From the NCBI GenBank assembly GCA_945877545.1, contig CAMCSO010000003.1:1-52632 (forward strand): a DNA stretch of 52,632 nucleotides. The letters are read 5' to 3'. Made by a program: the position numbers and the translations under genes. The first letter of the stretch is position 1. Every line of letters begins with the position of its first letter. The notes below the pieces were generated by a model. That model did no database searches. It worked only from the letters and a program-made list of their open reading frames with translations, and had not been told where the DNA came from. The DNA comes from Bifidobacterium breve. GTDB lineage: Bacteria; Actinomycetota; Actinomycetes; S36-B12. Below are positions 1 to 52,632 of the stretch, piece by piece.

Positions 1-506
1 ACCGTTCGCTCCTTGAACTGGCGCTTGAGTGAGGTGTAGGCACGCTCGCTCTTCGCCACCGCCATGACTCCCGTGGTGCCGACATCGAGGCGGTGCACGA
101 TGCCCTGCCGCTCCTCTGCTCCTGAGGAAGAGATCCGGTATCCGGCGGCAGCCAACCCGCCGACCACGGTCGGGCCCTCGAACCCTTCGCTGGGGTGCGC
201 CGCTACGCCGACAGGCTTGTCGACAACCACGACATCATCATCATCGAACAGGATCGACATCCCGGGGATCGGCTGGGCGACGATCTCACCCATCGGTGGC
301 CGGTCGAGGGCCGACATGTTCACGGTGATGAGTTGGCCCGCCACGAGGCGCTGGCCCTTGTTTACGACGCGACCATCGACCTGAACCCCGCCGCCGTCGA
401 GGAACTCGGCCGTCTTCGTCCGCGACAGCCCGAGCATGCGGGTGAGTGCGATGTCGATGCGTTCGCCCTCGAGACCTTCCGGGACCGGCAGGAGTCGCTC
501 GGTCAT
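1..506 (-). CDS. rluD: RluA/RluD-family pseudouridine synthase, 5' part (runs off window)
   Basis: Hand translation from ATG 506 (ATGA overlap with lspA stop): MTERLLPVPEGLEGERIDIALTRMLGLSR (S4-like) ... VVVDKPVGVAAHP ... GIVHRLDVGTTG (catalytic HRLD). Confidence 0.88.
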   Translation of the reverse strand, partial: MTERLLPVPEGLEGERIDIALTRMLGLSRTKTAEFLDGGGVQVDGRVVNKGQRLVAGQLITVNMSALDRPPMGEIVAQPIPGMSILFDDDDVVVVDKPVGVAAHPSEGFEGPTVVGGLAAAGYRISSSGAEERQGIVHRLDVGTTGVMAVAKSERAYTSLKRQFKERT

Positions 507-1015
507 GCAGTCGCCGCGCGACCCTTGATCTCGATTCCGCGGATGCTGAGGAGGACCATGAGCGCTGCTGAGCCGACGATGGCCATGTCTGCGACGTTGA
601 AGACCGGAAAATTCGGGAAGGCGATGAAATCCACGACGGATCCCATACCGGGGCTCGGTGGGCGCGTGATGCGATCAAGGAGGTTGCCAAGCAGCCCACC
701 GAGGAGCCCGCCGAAGGCGACCGCCCAGCCGATCGACCCAAGTTGCCGGGAGGTGCGGATGATGACGACGGCCACCACGATCGCGATGATCGAGAAGATC
801 CACGTGTAGCCGGTTCCGAGACTGAAGGCCGCCCCTGTGTTCTCGGTATAGGTCAGTCGTACGAAGGTGCCAATGACGTTGATGGGGCCTTCACCGCCCG
901 ACTGGACTCTAGGGAGCATGACCTCAACTGCCCACGCCTTCGTGAGGCGGTCCAAGATGAGGACGCACACGGCCACCGCAGCGAGTACGAGGATGCATGT
1001 ACGGCGCGAGGTCAC
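503..1015 (-). CDS. lspA: Lipoprotein signal peptidase II
   Basis: Motifs DRLTK, NTGAAFS, GNLLDR, VVDFI, FNVAD; four hydrophobic segments; typical lspA-rluD pair. Confidence 0.95.
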   Translation of the reverse strand: MTSRRTCILVLAAVAVCVLILDRLTKAWAVEVMLPRVQSGGEGPINVIGTFVRLTYTENTGAAFSLGTGYTWIFSIIAIVVAVVIIRTSRQLGSIGWAVAFGGLLGGLLGNLLDRITRPPSPGMGSVVDFIAFPNFPVFNVADMAIVGSAALMVLLSIRGIEIKGRAATA

Positions 1016-1060
1016 CCCCCTAGCCTAACGCCGCCGCGAGCCCAGCCTCGCCTCGCAGGA

Positions 1061-1579
1061 TCAGCGCTCCTCAGCCTGCTTGCACGACAGACACAATGTT
1101 GCCCGCGGGAACGCCTGGAGCCTGCCCTTGCCGATGGGCGTTGCGCAAGTCTCGCAGGCGCCATAGGTGCCGTTGGCAAGGCGGCCGAGCGCATGCTCGA
1201 CCTGTTGCAGCATGTCCCGGGCATTGTTGGCGAGGGACATCTCGTGCTCACGCTCGAATGTCTTGCTCCCCGCATCGGCCTGATCATCGCCCGCGCCGTC
1301 ACCCGAATCCCTAATGAGGTCCGCGAGACCCACCTCCGCTGCGACGAGTTCGCCAGCAAGCCGACTGGCGTCCTGTCTCAACTCATGCTCAATATCGCGC
1401 AGTTCCACCGCGGTCCACGCTGACTCATCAGGGCGGACCGCCGGCCGCTGCCCTTTCTTCTCCGGAGCAGACTTCTTTTGCGGGGCAACCTTCTTCTGCG
1501 GAGCAGCCTTCTTCTGCGGAGCAGCCTTCTTCTCCGGAGCCGGAACTGCCTTGCTCGTTGTTGACTTTCTGACCGCCAC
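1061..1579 (-). CDS. TraR/DksA-family C4 zinc-finger regulator with Lys/Ala/Pro-rich N-terminus
   Basis: Coiled coil with DDQADAG tip, YGACETC...ATLCLSC zinc finger; likely start GTG 1579. Confidence 0.88.
   Translation of the reverse strand: MAVRKSTTSKAVPAPEKKAAPQKKAAPQKKVAPQKKSAPEKKGQRPAVRPDESAWTAVELRDIEHELRQDASRLAGELVAAEVGLADLIRDSGDGAGDDQADAGSKTFEREHEMSLANNARDMLQQVEHALGRLANGTYGACETCATPIGKGRLQAFPRATLCLSCKQAEER
1453..1540 (-). repeat. 18-bp coding tandem repeat, about 5 imperfect copies (KKAAPQ)
   Basis: ttcttctgcggagcagcc-like units; protein PEKKAAPQKKAAPQKKVAPQKKSAPEKK. Confidence 0.9.
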
Positions 1580-1728
1580 GGAACCCCCAGACGTCAAACT
1601 TCAGATGCGGAATCGTAAACGAGGAATCGTTGGAAAGCGCGCGGACGCGCCGAGCAAGCCCACGTGCACCTGAGAGGTATCCTTCAAGTCTCGCGGGCTC
1701 TGGCACGCCTGCCCTCGAAGGGAGCCCC

Positions 1729-4700
1729 ATGTATCGCGCTGTGCCTGCGCAGATCGACCTGCCGGCAATGGAGCATGACGTCCTCGCGATGTGGGATTCC
1801 GAGGGCGTCTTCGAGGCGTCCGTCGAGCAGAGCAAGGGCAGGCCGCCCTGGGTGTTCTATGAGGGTCCCCCAACCGCGAACGGCATGCCCGGGACCCACC
1901 ACGTTGAGGCTCGCGTCTTCAAGGACGTATTCCCCCGCTATCGGACGATGAAGGGGTTTCACGTACCTCGACAGGCCGGCTGGGACTGCCATGGCCTCCC
2001 CGTTGAGCTCGCTGTGGAGAAGGAACTCGGATTCTCCGGCAAGCAGGACATCGAGCGGTACGGAGTCGCCGCATTCAACGACCGATGCCGCGAGTCGGTG
2101 CTCCGCCACGTCAACGAGTTCACCGACATGAGCCGTCGAATGGGCTACTGGGTCGACTTCGACCGCGCCTACTGGACCATGGACGCCGACTACATCCAGA
2201 GCGTCTGGTGGTCACTCAAGCAGATCTACAGCAAGGGACTCCTCGTCCAAGACCACCGCGTCGCTCCCTACTGCCCCCGCTGCGGAACGGGCCTGTCAGA
2301 TCATGAGTTGGCCCAGGGGTACGAGACCGTCGTCGATCCTTCCGTCTACGTCCGATTTCCCGTCACCGATGCGGCTTTTCTCGAACGATTCCCCGGTGCA
2401 GTTCTCCTCGTGTGGACCACCACCCCGTGGACCCTTGTCTCGAACACCGCGGTCGCCGTCAATCCAGTCGCTGACTATTCGATCGTTCGTACCGGGGACG
2501 GGCAGACGCTCGTCGTCGCATCATCACTCGTCGGCCAACTCCTCGGTGAGGACCTTGAGGAGCTCGGCAGAGTATCCGGTTCCGCACTCGAGCACATGTC
2601 CTATGAACGCCCCTTTGACCTCATCGACATCCCTGAGGCCCACTACGTCATCCTCGCGGACTATGTCACCACCGACGATGGAACCGGGCTTGTCCACCAG
2701 GCCCCGGCGTTTGGCGCCGATGACCTCGCCTCATGTCGAGGCTACGGACTGCCAGTCGTCAATCCAGTGCTGCCGAACGGAACCTTTGCCGACGACGTCC
2801 CGGTCGTGGGTGGCGTGTTCTTCAAGAAGGCGGACGAGACCCTCGTCGCAATGCTCAAGGAGAGCGGTCGCCTGTTTAAGCATGTCGAGTACGAGCACTC
2901 ATACCCGCACTGCTGGCGCTGTCACACACCGCTCATCTACTACGCACAGCCCTCGTGGTACATCAAAACGACGGTGATCAAGGATCAGTTGATCGAGCAG
3001 AACGAGGCCACCAATTGGTTTCCCGGAACAATCAAGTCGGGACGATTTGGCGACTGGCTCAACAACAACGTCGACTGGGCACTCTCACGGAACCGATTCT
3101 GGGGAACGCCACTGCCGATTTGGCGTTGCTCCGAGAACCACCTCACCGTCGTCGAATCTCTGGCCGAGCTCAGCGCTCTCGGGGGAATCGACGTCACCGC
3201 CACTGACCCCCATCGGCCCTACGTCGACGACATCACCATCCCGTGCCAAACCTGCGAAGCGACGGCCACGCGGGTTCCTGAGGTCATTGACTGCTGGTAC
3301 GACTCCGGCGCGATGCCATTCGCCGCCGTCGGTTACCCCCACGTCGATGCCGGCACGTTCGCGGACCAATACCCGGCAGACTTCATCTGCGAGGCAATCG
3401 ACCAGACCCGCGGCTGGTTCTACACGCTCATGGCTATCGGAACCCTCGTCTTCGATCGAACCTCATACCGCAATGTGCTGTGCCTAGGACACATCCTCGA
3501 TGAGGATGGCCGCAAGATGAGCAAGCACATCGGAAATGTGCTCGAGCCGATCGGCCTCATGAACGATCATGGCGCGGATGCTGTCCGCTGGTTCATGCTG
3601 GCCAGCGGATCGCCATGGCAGGCAAGACGGGTCGGCCATGCCGCGATCGGTGACGTCGTCCGCAAAACTCTCCTCACCTATTGGAACACCGTGTCGTTTC
3701 AATCGATGTACGCGCGGCTCGCTGACTGGGAGCCCTCGCATCCCGCTCCGGAGGTCTGCGACCGCCCGGTCATCGACCGCTGGCTCGCAGCGCAGGCAAG
3801 CGAGCTCACTCGAGAGGTTGATATCGCCCTCGAGGCCTTCGACACCCAGCGCGCAGGTCGCCTGCTGTCCACCTTCATCGACGACCTGTCCAACTGGTAC
3901 GTCCGGCGGTCCCGACGACGATTCTGGGATGGTGACCCGGCCGCACTATCAACGTTGCATGAGGCGTTGCGCATCACGACCCTGTGTATGGCGCCATTCA
4001 CCCCGTTCATCACCGAGCGGGTCTGGCAGGACCTTTTCCGGCCCACCGATCCAGGGGCAGCGACCTCCGTCCACCTCGCTGCATGGCCGGAGCCCACTGG
4101 GGATGCGGTTGATCCGGCACTCGCCGAGAGCATGGCGCTCGTTCGCAGGGTCGTCGAACTCGGGCGAGCGGCACGCGCCACGAGCGGCGTCCGAACAAGG
4201 CAACCCCTCGGCCGGGCTCTCGTCTCTGCCAGGGGCTGGGGTCGCCTATCCGATGAATTGCGCGCTGAGATCTGCGAGGAATTGAATGTCGGCGTCATCG
4301 AGGCCCTCGTTGACGACACAGCCGGTTTCGTCGACACGGCGATTAAGGCGAACTTCCGAGCCCTAGGCCAACGCTTCGGCAAGCAGACTCCCCTCGTGGC
4401 GGACGCCATCGCCAATGCAGAACCGGTAAGCCTTCTCTTGCACATCCGCCGCGAGGGGTCGGTCAGCCTGCACGCTGCGGGCGTCGGCGACGTCGAGATT
4501 TTTGAGGCCGACGTCATTGTCAGCGAGACTCCACGAGATGGGTGGGCCGTCGCCGCAGAGGGAGGCGAGAGTCTTGCCCTCGACTTGCACATTACCGACG
4601 AACTCCAGCGCGCTGGCACCGCCCGCGAAATCGTTCGCGCGATTCAGGAGGCCCGCAAACAATCAGGCTTCGACGTGTCAGACCGGATCACCGTCTGGTG

Positions 4701-4878
4701 GGCAAGCGATGATGCCTCGACCATTCTCACCCTCGACGAGCACGCCACGCTCATCGCCAGCGAGGTCCTTGCCACCGCCTTTTGCGAGGGCATCGAGCAT
4801 GCACAACGAGGTTCCGTCACGGTGCGCGTGCCGGAAACCGACCTACAACTCCTCATCGCGAGGGGCAGCGACGGCTGA
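1729..4878 (+). CDS. ileS: Isoleucyl-tRNA synthetase, type 2
   Basis: FYEGPPTANGMPGTHH, GWDCHGLPVE, WTTTPWTL editing motif, DWALSRNRFWG, DQTRGWF, KMSKH; long type-2 C-terminus; ATG 1729 preceded by GAAGGGAG. Confidence 0.96.
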   Translation: MYRAVPAQIDLPAMEHDVLAMWDSEGVFEASVEQSKGRPPWVFYEGPPTANGMPGTHHVEARVFKDVFPRYRTMKGFHVPRQAGWDCHGLPVELAVEKELGFSGKQDIERYGVAAFNDRCRESVLRHVNEFTDMSRRMGYWVDFDRAYWTMDADYIQSVWWSLKQIYSKGLLVQDHRVAPYCPRCGTGLSDHELAQGYETVVDPSVYVRFPVTDAAFLERFPGAVLLVWTTTPWTLVSNTAVAVNPVADYSIVRTGDGQTLVVASSLVGQLLGEDLEELGRVSGSALEHMSYERPFDLIDIPEAHYVILADYVTTDDGTGLVHQAPAFGADDLASCRGYGLPVVNPVLPNGTFADDVPVVGGVFFKKADETLVAMLKESGRLFKHVEYEHSYPHCWRCHTPLIYYAQPSWYIKTTVIKDQLIEQNEATNWFPGTIKSGRFGDWLNNNVDWALSRNRFWGTPLPIWRCSENHLTVVESLAELSALGGIDVTATDPHRPYVDDITIPCQTCEATATRVPEVIDCWYDSGAMPFAAVGYPHVDAGTFADQYPADFICEAIDQTRGWFYTLMAIGTLVFDRTSYRNVLCLGHILDEDGRKMSKHIGNVLEPIGLMNDHGADAVRWFMLASGSPWQARRVGHAAIGDVVRKTLLTYWNTVSFQSMYARLADWEPSHPAPEVCDRPVIDRWLAAQASELTREVDIALEAFDTQRAGRLLSTFIDDLSNWYVRRSRRRFWDGDPAALSTLHEALRITTLCMAPFTPFITERVWQDLFRPTDPGAATSVHLAAWPEPTGDAVDPALAESMALVRRVVELGRAARATSGVRTRQPLGRALVSARGWGRLSDELRAEICEELNVGVIEALVDDTAGFVDTAIKANFRALGQRFGKQTPLVADAIANAEPVSLLLHIRREGSVSLHAAGVGDVEIFEADVIVSETPRDGWAVAAEGGESLALDLHITDELQRAGTAREIVRAIQEARKQSGFDVSDRITVWWASDDASTILTLDEHATLIASEVLATAFCEGIEHAQRGSVTVRVPETDLQLLIARGSDG

Positions 4879-5874
4879 CGACTTGATTGCCGCCGCATAC
4901 TCAGTTGCGGCCCTTACGAGTTCAGCAGCGGTCGCCTGTGCAGCACCGAGTACCTCTGCGGGCTCGCCAACAGAGGTTGAATGTCTCTCAAGCATCTCGA
5001 TCCGCTCCTGCAGCGCCTCACATCGCGCCATCAACGCTGACTCCACCTCGCGTGCCCGCTCTGCCTGCGCCTGCGCGCCTGCCGCCGCGAGCTCGGCCGA
5101 GGCCCGCTCGGCCAGCGTGCGCTCCGCAGCCGCCGACAGTTCCAACGCCCGCTGGGCGGTGGACAACTGCTCCTCGAGTAGCATCACGCGGGCCGAAAGC
5201 GCCTCACATCGGGCCGTTAGCGCCGACTCCAACTCACGGGATCGCTCGGACTGCGCGTGTGCACTACTTGCAGCGAGGTCGATCGCAACCTTCTGGCTCG
5301 CGGCAAGCTCCTCCACTACCGCACGGCGGGCCGCGTGATCCTGTGAGGCACGGTTCGCCGCTGCCAGTTCGGATTCCAGCAACGACAAGCGCGCCTGCAG
5401 GGCCTCACATCGAGCGGAGAGCGCCGATTCGACCTCACCGGTGCGTGCCGAAAGCACCTGCGTGTTCCGCGAAGCGATATCGCCAGCGACAGCAAGTTGG
5501 CTCGCAGCACGGGTCGCGGCCGCCAGCTCGCCCTCAAGGGAGTGCACCCGCGACAACAATGACTCACATCGAGCCGCGAGCGCTCCCTCGGTCTCCGAAG
5601 GCGCACGCATAAGCGAGCCCGATTGGTCGCCGAGATCCCGGGCAGTCGAGGCACGATCCTGCTGCTCGAGTACGGCAATGCGTGCTTGGAGCTGCTCACA
5701 ACGCACGAGCAGGACCGACTCTGCCTCACGGTAACGCGCGACATCAACCTCAAGATGCCCTACCGTCTCCTGAACGGCATCGAGAAACTCATCGACCTCG
5801 TCCATGTCGTAACCCGCACGCAGGCGGGTGGCGCGAAAGGCGGCAGCTCGAACGTCGGCCGGTGTGAGCATCAC
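4843..5874 (-). CDS. divIVA: DivIVA-domain coiled-coil protein with five internal RCE repeats
   Basis: N-terminal LTPADV...F...LRAGYDMDEVDEFLD DivIVA motif; sits after yggT at the divIVA/wag31 position; 3' end overlaps ileS by 36 nt. Confidence 0.78.
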   Translation of the reverse strand: MMLTPADVRAAAFRATRLRAGYDMDEVDEFLDAVQETVGHLEVDVARYREAESVLLVRCEQLQARIAVLEQQDRASTARDLGDQSGSLMRAPSETEGALAARCESLLSRVHSLEGELAAATRAASQLAVAGDIASRNTQVLSARTGEVESALSARCEALQARLSLLESELAAANRASQDHAARRAVVEELAASQKVAIDLAASSAHAQSERSRELESALTARCEALSARVMLLEEQLSTAQRALELSAAAERTLAERASAELAAAGAQAQAERAREVESALMARCEALQERIEMLERHSTSVGEPAEVLGAAQATAAELVRAATEYAAAIKSSAVAAPRDEEL

Positions 5875-5908
5875 GTTCGGGAGCCAGCGACGGGCGAGCT
5901 GCCTCGCA

Positions 5909-6193
5909 TCAGAGGTTCATCGCCACGCTGATGAGAATCTGGAGGCCGATGAGCACGATCAAGAAGGCGAGGTCAAACTGCATGCCACCGATACGTAACG
6001 GAGGAATAACGCGGCGCAGCAGGCGCAGCGGCGGGTCGGTTACCGTGTAGATCCCTTCTGCGATGAACAGGAGGATCCCTGACGGACGCCACGAGCGAGC
6101 AAACACCTGAACGAAATCGAAGATGAGCCGCCCGATGAAGACCAGCCAGTAAAGCCACAGGATGGTGGCGAGAATCTCGCCTACTGCGCTCAT
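5909..6193 (-). CDS. yggT: YggT/YlmG membrane protein
   Basis: TDPPLRLLRRVIPPLRIGG...DLAF motif; between sepF and divIVA. Confidence 0.92.
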   Translation of the reverse strand: MSAVGEILATILWLYWLVFIGRLIFDFVQVFARSWRPSGILLFIAEGIYTVTDPPLRLLRRVIPPLRIGGMQFDLAFLIVLIGLQILISVAMNL

Positions 6194-6774
6194 CAGCTTT
6201 GGTTGTAGAACGGATCTTGGGCGATCTGAGCACGCGCCTCGTCACCAACATCGACATTCGGCGGGGATAGAAGGAAGACCTTGTTCGTCACCCGCTCGAT
6301 CGAACCGCGCAGACCAAAGACCAGACCAGCGGCAAAATCAACGATTCGCTTGGCATCAGCGTCATCAAGTTCAGACAGGTTCATGATGACCGGGACACCC
6401 TCGCGATACTCCTCGCCGATCCGCCGGGCGTCGTTGTAACTGCGCGGGTGCACGGTCTCGATTCGGGTGATCTCGGCGCTCGCCACCGGTTTCCAATCCG
6501 TTTGCGTGGCCACCGACGCACGTCGCTCGGTCGTTGGCTCTGTACGGAATGTTCGCACTGCGCGGGTACCGGACAGGGTGCCCACCCCCCGACTCTCAAT
6601 TCGCTCATCGAGTCGATCATCATCGCGGTCCCCCGCTCCCGATCGTTCGCCGATCCGCGGATCACGGCCACGTACGTCTCGGCGAATGTGCTCGTATTCC
6701 TCGTAGTCCTCCTCGACCTCGTCATCCCCAACGAGTCCGAGATAGACGCCCATCTTGCGCATCGCGCCAGCCAT
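6193..6774 (-). CDS. sepF: Cell division protein SepF
   Basis: MAGAMRKMGVYLGL N-terminus; PRSYNDARRIGE, AKRIVDFAAGL, VFLLSP. Confidence 0.95.
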   Translation of the reverse strand: MAGAMRKMGVYLGLVGDDEVEEDYEEYEHIRRDVRGRDPRIGERSGAGDRDDDRLDERIESRGVGTLSGTRAVRTFRTEPTTERRASVATQTDWKPVASAEITRIETVHPRSYNDARRIGEEYREGVPVIMNLSELDDADAKRIVDFAAGLVFGLRGSIERVTNKVFLLSPPNVDVGDEARAQIAQDPFYNQS

Positions 6775-6852
6775 GAACCGCCATCCTTCTTCGGGGGTAG
6801 GAATACTCTCCGTTAAAACCTCAGTAGGTTTTACACCTAAGTACCAATGAAC

Positions 6853-7587
6853 CTACCCGACAATTGCGCGTTTCCCGAGTATCGCGCCCCCGATGCGCAC
6901 GTGTGTCGCCCCGTGCCGGACAGCGGCCTCAAGGTCGCCACTCATTCCCGCCGAAATCCTGTCCGCATCGGGAAGCACGGTTCGCAGTTGAAGGCTAGCC
7001 GATTCGAGTAGGTTGAACGCTACATCAGGATCGCCCGGATACGGCGCAATGCCCATGATGCCCCGCACGGTCAAACCCGGGAGTGCAGATACCCGAGCCG
7101 CAAGATCTGGCAACTCAATTGCGCGCACGCCACCTCTGCCGTCGGCATCATCTGGGTCCAGGGAAATTTGGAGAAGGATGTCTAGCCTACGGTTCGCGGT
7201 GACGGCCCCTGCGGAGAGCGCCTCGGCGAGCGACAGTCGATCAACCGACTCGACGACATCGGCCCAGGCCGCCACCGATCGTGCCTTATTGCGCTGAACC
7301 TGCCCAATCATGTGCCAGCACAAGGCGGGCGTGGCATGTGACAATTCGACCGCCTTCAGCCGAGCTTCCTGGTCTTTATTCTCGGCGACGTCTGAGCAAC
7401 CCAAGTGCTGAAGAATACCGATGTCGGTCGTTGGAAATGTCTTCGTCACCACGACAAGAGTGACGCTGTCAGGGGGCCGATCGGCAGCCGCACAGGCCCT
7501 GTCGATACGCGCTCTGACCTCGCTCAGACTCGCGGCAATCTCAGCTGCGCGGTCTAGTTCAGACCTTGAATCAACGGACACCGACAC
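6853..7587 (-). CDS. yggS: YggS/PipY PLP-binding protein
   Basis: VVTKT (PLP Lys), ENKDQE, WHMIGQVQRNK, SAGMSGD, GATHVRIG. Confidence 0.93.
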   Translation of the reverse strand: MSVSVDSRSELDRAAEIAASLSEVRARIDRACAAADRPPDSVTLVVVTKTFPTTDIGILQHLGCSDVAENKDQEARLKAVELSHATPALCWHMIGQVQRNKARSVAAWADVVESVDRLSLAEALSAGAVTANRRLDILLQISLDPDDADGRGGVRAIELPDLAARVSALPGLTVRGIMGIAPYPGDPDVAFNLLESASLQLRTVLPDADRISAGMSGDLEAAVRHGATHVRIGGAILGKRAIVG

Positions 7588-7647
7588 ACCTCTCAGTCTT
7601 CCTCGAAATCCCGCTCCGAATCCAGCCCACGGGCCGATACCTGTTGA

Positions 7648-8394
7648 TCATGTCCTGCAAATAAACATTCCCTGCCGGCCAGTCACGGTGTCACGCCGGT
7701 ATGAAAAGAGATCGGTCGACTCGTTCGTGCAGGCATTCACGTGTTGTACCCCAATGTCGAGGAGCGCTAGTTGCATGGACACCCCCGCTCGAACGTCGAT
7801 GAACGATGCCCCTTCTCGATCGATGCACGCAACGCCACTCACCTCAGTCGGCACGAGTTCTCGCAGATACTCCGTGCGTTCAGGGGGCACCGGGTAGCAC
7901 CGAGCGCAGATCGCCGGGCCGACCACCGCCTCAATGCTCACCGCGCCGAGCTCGCGCATGGTCGCCACGGCGGCAGCCACGACTCCGGCACCAACGCCAC
8001 GCCACCCACAGTGCACCGCAGCGATGACCCCGGCTCGAGCATCCGCGAGGACGAGCGGCACGCAGTCAGCCGCCAGCGCGAGCAGGGCAATTCCCTTGGA
8101 GGTGGTGACGAGAGCATCAACCCCCGCTACGACACCGCCGCAGGACACCACACCAACGTTGGCGTCGTGAACCGCTTCCATGACGGCGAGGCCATCAACC
8201 CCGACCCCCACGAGTCCGACCGCACGTCGCCGGTTCTCGGCAACCGCCCCAGCATCGTCGCCCACGTACTCGGCCAAATTGAGGGACTGGTAAACACCGG
8301 TGCTCGCTCCCCCAGCGCGGCCGGTAGCTGCCCACAGGCAAGTGTCAGCGCCGAACTCATTCGAGCCGAGTGCGCCCGAGGCGAATCCGATCAC
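7648..8394 (-). CDS. pgeF: PgeF/YfiH/YlmD-family protein
   Basis: SLNLAEYVGD, ADCVP, VHCGWRG, GPAIC, CT...FSYRR; directly after ftsZ. Confidence 0.9.
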   Translation of the reverse strand: MIGFASGALGSNEFGADTCLWAATGRAGGASTGVYQSLNLAEYVGDDAGAVAENRRRAVGLVGVGVDGLAVMEAVHDANVGVVSCGGVVAGVDALVTTSKGIALLALAADCVPLVLADARAGVIAAVHCGWRGVGAGVVAAAVATMRELGAVSIEAVVGPAICARCYPVPPERTEYLRELVPTEVSGVACIDREGASFIDVRAGVSMQLALLDIGVQHVNACTNESTDLFSYRRDTVTGRQGMFICRT

Positions 8395-8405
8395 GTTCCC
8401 GGCCG

Positions 8406-9542
8406 CTACTTGAGGAAGTCCGGGATATCGAGTTCATCCTCAGCCTCCTCAAAGAGGACGCTGCGTGGCATCTGGATTGGCGGCTGCGCTACCGGCACCT
8501 CGACGACGGGCCTCGATGGTTGCCGGATCTGCTGCACCGGATCCGGCTCGTCTGCTGCGCGCGAGCCCGCAGTTGAGCTGCGCCGTGCCGACAGATCACC
8601 GCCGTCAAAGCCTGCGGCAATGACGGTGACGCGCACCTCATCGCCCAGCGTGTCGTCGATAACGGCACCGAAGATGATGTTCGCATCCGGGTGCGCTGCA
8701 TCGCTCACGCGTTGTGCCGCCGCATTGATTTCGAAAAGTCCGAGGTCACTTCCGCCGGAGATGGAGAGCAGGACGCCCTGCGCCCCGTCGATGCCCGCCT
8801 CAAGGAGCGGGCTGGAGATCGCCTTCTCAGCCGCCTCTATCGCACGATCCTCACCACGCGCGGTTCCGATGCCCATGAGGGCTGTCCCTGCACCATGCAT
8901 GACACTGCGGACGTCGGCGAAGTCGAGGTTGATGAGTCCCGGAGTCGTAATGAGGTCGGTGATGCCGGAGACGCCCTGGAGGAGCACGTGGTCGGCCTGC
9001 CTGAATGCATCGATGACGCTGATATTGCGGTCCGAGAGCGACAGTAGGCGGTCATTCGGGATAACAATGAGCGTGTCGACCTCAGCCCGAAGGTTCTCGA
9101 TGCCCGACTCGGCTTGCGCCTGACGCCTCCGGCCCTCGAACCCGAACGGGCGGGTGACCACACCAAGGGTTAGTGCGCCAAGGGATCGAGCGATCCGAGC
9201 AACCACCGGTGCTCCACCTGTGCCCGTGCCTCCGCCTTCCCCTGCGGTCACGAACACCATGTCGGCGCCCTTGAGCACCTCTTCAATCTCGTCAGCGTGG
9301 TCCTCTGCTGCCCTCTTGCCTACCTCGGGGTTCGCCCCAGCGCCCAGGCCGCGGGTGATTTCGCGGCCTATGTCGAGCTTGACGTCGGCATCGCTCATGA
9401 GGAGTGCCTGAGCGTCGGTGTTCACCGCGATGAACTCGACCCCCTTGAGACCGACCTCAATCATTCGGTTCACGGCATTCACTCCGCCGCCGCCGATACC
9501 GACGACCTTGATTACTGCCAGATAATTCTGCGGACCCGCCAC
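8406..9542 (-). CDS. ftsZ: Cell division protein FtsZ
   Basis: GGGTGTG tubulin motif, NLDFAD, C-terminal LDIPDFLK; true start GTG 9542 ([12 protein letters not shown]) with GAAAGGA SD. Confidence 0.98.
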
Positions 9543-9617
9543 GGCTGGTCGTCCTTTCATCGTTGTTGGCCGACGCCGCCAGATCAGCGACCATCGCCTT
9601 CGTATTCGCACCGGACG

Positions 9618-9648
9618 CCTCACCCTCAACCTCTAGTTCAGGGTGAGG
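9618..9648. promoter_or_regulatory. Inverted repeat upstream of ftsZ, candidate FtsR-type operator
   Basis: CCTCACCCTCAAC-ctcta-GTTCAGGGTGAGG, 13-bp arms with 1 mismatch, in the ftsQ-ftsZ spacer. Confidence 0.55.
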
Positions 9649-9753
9649 ATTTGACCATCCATCGAGCGGCCGGAGGCTAGACGTTGCGCGCTCATGATGC
9701 AAACGAGCATCCGGCTCTCGCCAACGTGAGGTGCGCTTCGTGCTGAGCATCGA

Positions 9754-10515
9754 CTAGTCCGTCGGCGCCAACGGCTGACCGATTGTTGTTGGCAGTTCTG
9801 GCGACGCGACGTCGTAGACCCGGGCCCTCGTCTTCATGAGCGCCTTCAGGACACGCGCCTTGAGGAGGGGCCGCTCTGCGCTCCCCCACCTGATCACGAT
9901 GCCAGAGTCGAGAATGAGTTCGACGTCATCGCGCGTTGTCGCCGAGGCGAGCGCCACCCGCGAGAGCAGTTCCGGCGGGATGGTCCCGAGGACTCTCATG
10001 GCGGTCACAAGGCCCACCCCGTCGCCTCGCACGGTCGGCAGCCCCGGCTCAAGTGGCTCAGGAGGGACGAACACGGCGCCGCCAGGATCCAATGCCGCCT
10101 GGGAACCCTCCAGAAGGGCGGCCGCCTCCCGCGGCACGACCACGAGGACCACACCTCTGGGCCAGGACCTCACGACCGCCGATGCCCGAACCCACGGAAG
10201 TGTCTCAATCCCCGCCCGCACCTGAGCCGTGTCGAGTCGAGCCATCTGCAGCCCGATTGGTACGTCGGCAGCGTCAAGCACCCGATTGACGAGAATTCCC
10301 GACACGCCGGTAACCTCCACCCTGCTGATTACCAGAACCGACGAAAACCACACGACCCAGACGAGTCCCCCCGCGACAACGATTGCCACGATGAACACGA
10401 ATCGAGACACCCGCCAGCCCCGGCTGCGGGCGGGGTCACGGGCTGGATTTCGCTGCTCCCTGGTACGGCGGGGCCGATCACCTGTCGCCATCAGGCCGGT
10501 CGCATCGGCTGTCAC
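9754..10515 (-). CDS. ftsQ: Cell division protein FtsQ/DivIB
   Basis: Single TM, POTRA-like region (LPWVRASAVVRSWP), WGS...K and YDVASPELP; between murC and ftsZ. Confidence 0.9.
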   Translation of the reverse strand: MTADATGLMATGDRPRRTREQRNPARDPARSRGWRVSRFVFIVAIVVAGGLVWVVWFSSVLVISRVEVTGVSGILVNRVLDAADVPIGLQMARLDTAQVRAGIETLPWVRASAVVRSWPRGVVLVVVPREAAALLEGSQAALDPGGAVFVPPEPLEPGLPTVRGDGVGLVTAMRVLGTIPPELLSRVALASATTRDDVELILDSGIVIRWGSAERPLLKARVLKALMKTRARVYDVASPELPTTIGQPLAPTD

Positions 10516-11918
10516 GCACCTTCGCGCAGGCGTAGGAGGTCAAGGACTTCGAGGCCGATCATGCCGATGTCTCCGGCACCGAGGGTCATGATGATGTCGC
10601 CACTGCTCGCCCGTTCTACGAGGTGGCCCGCAACGGCCGACCATGAGGGCTCGAACACCACATGTGAGGCGTCCAGCGGCACGTTCGCCGCCATCGTCTG
10701 CCCGCTCGCGCCCGGGATGGCAGTCTCGCCCGGGGCGAATACCTCAAGCACCACGACCTCGTCGGCGAGGCCTAGAGCTGCGCCGAATTCGGTGATGAAC
10801 ATCGCCGTACGGTAGTAGTGGTGAGCCTGAAAGGCCACGACGACGCGGCCCTCACCCGCTACATCGCGTGCCGCGTGCAAGGTCGCCTCAATCTCGGTCG
10901 GGTGATGGGCATAGTCGTCGAAGACCCGCACTCCACCGACTTCACCCTTGAAGTCAAACCTGCGACGGGTGCCGCTAAAGCCCGAGAGCCCCTCGACCAT
11001 CGCTACAGCCGGTTGTCCGAGCCCGACGCCAGTGACGAATGCGGCGAGGGCGTTGAGCGCATTGTGGCGTCCGGGTACCTGGAGCGCGATCCTTCCAAGC
11101 GTCACACCGAGGGGGTCAACGACCCCAAAGGTCCAGCCCCGTCCGGTCCACACGAGATCAGCCATGGTGAAGTCAGCATTCGACGCGCTTGCGTAGGTAC
11201 GGACATCGACTCCGGCCGCACCGGCCCGTTCAGCGAGCCGGGCCGCGCCGGGGTCGTCTGCGCAAACGACGAGGAAACCTGACCTGTCGCGGATTCCGAT
11301 GGCAAACTCCAAGAACGCCGCTTCAATCGCTTCGAAGGTACCCCAGTGATTGAGATGGTCGGCCTCGACATTCGTGACAATCCCAACGAATGGCGCGTAC
11401 TGCAGGAACGCCCCATCGCTCTCATCCGCCTCGACAACGAAGATGTCGCCACTGCCGAGATGCGCATTCGACCCGGATTCGTTGAGTTCACTTCCGATGG
11501 CGAATGACGGGTCTACGCCGCAGTGCTGCAGCGCGATCGTGACCATCGACGTCGTCGTCGTCTTGCCGTGTGTTCCGGCAACGGCGACTGTCAAGTAACC
11601 CTCCATGATCATGGCGAGCGCGTCGGCGCGACTCAGTTCCCGGAGGCCGCGTTCGGCTCCCGCAAGCCGCTCGACATTGGAAGTCGGAATAGCCGTGGAG
11701 ACGACGATCGTCTGCGCACCCTCCACCTGCTCAGGGCGGTGGCCGACGTGAATGTCGACACCGATTGCTCGAAGTGCGTCAAGACGCCGCGAATCCTTCG
11801 CATCGCTCCCCGAGACTGCAACGCCGCGGGCGACGAGGATTCGTGCGATGCCAGACATGCCGGCGCCCCCGATGCCAATGATGTGAACTCGACCAAGCCG
11901 CTCAAGTGCATCACTCAT
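10512..11918 (-). CDS. murC: UDP-N-acetylmuramate--L-alanine ligase
   Basis: [35 protein letters not shown]. Confidence 0.96.
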
Positions 11919-13018
11919 GCTCGTGCCCTTCGTCCCAATGCGATCCCCATGACCGTACGGGCGAGCTGTTCGTCGGCGTCGCGCACCCCATGCGAGGCCG
12001 CCGCATCGGCCATCGCATCAAGCCGGGAAGGGTCACCGAGAAGCGGTTCTAGCGCCATGAGCAGCGTTGCGGTAGTGAGGTCGGCATCGTCAATGATGAT
12101 GCCGCCATCGGCCCTCACGACCGGCAGGGCGTTGAGCCGTTGCTCGCCGTTTCCGATCGGCAGCGGTACATAGACGGCGGGCAGCCCGACTGCCGCGAGC
12201 TCCGCACACGTCATGGCTCCCGCCCTCGTCAGAGCGATATCGGCCGCCGCATATGCGAGGTCCATCCGCTCGAGGTAGGGCACGCTCACGTAACCAGCAT
12301 GTGCTGGCGGCTGGGGATTGCGGGTCCCATACGCATGAAGCACCTGCACGCCGCCAGCGGTGAGCTCCGCAATTGCGCCGCTCACCGCCTCGTTGAGGCG
12401 GGTCGCTCCCTGGGATCCGCCGAAGACGAGGAGCACCGGCGCGTCGGGCCTCAAGCCGAAGGCCTCGCGGGCCTGCGCACGAAGGGTCGCCCTGTCGAGG
12501 TGGGAAATTGCCTGACGCAGAGGCAATCCGATGACACTCGCGCCGCGGATCGTCCCGGGCACCGAGGAGAACACATGAGGGGTGAGGCGGGCGCCGACCC
12601 GATTGGCAAGACCAGGACGGGCATTCGCTTCGTGCACCACGAGCGGGACCCCGCGGCGGCGGGCGGCGAGGTAGGTCGGGAGGGCTGCATAACCACCGAA
12701 ACCAACCACAATGTCGGCCCGAAACCCATCAAGCAGCCTGGCGGACTCCTGGGTCGCGCGCCAGGCACCTGGGACCACATGAACGAGATCGAGGGATGGC
12801 CGCCGTGGCATCGGGGCCGACCGCACGGTCGCGATGGCATATCCGCGCGCCGGCACGAGTGAGGTTTCTAGGCCCCTCTCGCCCCCGATGACGATGATCG
12901 ACGTGGCCGGGTCGATTCGGAGCAGTGCGTCTGCCAGATTGAGGGCCGGCTCGATATGCCCGGCCGTTCCACCTGCGGCGAGAACAACGCGAAGTGCGTC
13001 AGACCCTGCGACGCTCAT
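11915..13018 (-). CDS. murG: Lipid II GlcNAc transferase MurG
   Basis: [32 protein letters not shown]. Confidence 0.96.
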
Positions 13019-14226
13019 CAGCGCCTGCGATTCGTCTGAGTGGTCGACTTACGACGCAGTGCGATTCGGGCGCCTGGTTCCTGGCGGGCGAACGCCAAAA
13101 GCATGCCGATCGCGGCGAGAGTCGGAAGCAGGGAGGAACCTCCGTAGGACACCAGGGGCAGTGGCACACCCGAGATAGGGAGCAGGCCGAGTACCGAACC
13201 GATGTTGAGGATCGCCTGGACCACGATCCAGCATCCAACTCCTGCCGACGCGAGCCGAACGAACGGATCCTTCGTCTTGCGGGTGAGCCGGAAGATCCCA
13301 AATGACAGTACTCCAAAGAGCACGAGGACGATGAACGTGCCGATCAGTCCAAGTTCCTCCCCGATGACCGGAAAGATGAAGTCGGTGTGCGCCTCAGGGA
13401 GCGCCCCCCACTTCTCGCGGCTGGCGCCGAGCCCCACGCCCCAGAGGCCGCCGGTCCCGAGTGCGTACTGCCCCTGCGTCAACTGCCAGCCGGCTCCGAG
13501 CCGGTCGGCGGCCGGATCCATCCACGACATGACGCGAGCCATTCGATAGGGCGCGGCGAGGCTGAGCAGGTAAATGGCCACCAGGCCCACGGCCCCGAGT
13601 ACGGCGAACAGTCGAAGTGGGGCACCGGCAGCGAACAGGATGCCTGCGGTAATGACCGCGATCATGAAAGCATTTCCGAAGTCACCCTCAAGGAGCACGA
13701 GTACAACCATGAGGAAGGACACCGGGAGCAGCGGCACGAGCAGATGAGACCAGGTGTGGATACGGAGATCCTTGCGGGTGAGGAGATCGGCGCCCCAGAC
13801 AATGATCCCGAGCTTGGCGAACTCCGATGGCTGGAGTCGGAAGGGCCCGAACAACTCGATCCAGTTCTGCTGGCCCCTCACCTCCACGCCGATGACGAGA
13901 ACCGCCACCAGAAGCGCAAGGGATCCCAGGAGAAGGATCCAGGCGAGACCCCGCCAGAACTGAATTGCGGTCCGGGCGGCCAAAAACATGACAAAGATGC
14001 CGATGACGGCGAACATTCCCTGTCGCTGGGCGAGCGTGTAGGCGGAACCGAACACCTTGAAGCTCTCAATACTCGATGCGGAGGTGACCATCACCACGCC
14101 GATCACCAGGAGAAGGAGGGTCGAACCGGCGATGATGTAGTAGGTGCTCAGTGGATTGTTGAACGCGACCCTGATCCCGCTCGAAGGGGGACCATCGACC
14201 GTCCGACTTCCATCGGTCATCGTCAT
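13018..14226 (-). CDS. ftsW: SEDS glycosyltransferase FtsW
   Basis: [31 protein letters not shown]; multi-TM. Confidence 0.96.
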
Positions 14227-15668
14227 GATGTCTCACCCCCTCGCGGCGCAGCCCCCAGCATGTCAACGGCCGCCGCGAACTGATCCCCGCGATGACCGTA
14301 GTCGCGGAACATGTCCCAAGAGGCGCAGCCGGGCGCGAGAAGAACCGTGTCGCCGGGAAGTGCCAGAGCCATCGCAGCGGCCACAGCGTCCACCATCGCG
14401 CTCGGATCACCTGAACTAATCACTGTTGTCGGCACGGACGGTGCGTGCCGCCCGAGGGCTTGAGCAATCAACTCCCTGTCGACCCCGAGGAGCACGACTC
14501 CGCGGAGCCGCTCCCCCACCGTCTTGACCAACTCGTCGAAGTCCTGGCCCTTCGCCATTCCCCCTGCGATCCAAACGACGTTCGGGAACGCCTTCATCGA
14601 GGTCAGTGCGGCGTGTGCGTTTGTCGCCTTTGAGTCATCGACGAATGACACCCCGTCAATCGTTGCGACGTGGGCGATCCGATGTGCCGCAGGAACGAAG
14701 GCCCGAAGTCCCTCGCGGATCGCAACCGCGCTCACGCCGTATGCGCGTGCCAGCGCTGCCGCTGCCAGTGCGTTCGCAACATTGTGGGGCGCTGGCGGCC
14801 TGACATCCCCGATGCTTGCAAGTTCCTGCGCCGAGGAGGCCCGGTCTGGAACAAATGCCCGATCGATGAGGAGGTTCTCCACGAGCCCGAGCATGGAAAG
14901 GCCCGGCGCGCCCAGCGTGAACCCGATTGCGCGGCATCCCTCGATGACGTCAGCACCCTCAACCATCGCTCGAGTGCGCTCGTCCTCGACGTTGTAGATG
15001 GCTGCCACCTGAGTCTGCTCATAGATTCGGGCCTTCGCCGCGACATAGGCCTCAGCGCTCCCGAAGTGGTCAATGTGATCGTCCGCAATGTTGAGGCACA
15101 CCGACGCCAGTGGGCTCATTGAAGTAACGAACGGCAGTTGCGGCGCGCCCACCTCGACGGCGATCACATCGACCTCGTCATGCATGACGACACCGACGAG
15201 GGACATCCCGATGTTCCCTGCTGAGCACGTGCGCAACCCAGCGGCGCGAAGCATGGATTCCAGCATGAGGGTCGTTGTGGTCTTGCCGTTCGTCCCGGTT
15301 ATGACGAGCCATGGCGCTGGTGATGCGGCCGGACGCAGCCGCCAGGCAAGCTCGAGTTCACCCCAGACGGGCACCCCTTGGTCACGGGCCTGTTCGATGA
15401 CCGGGCTCGTGGGGGGCAGCCCCGGAGACACAATGAGAACGTCGCATTCGGGGAGCCCTCCGGTGAATCCGAGACGCACATCGACGCCGATTACGTCAAG
15501 GATCTCTGCACGCTCACGCAGCGCGGGCGAGTCCCCCGAGTCGATGAGGACCACTCGAGCGCCGAGTTGTGCGAGTGCGTCGGCACAGGCAAACCCGGCA
15601 ACACCGATCCCCGCGACCACCGCGTTGACGCGGCTCCAGTCGGATGTTCGATGCAGCGAATCGATCAC
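14223..15668 (-). CDS. murD: UDP-MurNAc-L-Ala--D-glutamate ligase
   Basis: GTNGKTTTT, GNIG, DDSKATN, PGCASWDMF; start GTG 15668 overlaps mraY stop (GTGA). Confidence 0.95.
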   Translation of the reverse strand: MIDSLHRTSDWSRVNAVVAGIGVAGFACADALAQLGARVVLIDSGDSPALRERAEILDVIGVDVRLGFTGGLPECDVLIVSPGLPPTSPVIEQARDQGVPVWGELELAWRLRPAASPAPWLVITGTNGKTTTTLMLESMLRAAGLRTCSAGNIGMSLVGVVMHDEVDVIAVEVGAPQLPFVTSMSPLASVCLNIADDHIDHFGSAEAYVAAKARIYEQTQVAAIYNVEDERTRAMVEGADVIEGCRAIGFTLGAPGLSMLGLVENLLIDRAFVPDRASSAQELASIGDVRPPAPHNVANALAAAALARAYGVSAVAIREGLRAFVPAAHRIAHVATIDGVSFVDDSKATNAHAALTSMKAFPNVVWIAGGMAKGQDFDELVKTVGERLRGVVLLGVDRELIAQALGRHAPSVPTTVISSGDPSAMVDAVAAAMALALPGDTVLLAPGCASWDMFRDYGHRGDQFAAAVDMLGAAPRGGETS

Positions 15669-16735
15669 GCGCGGACCCACTCGGCGTAGAACACCGTGAG
15701 CCCCGCCCCGATGCACAGGCCTTGGATAATCCAAAAGCGCACGACAATCTGAATCTCAGCCCAGCCGAGCATCTCGAAGTGGTGATGCAGTGGCGCCATT
15801 CGCAGGATTCGTCGGCCGGTGAGCTTGAATGATCCGACCTGGCCGATCACTGAAAGGGAGGTGATGAGGAACAGACCCGCGAGCATCGGGAGCAGGAGCT
15901 CGGTTCGACTCAGGATGGCGAGCCCAGCAATCCCGCCACCGAGCGCCAAAGACCCGGTGTCACCCATGAAAATTCGCGCCGGTGCCGTGTTCCACCACAG
16001 GAATCCAAAGCTCGCCCCGGCGGTGGCCGCCGCCACCATCGCGAGGTCGAGCGGATTCACCGTGGAATAACAGGTGCTTGGATCAACATCGAGGAATGAG
16101 CAGTTTTGGCCGTATTGCCAAAGGCAGATGAGCACATATGACAGGAAGGTCATGATCGAGGCGCCGATCGCAAGACCGTCGAGTCCGTCGGTGAGGTTCA
16201 CCCCATTTGTCGTTGCGGTCACGAGGAACCACACCCACAGAAGGAAGAGTGCCACCGGAAGGACGAGCGAAGTATCGCGGACGAAGGAGACGGCCATCGA
16301 CGCAGGCGTAGGACCCCCATCGGTGAAGTGCAACGACAGCCAGGCGAAGCCCAATGCCACCACGGCCTGGCCAATGAGCTTCGTCCGCGCCCGAAGTCCG
16401 GTGCTCCGCTGCTTGAAGATCTTCAGGTAGTCGTCGGCAAAGCCGACGAGGCCGAGGCCGACCATAAGGAAAATGACGAGGAGACCCGAGGGGGTCATGG
16501 GTCGCCAAGCAAGGAGATGGGTCAAGGCGTAGCCCCCGATGACAGCCAGGATGATCGCCGCGCCGCCCATCGAGGGCGTCCCGCGCTTACCCTCGTGGGC
16601 TGGGTAGAGCTCACCCTCCACTGACACTCGAATCGCCTGCGCATAACCACGGCGAGCGAGCAGTTTGATGAGCAATGGCGTTCCGACAAGCGAAATAATG
16701 GTTGCGATGCCAGCCGCCATGACGATGAGTCTCAC
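15665..16735 (-). CDS. mraY: Phospho-MurNAc-pentapeptide transferase
   Basis: KRGTPSMGG, GFADDY, NLTDGLDGLA, FMGDTGS, APLHHHFE. Confidence 0.97.
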   Translation of the reverse strand: MRLIVMAAGIATIISLVGTPLLIKLLARRGYAQAIRVSVEGELYPAHEGKRGTPSMGGAAIILAVIGGYALTHLLAWRPMTPSGLLVIFLMVGLGLVGFADDYLKIFKQRSTGLRARTKLIGQAVVALGFAWLSLHFTDGGPTPASMAVSFVRDTSLVLPVALFLLWVWFLVTATTNGVNLTDGLDGLAIGASIMTFLSYVLICLWQYGQNCSFLDVDPSTCYSTVNPLDLAMVAAATAGASFGFLWWNTAPARIFMGDTGSLALGGGIAGLAILSRTELLLPMLAGLFLITSLSVIGQVGSFKLTGRRILRMAPLHHHFEMLGWAEIQIVVRFWIIQGLCIGAGLTVFYAEWVRA

Positions 16736-18114
16736 GACTGGTCCTTCGACATGAGGGCCGCTGCCAGACGTTCAAGTCCGATGCTCCGGGACGCTTTGAC
16801 GAGCACCACATCACCGGGGCTGAGCTCACTGCGAAGTAGGGTGATTGCCTCATCGGGGGTGGCAACCCACGTCGCTTCCGTGAGAAAAGAGCCCTCGGCC
16901 TTACACGCTCGCTCCATGGGACGTGCGCCCTCGCCGATGCCCACCAACCTGGTAATTCCCAGATCGCCGACCAGCCGGCCGATTGCCTCGTGCTCCGCCT
17001 CCGCGGTCTCGCCAAGCTCCTTCATCTCGCCGAGAACAGCCCAGCTGCGATGACCCGTCGACATCGACGCAAGGACCTCTAGTCCGGCGCGCATCGAGTC
17101 GGGGTTCGCGTTGTACGCGTCATTCACGATGATCCAGCCCTCTTCGGACTCACGCACCTCCATGCGCCACTTGCTCTGGGGCATCGATGCGCCAAGTGCC
17201 GCGGCAATCGACTCGATCGGCACCTTAAGGGTGACGCCCACCGCGGCCGCGGCCAGCGCGTTGTGCGCCGAGTGCTCGCCGCGCAGAAGCAGTGCGACCG
17301 GGACAGCCCTGTCACCGTGGTGGAGGGTGAATGCAGGGCAGGCGCGGTCATCGAGTCGAAGGTCGGTTGCTCGGACGTCGCAGGAGGGGCCAACTCCGAA
17401 CGTCATGACGGTAGCCGCCGTGCGGCTGGCCTGCTCCATCACGGCCGCATCGTCCCCATTGACGATCGCAACCCCATCCGTTGGCAGCCCTTCGAGGATT
17501 TCTCCCTTGGCCCGCGCGATTGCCCCGACCGACCCGAGCATGCCCAGATGGGCCGAGCCTATATTGATGAGGACTCCCACGGATGGAGTGGCAATCTCGC
17601 AGAGGTATCGGATGTGACCCTCCCCCCTCATCCCCATCTCGAGCACGAGGTATTCGGTCGTTTCGTCGGCCCGCAAGATGGTGAGCGGCACTCCGACCTC
17701 GGTGTTGAAGGAGCCTGCTGCGGCAACGGTCCGGCCGCTTCGGCTAAGTACCTGCGCGACGAGATCCTTCGTACTCGTCTTGCCGCTCGAACCGGTGATT
17801 GCCACGACCGTGCATGTCAGCCGGTGGGTGCGAACCCAATGGGCGAGTCGACCGAGTGCGTGGACCGGATCGTCAACGACGAGACATGGGCCGTCAATCA
17901 CCCGAGCAGACAGTGTCACGCAGGCTCCGCTCTTGCGAGCCTGCGAAGCGAAGGCATGGCCATCGGCCCGCTCACCGGCAATCGCCACGAACATCGCTCC
18001 CGGCGCGGCCTCACGCGAGTCGACGACGACATCGGTAACCCAGGTCGCGACATCAACCTCATGGCAGACACCGCCAACGACGGCACATATCTCCCCTACG
18101 GTCATGGGAATCAT
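16732..18114 (-). CDS. murF: UDP-MurNAc-tripeptide--D-Ala-D-Ala ligase
   Basis: GSSGKTSTK, SFNTEVG, NDAYNANPDS, VKASR. Confidence 0.96.
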   Translation of the reverse strand: MIPMTVGEICAVVGGVCHEVDVATWVTDVVVDSREAAPGAMFVAIAGERADGHAFASQARKSGACVTLSARVIDGPCLVVDDPVHALGRLAHWVRTHRLTCTVVAITGSSGKTSTKDLVAQVLSRSGRTVAAAGSFNTEVGVPLTILRADETTEYLVLEMGMRGEGHIRYLCEIATPSVGVLINIGSAHLGMLGSVGAIARAKGEILEGLPTDGVAIVNGDDAAVMEQASRTAATVMTFGVGPSCDVRATDLRLDDRACPAFTLHHGDRAVPVALLLRGEHSAHNALAAAAVGVTLKVPIESIAAALGASMPQSKWRMEVRESEEGWIIVNDAYNANPDSMRAGLEVLASMSTGHRSWAVLGEMKELGETAEAEHEAIGRLVGDLGITRLVGIGEGARPMERACKAEGSFLTEATWVATPDEAITLLRSELSPGDVVLVKASRSIGLERLAAALMSKDQS

Positions 18115-19652
18115 TGATCACCGTCCGACATCCCCAGAGCCTGTCGAACCTCGTCACGATCGTCGAAGGGCAGGATCGTCCCGGTGATCTCCTGCCCCTG
18201 CTCATGTCCCTTACCGAGTACGAGCACGATGTCACCCGGTTGAGCGAGTGTCACGGCACGTCGAATCGCAAGTCTCCGGTCAGCGACCTCCTCCACATCT
18301 GCTCGGGTGCCGGCATCCAGGGCACCTTGCATGACCGCGGCCCGGATCGTTGCCGGATCCTCGGAGCGTGGATTGTCGTCGGTGACGATGACCACATCTG
18401 CGTGAGCGGCGGCGCGCGCACCCATGATCGGCCGCTTTGCCCGATCGCGGTCACCGCCAGCACCGATAACGACGATGACTCGCCCGGTCGTGTCCAAGCG
18501 GACAGTCGCGATCGCGGCCTCCATGGCGTCGGGTGAATGTGCGTAGTCGACGATCGCGGTCACCGGTCCGCCACGGCCAATCCACTCCATCCTGCCCGGC
18601 ACATGTACCTGCGACAGGCCGAACGCAGCCACGGAGCCCTCAATGCCAATCTGGCGGAGCATGACGAAGGCGCAGAGGGTGTTCGCCCGGTTGAAGGCGC
18701 CAGGGAGAGGCATGTGAAGGAGTGTCCGCTCCCCACCAGGCCCCTCGGCCATCCAGCCACCATCGCGGGGGGACAGGGTCCAATCGGCGCGCTTGGGTGC
18801 GCCCGGCGTTGTCGAGGGATCCGCGCGCGCAGACCAGGTGACCACCGGCACAGTCGCTTGTTCACTTAGGCGCCGACCCCAAGCGTCGTCGATGCCGATC
18901 ACTGCTAGTTCGCAGCGCGACGGGGTGAATAAGGCGGCCTTCGCCTCGAAGTACGCGTCCATCGTCCCGTGATAGTCAAGATGGTCCTGGCTGAGATTCG
19001 TGAATCCGGCGACCGCGAACCTCACGCCGTCGACCCGGCCCTCCTCGAGTGCATGACTTGACACCTCAACCGCGACGGAGTCCACACCCACCTCGCGCAT
19101 GACCCCGATTATCGCGTGAAAGTGAGGGGCTTCGGGTGTGGTGCGCGTCGAGGTGAGGTGCGTGTCGCCAATTCGGATCCCAATCGTTCCGATCACACCA
19201 GCCGTTCTTCCTGCAGCGCGCAGGCCCGCCTCAAGCAGGTATGACACCGTCGTCTTGCCGTTCGTGCCGGTAATGCCGAGGACTGTCATCGCCTCGGCTG
19301 GCCTTCCGTAGATGGTCGATGAGAGTTCTGCGAGACAGGCGCGCGGCGACGTCACCTCGAGTATTGGTACTCGCCTCCGTGCGCCGGCGGGCAGCAGGCT
19401 CAGGCCCTCGCTGTCGGTGAGGATCGCCGCTGCCCCACGGTCGACGGCCTGCTCGGCAAAGACCGCCCCGTGTAACACATGACCCGGCAGCGCCGCGAAG
19501 AGGTCGCCCGGTCGTACCTGCCTGGAATCGAGTTCGACACCTGTGACGAATCCACCCGCACTGCCGTGCACGCAGACAAGGTCGGGGCCGATCACCAATT
19601 CCAACACGCCTATCGACGTCTCTTGGATCGCCGGCCTCGGCAGTCGCTCCAC
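18111..19652 (-). CDS. murE: MurE ligase, diaminopimelate-adding type
   Basis: GTNGKTT, TTPE, EVSSHA, DYAHSPD, DNPR motif, GKGHE. Confidence 0.96.
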   Translation of the reverse strand: MERLPRPAIQETSIGVLELVIGPDLVCVHGSAGGFVTGVELDSRQVRPGDLFAALPGHVLHGAVFAEQAVDRGAAAILTDSEGLSLLPAGARRRVPILEVTSPRACLAELSSTIYGRPAEAMTVLGITGTNGKTTVSYLLEAGLRAAGRTAGVIGTIGIRIGDTHLTSTRTTPEAPHFHAIIGVMREVGVDSVAVEVSSHALEEGRVDGVRFAVAGFTNLSQDHLDYHGTMDAYFEAKAALFTPSRCELAVIGIDDAWGRRLSEQATVPVVTWSARADPSTTPGAPKRADWTLSPRDGGWMAEGPGGERTLLHMPLPGAFNRANTLCAFVMLRQIGIEGSVAAFGLSQVHVPGRMEWIGRGGPVTAIVDYAHSPDAMEAAIATVRLDTTGRVIVVIGAGGDRDRAKRPIMGARAAAHADVVIVTDDNPRSEDPATIRAAVMQGALDAGTRADVEEVADRRLAIRRAVTLAQPGDIVLVLGKGHEQGQEITGTILPFDDRDEVRQALGMSDGDQ

Positions 19653-19657
19653 TTGGA

Positions 19658-21466
19658 CTACGGCTTGCTGTTGACGACGAGTGGGAGGTTCGGAGGTTTC
19701 GTGCCAGTCGGGGGAATCTGGCGCGCCTGAAGGGCATAGGTCATGACCCGCTTGAAGACCGGGCCCGCAAGCCGCCCACCGTAGCGTCCCTTCTTCGGGT
19801 TTACGAGGGCAACTGCGACGACGAGCTGGGGATCATCGATCGGTGCCATCCCGATGAACGAGGCAACCACGCCCTTACCGTAACCGCCATTCAAGGGATC
19901 GAACATCTGGGCGGTTCCCGTCTTCCCCCCCACCCGATAGCCCCGGATTCCGGCCTTTGGAGCCGTTCCACCTTCTCCGACGACCGCCTCCAACATAAGG
20001 CGAATCTGGGCAGCTGTCCCCGGCGACACCACTCGGGTGGTTTTCGGTGCGGGAAGGGGAACCGCCGTGCCGTCCGGTTTCGTGACGGATCCAACGAGCG
20101 AGGGCTCGATACGCACCCCATCGTTGGCGATCGTCGCGAAAATGCTCGCCGCCTGAACACTGTTGAGGCTCAACCCTTGCCCGAAGGCGATAGTCGGGAA
20201 GGTCGTCGGAGACCATTCCGGGTAGGAAGGAACGCTGCCGGACCCCTCACCGGGAAAGTTCAGTCCAGTCTTCTCGCCAATCCCGAATTTCTTCAAGTAG
20301 CCGAGCAGGACGCGCCCGCCGATCCGCTCGGAGGCCATGATCGCCCCAATATTGCTCGACTTCGCCATGATCCCGGTGAGGGTCAGCACCTCGGCTCCGG
20401 GGGCATCGTGGTCACGAAAGAACTTTCCGCCACGCTCCAGCCTGCCGGGCACCTTGAACGTCGCATTGATGTTGGATGCGCCCTCGTTGATGACCGCGGC
20501 GAGGGTCATCACCTTGCTCGTCGAGCCAGGCTCGTAGACATCGCGGAGCGCGCGGTTGCCCCGTTGGTCCGCGGGCGCCTTCGAGACCTCGTTCGGGTTG
20601 AAGGTCGGCTCGGTGGCTAGGGCGAGAATGTGCCCGGTGCGCGGATCCATCACGACGACGGTTCCGCTGTCTGACCGCGAACTTTTCACCTTCTCCGCGA
20701 GGACTTGCTGAGCAATGTATTGAATGTCACGATCGATCGTCAGAGTGATATCCACGCCCGCGGTCGCCTCGACCCGGGTTTTCTCCGCGGTTGGGATGGC
20801 ATTCCCACCCGGACCCCGCTCATACGTCGACTTACCCTCAATCCCAGCGAGTTGCTCGTCGAACGCGAACTCGATGCCTTCCAGACCAGCGCCCTCGGCC
20901 CCAACGAAACCCACGACGTTCGCAGCCAGATCATCCGCTGGGTAGATGCGCCGTGATGAGGATGCGCCGACGAGACCAGGGATCCGAAGGGCCTCGATTC
21001 GTCGCCAGGTCTCCGGCGTGAGGCCCTTCTCGATAACGACGAAGCGTCGATTACCTGTGAGCTTCAAGGCCAGTACCCGAGGATCAACCCCAAGGATCGG
21101 CGCCAGCTCGTCGGCAGCGGAGCGCGGATCCACGATCATCGTTTGGTCGGCAGTGAGATCGCGCGACTCGACCGTCGCCGCCAAGATTTCCCCCTTTGCA
21201 TCCATGATTGACCCACGCAGGGCAGGGAGAGTCACTGTGCGCAGCCGCTGGTCGAGGGCCTCGCCAGCGAGGGCCTGACCCTTGACCGCCTGAAGTTCGA
21301 CGAGCCGCACCGCGAATCCACCGAGCACCAAAAAGGTGATGACCATCAGGGCGATACCGCGCTTCCGGGGGTCGCCAAGGGTGAGGAAGTCCCGACTTAC
21401 TGGTCGGCGATATCCACGTGAATCGCGAAGCGGCTTGGCTCGAACTGGCGCCCGAGTCTGGGTCAC
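19658..21466 (-). CDS. ftsI: Class B penicillin-binding protein FtsI/PBP3
   Basis: N-terminal TM, RGSIMD, SxxK (STSK), SxN (SSN), KTG (GKTGTAQ). Confidence 0.95.
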   Translation of the reverse strand: MTQTRAPVRAKPLRDSRGYRRPVSRDFLTLGDPRKRGIALMVITFLVLGGFAVRLVELQAVKGQALAGEALDQRLRTVTLPALRGSIMDAKGEILAATVESRDLTADQTMIVDPRSAADELAPILGVDPRVLALKLTGNRRFVVIEKGLTPETWRRIEALRIPGLVGASSSRRIYPADDLAANVVGFVGAEGAGLEGIEFAFDEQLAGIEGKSTYERGPGGNAIPTAEKTRVEATAGVDITLTIDRDIQYIAQQVLAEKVKSSRSDSGTVVVMDPRTGHILALATEPTFNPNEVSKAPADQRGNRALRDVYEPGSTSKVMTLAAVINEGASNINATFKVPGRLERGGKFFRDHDAPGAEVLTLTGIMAKSSNIGAIMASERIGGRVLLGYLKKFGIGEKTGLNFPGEGSGSVPSYPEWSPTTFPTIAFGQGLSLNSVQAASIFATIANDGVRIEPSLVGSVTKPDGTAVPLPAPKTTRVVSPGTAAQIRLMLEAVVGEGGTAPKAGIRGYRVGGKTGTAQMFDPLNGGYGKGVVASFIGMAPIDDPQLVVAVALVNPKKGRYGGRLAGPVFKRVMTYALQARQIPPTGTKPPNLPLVVNSKP

Positions 21467-21993
21467 AGCGTCGGCTCCGTCTCTGCCCCATTGGCTGGCG
21501 TCGACTCCGTCTCTGCAGACTCACCGCCGTTCAACTTCTTGTTCTTTTTCTTCTCTGCGGCGGCCCCGGCAGGGGCAGGCTTACCGATGACCGTGCCCCC
21601 TGGGATGCTCAGGAAGACCGGCGAGTCGGTCGGGATCATGCCAAGGGCGCGCGCCTTGGACTCCAATGCCGTCGGCGCGGAGAGTGCGCCCACTTGTTCA
21701 CGAAGCACCGCCTGCTCTTCGCTGAGCTTGGTCGCGGCCTGCTGTAGGTCACCAATCTGGAATGCGCCTTGCGCCATTGACGTGTTGATGAGGAGGTTCG
21801 CGAGGAATCCGCCCCCCAGCAGCACGATGATGAGGAGGATGAACAAGCCCCGGCCGCCACGCTCCGTGCGAGGTGGCGCGACAACGCGCAACGCTGGCCC
21901 TTGGCCCTTTCGGGCGTGAGCACCGCGAGTGGCGTACTCAGTTGACGTCGGCTTCGGCAGCGGCCTTCGGCCATCGAGGCTCGTGATGCTCAT
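21463..21993 (-). CDS. ftsL: FtsL-like divisome protein
   Basis: Single TM then leucine-zipper-like coiled coil ending [10 protein letters not shown]; between rsmH and ftsI. Confidence 0.75.
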
Positions 21994-22946
21994 GCCGCCA
22001 CTGCCAGACGCTCAGCCGCACGGACCCGAACCGACGCTGATCTCGGGTTCTCGGTCAGCTCGTCGTCCGTCGGGATCTCCGCCCCCCTGGTGAGGAGCTG
22101 CAGCCAGGGCTGCATCGACGCGAGGATGACAGGAAGGCCATGCGGAGCTCTGACCCTTGAACCCTCCGCCAGCGCTCGCTTGACGATCCGGTCTTCAAGG
22201 GACTGGTACGCCATCACGACGATGCGGCCCCCGACTGCAAGGCTGTCGAGTGCGACGGGGATCGCTCGCTCCAGGACGGAGAGCTCTTCGTTGACCTCGA
22301 TTCTCAGCGCCTGGAACGTGCGCTTCGCCGGATTCCCGCCGGTCCTGCGCGTAGCGGCGGGAATGGCATCCCTGACAAGGTCGACCAGTCGACCGGAATT
22401 TGTGAACGGAGCGATGGCGCGCTCCCGGATGATTCTCGAAGCGATTCGCGGTGCGAACCGCTCCTCACCAAAGTCACGAAGGATACGAATGAGCGACGCA
22501 GTGTCGTACGTGTTGAGCACATCTGCAGCCGTGAGGCCTAAGCCCTGGTCCATGCGCATGTCGAGCGGGGCGTCAACGGAGTAGGCGAATCCACGCCCAG
22601 CCTCGTCCAACTGCATCGATGAGACCCCGAGGTCAAAGAGGATGCCGTGAACCTTCGATATTCCCAGCGAAGCAAGCACTTCCGGCAGCTCGTCATAAAC
22701 GGCGTGAATGAGGGTCGCCCGGGCTCCGAAGGGTTCGAGTCGCTCCCGAGACAGGTCAAGCGCCACCTGATCACGATCGATCCCGATGAGGTGGAGGTCA
22801 GGAAATCTCTCGAGGGCGAATTCTGCGTGCCCGCCAAGTCCAAGAGTTGCATCCACGAGTACGGACCCCGGCTGCTGGATCGCAGGAGCCAAGATCGCGA
22901 GGACGCGCTGCCGCATGACCGGCACGTGGCGTTCGATGGGGGGCAT
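21990..22946 (-). CDS. rsmH: 16S rRNA m4C1402 methyltransferase
   Basis: [44 protein letters not shown]. Confidence 0.97.
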
Positions 22947-22954
22947 GGGTCAGT

Positions 22955-23086
22955 TCAGCTCCAGGTGCGGACCAGGATCGCAAGGGTCACCATGGTCCCG
23001 CCGGTCAGGGCGAGCGAGGCGAGCAGCACGGCGAGGTCTCGTACCGCCTGTCTGGTTGCGCGTGAGGGTGCCGTGATGATGGCCAT
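22955..23086 (-). CDS. 43-aa single-pass membrane protein (below ORF-track cutoff)
   Basis: MAIITAPSRATRQAVRDLAVLLASLALTGGTMVTLAILVRTWS; AGGAG SD 7 nt before ATG; stop 8 nt before rsmH ATG. Confidence 0.6.
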   Translation of the reverse strand: MAIITAPSRATRQAVRDLAVLLASLALTGGTMVTLAILVRTWS

Positions 23087-23230
23087 GGCCCATCTCCTGT
23101 TCGTTTCCGGTCGTGCGATCGCGGACGACGCCGAGTCGATTCATGAGGTGATCGTTCTGCCGAATGCGTGCCTGTTCATGTCCTGCTGGCCTGGTGGTCG
23201 TGTCTGATGCCTTGTTTCTGCCTCGCTTGT

Positions 23231-23330
23231 CGCGAGGTCAGGTCCCCGCCCGCTCCTGCACGTTTGGGTCCCTGGCGCCGGGGAAGTGCGTCAGGAACTG
23301 TGCATGGAGCGGGTGGAGACCTCACCGCGC
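23231..23330 (-). ncRNA. mraW RNA motif (actinobacterial structured element)
   Basis: Long hairpin AGGUCUCCACCCGCUCC / GGAGCGGGCGGGGACCU with apical CCUGACGCACUUCCCCGGCGCCAGG; CUUCCCC loop and mraZ-rsmH position match the described motif. Confidence 0.85.
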
Positions 23331-23337
23331 AACGGGG

Positions 23338-23769
23338 TCACATGAGGCCTGGGATGACCTCCTCATTGATCGATGAATATGCGTCCTCGTTGCTCGCGAG
23401 ATACGCGGACCATGCAGTCGCATCCCAGATCTCTACGGTCTGCCCGTTGCCGACGACGATGACGTCGCGGTCGAGCCCGGCGTACTCGCGAAGGGCTGGC
23501 GGCAACGTGACCCGTCCCTGCTTGTCGGGCTGCTCGTCAAAGGCGCTGGAGAAAAGCACTCGTAGATAAGCGCGGGCCCGTTCGTCAGATCGGGAAGCCT
23601 CGCCGAGACGGGCTGCGTAGGCGGTGAATTCAGCGGCTGGCCACACGACGATTGATCGGTCCTGCCCCTTGGTGAGGACGAGGCCAGGGGCCAGAGCCTC
23701 GCGGAATTTGGCCGGCAGGACGAGTCGGCCCTTGTCGTCGAGGCGCGGGGCATGGGTACCAAGAAACAC
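23338..23769 (-). CDS. mraZ: Transcriptional repressor MraZ
   Basis: FLGTHAPRLDDKGR, second DKQGR, EIWD; 143 aa from GTG 23769. Confidence 0.97.
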   Translation of the reverse strand: MFLGTHAPRLDDKGRLVLPAKFREALAPGLVLTKGQDRSIVVWPAAEFTAYAARLGEASRSDERARAYLRVLFSSAFDEQPDKQGRVTLPPALREYAGLDRDVIVVGNGQTVEIWDATAWSAYLASNEDAYSSINEEVIPGLM

Positions 23770-23823
23770 CAGCCTCAACCACCTCTCCTGCCTCGTGGAC
23801 CACTCTGGTCCTGCCCAGTTCCG

Positions 23824-23857
23824 CCACTGTACTCCACTTTCCTCCACCGTCAACCAT
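23824..23857 (-). promoter_or_regulatory. MraZ-binding direct repeats
   Basis: GTGG on minus strand at exact 10-bp period (23824, 23834, 23844, plus ATGG at 23854) upstream of mraZ. Confidence 0.85.
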
Positions 23858-24051
23858 TTCGTTGGGCATTTTGCAGACTTCCCTCCACACGTTGAGCGCT
23901 ACTGCCCCCGAATGCATCCTGGATCTTCGATCCGAGGACGTGCCGACTGGCGGCGTGGCCCCTCAGGCGTCGCGAAGCGGAAGGCGCCCCTGAACCTGCG
24001 CAATTCCCTCATCACACACGACTGCCAGACCGGCTGGGTTAGGGTCGCGGG

Positions 24052-25200
24052 ATGCGAGCGAGCCGAGTGTCCGTTTCGGCAGTGAGAAACTCCATAATCA
24101 TCATCGCGCTGGTCATCGCGGTCCCGGCGATTGCCACGCTCGCCTCGTGCTCCGGACCGGCAAGCCCGACGGCCACCGAGTCATCGTCCGCAAGCCCAGC
24201 AGCCTCGCCATCTCCGGTCATCACGCCAACCCCAGCGCCGCTCCCTGGATCACCGCTCACCGGACTGCCTGAGGCATCACCTGGACCCGTTCTCATCGTC
24301 AAACTCGACAACACGCGCAATGCGCAACCGCACGCGGGCCTCACGCACGCCGACATCGTCTACATCGAGGAGGTCGAATACGGCATCACCCGGCTTGCAG
24401 CGGTGTTTTCAAGCGCAATCCCCCAGCGCATCGGGCCCGTGAGATCGGCACGCATCACCGATATCGACCTCCTCGCGCAATACGGGAGCCCGGCGTTCGC
24501 CTACTCAGGAGCACAGCACAAACTCCTCCCAAAGTTGGCCGCCGCGCCCTTCATCGACATCTCCCCCAACAGGGGAGCATCGAGCTATAAACGGGACTTC
24601 GACCGGCCGGCACCGTACAACTACTTCCTCAACGGGCGAATCGGTCTCAAGCGCGCCGCCGACGCGACCGTTGACCGTGACATGGGTTTCACCTTCGCGC
24701 AGGAGCCTCCGACCGGTGGCCTTCCTGCAAAGAAGGTGCGCGTGGAATGGAGTTATGCCAGCGCAGGCTTCAACTACGACGAGGTATCCGGCCTTTACCG
24801 AGTGCACCTCAACGGTGAGCGCGCACGGGAGGAGGAGCATGATCGCGGTCAGAACGCCGCCACGGTCGTCGTCCAGTACGTCGACCAGAAACCCTCGGCA
24901 TACTTCGACAAGGACGGCGGCAACACACCGCACGCCCAAACAATCGGCCGCGGGAAGGCCGTCATCCTGCGTGACGGCCGGTCATGGGACGTCACCTGGG
25001 AACGTCCCGATGCAGACTCCGGAACCACCTTCACGAGGGCGGACGGTTCGCCAATGCCCTTTAAGCCAGGGCAGGAGTGGATCGTCCTGCTCGATCGAGA
25101 TCGGACAGCCAAGATCAGCACCCCGTCAACTGCGAGCGCTAGCCCTTCGGTGGAATCTCTTCCGGCACCGAAGGAATCGACATCACCCAGTCGTGGATGA
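24052..25200 (+). CDS. DUF3048/YerB-like lipoprotein
   Basis: Lipobox LASC, S/P-rich linker, SPLTG, VKLDN..A.PH.GL..ADIVY.E.VE.GITR, IGPVRSAR, APYN. Confidence 0.8.
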   Translation: MRASRVSVSAVRNSIIIIALVIAVPAIATLASCSGPASPTATESSSASPAASPSPVITPTPAPLPGSPLTGLPEASPGPVLIVKLDNTRNAQPHAGLTHADIVYIEEVEYGITRLAAVFSSAIPQRIGPVRSARITDIDLLAQYGSPAFAYSGAQHKLLPKLAAAPFIDISPNRGASSYKRDFDRPAPYNYFLNGRIGLKRAADATVDRDMGFTFAQEPPTGGLPAKKVRVEWSYASAGFNYDEVSGLYRVHLNGERAREEEHDRGQNAATVVVQYVDQKPSAYFDKDGGNTPHAQTIGRGKAVILRDGRSWDVTWERPDADSGTTFTRADGSPMPFKPGQEWIVLLDRDRTAKISTPSTASASPSVESLPAPKESTSPSRG

Positions 25201-25687
25201 CGCTCGTTCGCATAAAGGTGTCCTGAAACGACCGGTTGGACCGACTTAGAAGCACCCACAGCAGCCCTATCGGGAAGGCCAAGCAAAACACGGCCCGCAC
25301 CGCGGCCGTTGCCCAGCCCAGAGCATCGCCGGATCGGCTCACTACCCGCAGCCCCATGATGTGGCCACCGAAGGTTCGCCCGGTGACAGCCCAGCCCCAC
25401 GTCCAACTGGACCAGAGTAATCCCGCGCCCAGCACGATCGACCACTGGAGATGCGGGATGTCCAAGCCAGATGTCCGCAAAACAAGGAAACGGATTATCG
25501 CGGCGATGGCATTCAGTGCAATGACCGTCAATGCGACAAGCCCCAAGTCGATGAGCGCCGCAAGCGCACGTGTCACGAGCCCGGCTCGATGGCCTTGAAA
25601 GGGCCGGGCTTGCTTTGGAACCGACGAGTCACCCTCCTCAGTTCTCTGGCCCGAAGCGACGAACGCCTCGTACTCACTGAACTTCAT
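25139..25687 (-). CDS. RDD-family membrane protein
   Basis: AGLVTRALAALID, GRTFGGHIMGLRVV, RSFQD. Confidence 0.85.
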   Translation of the reverse strand: MKFSEYEAFVASGQRTEEGDSSVPKQARPFQGHRAGLVTRALAALIDLGLVALTVIALNAIAAIIRFLVLRTSGLDIPHLQWSIVLGAGLLWSSWTWGWAVTGRTFGGHIMGLRVVSRSGDALGWATAAVRAVFCLAFPIGLLWVLLSRSNRSFQDTFMRTSVIHDWVMSIPSVPEEIPPKG

Positions 25688-26277
25688 GAGGCTTCATCCT
25701 CCTGAACGACACCTGATTGGTCGGTCTCGCCAGGAACAGTCGTCACCCGCGCCTTCCGTCTCAACAGCATTGCATCGGTGATTCGCGTCATCATCTGATC
25801 AACCCCGATCGACTGAATACGCACAGCGTTCATCGCGTCGGTCGCAATGCCACCGGTCGACTCGCGAATAATCCGAGGAAGGTCGACTTCATCGACGATG
25901 TAGTTGGCTAGGTCAACGAGCGGTAGTCGGTCGATTATCCGCTCAAGGTCCGCCTTATCGACAATGCGGTCAACGTCGACTCGATCGAGGACGAGTTGCG
26001 TGAGATCCATCTGATCCAACGTGGCCTGCACGACTCTGGTGAGATCAACCCGCTCGATCACCAACCGAGTGAGGTCAAGGCGATCTAGGACGGCGGCGAG
26101 AACCGGGGGTACCACGCGGTCGAGTGTCTCGTTCACTGTCCCGGACACCACCTGGTCCACCCTCAGTGCCACTGTCGACGCCACTCCTATCACCGCCGAC
26201 CGAAGCATCTCCAGCGGGCCGGGCGTCCGACGAGGCCGCTGCTTCACTACGACCACGAGTTCCGTACTCCCTGACAT
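25684..26277 (-). CDS. Hypothetical protein with (L/I)DR(V/L)DL repeats, coupled to RDD gene
   Basis: Likely ATG 26277; repeats LDRLDL, IERVDL, LDQMDL, LDRVDV, VDKADL; ATGA overlap with RDD. Confidence 0.65.
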   Translation of the reverse strand: MSGSTELVVVVKQRPRRTPGPLEMLRSAVIGVASTVALRVDQVVSGTVNETLDRVVPPVLAAVLDRLDLTRLVIERVDLTRVVQATLDQMDLTQLVLDRVDVDRIVDKADLERIIDRLPLVDLANYIVDEVDLPRIIRESTGGIATDAMNAVRIQSIGVDQMMTRITDAMLLRRKARVTTVPGETDQSGVVQEDEAS

Positions 26278-26323
26278 GACCCCATCATGGGCCACGGGGA
26301 GTCGGGGGGCTACCGTCGCCACC

Positions 26324-27562
26324 ATGCGAGCCCTGAAGTGGATTCTTCTGGTCATGGCACTGCTCGCCGCTTCCGTCGTCATCGGCACCCTCATATTCGT
26401 CGATGAATCTGAGAGCACAACGGCCAAGCGACAAGACGCCCTCGCGCAGTTCTACGAGGCGCCATCGCCGATCCCGCAAGAACTCGGCACCGTCGTTCGC
26501 ATGGAGCCACTGGGAGTCGACGTCCCGGGCGGTACCGGATACCGCATGCTCTACGTCTCGCAGCGACCCGACAGTGAAAGGGCTGTCTCCGGTGGCATGC
26601 TCTTCATCCCATCGACCCCTGCGCCCGCTGGGGGCCGACCCGTAGTCGCCTGGGCCCATGGCACCCTCGGCATGGGCGATGCCTGCACCCCCTCCCGCTC
26701 GACGAATCCCCTGCAAGACACCGACAACTGGCTGGGCGAGATGATGAATCTCGGATGGATTGTCGTGTCGACCGACTACGTAGGGATGGGCACTCCCGGG
26801 CCGAACCTCTATCTCGTCGCTCAGGCCGAGGCCCGCGACGTTGTGAACTCGGTGCGGGCCGCACGAAACGTGCCCGAGGCACATGCCGGCAACCGGTTTA
26901 TCGCATGGGGCCACTCTCAAGGCGGGCACTCGTCGCTGTGGACCGGGCACCTCGCGAAATCCCTGGCACCAGAGCTCGACCTGATCGCGGTCGCGGCCGC
27001 AGCTCCCGCCGCTGAACTCAACAGCATCATCGGGGCACAGTGGAACACCCCGGTCGGATGGGTCATCGGCCCGGAGGTCGAGCAGTCATGGCCGGTCGTC
27101 TATCCGAACCTGCCCCTTGAAGGTGTCGTCACTGCACGCGGACTGGCGAACAGCGAGCGGCTCGCGAATGAGTGCATCACAGTAGCCGGGATTGAGGGAC
27201 TAGCCCGAACAGACCTTGGTCAGGACTACTTCGTCGCCGACCCGTTGACGAACAAGGCGTGGGCTGGGGCCGGTCAGGATCAAACGCCTTTGCCCCTTCC
27301 AGCCGACATGCCGGTGATGATTGCTCAGAGCACTGCTGATGAGGTCGTTCTCGCTTGGCCCAATGCGCTGCTTCAGCTGGCGTGGTGCTCCGCTGGCTCG
27401 ACAATTTCGATGCTGTGGCTCGGCGAGGTCACCCATCAGGCGACCGCGGTCGTCGCAGGACCTGCTGTTGTGGCATGGATCGCCGATCGATTCGCAGGTC
27501 GGCCGGCCGGACGCACCTGCGACGTGCCTCCGCCGGTACGTGCTCCAGCCCAGTCGGGCTAG
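26324..27562 (+). CDS. Secreted lipase-family alpha/beta hydrolase
   Basis: N-terminal hydrophobic anchor, WAHGT, TDYVG, GHSQGG nucleophile elbow, candidate Asp (ADEVV) and His (VTH). Confidence 0.85.
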   Translation: MRALKWILLVMALLAASVVIGTLIFVDESESTTAKRQDALAQFYEAPSPIPQELGTVVRMEPLGVDVPGGTGYRMLYVSQRPDSERAVSGGMLFIPSTPAPAGGRPVVAWAHGTLGMGDACTPSRSTNPLQDTDNWLGEMMNLGWIVVSTDYVGMGTPGPNLYLVAQAEARDVVNSVRAARNVPEAHAGNRFIAWGHSQGGHSSLWTGHLAKSLAPELDLIAVAAAAPAAELNSIIGAQWNTPVGWVIGPEVEQSWPVVYPNLPLEGVVTARGLANSERLANECITVAGIEGLARTDLGQDYFVADPLTNKAWAGAGQDQTPLPLPADMPVMIAQSTADEVVLAWPNALLQLAWCSAGSTISMLWLGEVTHQATAVVAGPAVVAWIADRFAGRPAGRTCDVPPPVRAPAQSG

Positions 27563-27954
27563 AGGCCGCCTTCTTCGTTGCGCTTACGCCACCGGTCCTC
27601 GAGACGGTCCATGAATCCACTGGACTTTGGTTCCCGGCGCTGATCGGCAGAAGCCTGAGCCCCGGGCTCCTGCTCAACAGTGGCCGATGGAACGCGGAAC
27701 GCGGAGTAGGCGATGACCGCGCCAATAAGCATGAGGGCGAAGCCGCCGACGCCGAGTGCGATCATGGTGCTGCTAACGCCCGCCAAAATGAGCCCGAGCC
27801 CGACAAGAACACCAAGGACACCGAGGGCAGCACGGCCACGTGACGCACGCACCCCGTTTGCCGATCGCAGGCTCGTCGCGAACTTCGGATCCTCCGCGTA
27901 GAGAGCGCGCTCCATTTGGTCGAGCAGGCGCTGCTCATGCTCAGATAGCGGCAT
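27559..27954 (-). CDS. DUF3040 membrane protein
   Basis: MPLSEHEQRLLDQMERALYAEDPKFA, two TM, FMDRLEDRWRKR; SD GGAAGG. Confidence 0.88.
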   Translation of the reverse strand: MPLSEHEQRLLDQMERALYAEDPKFATSLRSANGVRASRGRAALGVLGVLVGLGLILAGVSSTMIALGVGGFALMLIGAVIAYSAFRVPSATVEQEPGAQASADQRREPKSSGFMDRLEDRWRKRNEEGGL

Positions 27955-28179
27955 GGCCAAACCCCTTCCGTGGTGGAACGGCACAAACATTACGCCCTGT
28001 GAGAGCGCTACAAGGCCCAAGGATATGCCTGAGCACCGTCGAGCGAAACCTGAGTTGTCGAATCTGGTGTGTCATAGCCACATTCGTCTCCGAGTCATCG
28101 GCACTTACTCCCCCATTCCAGCACGATTTCAACCAAATTGTCGGCGATTTCAATCGAACGATCACTGGCGCCTGCCTCC

Positions 28180-29433
28180 TCATCGCGAATATTCCTCGCC
28201 CGGCGGTAGTTCGACGAGTCGCGCGGGCCGCACCGATGTTGATCCAAATCGGGCCCGAATGGAGTCCACTGCTATCTCAGCCTCGCGGCGACCTTGCTCA
28301 GGCGCTCCGAGCGTGAGCTGGCGCGCGGCACCCTGCGCCGGCTGAAGGCCCTCAACGCGGATACCGACGAGGCGGATTCTCGCCCGCTGGAGCCCGAGTG
28401 CATCGAAGAGTCCTCGTGCTGTGTCATAGAGGTCCTGCGTCACGTCGATCGGACCGGGCATCGTCTTGGATCTCGTGATGGTCGTGAAGTCGGCGAATCG
28501 AACCTTGAGCTGGACCGTGCGACCCACCTGCTCTGTCGAGCGCAGTCGTGCTCCCACCTGGTCGGCGAGCTTCAGCAGATGTGCGTGAATGGCGATGGCG
28601 TCGTCAATATCGTCGTCGAAGGTCTCCTCGGCGCCGATGCTCTTCTCCGGCTCGCCAGGGCTCACCCGCCGGGAATCCCTACCCCAGGACAGCTCATGAA
28701 GATGCCGACCGGTCGCCTGACCCAGCGCTCGCTGAAGGGTCGCCACCGGGGTACTCGCGATGTCGCCCACCGTGCGCAGGCCGAGCCGTTCAAGTTGCTC
28801 CTCGGTCTTCTCTCCGACCCCCCAGAGCGCCCCTACCGGCAGGGGATGCAGGAACTCGATGACCTGCTCGGCCGGAACGACGAGAATGCCGTCCGGCTTG
28901 CTGCGGGTCGAGGCCAATTTCGCGACAAACTTCGTCGATGCCACACCAACCGAGCAGGTGATGCGCTGCTCGTCAAAGACTCGGGAGCGAATGAGCTCGC
29001 CGATCGCCGTCGGTGAGCCGAGTCGGCGCAGGGCTCCTGCTATGTCAAGAAAGGCCTCATCGAGACTCAGCGGCTCAACGAGTGGAGTGACAGAGTGGAA
29101 GAGCGACATGACGCCCCGACTGACCTCGGCGTAGGCCCGGTGGTCTGGGGGGATGATGACGGCGTCGGGCGCGAGCCGGCGAGCCCTTGAGATAGGCATA
29201 GCCGAGTGCACACCCATGGCCCGTGCCTCGTATGTGGCCGAAAGCACGACGCCGCGCCCACCAGCACCACCGACGATAACGGGCGTACCGTGCAGCTCCG
29301 GCCTGCTGCGTAGTTCGACGGATGCGTAGAAGGCGTCCATGTCGACATGAAGAATCGTGCAGCCGCCATCGTCAACACCGAGGCCCATGGGCCCACTCGA
29401 CCGCCGAACCTGGCTTCGACTCACAGTTGCCAT
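28180..29433 (-). CDS. dinB: DNA polymerase IV (Y family), catalytically intact
   Basis: HVDMDAFYASVE, YEARAMG, SLDEAFLD, KPDG, LWGVG, little-finger SIGAEETF; C-terminal QLTL and helix-strand tail. Confidence 0.94.
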   Translation of the reverse strand: MATVSRSQVRRSSGPMGLGVDDGGCTILHVDMDAFYASVELRSRPELHGTPVIVGGAGGRGVVLSATYEARAMGVHSAMPISRARRLAPDAVIIPPDHRAYAEVSRGVMSLFHSVTPLVEPLSLDEAFLDIAGALRRLGSPTAIGELIRSRVFDEQRITCSVGVASTKFVAKLASTRSKPDGILVVPAEQVIEFLHPLPVGALWGVGEKTEEQLERLGLRTVGDIASTPVATLQRALGQATGRHLHELSWGRDSRRVSPGEPEKSIGAEETFDDDIDDAIAIHAHLLKLADQVGARLRSTEQVGRTVQLKVRFADFTTITRSKTMPGPIDVTQDLYDTARGLFDALGLQRARIRLVGIRVEGLQPAQGAARQLTLGAPEQGRREAEIAVDSIRARFGSTSVRPARLVELPPGEEYSR

Positions 29434-29434
29434 C

Positions 29435-29478
29435 TTCTACCAGCCATTGCGGTTCTACCAGCCATTGCGGTTCTACCA
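29435..29478. repeat. 18-bp tandem repeat (2.4 copies) at dnaE2-dinB junction
   Basis: ttctaccagccattgcgg x2 then ttctacca. Confidence 0.92.
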
Positions 29479-32400
29479 TCCACTGCTGCTCCCAGGGCTC
29501 GCGTGCCACAGTCTCCTGTCGGGAAGGCTCGCCCCTCTCACCGGAAGCGGGGAACTGCCCAGCTCTGGCCCGGCCGGCCGCACATCCGCGTACGGCGACT
29601 GGCGGAAGCCGCTCGCATGGACGAGTACTCGTTTGCTCATCGGGCCGTCGTCAACGAAGCGGTCGGCGTCGAGGATCCCAAGGAGTGCCTCGGCCCCGTT
29701 CGAGAGCCATAGATCGCGCACCCACCCCAACTCCCAGGCACCGGTCGCCCGGACCGACACACCTCGTGGGCCGGTCCGGCGGACCTCGCCCCGCACGAGG
29801 AGCAGCCATGATCCGAATACCGTTCGCGCGTACGGGCCCTGGGCATCCTCGAAGAAGGTGGCGTCGATTGGCCCGGTGGAGTCGTCGAGGGTCAGGAATA
29901 CGACACGCCGGCCCGAGCGGATCGGCGGGGTCTGCGTGGCAACCTTTACGCCAGCGATGAGCACCTCCTGGTGTGATCGGCAGGAGAGCATCCGGTTGGC
30001 CCGTGTCACGCCGAGTTGCCGGAGCAGTTCCGAATGGAAGTCCATGACATGGTGGCTGACATCAAGTCCGAGAACATCAAGTTCAGCACGGACAAGTTCA
30101 GACGCGCTCATCTCTGGAAGCCCTGACGGCTTCAACTCATCGTCACCGAGCGCAAATGACAACTGCGCCGTGCAGTCATTCGTGCTTCGGCTACTCCGCG
30201 CTAGGTCTGAGATCTGTAGGAGCAGGTCACGCCGGGTGATGCGGCCACGCTGACGAACCTTGCGGTCAGTGTTGAATCCGTAGACCGTGTCGAATGCTCC
30301 GGCGATGACGAGCCGCTCGATGGTCGGGCGGGCTAGGCCCGCACGGTGCCAGGCATCGACGAGCGACGAGTACGGCTGGCCGATCGCGATACTCGTCACC
30401 TCCTCATCGGAGATGCCCTTCACATCGGCGAATGGGAGTCGAATCCCCCAGGTAGCGTCCGGCCCGGACTCGACCCGGTAGGCCTCGGATGACCGATTGA
30501 TGTCCAGACCAAGAATCCGCACGCCGTGATTGCGGGCATCGTCAAGGATGAGCCGTTTTGGATACATGCCGGGATCGTGTGTGAGGATCCCGGCATAGAA
30601 GGGGGCCGGGTGATGAGCCTTCAACCATGCCGACTGATAGGTCGGCATGGCGAAAGCTGCGGCATGCGCCTTGCAGAAGCCGAATGAGGCGAACGACCGA
30701 AGCACATCCCATACCTTCTCGACTACGCCGAGCGCATAGCCCCGGCGAATCGCGGCAGGGTAAAACCAGACCCGGACCTCGTCAATGCCTGCTGGCGAGT
30801 TCATCGAACGCCTGCTTTCATCGGCCTCTGCCAATGAGCACCCGGTCATGATCTCGACGATGCGCATGACCTGCTCATGGAAGACCACAACACCGTAGGT
30901 TTCTTCGAGCACCTGCCGCAGGTCCTGATGGAGGTACTGCGGCGCGTTCCAGCCCTGGCGCGCCCGCAGGAACGGCGTGATCATGTCTGACTTCACCGGC
31001 CCGGGACGGAACAGCGAGATGTCGATGATGAGGTCGGCGAAGGTCTCCGGCGCGAACTTACCGATGAGTTCCCGCTGGCCCGGCGACTCGATCTGAAAAC
31101 AGCCGAGCGTACGGGTGGATCGGATGAGGTCAAAGGTCCGCTCATCGTCAAGTGCCGATGTGTCGAGTTCGATTCGCTCCCCCGTGGTCCTCTCGATCTC
31201 ATCGATCGCGTGGGCCATCGACGATTGCATTCGTACACCGAGCACATCAAGTTTGAGCAGGCCCATCTCTTCGACATCGACCTTGTCGAACTGGCTCATC
31301 GGATAGCCTGCGGCGCTCGGCTCGACCGGTGTCCGGTTGAGCAGCGAGGCATCCGAGAGCAGCACCCCGCACGGATGCAGGGCGACGTGTCGAGGCAGCC
31401 CATCAAGGGACTCGACGAGACTGAGGAATGAATCGAGGTCGCCCCGCGCAGCGAGCCTGCCGAAGCTGGAGTTGCGCAGTTCGGGCAGATCAGCGAGTGC
31501 TGCGCGGGCATCGCGCGCGCGGATATGCGGAAAGGCTTTGGCAAATAACCCGATATCACCGGGTGGCATGCCTAACGCTGCGCCCACATCGCGGACCGCA
31601 TGCCGCACCCGATATGTCTCCATCATCGACACACACGCCACACGTTCGGCCCCGAAGCGCTCGAAGATGAGGTCGTAGGCCTCAAGACGGCGGGCGGCCT
31701 CCACGTCAATATCAATGTCGGGCAGCACTCGGCGCAATGGCGACAAAAAGCGCTCCATAAGCAATCCGTGCCTGATCGGATCAACGCCCGAAATACCGAG
31801 GAGGTGATTGACGAGACTTCCCGCTCCTGATCCGCGGGCCGCAACCCTGATCCCCCGAGCCCTGATCAGCCTGACGACCTCGGCGACGGTGAGGAAGTAC
31901 CCGGCGAAGCCCAGCTTCGTGATGGTCTGCAGTTCATCGGTGAGCCTGACACGCGCAGCACCGCGGTCGACAGCACTCGGATAGGCCCCATTGATTGCAT
32001 GGGCACACTGCCGCTGCAGGATCCGGTCGGCTTCGCGGATCGACGAGGCTGTATCACTCGACACCTGCCGGTTCAGCAGCACATCGAGTTCGGGGACGAA
32101 GACCTCGCCAAGCCCGAGGTCGCCAGCCGGGTCGATCACGCACTCCTGCGCCAGATCGAGCGTGCTGCGTAGCAGGTCACTCGGATCACACCCAGCAACC
32201 GCCGAGATCTCAGCGGCCACCACTGCGAGTTCAGCGGGCGACTTCAGATGCGCCTCGCCATTGTTGAGCGAGAAGCGGTGCGAGCCGAGTGGCACGAGAA
32301 GTCGCGCCGAATCGAGTACATCGGCAACTCGTGCATCACTTCGGTCAAGGTGCCGCACAGCGTTCGTGAGCACGACCGGGATCCGCCATCCGTTCGCCCA

Positions 32401-33060
32401 CTGCCACATCCGGGCGTCCGACACGGTCGACGCTGGATGGCCTGCTGCGGTTCGGTGACTGGTGAGCGCGACCCGAAGGTCAAGAGCAGCGATCGAGCGC
32501 AGGGCCCGTAGCGAATCATCGGCGCGGTTCGCCCGGCCACTCGCGAGATGCAAAGCGAACTCCGATGTCCATCCGAGCAGTACGACCAGTCCTTCGCCGT
32601 GCTCCTCGAGCGCTTTCCATGGCAGCCACGGCATCCCCCGCTCGGTATGCGCGCCACCGTGGGCGATCGACACGACTCGGCACAGGGAGGCCCACCCGCG
32701 CCGGCCCTTCGCGAGAAGAACGACCCTCGGCCGATGCTCATCAATCCACTGCCCGCCACGGGCCGGGGTACGGCGGCTGGTGCTCAGCTTGGTATCCGGG
32801 ACCAGCTTGGTATCCGGGACCAGCTTGGTATCTGGAAGTAGCGACTCGACGGCAAGGTCGACACCGAGCACTGTCGCGATTGACCCTCGCTCACATGCCC
32901 GGACCCATTGCACCGCGCCATACAACCCATCACGGTCCGCGAGGCCGATGATGTTGTGCCCATCGGCGACCGCCCTGTCGATGAGCCGCTGGGGCGTCGA
33001 CGTTCCGTACTGCAGCGAGTAGCTCGATGCCACCTGCAGATGCGGCCATGCGTATGCCAT
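29473..33060 (-). CDS. dnaE2: Error-prone DnaE2-like C-family DNA polymerase
   Basis: RGSGAGS, PDIDID, KLDVLG, FQIESPGQ, GFCKAHAA, OB domain; PHP metal ligands absent; in LexA-boxed operon. Confidence 0.88.
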   Translation of the reverse strand: MAYAWPHLQVASSYSLQYGTSTPQRLIDRAVADGHNIIGLADRDGLYGAVQWVRACERGSIATVLGVDLAVESLLPDTKLVPDTKLVPDTKLSTSRRTPARGGQWIDEHRPRVVLLAKGRRGWASLCRVVSIAHGGAHTERGMPWLPWKALEEHGEGLVVLLGWTSEFALHLASGRANRADDSLRALRSIAALDLRVALTSHRTAAGHPASTVSDARMWQWANGWRIPVVLTNAVRHLDRSDARVADVLDSARLLVPLGSHRFSLNNGEAHLKSPAELAVVAAEISAVAGCDPSDLLRSTLDLAQECVIDPAGDLGLGEVFVPELDVLLNRQVSSDTASSIREADRILQRQCAHAINGAYPSAVDRGAARVRLTDELQTITKLGFAGYFLTVAEVVRLIRARGIRVAARGSGAGSLVNHLLGISGVDPIRHGLLMERFLSPLRRVLPDIDIDVEAARRLEAYDLIFERFGAERVACVSMMETYRVRHAVRDVGAALGMPPGDIGLFAKAFPHIRARDARAALADLPELRNSSFGRLAARGDLDSFLSLVESLDGLPRHVALHPCGVLLSDASLLNRTPVEPSAAGYPMSQFDKVDVEEMGLLKLDVLGVRMQSSMAHAIDEIERTTGERIELDTSALDDERTFDLIRSTRTLGCFQIESPGQRELIGKFAPETFADLIIDISLFRPGPVKSDMITPFLRARQGWNAPQYLHQDLRQVLEETYGVVVFHEQVMRIVEIMTGCSLAEADESRRSMNSPAGIDEVRVWFYPAAIRRGYALGVVEKVWDVLRSFASFGFCKAHAAAFAMPTYQSAWLKAHHPAPFYAGILTHDPGMYPKRLILDDARNHGVRILGLDINRSSEAYRVESGPDATWGIRLPFADVKGISDEEVTSIAIGQPYSSLVDAWHRAGLARPTIERLVIAGAFDTVYGFNTDRKVRQRGRITRRDLLLQISDLARSSRSTNDCTAQLSFALGDDELKPSGLPEMSASELVRAELDVLGLDVSHHVMDFHSELLRQLGVTRANRMLSCRSHQEVLIAGVKVATQTPPIRSGRRVVFLTLDDSTGPIDATFFEDAQGPYARTVFGSWLLLVRGEVRRTGPRGVSVRATGAWELGWVRDLWLSNGAEALLGILDADRFVDDGPMSKRVLVHASGFRQSPYADVRPAGPELGSSPLPVRGASLPDRRLWHASPGSSSGW
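32785..32835 (-). repeat. 18-bp in-frame tandem repeat in DnaE2 PHP loop (PDTKLV x about 3)
   Basis: cagcttggtatccgggac x2 plus near-identical third copy. Confidence 0.92.
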
Positions 33061-33130
33061 AAGTGATCAAATCCTTCGTGCATCGCCTCGGCTGAACCAC
33101 GAGACGTCATGGGAAGTCAGATGAGAAGGG

Positions 33131-33216
33131 GCAGTGGTCGCCAGTTCAACAAGACACGGGGGGTCGCCGAACTGGCGACCACTGCTGACCGGCTGCCGGG
33201 GGAACCAGCCGGGTCA
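33131..33216 (-). other. Tandem intergenic hairpins with C-rich loops
   Basis: Perfect 17-bp IR gcagtggtcgccagttc (33131-47) / gaactggcgaccactgc (33169-85), abutted by a second stem 33186-33216. Confidence 0.75.
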
Positions 33217-33224
33217 CAGGCCGA

Positions 33225-33710
33225 TCAGCCGGTATGTCGGAGACCGGCGATCAGCATGGTCTGATGGGGCAGGCCGAGCGCCCCGGTGACACGGGCCAAG
33301 AATGCATCGGCATCCCGGACAAGATCATCTGCCTCGCGGGCGGTGACGCATGGCACGCCCGCCTCCGCCGCGGAACGCTTGCGTGCACTGGCGGCAAAGA
33401 AGGCAGCCCATTCCGTGAACTCAATTGCCACCTCAGGCAGCACCACCCAAACGCTGCGGACCTGCCGCCGACGCTTGCCGTTTGGCTGGCTCCGAGTTGC
33501 GAGTACGGCCGCCGCCGCGCGCAGTGCGGCCAGATGCGCAGCCGCGTAACGCTCACAGGGCGTGCTCGCGATCACGGCCTCGGTCAGGCTCCTGCGCGCA
33601 GAAGCCACGAGATCTCGGGCCGATGCGGGCAGCGGCGCACGTGCAGGCGACCCGGTGCTGGCCGCACGCGGCAGGCAAACCGTCGCTACGGTGCTCGTCA
33701 GGGTGGTCAT
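33225..33710 (-). CDS. SAV_6107-family HEPN-domain protein
   Basis: ERYAAAHLAALRAAAAVLA, SVWVVLPEVA.EF.EWAAFFAA.A.KR.AAEAG, READDLVRDA; SD GAGGAG. Confidence 0.85.
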   Translation of the reverse strand: MTTLTSTVATVCLPRAASTGSPARAPLPASARDLVASARRSLTEAVIASTPCERYAAAHLAALRAAAAVLATRSQPNGKRRRQVRSVWVVLPEVAIEFTEWAAFFAASARKRSAAEAGVPCVTAREADDLVRDADAFLARVTGALGLPHQTMLIAGLRHTG

Positions 33711-33746
33711 GTCGCTCTCCTCGTCAATGCTGGATGTTCGACCCGG

Positions 33747-34040
33747 CTAATCACTGATCCTGAGGAGTTGCCATGCATCGGCAACCACCGCCAGGTCATA
33801 CACACCAGAGGTTCCGGTGCGCGATACCGCTTCGACCCGCCAGACATCGCGATGCGCTGCCCGACCATTCGACCCTGCTGAACCCAGTTCCCGCCACCAC
33901 AATGTCGCCTCGACCCAGCATGCAAGCACTTCCTGCACCTCGTAGCGCCGACCCTTCCAGCGAAACCCCGACGGAGCCCCGCTCTCATGCACGGTCACCC
34001 GAACCGCCTGGACGGTGGGTGACCTAAAACGGCGACTCAC
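33747..34040 (-). CDS. DUF6504-like small beta protein (ImuB C-terminal-domain-like)
   Basis: P.GFRWKGRRYEV.EVL..W.E...WW...RDVWRVEA...GVYDL...W.L.RI.D; start GTG 34040 with GAAAGG SD. Confidence 0.8.
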   Translation of the reverse strand: MSRRFRSPTVQAVRVTVHESGAPSGFRWKGRRYEVQEVLACWVEATLWWRELGSAGSNGRAAHRDVWRVEAVSRTGTSGVYDLAVVADAWQLLRISD

Positions 34041-34151
34041 CGGTGTCGGCCTTTCAGGTCGACCCGTCTGCCGGGCTCGGGGTCGAGGCGAGCTCGGCAG
34101 ACGGGTACGTGACCATTCGACCTCAGCCGCGAATCCGAGATCGAACCGTAT

Positions 34152-34167
34152 TCGAACATTTGTTCGA
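34152..34167. promoter_or_regulatory. LexA (SOS) box
   Basis: TCGAAC-ATTT-GTTCGA, exact actinobacterial consensus; palindrome extends 34146-34173. Confidence 0.95.
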
Positions 34168-34176
34168 ATACGGGAT

Positions 34177-34198
34177 ACGCTAGCCCCCGCCCCTGACA
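34177..34198 (-). promoter_or_regulatory. PafBC-type (RecA-NDp) DNA-damage promoter
   Basis: TGTCAG-N10-TAGCGT, matching TGTCRG-N10-TANNNT. Confidence 0.8.
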
Positions 34199-34290
34199 TC
34201 CGTCAATCCCTGTGTTTTTTGATTCGGTTTCGATATGGGTGCCGAGCGATGGATACTAGGAGCACCATCGAGAGTGTCGAAGGAGTCGCC

Positions 34291-34686
34291 ATGAGTGAGA
34301 AGGACAGCCAAGCCGACTGGCGAGGGGTCGGCGACTCAATCAAGGACCTCGGAAAGAAGCTCAAAGCGCACGCTGACGACGCGCAGGATGCCATCAAGTC
34401 CAGCAGCGCTCCGCTCACTGGTGTCGCAGAGCAGGTCGGTGCAGTGTTCAAGACCGGGATCGCAAAACTCGATGAGGCAGCGACCGATCCTGCCGTTGGC
34501 GCAGCAGCGCGTGGCGCAACCGGCAAGTTCCTCGACGCGCTTAAGGCGCAGCTCGGTGCTGACAAACCCAGCGCCGACAAACCGGCGCCAGTAACCGGAG
34601 AGGACGCAGCGCGCGACACGACCGAGCCAGCAACTGAGCAGCCCACCGACCCGCAACCCGATCCCAAGGCACCGTCTGGGACGTGA
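34291..34686 (+). CDS. Hypothetical helical protein with P/T/E-rich tail
   Basis: AAGGAG SD before ATG 34291; amphipathic WRGVGDSIKDLGKKLKAH. Confidence 0.7.
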   Translation: MSEKDSQADWRGVGDSIKDLGKKLKAHADDAQDAIKSSSAPLTGVAEQVGAVFKTGIAKLDEAATDPAVGAAARGATGKFLDALKAQLGADKPSADKPAPVTGEDAARDTTEPATEQPTDPQPDPKAPSGT

Positions 34687-34741
34687 CCGTGTTCGGCTCG
34701 CCAAGGACCCGATCACCTTCGGTCCCGCCGCCGGCGCCATC

Positions 34742-35038
34742 GTGTCACGTCCCCTGCAGGCAATGCTGATGCGTTATCGAATGCTCTCGTCATCCCGGTT
34801 GACGCTCTCCGTCGCCATTCTCGCAACGGCTTTTCTCACCCTTCGGCTCTCCCTTGAGGACTCACAGGTGACGATGCTCGTCGGACTCCTGCAGCCGGTA
34901 ACTCTCATCATCGGACTGGCCCTGTCCGTCATCGCAACGGTGAGTTCGATCGCATCCTTTCCGCTCTCAGCCCTGTCCACTCCGGCGGACAACGACACGC
35001 CGAAGGAAGAATTTATGTCTACTTCTGGACAATTTTAA
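34742..35038 (+). CDS. Hypothetical two-TM membrane protein
   Basis: Two hydrophobic stretches; start uncertain, no clear SD; tail runs into next promoter. Confidence 0.4.
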   Translation: MSRPLQAMLMRYRMLSSSRLTLSVAILATAFLTLRLSLEDSQVTMLVGLLQPVTLIIGLALSVIATVSSIASFPLSALSTPADNDTPKEEFMSTSGQF

Positions 35039-35055
35039 CTGTCTATGCATAGACT
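35016..35055 (+). promoter_or_regulatory. Sigma70-type promoter overlapped by two palindromic operators
   Basis: TGGACA-N18-TAGACT; TGTCTA-cttc-TGGACA (35016-31) and TGTCTA-tgca-TAGACT (35040-55). Confidence 0.65.
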
Positions 35056-35082
35056 AGTGACTTCAATATTTAGGAGGTCATT

Positions 35083-35310
35083 ATGAACATCAGGTTCTCC
35101 GCGCGCGGTGGTCACGGCCAGCCGCAGATACCGGTCAGCAGGCTACTGCCGTCACACCATGTGACGTCAGGCTTCTCCTATGCCTTGTGCCGATTCACCC
35201 TCGACTGCAGCTGTGGAGCGCACACTGACACCACTTACATCGATGAAGCCCTCGAGTGGGGCGAGATGCATGAGCTTCTCGCCCCACTCGCTGACGAGTT
35301 AGGAACCTGA
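35083..35310 (+). CDS. Small putative zinc-binding protein
   Basis: Strong TAGGAGG SD; HH...CSCG...W...H ligand pattern. Confidence 0.7.
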   Translation: MNIRFSARGGHGQPQIPVSRLLPSHHVTSGFSYALCRFTLDCSCGAHTDTTYIDEALEWGEMHELLAPLADELGT

Positions 35311-35731
35311 GCATGTCCAAACCGAATCGCTCAAAGAGTTCGACCACCAAGACCCTCAAGAAGACCACCAAGACCCTCAAGAAGGCCACGAAGACCCTCA
35401 AGAAGGCCACGAAGGACTGGCGCTCGGCCAAGAAGCGTAAGCGGGCCGCTCGCAATGCACTCGCCGCGCTCGTGAATAAGGCCGTGGGCCGTGGGGTCAT
35501 GTCGGAGAACAAGGTCGCCGCCACCGCCGAGTTAGGAACCTGAGCATGTCCAAACCGAATCACTCAAAGAGTTCGACCACCAAGGCCCTCGAGAAGGCCA
35601 CGAAGACCCTTGAGAAGGCCACGAAGGACTGGCGCTCGGCCAAGAAGCGTGAGCGGGCCGCTCGCAATGCACTCGCCGCGATCGTGAATGAGGCCGTGGG
35701 CAGTGGGGTCATGTCGGAGAACAAGGTCGCC
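35295..35731 (+). repeat. Tandem duplication, 233-bp period
   Basis: cgagttaggaacctgagcatgtccaaaccgaat starts at 35295 and 35528; near identity to aacaaggtcgcc. Confidence 0.95.
35313..35543 (+). CDS. Very basic truncated paralogue of downstream HTH protein
   Basis: 76 aa, KTLKKAT repeats, own AGGA SD; lacks second HTH helix. Confidence 0.65.
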   Translation: MSKPNRSKSSTTKTLKKTTKTLKKATKTLKKATKDWRSAKKRKRAARNALAALVNKAVGRGVMSENKVAATAELGT

Positions 35732-36070
35732 TCCATCACAGCCATTCCCCGGATGACGATACGCAAGATGCTCGGCAAGGACGATCTCCCAGCCGAGGCT
35801 GCTGCCACCGACGAGACGACTGTCGACGAACAATCCTCCGTCGAAGGGGACCCAGCGGTCGAGCTTGCCGTGATCGTCACTGACGAGGTGGCAGTAGACG
35901 AGACAGACGACGACGTGACAGACGCGGTCGAGACAGACGCGGACAAGGCGGACGCGGACAAGGCGGACGACGAGCCCGCGGAGACCGGCCCCTCAGTGGC
36001 GGCACCCGTCTTCGCACGTCCGGTCACACCGACCTGGGCCAGCCCACCCTCGTCGACCTTCACGACCTGA
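35546..36070 (+). CDS. Coiled-coil plus HTH protein with acidic disordered tail
   Basis: MSENKVASITAIPRMTIRKMLGK helix-turn-helix pattern; D/E-rich C-terminal half. Confidence 0.7.
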   Translation: MSKPNHSKSSTTKALEKATKTLEKATKDWRSAKKRERAARNALAAIVNEAVGSGVMSENKVASITAIPRMTIRKMLGKDDLPAEAAATDETTVDEQSSVEGDPAVELAVIVTDEVAVDETDDDVTDAVETDADKADADKADDEPAETGPSVAAPVFARPVTPTWASPPSSTFTT

Positions 36071-36221
36071 GCGCTCGACCAAGAGCGATTCACCACCGTG
36101 GCTTACCTAGTCGTCAGACCCTGAAGTTCGACATTGGCCTTCGGGTCATCGCAACCCGCGAGCATTCATGAGTGCGAGAACATCGATTGCAGTTTGCATC
36201 CGATTGTAGGCACCACAATGC

Positions 36222-36266
36222 GCCCTATCAGGTTACTCGTAAATACGGGCAACCTGATAGGGCTTT
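36222..36266 (+). terminator. Long stem-loop, probable terminator
   Basis: gccctatcaggtt...aacctgatagggc 13-bp perfect arms followed by TTT. Confidence 0.55.
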
Positions 36267-36269
36267 GCC

Positions 36270-36315
36270 GTGAAGACCACGATCGAACTACCTGACGACC
36301 TCGCCGCACAAGCTC
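36270..36315 (+). pseudogene. N-terminal remnant of ribbon-helix-helix (VapB/CopG-like) antitoxin
   Basis: GTG start gives MKTTIELPDDLAAQA, then similarity is lost; no toxin follows. Confidence 0.55.
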
Positions 36316-36360
36316 ACCATTGCCCGGTGATTGGATACAGATGTGCGTATCCTGTGAGGC

Positions 36361-37125
36361 CTACTGACCTCGCAGCACTGTCGCCTCGATGACCATCCAG
36401 CTTGCAAGCAGCACGAGGAGACCTGCGAATGCACGTTCAAGAAGTCGTTGCGAAATAGTGAGATTCGCCCGAGAAGCTACCACCGACCCGACGAGACCCC
36501 CCACGATGACGATGAGCGGCACCTGCCATTCGATGTCGTGCCAGGTGTCAGCCCTAAACATGAGGGCGGTCAGGCTGTTCAGCGCGACGATAACGAGCGA
36601 TGTGCCTGCTGCCACACCGAATGGAAATCCGAAAACAAGGACGAGGGCTGGCACGATGAGGAATCCACCGCCAACGCCAAAGACACCCGTCAGCAGCCCG
36701 ATCACGCTGGCAACAAACAGAATTAGCCACCAGCTCGAGGACTTAATGCCCTCCGGTTCAGGTCGAGATCCCTTGCGCCACATAGCGATTGCCGCGCCAA
36801 CCAGCACGAGGGAAAACCCCGCAATCAGAGCAGCCTCGGGGATGACAGGCGCAATTCGCGTGCCTGCGAATGTGCCTGCCAGACCCAGGACCCAGAACAG
36901 CACTGCCGGCCGCGTGCGCACCTGGCCGAGTTGGAACCGCGGAACAGCCCCGAATGCGGCCGATGCGGCTACGACTGCCAAGGAGGCGGTCGTCGCCTGA
37001 AGGGCAGTGAAATTGAAGAGAAAGAGAAACGCCGGTACCGCCAGCACTGCACCACCTGCGCCGACGAGGCCGAGGATCGCCCCGACCCCGAGGCCGACGA
37101 TGAGTGCTTCGATGACGATCAGGAT
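36361..37125 (-). CDS. TauE/SafE (TSUP) sulfite exporter
   Basis: Two GxGG repeats (GLVGAGGAVLAVP, GVFGVGGGFLIVP), ASL/TSL motifs; no canonical start upstream of first motif, ATC 37125 or CTG 37122 follow an SD. Confidence 0.85.
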   Translation of the reverse strand: MLIVIEALIVGLGVGAILGLVGAGGAVLAVPAFLFLFNFTALQATTASLAVVAASAAFGAVPRFQLGQVRTRPAVLFWVLGLAGTFAGTRIAPVIPEAALIAGFSLVLVGAAIAMWRKGSRPEPEGIKSSSWWLILFVASVIGLLTGVFGVGGGFLIVPALVLVFGFPFGVAAGTSLVIVALNSLTALMFRADTWHDIEWQVPLIVIVGGLVGSVVASRANLTISQRLLERAFAGLLVLLASWMVIEATVLRGQ

Positions 37126-37175
37126 GGTGATCCCTTCTCTGAGTCCAAGACCGATGGTTGGGTACCGGTCGAGCC

Positions 37176-38603
37176 TCAGTCCGTGTAGACAGCACCAAGT
37201 CGATGCCCGACAGGTGGTCGCACGATCATGAGGCCAGAGGTCTCGGCATTGGAGAAGTCGTCGTCCACGTGCACGACCGGAATGTCGAGTCCATCGAGCA
37301 GCGACGCCCCGACCGACGCCCGGAATCCGCTTCCGCAGTAGGCCCAGACCGGACCATGCTTGGAGGTGTCATCGGCCCATCTCCTCACCTCATCAATGCG
37401 GCCGCGAAGTTCATGGAGGGGAACATGCTTAGCTCCCAACACGTAGCCATTGTCGAACTCGGTGTTACGTCGCAGGTCAAGGACGGGCAGGTTCGGGTCG
37501 TCCGCAAGAGCCTGTGCGAGATCAACATGGGTTACCCGCCGATACCACGATCGGGGCGCGGACGAACTCGCCCAGTCTGCGGATGTCCCAACGGCATAGC
37601 CCACCGGTCGGTCGATGCCGATGCGGACGAGTTCGCGCTGCATCGTCTGCACCTCGACCGCGTCGGCGCCTAGCAATGTGATGGGCGTGCCCCAGTCGAT
37701 CATCCAGCCGAGGTAGGTCACGGCATTGCCGTGGACGTCGAAGGACAGCGCGCCCAACACGTGGTCGGCGGCGAACGCCTGTCGGTGGCGCAGGTCGACG
37801 ACCCATTCGCCGGCGGCGATGCGGCGGGCGATGTCGTCGGCTGTTGCGACCATCGGCAGTGAGAGGTCGATCGGCCCGGCGCCCCGCTGATTCGCTGGAC
37901 CCATGTGGGCGTAGTAGGCCGGGTATGCGTCGAGGCCGGCGATGAGCTCCTCGACGAACGTGTCCTCGTCCACGGAGAATGCCGGGTTGCTCGCAACCTG
38001 CTCGGCGACGGTCGATTCGTTGCCGACCGTGGCCGTAGCGCTGCAGAAGGAACCGAAGCCATGCGTCGGGTACACCTGCGCCGAGGGCGTGATCTCGGCA
38101 CCGATCCGCCTCATCGAGCGCCACTGCGAGCGCGCAAGTGGCTCGGTCAGCTCCGGCCCGAGCAGGTCGGGCCGGCCGACACTGCCGAAGAGTAGCGAGC
38201 CGCCGGTGAAGAGCGCGACATCTGCCCCGCCTACGTTGAGGGCGAACGAGATGTGGTTCGGGGTGTGTCCGGGCGTGTGGATGACGCGGAGCCGTCCGAT
38301 GTCGGATGCGAACTCCGCGGCGTCGCCCACCTGGCGGGCGGCGAAGTCGATCTCCATGCCTTCTGGCACGACGTACTCGGCCTTGGTTCGGCGGGCGAGC
38401 TCGAGGCCCCCGCTCACGTAGTCATTGTGGAAGTGGGTCTCGAGGACGTGAGATGCACTCCACCCGCGCTGGTCCAAGATCTCCTCGACGCGGTCTATGT
38501 CGCGCTGCGGATCGATGACGATCGCGGACGATTTGCTGCCCACGACGTAACTGCGGTCGCCCAAGTTCGGGGTGTCGATAGCGATGACCTCGAGACCGGT
38601 CAC
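37176..38603 (-). CDS. Persulfide dioxygenase (MBL fold)-rhodanese fusion, CstB-like
   Basis: ETHFHNDY, TPGHTPNH, GRPDL, PTHGFGSFC; Cys-less rhodanese then active CGSGFR rhodanese. Confidence 0.88.
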   Translation of the reverse strand: MTGLEVIAIDTPNLGDRSYVVGSKSSAIVIDPQRDIDRVEEILDQRGWSASHVLETHFHNDYVSGGLELARRTKAEYVVPEGMEIDFAARQVGDAAEFASDIGRLRVIHTPGHTPNHISFALNVGGADVALFTGGSLLFGSVGRPDLLGPELTEPLARSQWRSMRRIGAEITPSAQVYPTHGFGSFCSATATVGNESTVAEQVASNPAFSVDEDTFVEELIAGLDAYPAYYAHMGPANQRGAGPIDLSLPMVATADDIARRIAAGEWVVDLRHRQAFAADHVLGALSFDVHGNAVTYLGWMIDWGTPITLLGADAVEVQTMQRELVRIGIDRPVGYAVGTSADWASSSAPRSWYRRVTHVDLAQALADDPNLPVLDLRRNTEFDNGYVLGAKHVPLHELRGRIDEVRRWADDTSKHGPVWAYCGSGFRASVGASLLDGLDIPVVHVDDDFSNAETSGLMIVRPPVGHRLGAVYTD

Positions 38604-38995
38604 TGGCTCACCACCGATGCGCCTGAAGCAGCGAGGTCATCGAGTCCGCCGCTGAGGTTGACCAGGCTCGTGAATCCTGCGGTGGCCATCGCATCGGTGG
38701 CGACCGCAGAGCGTCGCCCGCTTCGGCAGTAGACGACGTAGGTGGCCGACTTGTCGAGCGATTCGATCTGGGAGGCGAAGGCCGGGTCCTCGACGTTGAT
38801 GTTCACCGCATTTGGCAGGTGCCCCGCTGCGAACTCATCGGGCGTGCGGACGTCGACGACGACGACTCCCTGCTGGGCGGTTGTCGAGAGGAACGCCTGC
38901 GGATCAACGGTCTGCACGGCACTCGTGCCCGACGCGCACCCGGTGATGGCCAGCGCTGCGAGGATGCCCACTACGGCAATGATTCGTTTCATCAT
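38600..38995 (-). CDS. Rhodanese-domain lipoprotein
   Basis: Lipobox ITGC; DVRTPDEFAAGHLPNA; YCRSGRRS. Confidence 0.9.
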   Translation of the reverse strand: MMKRIIAVVGILAALAITGCASGTSAVQTVDPQAFLSTTAQQGVVVVDVRTPDEFAAGHLPNAVNINVEDPAFASQIESLDKSATYVVYCRSGRRSAVATDAMATAGFTSLVNLSGGLDDLAASGASVVSQ

Positions 38996-39017
38996 GCTCC
39001 TTCTCGGTTTTCGTGTA

Positions 39018-39389
39018 CTAGATGATCATTCCGGGGTCGCCGTTGTCGCCGACGACGGTTCTGCCTGCCTGCTGCCACGCACCCATGCCGCCATCGACAC
39101 TGACGGCGCTGAATCCAGCCTTGTGCAGTTGTGCCGCCCCCATGAGGGAGCGATTGCCCGACCGGCAGATGACGAGGACGGGCCTGGCCGGATCGAGTTG
39201 CCCATGGTCCGAGGGCACCCGGGCCATCGGCATGTGCACCGCGACGGGGTCGTGGCCCGCGCTCCACTCGACGAGCTCACGAACATCGAGGAGCACCGCG
39301 CCTGCCTCGAGCATCGGGAGTGCCTCGTCGACGCTGACGTTGAGGTTGAGGTTGAGGTTGAGGTTGCCACCGCTGGCGGTCAGGCCCAC
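39018..39389 (-). CDS. Single-domain rhodanese
   Basis: LDVRE..EW.AGH, ICRSGNRS, GGMGAW; start uncertain (GTG 39389). Confidence 0.82.
   Translation of the reverse strand: MGLTASGGNLNLNLNLNVSVDEALPMLEAGAVLLDVRELVEWSAGHDPVAVHMPMARVPSDHGQLDPARPVLVICRSGNRSLMGAAQLHKAGFSAVSVDGGMGAWQQAGRTVVGDNGDPGMII
39339..39366. repeat. Hexamer microsatellite (GTTGAG)4.7
   Basis: Encodes NLNLNLNLN at rhodanese N-terminus. Confidence 0.9.
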
Positions 39390-39667
39390 GCCCTTGCCGC
39401 CTTTGCCTCGACGGCAACCGCGAACTTGCAGAAGGCTGCGTAGGCACGTGCCCCGCACATCGTTGCGGGGCCGGCCTTCATAAGGAAGGAAACACCGATG
39501 GCCATCGCGATGTGCTCCTTGGTTCTCGTCTCGCGCACCCCGGGAGCGAGCGCCGCCGAGCTCAGGTCGGCAAAGTCCCTGTAGACCTCAGGAATTGCCT
39601 GACGGTGCTCACGGTGCTGCAGATTCAGGTCATCGACCACCGATTGGTGATGCACGTAAGTGGTCAT
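39380..39667 (-). pseudogene. CMD/AhpD-like protein with internal in-frame deletion
   Basis: IPEVY.DF...A.A.G....TKE.IA.AIGV joined directly to SFLM.AGPAT..GARAY; CxxC...H core missing. Confidence 0.65.
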
Positions 39668-39673
39668 GACCGA

Positions 39674-39701
39674 ATATTATACCCCAGGGGGTATATGTCA
39701 A
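39674..39701 (-). promoter_or_regulatory. Promoter with CsoR/RicR/CstR-family operator
   Basis: TTGACA-N16-TAATAT, 6 nt before ATG 39667; TATACCCC-AG-GGGGTATA palindrome 39678-39695 in spacer. Confidence 0.85.
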
Positions 39702-39723
39702 CCCACGTCCCGTGCCTCGGGTG

Positions 39724-40935
39724 TCACCTCAGCCGGACGAAGGACCGATCGAGTTCGCCGACTGACGTAACCCCGAGGAGTTGCATCGTGGTCTTGATCT
39801 CCTTCTCGAGGATGCTCACGACCCGCCGTACCCCGTCCTCACCGCCGGCCATGAGCCCGTAGAGGTAGCCGCGGCCGATGAGTGCCCCGGTCGCCCCGAA
39901 GGCAAGTGCCGCGACGATGTCTGCACCGCACGTGATGCCGCCATCCACGTACACCTCGATCCGATCCCCCACCGCGTCGACGACGCTCGGGAGAATCTCG
40001 AGCGGCACATTGCCGCGGTCGATCTGCCGGCCACCGTGGTTCGACAGGATGACTGCATCGACCCCGAGATCGACCGCGATGACGGCATCCTCGACCGACT
40101 GCACTCCCTTGAGCACAAGCTTGCCGGACCAGATACTGCGAAGCCAAGCGATGTCGGCCCCGGTGATACTTGGGTCGAACACATTGGTGAGGAGGTCGCT
40201 CACCGTGCCACCCGTGGACGCCAGCGTCGCGAACTCGAGCGGCCTAGTCGTGAGCAGGTTGCCCCACCACCTCGGGTACATGGCCATACCAGCAAGAGTG
40301 CCGAGGGTGAGCTGCGGAGGAATCGTGAGTCCATTGCGCACATCACGCAACCGAATGCCACCGACCGCTGTGTCGACGGTGAGGATGAGAGTGTCATACC
40401 CCGCAAGCTCTGCGCGCTGGACAAGCGCCTCACTCGCCGCCCGGTCGCGCCATACGTAGAGCTGAAACCACCGCCGAGTATCGGGGAAAGCCTGGGCAAG
40501 GGCCTCGACTGAGGTCGTGCCAAGGGTTGAGAGTGCATACGGGATATCAGCCTCCCCGGCCACCTTCGCCACCGCGGGCTCTCCCACGTGGTGCATCATC
40601 CGCGTGAACCCCGTTGGCCCAAGCGCGAATGGCAGCGCCGAGCGCTTTCCGAGCATCTCGACCGAGAGGTCCACGGACGAGACGTCACGCAGCACTCGCG
40701 GTGTGAATTCGATGCGCGAATACGCCTCGACCGAACGACGAAGGGTCACCTCCGATCCAGCAGCACCATCGGTGTAGTCAAAGACTGGCCTCGGCACCCG
40801 GCGCTTCGCAAGATCGCGGAGATCCCCGATGCTCGCGCACCGCTCAAGGCGCGTCTGGAGTCGCGTCAGTGAGCGATCCCGTCGGCCGATGAGCGGCAGA
40901 ATCTCGCTCGGCCTCGGCAGTCGTCGATCGACCAT
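39724..40935 (-). CDS. lldD: FMN-dependent L-lactate dehydrogenase (alpha-hydroxy-acid oxidase family)
   Basis: FDYTDGAA, WFQLY, TVD, KGV, SNHGGRQID, DGG; ATG 40935 with GAGGAGGA SD. Confidence 0.85.
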   Translation of the reverse strand: MVDRRLPRPSEILPLIGRRDRSLTRLQTRLERCASIGDLRDLAKRRVPRPVFDYTDGAAGSEVTLRRSVEAYSRIEFTPRVLRDVSSVDLSVEMLGKRSALPFALGPTGFTRMMHHVGEPAVAKVAGEADIPYALSTLGTTSVEALAQAFPDTRRWFQLYVWRDRAASEALVQRAELAGYDTLILTVDTAVGGIRLRDVRNGLTIPPQLTLGTLAGMAMYPRWWGNLLTTRPLEFATLASTGGTVSDLLTNVFDPSITGADIAWLRSIWSGKLVLKGVQSVEDAVIAVDLGVDAVILSNHGGRQIDRGNVPLEILPSVVDAVGDRIEVYVDGGITCGADIVAALAFGATGALIGRGYLYGLMAGGEDGVRRVVSILEKEIKTTMQLLGVTSVGELDRSFVRLR

Positions 40936-40957
40936 GGTGCGTCCTCCTCGTGGATAT

Positions 40958-42379
40958 CTATCGGGCAATGCGATGGGCGAAGTCGAGCCACTGCTGCCGT
41001 GAGCCTGCCGGATAGTACTCCCGGATCTCGGGCATCGCCGCGATGAGCGACCGGGCCTCACGAAGTGAGACGACAGCGCCGGTCGAAATCCATTGGACAA
41101 CCGCGTTGCCGAGCGCAGTCGCCTCCACCGGACCCGCGACCACCCGCTTGCCGGTCGCGTCAGCAAGCCACTGCATGAGGATCTCAATCCGGCTGGCTCC
41201 CCCGACCACGTGAATGACGCTTCGCGGCTCGGTGCTGAGCCCATCAAGTTCCTCAGCACGCTGGGCGAGCCTGACGACGAGCGATTCCAGAATCGTCCGG
41301 ATCACCGCTCCCCTCGACCCGTCCCACTCCCCCGCGAGGACGTGTCCGATCGTCTCGGATGACTGGCCTGGCGCCGCTAAGGATGGGTCATCAATGTCAA
41401 ATCCGGCCACGAATGGTGCGCACTCCATAGCCGCCAAGAGCAACGACTGGACAGAGGGATCAACGCCGTCGGCAGCGGCCCAAGCGCGCCTGCATTCATC
41501 GACAAGCCACATACCCGACACGTTACGAAGGACTCGAATGGTGCCATCGATCCCGAGTTCGTGCGTGACGTTCAAGGCCATCGACTCCGTGCTGGGTACC
41601 GCCGTCTGCGACTCAAAGCCGATGAGCGCCCAGGTGCCGAGCGACAGTATGAGCGCGCGCTCGCGATCGTCAACGGGCGTTCCGGCGAAGGCACTTGCCG
41701 TGTCATGGGTTGCAACGCCGACGAGTCGCAGTCCGCGCAACCGGTCATCGAGGCATGGGCCACGTACCAACCCGGGCTCGTCAAGCGGCAGGAAGGTGCC
41801 TGCCGGAAGTGCCAGCGCGGAAAGGATTTCCGGCGACCAAGCGCGCGTCCGAGGGTCGACGAGGGCGGTGGTCGATGCATTCGTGACGTCGCATGCCCGC
41901 ACTCCGGTCAGCCAAAACGTCAGCAGATCCGGCACGAGGAGGAGCGAGGTACCGTCGCGGAGTCGGTCATCCACGGCAAGCTGGTAGGCGGTATTGAACG
42001 GCAGATGCTGTGTGCCGGTGACCGAATAGTGCCGTTCCCACGGAAGCACCGATCGAGCCCGATCGACCCCGAGGGCGTGACCGCCGTCGCGATAGGCGAC
42101 CACCGGGCCGATGAGTCGGCCCACCACGTCGATGATGCCGTAGTCGATCGCCCATGTGTCGATTCCGCACGATGTTGCCCCCAAGGCCACCGCCTCGGCA
42201 AGGCCGTCGACCACTGATCGATGAAGGGACTCAACGTCCCACGTCCAACGACCTTCAACATGAATCGGGCCATTCGGGAAGCGCGAAACCTCGGTGAGCG
42301 ACGGAACGCCTTCGACAAGATCACACAGGACGACTCGTCCGCTTCCCGCTCCGATATCGACGGCCGCGACCCGGCGCAT
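40958..42379 (-). CDS. rhaB: Rhamnulokinase
   Basis: AVDIGAGSGR, DTWAIDYG, YRD, HDTASA, GTW, GPVEATALGN; start ATG 42379. Confidence 0.9.
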   Translation of the reverse strand: MRRVAAVDIGAGSGRVVLCDLVEGVPSLTEVSRFPNGPIHVEGRWTWDVESLHRSVVDGLAEAVALGATSCGIDTWAIDYGIIDVVGRLIGPVVAYRDGGHALGVDRARSVLPWERHYSVTGTQHLPFNTAYQLAVDDRLRDGTSLLLVPDLLTFWLTGVRACDVTNASTTALVDPRTRAWSPEILSALALPAGTFLPLDEPGLVRGPCLDDRLRGLRLVGVATHDTASAFAGTPVDDRERALILSLGTWALIGFESQTAVPSTESMALNVTHELGIDGTIRVLRNVSGMWLVDECRRAWAAADGVDPSVQSLLLAAMECAPFVAGFDIDDPSLAAPGQSSETIGHVLAGEWDGSRGAVIRTILESLVVRLAQRAEELDGLSTEPRSVIHVVGGASRIEILMQWLADATGKRVVAGPVEATALGNAVVQWISTGAVVSLREARSLIAAMPEIREYYPAGSRQQWLDFAHRIAR

Positions 42380-42384
42380 GACTG

Positions 42385-44424
42385 CTACCGCACGAATGCG
42401 GCAGCGACTCCCGAATCGACCGGGATGATCATGCCCGTCGTGCGCGAGAACTCGTCCGACACAATCGCTGCCACCGCGAGCGCGATGTGCTCCGGAAGCA
42501 CCTCTCGCTTGAGGATGGTCCGCTGCGCATAGAACGCTCCGAGGTCCTTCTCCTCGACCCCGTAGACGGCGGCGCGGTTGGCGCCCCACCCACCTGCGAA
42601 GATCCCGGAGCCCTGGACCACGCCGTCGGGGTTGATGCCGTTCACCCGGATGCCGTGCTCGCCGAGTTCGACCGCAAGTAGTCGCACTTGGTGGGCCTGA
42701 TCGGCCTTGGCTGAGCTGTAGGCGATGTTTGACGGGCCAGCGAAGACTGCGTTCTTGCTCGCAATGTAGACGATGTCGCCACCCATCCGCTGCGCAATCA
42801 TCACCCGCGCGGACTCGCGGCTCACGAGGAAGGACCCGCGCGCCATGACATCGTGCTGGAGGTCCCAGTCGTCGACGGTGGTCGAAAGGAGATCCCTGCT
42901 CAGCGAGAGCCCGGCGTTGTTCACGATGAGGTCCACCCCGCCGAAGGCGAGGCAGGCCTCGGCGATCATGGCCTTGATGGCCTCCTCGCTCGTCACATCG
43001 GCCTCGACCGCGATGGCGAAATCAGGCCCGCCCATGGCGAGTGCAATCTCTTGCGCCGCAATGAGATTCCGGTCGGCGATCACGACGGCCGCACCGTCGC
43101 GCACAAGTGCCTCGACGGTCGCCCGGCCGATGCCACTGCCTCCGCCAGTGACGAGTGCCACGCGCGATGCCAGTCGCTTCGGCTTCGGGAGCCGACGCAG
43201 CTTCGCCTCCTCGAGGTCCCAGTACTCGATGCGGAACTTCTCGATCTCTTCGATCGGCTGGTAGGTGGAAATTGCCTCAGCACCGCGCATGACGTTGATC
43301 GCGTTGACGTAAAACTCCCCCGCCACACGAGCTGTCTGCTTGTTGGGTCCGAAGGAGAACATGCCGATGCCGGGGACGAGGACGATCGCCGGATCGGCGC
43401 CCCGCATGGCCGGGCTTTCTGCGGTGGCGTAGCGCTCGTAGTAGGCGGCGTAGTCGAGTCGGTACTGCTCGTGCAACTCGCGCAGCCGCACGACCACCTC
43501 ATCGATCGACGCTGCCGGGGGCAGGTCGAGCACCATCGGGCGCACCTTGGTTCGCAGGAAATGGTCGGGGCATGACGTTCCCAGTGCCGCAAGTTCCGGA
43601 TGCCGCTCGCTCGACAGGAAGTCGAGGACAACATCGCTGTCGTTGAAGTGACCGACCATCGGCCGGTCAGCCGAGGCGAGCCCGCGGATGACGGGGGCCA
43701 GGGTTGCGGCCCGTGCACGGCGCTCGTCGATGGGCAGTCGCTCGTATCCGGTGAGCACCGCGCCGAAGGGGTCAGGCCTACCCCGGTTCGCGATGAACGC
43801 CTCGGCCGTACGGATGATCTCCAGCGAGTTCGCCTCGCACTCCTGCGAGGTTGCACCCCAAGCGGTTATGCCGTGGCCGCCCAGGATGCAGCCGATCGCT
43901 TCCGGATTCGACTCCTTCAGGGCCGCCATGTCGAGCCCGAGAGCAAAGCCCGGGCGACGCCATGGCACCCATGCCACTCGATCGCCGAAGCACTCTCGGG
44001 TCAGCGCCTCACCATCGGCAGAAGTGGCCAGTGCGATGCCCGAATCTGGATGGAGGTGGTCGACGTGCGGCGCATCGACGAGGGCGTGCATCGCGGTGTC
44101 GATGGAAGGGGCCGCGCCCCCGGTGCCGTGCAGGCAGTACATGAAGGCGTCGACCATCTCGTCCTCGCGCTCGACGCCAGGGAACACATCGATGAGTGCC
44201 CTCACCCGGTCGAGTCGCAGGACCGCAAGGCCCGTCTCGGTTAACGTCCCGAGATCCCCGCCCGAGCCCTTGACCCAGATGACCTCGACCGGCGTCTGGG
44301 TCACCGGATCGACAGCCTCACCCTTCGCGGAGGTGTTTCCGCCGGCGAAGTTCGTGTTGCGGGCGTCTGAGCCGAGCCGGTTGGATCGGGCGATCAGGTC
44401 GGATACCGCTGGAACGCTGGGCAT
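42385..44424 (-). CDS. rhaD: Bifunctional rhamnulose-1-phosphate aldolase / short-chain dehydrogenase (RhaEW-type)
   Basis: GGNTSAK, VKGSGGDL, HLHPD, GTSCPDHFLRTK; SDR TGGGSGIG, NNAG, YSSAK. Confidence 0.92.
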   Translation of the reverse strand: MPSVPAVSDLIARSNRLGSDARNTNFAGGNTSAKGEAVDPVTQTPVEVIWVKGSGGDLGTLTETGLAVLRLDRVRALIDVFPGVEREDEMVDAFMYCLHGTGGAAPSIDTAMHALVDAPHVDHLHPDSGIALATSADGEALTRECFGDRVAWVPWRRPGFALGLDMAALKESNPEAIGCILGGHGITAWGATSQECEANSLEIIRTAEAFIANRGRPDPFGAVLTGYERLPIDERRARAATLAPVIRGLASADRPMVGHFNDSDVVLDFLSSERHPELAALGTSCPDHFLRTKVRPMVLDLPPAASIDEVVVRLRELHEQYRLDYAAYYERYATAESPAMRGADPAIVLVPGIGMFSFGPNKQTARVAGEFYVNAINVMRGAEAISTYQPIEEIEKFRIEYWDLEEAKLRRLPKPKRLASRVALVTGGGSGIGRATVEALVRDGAAVVIADRNLIAAQEIALAMGGPDFAIAVEADVTSEEAIKAMIAEACLAFGGVDLIVNNAGLSLSRDLLSTTVDDWDLQHDVMARGSFLVSRESARVMIAQRMGGDIVYIASKNAVFAGPSNIAYSSAKADQAHQVRLLAVELGEHGIRVNGINPDGVVQGSGIFAGGWGANRAAVYGVEEKDLGAFYAQRTILKREVLPEHIALAVAAIVSDEFSRTTGMIIPVDSGVAAAFVR

Positions 44425-44490
44425 GTGAACGTGTCACCTTCTGTGAAGTCTGACGTTGTCAGACGTCGGAGTCCGACATAAGCAGGTGGG

Positions 44491-45681
44491 CTAGGCGCCC
44501 CAGCCCGCCTGCGACCCGCCTACGCGCTCGTCGCTGATCCGCTGAGCGTAACCGGAGGCCGCGTAGGCTTTCATCGGCTCAGGGTCTAGTCCAATCCCGG
44601 CACGCAATTCACGAACCATGTCACGGACATCTGTGTTGTAAGCGTCCATCAGGACACCATTCGCGCCGAGCACGTCGCCACTTAGTTGCGCTGCGGTCAG
44701 CGACGGCTGGTCGACGATGAGTGCCTTAGCGGTCGCCTCCTGCACGTTCATGATCGATCGGATCTGGCCCGGGATTTTCGGCTCGATGTTGTGGCACTGG
44801 TCGAGCATGAACGAGACCCCGGACCCCGCATGGACGACGCCGGCCTTCACCACCTCGTGCATGATCCGAAACAGTTGGAAGGGGTCGGCCGCGCCGGCCA
44901 TGAGGTCATCGTCCGCATAGAACCGCGAATTGAAGTCGAAAGCTCCCAGTTTCCCCTCCCGCAGGAGGAAGGCGACGATGAACTCGATGTTTGTGCCGGG
45001 CGCGTGGTGGCCGGTATCGACGCAGACGACCGCCTTCTCACCCAGTTTGAGGCAGTGCGCAAACGACACGCCCCAGTCGGGGACGTCCATCGTGTAGAAC
45101 GCCGGCTCGAAGAGTTTGTATTCGAGCAGCATTCGCTGATCGGACCCGAGCCTGGCGTACACCTCGGCCAATGCCTCATAGAGCCGGTCCTGGCGGAGTC
45201 GAATGTCATCCTGACCCGGGTAATTCGTGCCGTCGGAGAACCAGAGCTTGAGATCGCTCGATCCGGTCGCGTCCATGATGTCGACGCATTCGAGGAGGTG
45301 GTCAGTCGCCTTCCGGCGGATGCGCGGGTCGGGGTTCGTGACGCTGCCGAGCATGTAGTCGTCGTCCTGGAAGACGTTTGAGTTCACGGTCCCGACGCTC
45401 ACACCCTCGCCGCGTGCGAATTCAGCGAGGTGGCCGAAGTCATCGACCCTGTCCCACGGGATGTGAATGGCAACCGACGGGGCCGACCCGGTGAACCGGT
45501 GAACGATCGCGGCGTCGGCGATCTTCTCGTACGGGTCGCGCGGCACGCCCGCCTGCGCAAAGACCTTGAACCTGGTGCCGGAGTTCCCGTAAGCCCAGGA
45601 AGGGGTCTCGATCTGGAGCTGCCGGAGTGCATCCATGGCAGTTGTGGTGTCCACGCTTCTCACGTCCTCTTCATCGATCAC
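44491..45681 (-). CDS. rhaI: L-rhamnose isomerase (RhaI type)
   Basis: PSWAYGNSGTRF, HIPWD, EYKLFEP, DTGHH, ADDDL, DQCHN; alternative start GTG 45654. Confidence 0.93.
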   Translation of the reverse strand: MIDEEDVRSVDTTTAMDALRQLQIETPSWAYGNSGTRFKVFAQAGVPRDPYEKIADAAIVHRFTGSAPSVAIHIPWDRVDDFGHLAEFARGEGVSVGTVNSNVFQDDDYMLGSVTNPDPRIRRKATDHLLECVDIMDATGSSDLKLWFSDGTNYPGQDDIRLRQDRLYEALAEVYARLGSDQRMLLEYKLFEPAFYTMDVPDWGVSFAHCLKLGEKAVVCVDTGHHAPGTNIEFIVAFLLREGKLGAFDFNSRFYADDDLMAGAADPFQLFRIMHEVVKAGVVHAGSGVSFMLDQCHNIEPKIPGQIRSIMNVQEATAKALIVDQPSLTAAQLSGDVLGANGVLMDAYNTDVRDMVRELRAGIGLDPEPMKAYAASGYAQRISDERVGGSQAGWGA

Positions 45682-45689
45682 GATCGTGC

Positions 45690-46010
45690 TTATTCAAGGT
45701 GAAAGACCTCGGTTAGGGGAACGAAGGCCTCGTCAGGTCTCCTGCCGTCCAGCGCCTCGAAGAATGGTGCCATCTCAGCCTGCCATCGCGCATTGACCTC
45801 AGTGCTTGCCATGCCGTCCAGCGCAGCCTGCAGATCCTCGGTCTCGAAGTAGCCGATGAGCATCCCGTCGGGGCGGATAAACAGCGTGTAGTTCGTCCAG
45901 CCTGTCCCTCTCAGGGCCTCGAGCATGTCCGGCCACACGCGCTCATGTCGAGCTATGTAGTCGTCGAGTCGTTCCTCGCGAACCTTGAGCACGAACAAGA
46001 CCCTCTGCAT
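45690..46010 (-). CDS. rhaM: L-rhamnose mutarotase
   Basis: Y..RH..VWP, NYTLF, RWQ..M, EVFHL. Confidence 0.93.
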   Translation of the reverse strand: MQRVLFVLKVREERLDDYIARHERVWPDMLEALRGTGWTNYTLFIRPDGMLIGYFETEDLQAALDGMASTEVNARWQAEMAPFFEALDGRRPDEAFVPLTEVFHLE

Positions 46011-46030
46011 GTCGTCTTCCTGCCCCGAGT

Positions 46031-46064
46031 CGATGGTGGTGCGGCCACCGCCGCACCACCATCG
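46031..46064 (-). other. Intercistronic stem-loop after binding-protein gene
   Basis: Perfect 15-bp IR cgatggtggtgcggc-cacc-gccgcaccaccatcg, no U-tract. Confidence 0.7.
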
Positions 46065-46094
46065 CTTCGAACCCGCTCAGGCGAGCGATCGTTC

Positions 46095-47108
46095 CTAGTA
46101 GATCTTCGAGAAGGCCACGATGTTTGAACTGTCGAACTTGTAGGGATCGCCGAGGTAGACGACACCGTTCGCGCCCTGGGTGTAGCTCTTGCCGCCGGCG
46201 GTGAACTTGGCGCCGGTGGCCTGCTTCAGGTTGCCCGAGGCACACTCAGCTGCCGCCATGGTGCCGACGTAGCCGAGGTCGATCGGATTCCACAGGCCGA
46301 ACTCCTTGACGGTGCCGTCGAGAACGTACGGCGCCATCTCGCTCGGGAGACCGAGTCCGGTGATGGCAACCTTTGAGCCCTTCGACTTCTTCTCCTGCGC
46401 GGCGGCCCGGATTCCAACGGTCGTGGGCGAAATGATGCCCGCGATGTCGGGGTGCTCTGTCAGGATCTGGTTGTACTGCTGCGCCGACTTCGTTGCGTCG
46501 TCGTCGCCGTAGTAGACGCCCGCAAGGGTGATGTTCGGGTACTTCGCGGCAAGCTGCCGCTTCATGGCCTCGATCCAGGCGTTCTGGTTCGCTGCCGTTG
46601 CTGCGGCTGAGAGCACCGCAACCTTGCCCTTGTTGCCGATCTGCGCCGCGATCCAGTCGACCTCGGCCGCGCCGATACGCTCGGAGGAGGCAGGAAGCAC
46701 GGCAACCGTTCGTGACTTCGTGTCGGTGATGTCTGCATCAGAGGTGACAATGCAGATCTTCCGGGCGATTGCCTTCTTCAGGGCGGGGGTGATGGCGTTC
46801 TGGTCCGCCGCAGAGATGACGATCGCGTTGTAGCCCTGCTGGATTGCCTGATTGATGAAGGCGACCTGAGCCGGACCGGTGGCCGTTGTCGGGCCCATGT
46901 ACTTACATGTGGCGCTGATCTCCTTGCACGCCTTCTGCGCGCCCTTGTTCCAAGCGGTGAAGTACCCGTTGTTGATCGCCTTCGGAATGATGGCGATCTT
47001 CAGCCCTGACTTCGGTGCTGCCTGCGCAGGCATCGCCGTGAGCCCGGCAATGACCAGCACGCCGAGCGTGACTGCCACCGCCTTCGTGGCGAGTGATGTT
47101 TTGACCAT
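46095..47108 (-). CDS. rhaS: Rhamnose ABC transporter substrate-binding protein
   Basis: PKAINNGYF, ANQNAWI, YGDDD, SPTTVG, TGLGLPSE, LWNPIDLG. Confidence 0.88.
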   Translation of the reverse strand: MVKTSLATKAVAVTLGVLVIAGLTAMPAQAAPKSGLKIAIIPKAINNGYFTAWNKGAQKACKEISATCKYMGPTTATGPAQVAFINQAIQQGYNAIVISAADQNAITPALKKAIARKICIVTSDADITDTKSRTVAVLPASSERIGAAEVDWIAAQIGNKGKVAVLSAAATAANQNAWIEAMKRQLAAKYPNITLAGVYYGDDDATKSAQQYNQILTEHPDIAGIISPTTVGIRAAAQEKKSKGSKVAITGLGLPSEMAPYVLDGTVKEFGLWNPIDLGYVGTMAAAECASGNLKQATGAKFTAGGKSYTQGANGVVYLGDPYKFDSSNIVAFSKIY

Positions 47109-47110
47109 CC

Positions 47111-48184
47111 TCAGTTGCTCCCTTGATCATGTCCCGCGCCCGCGGGGCTTGGATGAACAACCTCATTGCCTGAAGGCAGCGAGGCTTCGCCTCGGGTGGG
47201 ATTGCCACCGCGAGGAGACCTGTGGCCGAGTTGCTCGCGCAGGCGCGAGATCAACTGCGGAATTGCGACGGAGACGAGAAGGAGCAGCCCGCTGACGATG
47301 ACGAGCGCGTTGGCATCGAAACCGGCCAGCTGAAGGAGTGACCGGCTCGCGCCCCAGACCAGGACCGCAGCGATGACGCCCCACATCGTTCCGATGCCCC
47401 CGGCAATGGCCACCCCACCGAAGAGAACTGCCGCGATGACGATGAGTTCGTACCCCATCGCGCCGTCGGGTGATGCCGATGCGAAGCGCAGCGTGTAGAC
47501 GAGCCCGGCCAGCCCCGCCATGAAGCCGGTCATGACGAACAGGAGGAGCCGGACTCGATCGACAGGGATCCCGGAGTAGGCGGCCGCCTCCTCGCCCTGT
47601 CCGATCGCGTAGCACCATCGGCCGAATCGGGTGCCGTGAAGCAGGTACCAGAACAGGGCACCAAACAACGCGAGAAGTACGACGGACCACGGCAGGAAGG
47701 TGCTGCCGATCGGGTAGAAAGCGAGGTCGGTCCACTCCATCGGCAAACTCGAGATCGGCATGTCGCCGAGCAGCACGAAGCACAGTCCTCGGTACAGCGC
47801 CAGGGTTCCGATCGTCACCGCCAGGGATGACAGGCCGAGCTTCGTGACGAGCAGACCGTTGACGAGTCCGCAGAGGGATCCGGTGGCGAGACCCGCGACG
47901 ACGGCGATGGGCATCGAGAGCGTCGCCTCATAGGTGATGCCGATGACCGCCGAGGCGAGCGTCAGCGAGGAGGCCACTGACAGGTCGATGTCCCGGACGA
48001 TGATGAGCAGTGCCATAGGGAAGGCGATGAGCAGGACCTCGGAGACGTCCGAGATCACGAAGTTGAGGTTGTCGCCGGTGAGGAACAGCTCGCTCGACAT
48101 GCCGCCGAAGAGGAGGGTGAGGATGAGGAGGAGGACGATCCCTCGGTCCCATGCCGTCAATCGCAACCGTTGCAACGCCATCAT
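47111..48184 (-). CDS. rhaQ: Rhamnose ABC transporter permease
   Basis: IDLSVAS, VTIGTLALYRG, YAIG...AA.YSGI, ELIVIAAVLFGG; ATG 48184 overlaps upstream stop. Confidence 0.85.
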   Translation of the reverse strand: MMALQRLRLTAWDRGIVLLLILTLLFGGMSSELFLTGDNLNFVISDVSEVLLIAFPMALLIIVRDIDLSVASSLTLASAVIGITYEATLSMPIAVVAGLATGSLCGLVNGLLVTKLGLSSLAVTIGTLALYRGLCFVLLGDMPISSLPMEWTDLAFYPIGSTFLPWSVVLLALFGALFWYLLHGTRFGRWCYAIGQGEEAAAYSGIPVDRVRLLLFVMTGFMAGLAGLVYTLRFASASPDGAMGYELIVIAAVLFGGVAIAGGIGTMWGVIAAVLVWGASRSLLQLAGFDANALVIVSGLLLLVSVAIPQLISRLREQLGHRSPRGGNPTRGEASLPSGNEVVHPSPAGAGHDQGSN

Positions 48185-49179
48185 GCGAGAACCTCCACTC
48201 GGCGGACCACGCGACGTGCGCTGCGCACAGCGACAACACGGTCGAAGGTGATCGCCAGTACGAGGAGCGCTCCCGCTACCGCCTGCTGCCAGAACTGCGA
48301 GACGCCAAGCGCTCCGAGGGCGAACGTGATCGTCTGGAGGAGCACAGCGCCGATGAGGGCCCCGACTGCTGTTCCGACCCCGCCCGCAATGGCAACCCCG
48401 CCGATCACGCAAGCGGCGATGACGTAGAGCTCGATGCCCAGGCCGCTGGTTGCGTCGGCGAACGAGAAACGTCCGAGCAGCAGGAGCCCCGCGACTCCGG
48501 TGAAGATCCCGCTCAGTGCGAATGCCACGAAGGTGCGCCTGGCCACCGGTATCCCCACCCGGAGCGCGGCCTCCGGATTGGAGCCGATCGCGTACAGGTC
48601 GCGGCCCCACCGGGAGTAGCGAAGCAGCAGTGTGACCGAGATAGCTCCGATGAGGGCGCAGACAAAGAGGTACGGGACTCCAAAAATGGAGCCTGAGCCG
48701 AGCTCGACCAATGGCGCCGGTACCTGCTCCGCCGTGATGGTCTCGCCGCCAGCGAGGTGGCTGAAGACGCCCCGGACGACATAGAGCATGGCGATGGTGA
48801 CGACCAATGAGGGCAGGCCCAGATAGGCGATAAGGAATCCGTTCACGACCCCCACCACGAGACCGACTGCGAGGCCGACACCGACCGACACGGCGAACGG
48901 CACCCCGATGTTCGCCGCCGCGTTCTGCCCGACGAGGAAGGCGACGAGACCGGTCGTCGATCCGACCGAGAGGTCGATCTGCCGCATGATGATGAGCATC
49001 GACTGCGAAGCCGCGAGCAGGCCGATGACCGAGGACTCGATGAGGATGGCGCTGATGCCCTCGCTCGAGGCGAAGGTGGGATTGACGAGGCCAGTGGTGA
49101 CAACAACCGCCGCGAGGGCGACGAGGATCGGGAACTCGCGAGCCTTCAGCGCCGTCGATGCGACGTTGCGCCCGGTCAT
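48181..49179 (-). CDS. rhaP: Rhamnose ABC transporter permease
   Basis: IDLSVGS, YAIGSNPEAA, ELYVIAACVIGG, SQFWQ. Confidence 0.85.
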   Translation of the reverse strand: MTGRNVASTALKAREFPILVALAAVVVTTGLVNPTFASSEGISAILIESSVIGLLAASQSMLIIMRQIDLSVGSTTGLVAFLVGQNAAANIGVPFAVSVGVGLAVGLVVGVVNGFLIAYLGLPSLVVTIAMLYVVRGVFSHLAGGETITAEQVPAPLVELGSGSIFGVPYLFVCALIGAISVTLLLRYSRWGRDLYAIGSNPEAALRVGIPVARRTFVAFALSGIFTGVAGLLLLGRFSFADATSGLGIELYVIAACVIGGVAIAGGVGTAVGALIGAVLLQTITFALGALGVSQFWQQAVAGALLVLAITFDRVVAVRSARRVVRRVEVLA

Positions 49180-50672
49180 GCCAAGGCTCCGGAGATCGTC
49201 GCCGCGGTCATGACCGACTCCTGCGTGGCATCCGCTCTCGCGATCTCGGCCACGAGTCGTCCCTCGCGCATGACGAGAACGCGATCGGCCATGCCGAGCA
49301 CCTCGGGAAGGTCTGACGAGACCATGAGTACGGCAAGGCCGCGAACGGCTTGCTCGGAGAGGAGTCGGTGCACCTCGGCCTTCGTCCCGACGTCGATGCC
49401 ACGCGTCGGCTCATCGACGATAAGCAAAGCGGGATCGGTCGCAAGCCACTTAGCCAGCACCACCTTCTGCTGGTTGCCTCCGGACAACCGCTCGACCGGG
49501 TCCTCGATGTTCGCATACTTCAGTTGGAGCCGGCCCGCCCAGTCGGTCGCCACGCGCCGCTCGGAAATGCCTCGCAGCAGCAGTCGTGACCGGAGTCGCG
49601 CGAGCACGGTCATGGCGATGTTCCGCGAAATCGCAGCGGGCATGAACAGGCCCTGCAGCCGGCGATCCTCCGGGACAAGTGCGACGCCAGCGCTCATGGC
49701 CGCGCTCGGCGACCCGTTTCGGAGCACGCTCCCCGAGACGCTGACGGTCCCGGAGTCATGGTGGTCGATGCCGAATATCGCTCGAACGACCTCCGAGCGG
49801 CCGGCCCCCACGAGACCTGCGAGCGCGACGATCTCGCCCCGGCGAACGTCGAATGAGATGTCGTGAAAGACGCCTGCTCGAGTAAGACCCTTGACCGAAA
49901 GCACGACATCGCCGACTTCCGCGTCGAACTTCGGGAACATCTCGGTGATCTCCCGGCCCACCATCCAGCGCACGATCTGCGTCGTGTCGATCTGCGCCAC
50001 TGCCGCGGTAGCGACGGTCGCGCCGTCGCGCATGACGGTCACCGAGTCGCAGAGTTCCGTGACCTCGTCCAGCCGATGGCTGATGTAGACGACCCCCCTG
50101 CCCTGATCCTTGAGCCTGCGGGCGACAGTCATGAGTTGTGCCACCTCGGCTGCGGAGAGCGCCGCGCTGGGCTCGTCCATAATGATGAGGGATGCATCGA
50201 TCGACAGCGCCTTTACGATCTCGACCATCTGCTGGTCCGCGATCGAGAGCCCGCGGGCCGGTCGCAACGGATTGAGGTCGATGCCAAGTCCGTCGAACAG
50301 ACCCTGCGTCTGCGACACCATGCCCCGCCAGTCGACGCGCCCGCCGGTTGTCGGCTGACGTCCGACGAAGACGTTCTCGGCGAGTGAGAGGTCCGGGAAC
50401 AGCGACGGCTCCTGGTAGATGACGGCGATACCCTGTTCACGGGCGGAACGGGGATTACCCTGGGAGAAGGGTCGTCCCTGAAGGGTGATCGTCCCTGCAT
50501 CGAGGGAGTGCAGGCCTGCAAGGGTCTTGACGAGGGTCGACTTGCCCGCTCCATTTTCCCCGAGGAGACCGACGATCTCGCCCGCACTCACCTCCAGCGA
50601 GGCCCCTGCAAGCGCGTGAACACCGCCGAAGCGCTTGTAGGCGCCCTCGACAGACAGCAGGTTCCCGGCCAA
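49176..50672 (-). CDS. rhaT: Sugar ABC transporter double ATPase
   Basis: GENGAGKST, MDEP, ISHR, LSGGNQQKV, DEPTRGID. Confidence 0.9.
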   Translation of the reverse strand: MAGNLLSVEGAYKRFGGVHALAGASLEVSAGEIVGLLGENGAGKSTLVKTLAGLHSLDAGTITLQGRPFSQGNPRSAREQGIAVIYQEPSLFPDLSLAENVFVGRQPTTGGRVDWRGMVSQTQGLFDGLGIDLNPLRPARGLSIADQQMVEIVKALSIDASLIIMDEPSAALSAAEVAQLMTVARRLKDQGRGVVYISHRLDEVTELCDSVTVMRDGATVATAAVAQIDTTQIVRWMVGREITEMFPKFDAEVGDVVLSVKGLTRAGVFHDISFDVRRGEIVALAGLVGAGRSEVVRAIFGIDHHDSGTVSVSGSVLRNGSPSAAMSAGVALVPEDRRLQGLFMPAAISRNIAMTVLARLRSRLLLRGISERRVATDWAGRLQLKYANIEDPVERLSGGNQQKVVLAKWLATDPALLIVDEPTRGIDVGTKAEVHRLLSEQAVRGLAVLMVSSDLPEVLGMADRVLVMREGRLVAEIARADATQESVMTAATISGALA

Positions 50673-50686
50673 TGCGACCCAATCTG

Positions 50687-50702
50687 ATTGAAAGGTTTCA
50701 AT
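50687..50702. promoter_or_regulatory. LacI-family operator
   Basis: ATTGAAAGGTTTCAAT, near-palindrome of TGAAAC-GTTTCA type just upstream of rhaT. Confidence 0.75.
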
Positions 50703-50773
50703 TGATGTTCGCTGAAACGTATGGGGTGGCTGGTCCCCTGTCCATCATTTTCCGAAAATTCATGTCCTGACAC

Positions 50774-50802
50774 TTGATACGTTTCATTTACCACCGTACG
50801 AT
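50774..50802 (+). promoter_or_regulatory. Regulator promoter with overlapping second LacI operator
   Basis: TTGATA-N17-TACGAT; operator TTGATACGTTTCAT 50774-50787 covers the -35. Confidence 0.7.
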
Positions 50803-50848
50803 GTGCCCGAGGCGATCAGACACGGGGCGATCCAAGGGCGGTGACATC

Positions 50849-51871
50849 GTGGGGTCGAGCATGAAGGATGTCGCGACCCTCGCATCGGTTTCCCTCGGCA
50901 CCGTCTCGAACGTCCTCAACCACCCGGAGCTCGTCGCCCCCGACACCGCGGCTCGCGTCCACCGTGCGATTCGCGAATTGGAGTTTATTCCGAATGCGCC
51001 TGCCCGGCAGTTGCGGTCGCACCACGCACGCGTCCTCGGACTCGTAGTCCCCGATATCTCCAACCCGTTCTTCACCGAAGTCGCCCGGGGCGTCGAGGAT
51101 GCCGCCCTTGATGCTGGCTATGTCGTGATCCTGTGCAATTCCGATGCTCAGGCGGAGCGGGAGGACCGTTATCTCGCGGTCCTCGAGTCCCAGCGTGTCG
51201 GCGGCATCCTCATCACCCCAGCCCGCAAGAGCCTCAAGCCACTCGGGCGCCTACTGGGCAACGGTGTGGCGGTGACACTGCTCGACAACGAGGCACCCGC
51301 CCAGGATGTGTGCAGCGCCTCGGTGGACGACCGGATGGGCGGAGCCCTCGCCGCCGAGCACGCCCTCAAGCTCGGCCACCGCAGGCTCGTCTGGCTAGCA
51401 GGCCCAACCGATATCCCCCAGGTCGCGGATCGCGAAGTGGGCCTGATGAACGCAGTGCGCAGCGCAGGCGCATCGGTGCAACGGCTCGCGGCCGAGCACA
51501 TGACCACTGCTTCGGGCGAGATGGCCATGGAAGCGGCGCTTTCGCAGGGAATGGAATTCACCGCCCTCGTGTGCGCAAACGACCTCCTCGCGCTCGGGGC
51601 GATTCGGGCGCTCAACCGCGCTGGGCTCCGGATCCCCGACGACATCTCCGTCATCGGCTACGACGACATCGAATTCGCCGCGAGCGCCGCAGTTCCCCTC
51701 ACGTCCGTTCGCCAGCCGAAGTACGAACTCGGACATGCAGCCGCCAGACTCGTCATCAGCGAGTGCGAGGATCCCGCCTCACATGCGCATCAGCGCGTGC
51801 AGTTCCAGCCCCAACTCGTCGCCCGTCAGTCGAGTGCGCCGGTTTCCGCGTCCGAAACCCTCGGCCGATGA
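50849..51871 (+). CDS. LacI-family repressor of the rhamnose operon
   Basis: SMKDVATLASVSLGTVSNVLN HTH, NPFF, ANDLLA, GYDD, LTSVRQP; start GTG 50849 or ATG 50861. Confidence 0.93.
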   Translation: MGSSMKDVATLASVSLGTVSNVLNHPELVAPDTAARVHRAIRELEFIPNAPARQLRSHHARVLGLVVPDISNPFFTEVARGVEDAALDAGYVVILCNSDAQAEREDRYLAVLESQRVGGILITPARKSLKPLGRLLGNGVAVTLLDNEAPAQDVCSASVDDRMGGALAAEHALKLGHRRLVWLAGPTDIPQVADREVGLMNAVRSAGASVQRLAAEHMTTASGEMAMEAALSQGMEFTALVCANDLLALGAIRALNRAGLRIPDDISVIGYDDIEFAASAAVPLTSVRQPKYELGHAAARLVISECEDPASHAHQRVQFQPQLVARQSSAPVSASETLGR

Positions 51872-52350
51872 GCGAGGCGATGGAGCAGCAGTCAGTCATA
51901 AGGATCTGAGAGAGGCTCGCACTCCTTGGAGCACGCGGCGAGGTCCGGCGCCTTGGCAACAACGCCCGCACTGCGAAGGAGGCCACGGACGCACACGGAA
52001 TCGGGGTGGGATAGTTCGCCAGTTCACTCATCTTCCTCGCCGACGGCGAGCCTGTCCTAGGCATCGCATCCCGCGGGCACCGAGTCGATACCCAGGTGCT
52101 CGCCGCGATCCTTAAAGTCGCCGTCATCAGCAAGGCGAGCGCCGATGATGTGCGTGCCAGTATGAGTTTCGTGATCGGGGCCGTCGCGCCGGTGGGTCAC
52201 CCGGAGCCACTTCGCACCATCGTCGACGTAACGCGCTCCCGCTACGACGAAGTGTGGGCTGCTGGTGGGCACCCGCACTACATGTTCCCGACCAGTTACG
52301 GCAACTTGCTTCGGATCACTGGTGGCGAGGCTGCCGAAGTCGGCGCCTGA
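51868..52350 (+). pseudogene. YbaK/EbsC aminoacyl-tRNA deacylase-family pseudogene
   Basis: Single frame ARTAKEA...G*FASSLIF...HRVD...IGAVAPVGH...VWAAGG with in-frame stops at 51907 (TGA) and 52012 (TAG). Confidence 0.85.
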
Positions 52351-52360
52351 TCACATCGGC

Positions 52361-52632
52361 TCAGCTGGACCTGTCGCTTGGCCCGAAGGTCATGACATCT
52401 ATGAGCTTAAGCCTGTTCCTCGACCAGTCGCCTTGCCTGCGGACCCGCGCTAGTGCAGCCGCCGTATGGGGCGAGACGTCGCTACCAGCCGCCATGAGTT
52501 GCGCGAGGGCGGCGACATCGCCCACCGCGAATTCGCGCCCAGTCTCGTCCTCGATGATCCACCACTCATTGCCGGGGTTCGCAGACGCCGCAACGGGTAT
52601 TCCACAGGACATCGCCTGGAGCAGGGTCACTG
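52361..52632 (-). CDS. GT-B (family 4-like) glycosyltransferase, 3' end only
   Basis: LLQAMSCGIPVAAS..PG.E.WI....TG..F..GD..AL. Confidence 0.75.
   Translation of the reverse strand, partial: VTLLQAMSCGIPVAASANPGNEWWIIEDETGREFAVGDVAALAQLMAAGSDVSPHTAAALARVRRQGDWSRNRLKLIDVMTFGPSDRSS

What the first reader, a model, noticed from the sequence alone, without database searches (positions are those of the whole stretch)
28180..34198. Non-canonical mutasome operon: DUF6504 + HEPN + DnaE2 + active DinB, with no ImuA/ImuB in the cassette
Seen: four co-oriented genes behind one damage promoter (PafBC-type element plus perfect SOS box) with structured spacers. Known: DnaE2 normally works with ImuA' and catalytically dead ImuB, which supplies clamp binding and a C-terminal DnaE2-binding domain. 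Here those roles look redistributed: DnaE2 has its own QLSF, the ImuB-C-like domain is a separate 97-aa gene, the Y-family partner is intact with a clamp motif and RecA-N-terminus-like tail, and a HEPN protein is included. Inference: a distinct two-polymerase translesion/mutagenesis system with a HEPN accessory subunit. Best candidate for an undescribed system in this window, though the individual parts are known families.
Basis: partly seen in the sequence, partly recalled or inferred. Interest (0 to 1): 0.85.

Follow-up and report, generated by a model that had tools for sequence, protein, structure and literature searches.

The report
Actinobacterial SOS polymerase operon with HEPN
This is a real DNA-damage-induced operon for two error-prone DNA polymerases and two small helper proteins, of a type already described in actinobacteria, except that its most constant member, a small HEPN protein, seems not to have been discussed.

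Summary
On the minus strand, four co-oriented genes lie behind one damage promoter: a standalone ImuB-C/DUF6504 gene, a HEPN_SAV_6107 gene, a divergent DnaE2 and an active DinB-type Y-family polymerase. The promoter has a RecA-NDp/PafBC-like motif 31 nt upstream of the window's only perfect LexA box. No ImuA' or ImuB was found in this 90.5%-complete genome.

The claim that the system is undescribed does not hold. NAR 2019 (PMC6511836) and NAR 2026 (PMC12926913) describe ImuA/ImuB-less variants. These include an actinobacteria-only "DnaE2-[ImuB-C]-PolY-RecA" type built on a "DnaE2B" group, which this cassette matches.

The cassette is also common. The order ImuB-C, HEPN, DnaE2, DinB occurs in 22 of 39 HEPN loci that I fetched from 32 families of the class.

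One part may be new. The HEPN gene is the most constant member and often overlaps dnaE2 by a few bases. It keeps an SOS box even where the polymerases are missing. It is not mentioned in the main texts I read; supplements were closed. Its role is inferred from gene context only.

Verdict: a new member of a known, so far only predicted, kind, with one testable extra component.

The parts
34177..34198 (-). RecA-NDp/PafBC-type promoter-like motif, TGTCAGGG-N8-TAGCGT
   Evidence: Read directly. The consensus is recalled, not from a call. The same motif class lies upstream of 33 of 77 related loci, against 1 of 1251 control segments. Two adjacent WYL-domain genes (PafBC-like) are in the genome.
34152..34167 (.). 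Perfect actinobacterial LexA (SOS) box, 9 nt downstream of the -10-like hexamer
   Evidence: the only zero-mismatch match in the window. It is perfect in 50 of 77 related loci and has at most 1 mismatch in 63 of 77, against 3 of 1251 control segments. LexA is present in the genome.
33747..34040 (-). Standalone ImuB-C (DUF6504) gene, 97 aa counted from the GTG at 34040; the longest ORF reaches 34199
   Evidence: PF20114 E 5e-14. The model is all-beta with pLDDT 86. The terminal W-x6-D and the WW motif are invariant in 32 orthologues.
33225..33710 (-). HEPN_SAV_6107 gene, 161 aa, a non-catalytic HEPN-fold protein
   Evidence: PF18726 E 5e-33. The model has pLDDT 90.7 and is a helical bundle. The top PDB fold matches are HEPN domains, but with weak E-values of 0.02-0.9.
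33131..33185 (-). Long hairpin (20-bp uninterrupted helix) within the 164-nt HEPN-dnaE2 spacer (33061-33224)
   Evidence: All 13 of 13 spacers from related genomes hold a 14-22 bp helix, with different sequences in different lineages.
29473..33060 (-). DnaE2B-type error-prone C-family polymerase, 1195 aa
   Evidence: Pfam domains. Scores are below both the DnaE2 and the DnaE1 cut-offs. One search shows the PDIDID and KLDVLG motifs kept, the PHP H-x-H changed to H-x-A, and the QLSF motif. It lies in a clade apart from ImuB-linked DnaE2.
29435..29486 (-). 18-bp tandem repeat (2.9 copies) that makes up the dnaE2 stop / dinB start spacer
28180..29433 (-). Active DinB-type Y-family polymerase, 417 aa, with a QLTLG clamp-type motif and a RecA-NT-like tail

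Best explanation
This is one DNA-damage-induced operon that encodes the ImuA/ImuB-independent actinobacterial 'mutasome' variant already predicted in the literature as DnaE2B-[ImuB-C]-PolY-RecA.

Shown here:
- Four tightly linked, co-oriented genes sit behind a promoter in which a PafBC-type element replaces the -35 region.
- A LexA box sits over the expected transcription start.
- Both polymerases keep their catalytic motifs.
- Each polymerase has a clamp-type motif.
- DinB has a RecA-NT-like tail.
- No ImuA' or ImuB was found in the genome.

Inferred:
- After damage, LexA cleavage together with PafBC activation switches the operon on.
- RecA takes the place of ImuA.
- ImuB-C docks on the DnaE2 PHP domain, as modelled in PMC12926913.
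- The two polymerases are delivered to the clamp at lesions.
- The HEPN_SAV_6107 protein, the most constant gene of the cassette, is a non-catalytic accessory or regulatory factor of this damage response.
- The conserved hairpin after the HEPN gene sets the ratio of the small proteins to the polymerases.
For: Gene identities come, and the promoter.

Literature match: PMC12926913 and PMC6511836.

DnaE2 subgroup. The window protein scores 626 bits on NF004225, while an ImuA'-ImuB-linked DnaE2 from a relative scores 1393. All 31 cassette DnaE2 sequences form one clade (SH-aLRT 100) apart from 3 ImuB-linked ones (quick tree). Q-L-x-[L/F] is present in 29 of 31 cassette DnaE2 and is a gap in all 3 DnaE2A.

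Order-level census of 41 genomes. HEPN is present in 38. It is followed on the same strand by the second DnaE in 33 of 38 and by PolY in 33 of 38. The three genomes that carry an ImuB-like gene next to DnaE2 lack DUF6504; in one of them, G013, ImuA' and a DnaE2 of the ImuB-linked type were confirmed. The one near-complete genome without HEPN (G038, 99% complete) also lacks PolY and a second DnaE.

80 named loci, of which 66 could be judged: ImuB-C-HEPN-DnaE2-PolY 27, HEPN-DnaE2-PolY 10, HEPN-PolY 16, ImuB-C-HEPN-PolY 5, HEPN alone 8.

Class-level sample. PF18726 is present in 102 of 121 genomes. Of 39 fetched HEPN loci from 32 families, 22 hold the full cassette and 35 have an SOS box with at most 1 mismatch upstream.

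Stop/start overlaps or gaps of 12 nt or less between HEPN and dnaE2 occur in many loci (starts are my estimates).
Against: There are no expression data: no RNA run holds the region.

Nothing here shows that the proteins bind each other.

The genome is 90.5% complete in 307 contigs, so imuA'/imuB could lie in the missing part.

The profile comparison of the DUF6504 alignment with the ImuB C-termini of three relatives was only weak (E 0.0096, probability 4%). Equating DUF6504 with ImuB-C therefore rests on Pfam, on shared motifs seen by eye, and on the papers.

HEPN_SAV_6107 stands without any polymerase gene within 12 kb in 10 of 39 class-level loci and in 8 of 66 named loci. It also lies in a conserved syntenic block next to DUF3040 and the cell-division cluster. 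Part of its linkage could therefore be inherited gene order.
Confidence: 0.75

Rival explanations
1. HEPN_SAV_6107 is an SOS-regulated gene with a job of its own, for example RNA- or nucleic-acid-binding in the damage response, or a link to the neighbouring cell-division cluster. On this view the polymerase genes were inserted into its operon in many lineages, and it is not part of a polymerase complex.
For: It is a near-universal single-copy gene of the class (102 of 121 genomes, 76 of 86 genera), which is wider than the cassette. It occurs without polymerase genes in 10 of 39 loci and 8 of 66 loci; 7 of those 10 keep an SOS box with at most 1 mismatch, and 3 of those 8 keep a perfect one. 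It always lies next to DUF3040 and the dcw cluster. A C. glutamicum gene of unknown function, cg2381, is in the LexA regulon and is induced by ciprofloxacin (PMC5055667, passages). PF18726 matches in the C. glutamicum control genome, but I could not verify that cg2381 is that gene.
Against: Where polymerases are present, the HEPN gene sits between imuB-C and dnaE2, often with overlapping stop and start codons, which is typical of co-translated partners. PolY follows it in 58 of 66 loci. Among 41 relatives, HEPN and strong PolY hits are present or missing together in 41 of 41, but kin are not independent and two of the three genomes lacking both are about 60% complete.
Confidence: 0.35
2. The cassette is only a co-regulated set of two independent translesion polymerases. 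DinB works alone on the clamp and DnaE2 works alone, with no multi-subunit mutasome.
For: Each polymerase keeps its catalytic residues and has its own clamp-type motif. HEPN-DinB pairs exist without DnaE2 (16 of 66 loci), and DnaE2 lies on another contig from DinB in one relative (G018).
Against: The DnaE2B clade, the standalone ImuB-C and this DinB group travel together across 22 of 39 class-level loci. Published AlphaFold models support complexes of this type (PMC12926913, passages); I did not see the models. The RecA-NT-like tail is conserved.
Confidence: 0.2
3. The HEPN protein is a toxin of a HEPN-type toxin-antitoxin or defence module that merely lies nearby.
For: It belongs to the MNT-associated HEPN clade in the classification of PMC3710099 (Table 1 passage).
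Against: That table lists the Rx4-6H catalytic motif as not conserved in this family. No nucleotidyltransferase partner lies in the cassette. The gene is a single-copy, vertically conserved core gene behind an SOS box, which is not the pattern of a mobile defence gene.
Confidence: 0.03

Closest known systems
DnaE2-[ImuB-C]-PolY-RecA putative mutasome of Actinobacteria (DnaE2B group; representative Tessaracoccus lapidicaptus; PMC12926913)
   Same: It has a DnaE2 outside the ImuB-linked group, a standalone ImuB-C, an apparently active PolY with a RecA-NT motif, and no ImuA/ImuB in the genome, and it is restricted to Actinobacteria. A Propionibacteriaceae locus (L044) has the same gene order as the window.
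   Different: The main text of that paper does not mention the HEPN_SAV_6107 gene that sits between imuB-C and dnaE2: 'HEPN' occurs 0 times. It also does not describe the dual LexA/PafBC-type promoter or the intra-operon hairpin.
Mycobacterial ImuA'-ImuB-DnaE2 mutasome
   Same: It is a damage-induced, error-prone C-family polymerase working with a Y-family-fold partner, an ImuB-C domain and a RecA-like partner. A relative (G013) carries this canonical set.
   Different: Here the Y-family protein is catalytically intact, ImuB-C is a separate 97-aa gene, and ImuA' was not found. DnaE2 carries its own Q-L-x-[L/F] motif and belongs to another clade.
Geobacter sulfurreducens lexA-imuB-C-polY operon (cited in PMC6511836, section 17)
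   Same: It is a standalone ImuB-C with an active PolY in a damage-induced single transcript.
   Different: It has no DnaE2 and no HEPN gene, and it is from another phylum.
E. coli Pol V (UmuD'2C-RecA) and B. subtilis YqjW-YqjX/YolD
   Same: Both combine a PolY bearing a RecA-NT motif with a small regulatory subunit under SOS control. The HEPN protein could be an analogous small subunit; this is a hypothesis.
   Different: UmuD' and YolD are beta-rich proteins, whereas HEPN_SAV_6107 is an all-helical bundle. No binding has been shown.
HEPN superfamily, HEPN-M (SAV_6107) family (PMC3710099, Table 1)
   Same: Pfam PF18726 matches at E 5e-33, the predicted fold is HEPN-like, and the family is restricted to actinobacteria.
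   Different: That survey lists no gene context for the family. Here a constant SOS/translesion-polymerase context is documented.

Membership tests
DnaE2B-[ImuB-C]-PolY-RecA module (PMC12926913) | The DnaE2 lies outside the ImuA/ImuB-linked DnaE2A group | tested here: met
   It scores 626 bits against 1393 for an ImuB-linked DnaE2 on NF004225. It falls in a separate clade with SH-aLRT 100 (quick tree, with only 3 DnaE2A and 1 DnaE1 as outgroups). I could not place it on the authors' own tree.
DnaE2B-[ImuB-C]-PolY-RecA module (PMC12926913) | The genome lacks ImuA and ImuB | tested here: met
   neither was found in a 90.5%-complete genome of 307 contigs. This means not found, not proven absent.
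DnaE2B-[ImuB-C]-PolY-RecA module (PMC12926913) | An active PolY with a RecA-NT motif is linked to DnaE2 | tested here: met
   The catalytic D31, D33 and E126 are invariant in 39 orthologues. The tail motif (A385, A388, D390, F396, G397) is conserved. Its likeness to the own RecA N-terminus was judged by eye only.
ImuB-C superfamily (PMC3765255) | Small beta-rich domain with a conserved C-terminal tryptophan and conserved basic residues | tested here: met
   W90 and R68 are invariant and R31 is nearly invariant in 32 sequences. The model is all-beta with pLDDT 86. There is no PDB analogue, as the 2026 paper also reports.
ImuB-C superfamily (PMC3765255) | Detectable homology to the C-terminal domain of ImuB | tested here: inconclusive
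   hhalign against one ImuB gave E 0.051. Against three ImuB C-termini of relatives it gave E 0.0096, probability 4%. The shared WW motif and the terminal W...D are visible by eye. PF20114 matches in the Caulobacter control genome, but the place of the match is not given.
Canonical ImuA'-ImuB-DnaE2 mutasome | A catalytically dead ImuB with a fused ImuB-C, and an ImuA' partner | tested here: not met
   The only Y-family gene has intact catalytic residues. ImuA' was not found.
HEPN superfamily, catalytic RNase type | A conserved Rx4-6H motif at the start of the last core helix | tested here: not met
   The alignment of 49 sequences has no such motif in the C-terminal helix. An R54-x4-H59 pair lies in the second helix instead. 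PMC3710099, Table 1, also lists the motif as not conserved.
HEPN_SAV_6107 (PF18726) | Pfam model match above the gathering score, and a helical-bundle fold | tested here: met
   It scores 113.9 bits against a cut-off of 27.2. The model has pLDDT 90.7. The best PDB fold matches are HEPN domains, with target-normalised TM 0.53-0.64 for the five HEPN-domain rows, but weak E-values.
LexA/PafBC dual-controlled promoter | A LexA box and a RecA-NDp motif at a fixed spacing | tested here: met
   The spacing is 31 nt here. It is 29-32 nt in 29 of the 32 loci that have both elements. Binding of LexA or PafBC cannot be tested with these tools.

The most novel reading that the evidence does not exclude
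HEPN_SAV_6107 is an unrecognised core component of the actinobacterial SOS translesion machinery. On this reading it is a non-catalytic HEPN protein that acts as the small regulatory or adaptor subunit for the RecA-dependent DinB, and for DnaE2B where that is present. It would be functionally analogous to UmuD', YolD or ImuA'. This would explain why it is more constant in the operon than ImuB-C.
Probability: 0.3. Interest if true: 0.65.

Novelty: new member of a known kind. Interest (0 to 1): 0.4.

Why it matters
Error-prone polymerases drive damage-induced mutagenesis, including the rise of drug resistance in actinobacteria. The ImuA/ImuB-independent variants have so far only been predicted by computation.

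This window adds nothing new about the polymerases themselves.

The comparative work does show that a small HEPN-fold gene of unknown function is the most constant member of this SOS operon across the class Actinomycetes. It also shows a conserved promoter that combines a LexA box with a PafBC-type element.

If the HEPN protein proves to be an accessory factor, the published subunit lists for these mutasomes are incomplete. HEPN domains would also gain a non-nuclease role in DNA repair.

Tried and rejected
- **Complex prediction, DinB alignment A3 with HEPN alignment A1.** The verdict was 'no answer', score 0.00, and the controls were not run. I count this neither for nor against binding. The single job is spent, so HEPN against ImuB-C, the DnaE2 PHP domain, RecA or the clamp was not tried.

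- **The look-up of sequencing runs, kind rna.** No RNA holder is listed, and the two runs shown are of unknown kind. Read laying was not used. There is no evidence on expression either way.

- **ImuB-C and HEPN fusions.** The search for longer relatives of ImuB-C gave 25 hits. None carried a Y-family domain, and 8 carried both PF20114 and PF18726. In all 8 the domain matches are truncated, and each is a singleton from one contig. I take them as probable frameshift or gene-calling artefacts, not as Rosetta-stone fusions.

- **ImuB C-terminus comparison.** hhalign of ImuB-C against ImuB C-termini was inconclusive.

- **Structure and look-alike searches.**
  - PDB sequence searches for HEPN and ImuB-C found nothing below E 0.1.
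  - Foldseek for ImuB-C found no analogue.
  - The Atlas search gave only generic HEPN neighbours.

- **Promoter and terminator scan.** One sigma-70-like site and four terminator-like sites were found, which is no more than the shuffles give.

- **cg2381.** The text search was swamped by human CpG probe names. Whether C. glutamicum cg2381 is the HEPN homologue stays unverified.

- **A wrong-frame ORF.** I first read a 269-aa ORF between the HEPN gene and dinB in L026 in the wrong frame. The real gene there is a class I SAM methyltransferase.

- **Not-in-print searches.**
  - 'DUF6504': 0 papers.
  - 'SAV_6107': 1 paper.
  - 'HEPN' with 'DnaE2': 0 papers.
  - 'HEPN' with 'translesion', 'Actinobacteria' and 'LexA': 1 unrelated paper.
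  - Supplements of the two NAR papers were closed and may list the HEPN gene in operon tables.

Full report
**What is there.** The window appears to come from a freshwater actinobacterium of the Candidatus Nanopelagicales type. The closest named locus, L005, carries that title and shares 92% identity in the HEPN and DnaE2 proteins. The minus strand between 28180 and 34198 carries four co-oriented genes.
- The first is a DUF6504 protein (PF20114, E 5e-14).
- The second is a HEPN_SAV_6107 protein (PF18726, E 5e-33).
- The third is a 1195-aa DnaE-like polymerase. It scores below the curated cut-offs of both the error-prone DnaE2 model (626 bits against 939) and the DnaE1 model.
- The fourth is a 417-aa DinB, above the cut-off of NF003015.

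The longest DUF6504 ORF (150 aa) runs over the promoter elements.

**Promoter.**
- At 34198-34177 there is a motif of the form TGTCAGGG-N8-TAGCGT. It fits the mycobacterial RecA-NDp/PafBC promoter consensus, which I recall from memory rather than from a call.
- Nine bases after its -10-like hexamer lies the only perfect LexA box in the window, at 34167-34152.
- The genome encodes LexA, one RecA and two adjacent WYL-domain genes of the PafB/PafC kind.
- The arrangement is conserved. Among 77 assessable related loci, 50 have a perfect box, 63 have a box with at most one mismatch, and 33 have the NDp-like motif.
- In 29 of the 32 loci with both elements, the two start 29-32 nt apart.
- Among 1251 control segments from the same loci, 3 had a box and 1 had the motif.
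- With the LexA box over the expected transcription start, firing should need both LexA removal and PafBC. This is an inference.

**The proteins.**
- *DinB.* It keeps the catalytic D31, D33 and E126, which are invariant in 39 orthologues. It has an invariant Gln in a QLxLG clamp-type motif. Its conserved tail resembles the RecA N-terminus of the same genome by eye. This is what PMC6511836 calls a RecA-NT motif.
- *DnaE2.* It keeps the PDIDID and KLDVLG polymerase motifs. The second His of the N-terminal PHP H-x-H is replaced by Ala. Q-L-x-[L/F] is present in 29 of 31 cassette orthologues; the other two read QVPL and QMSL. The three ImuB-linked DnaE2 proteins of relatives have a gap at that place. 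In a quick maximum-likelihood tree, the 31 cassette proteins form one clade (SH-aLRT 100), apart from those three and from the genome's DnaE1.
- *The small DUF6504 protein.* It is predicted to be all-beta (pLDDT 86) and has no PDB analogue. It has an invariant WW pair and a terminal W-x6-D, which the ImuB C-termini of relatives also show by eye. The profile comparison was only weak.
- *The HEPN protein.* It is a confident helical bundle (pLDDT 90.7). Its best, though weak, PDB matches are HEPN domains. It lacks the canonical Rx4-6H motif.

**ImuA and ImuB.**
- In the 2.97-Mb, 90.5%-complete genome, the Y-family model finds only this DinB.
- An ImuB protein from a relative hits only DinB.
- The ImuA' model gives one sub-threshold hit, which lies inside recA.
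- A relative of the same family (G013) carries a canonical ImuA'-ImuB-DnaE2 set, with DnaE2 scoring 1393 bits on NF004225. That relative has only a HEPN-DinB pair at the syntenic site and no DUF6504. The searches could therefore have found these genes.

**It is already described.**
- Aravind et al. 2013 (PMC3765255, passages) defined ImuB-C and its standalone forms next to DinB and DnaE2.
- Timinskas and Venclovas 2019 (PMC6511836; passages, and section 17 read whole) described ImuA-less variants with an active or inactive PolY, a standalone ImuB-C and/or DnaE2, with RecA proposed to replace ImuA.
[quoted passage not shown] It states that DnaE2-[ImuB-C]-PolY-RecA occurs only in Actinobacteria.
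- The window fits that description feature by feature, so it is not an undescribed system.

**How common it is.**
- *Close relatives.* I searched 41 genomes of the same order, own genome included. HEPN is present in 38. It is followed on the same strand by the second DnaE in 33 and by PolY in 33.
- *Named loci.* 80 named loci came from a collection scan, kept as the best 80 of 488 and therefore biased towards the query. Of these, 66 reach far enough downstream to judge.
  - 27 read ImuB-C-HEPN-DnaE2-PolY.
  - 10 read HEPN-DnaE2-PolY.
  - 16 read HEPN-PolY.
  - 5 read ImuB-C-HEPN-PolY.
  - 8 have HEPN alone, among them Streptomyces and Pseudonocardia.
- *Even samples.* In an even sample of the class, PF18726 is in 102 of 121 genomes and 76 of 86 genera, almost always as a single copy. 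In a phylum-wide sample it passes the cut-off in only 8 of 151 genomes; all but one of these are of the same class.
- *Class-level loci.* From the class sample I fetched 40 loci from 32 families. I picked them for family spread and contig position, and left out the unpublished genomes. Of the 40, 39 held HEPN by tblastn.
  - 22 have the full cassette.
  - 2 are cut after dnaE2.
  - 1 has DnaE2 and PolY without a detected ImuB-C.
  - 4 have HEPN-methyltransferase-DinB.
  - 10 have no polymerase within 12 kb.
  - 35 have an SOS box with at most one mismatch upstream, including 7 of the 10 without polymerases.

**The part that may be new.**
- The HEPN gene is the constant element of the cassette. 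ImuB-C is missing in many relatives that keep HEPN-DnaE2-DinB: 8 of the 38 order-level genomes with HEPN have no PF20114 hit at all.
- The HEPN gene often overlaps dnaE2 by a few bases or lies within 12 nt of it (starts estimated).
- It stays in front of DinB where DnaE2 is absent.
- The one 99%-complete relative without it also lacks PolY and a second DnaE.
- The main texts of the three polymerase papers do not contain the word HEPN.
- The HEPN survey (PMC3710099, passage of Table 1) lists no context for the family.
- No paper in the searchable library joins HEPN with DnaE2.
- This supports a functional link to the SOS/translesion response but does not show what the protein does. It also sits in an old syntenic block: HEPN, then in many lineages a SAM methyltransferase, then DinB, DUF3040 and mraZ/dcw. 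It can occur alone, so an independent SOS function remains a serious rival.

**Spacers.** The 164-nt HEPN-dnaE2 spacer is specific to this lineage, since most other orders have almost no gap there. It folds far better than shuffles (z -4.59). All 13 spacers I examined from related genomes hold an uninterrupted helix of 14-22 bp. The stem sequences differ between lineages, and there are compensatory changes within the genus. No T-run follows the helix. I read it as an intra-operon RNA element that tunes the ratio of the upstream and downstream products; this is inference only. The 39-nt dnaE2-dinB spacer is made of extra copies of an 18-bp unit that includes the dnaE2 stop.

**Verdict.** The cassette is a widespread actinobacterial SOS operon of a published, computationally predicted type.

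Noticed in passing
window 32785-32832: [quoted passage not shown] Same-genus orthologues differ in length by 6 aa (1195 against 1189 aligned residues), which suggests copy-number variation.
   Followed up: partly
window 29435-29486: The dnaE2 stop / dinB start spacer consists of 2.9 copies of an 18-bp unit that contains the dnaE2 stop codon. The gap is about 21 nt in some same-genus genomes and 39 nt in others.
   Followed up: partly
L026 9245-10183; L022 13279-14238; L023 9580-10371: In many lineages a class I SAM-dependent methyltransferase gene lies between dnaE2 (or the HEPN gene) and dinB. In Streptomyces it lies between the HEPN gene and DUF3040. The two copies I compared are 49% identical. 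It is detected in 23 of the 39 class-level loci. It is absent from the window.
   Followed up: partly
window 27559-28020 (-), and 1630-21466: The cassette lies directly upstream of a DUF3040 gene and the cell-division/cell-wall cluster (ftsW, ftsI), with ileS further on. The order HEPN ... DUF3040 is kept across the class.
   Followed up: partly
window 33225-33710 (HEPN residues 54-64): A nearly invariant R54-x4-H59-x4-R64 pattern lies in the second long helix. This is not where the HEPN RNase motif normally sits, and its meaning is unknown.
   Followed up: no
G038 (unnamed relative, 99% complete): This genome lacks the HEPN gene, any Y-family polymerase and a second DnaE. It keeps a lone DUF6504 match at C114:29563-29952.
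   Followed up: no
window 34295-34594 (+): A divergently oriented small ORF (99 aa) has no Pfam match and starts about 95 nt from the damage promoter. It might share the regulatory region.
   Followed up: no
proteins P0284, P0287, P0290, P0295-P0297, P0300, P0301: These database proteins carry both DUF6504 and HEPN_SAV_6107 matches; P0284 also has a PHP match. All are singletons with truncated domain matches, so they are probably frameshifted gene calls.
   Followed up: yes
Corynebacterium glutamicum control genome: PF18726 matches in C. glutamicum. Its LexA-regulon gene cg2381, of unknown function, is induced by ciprofloxacin (PMC5055667). Whether cg2381 is the HEPN homologue could not be checked.
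   Followed up: partly
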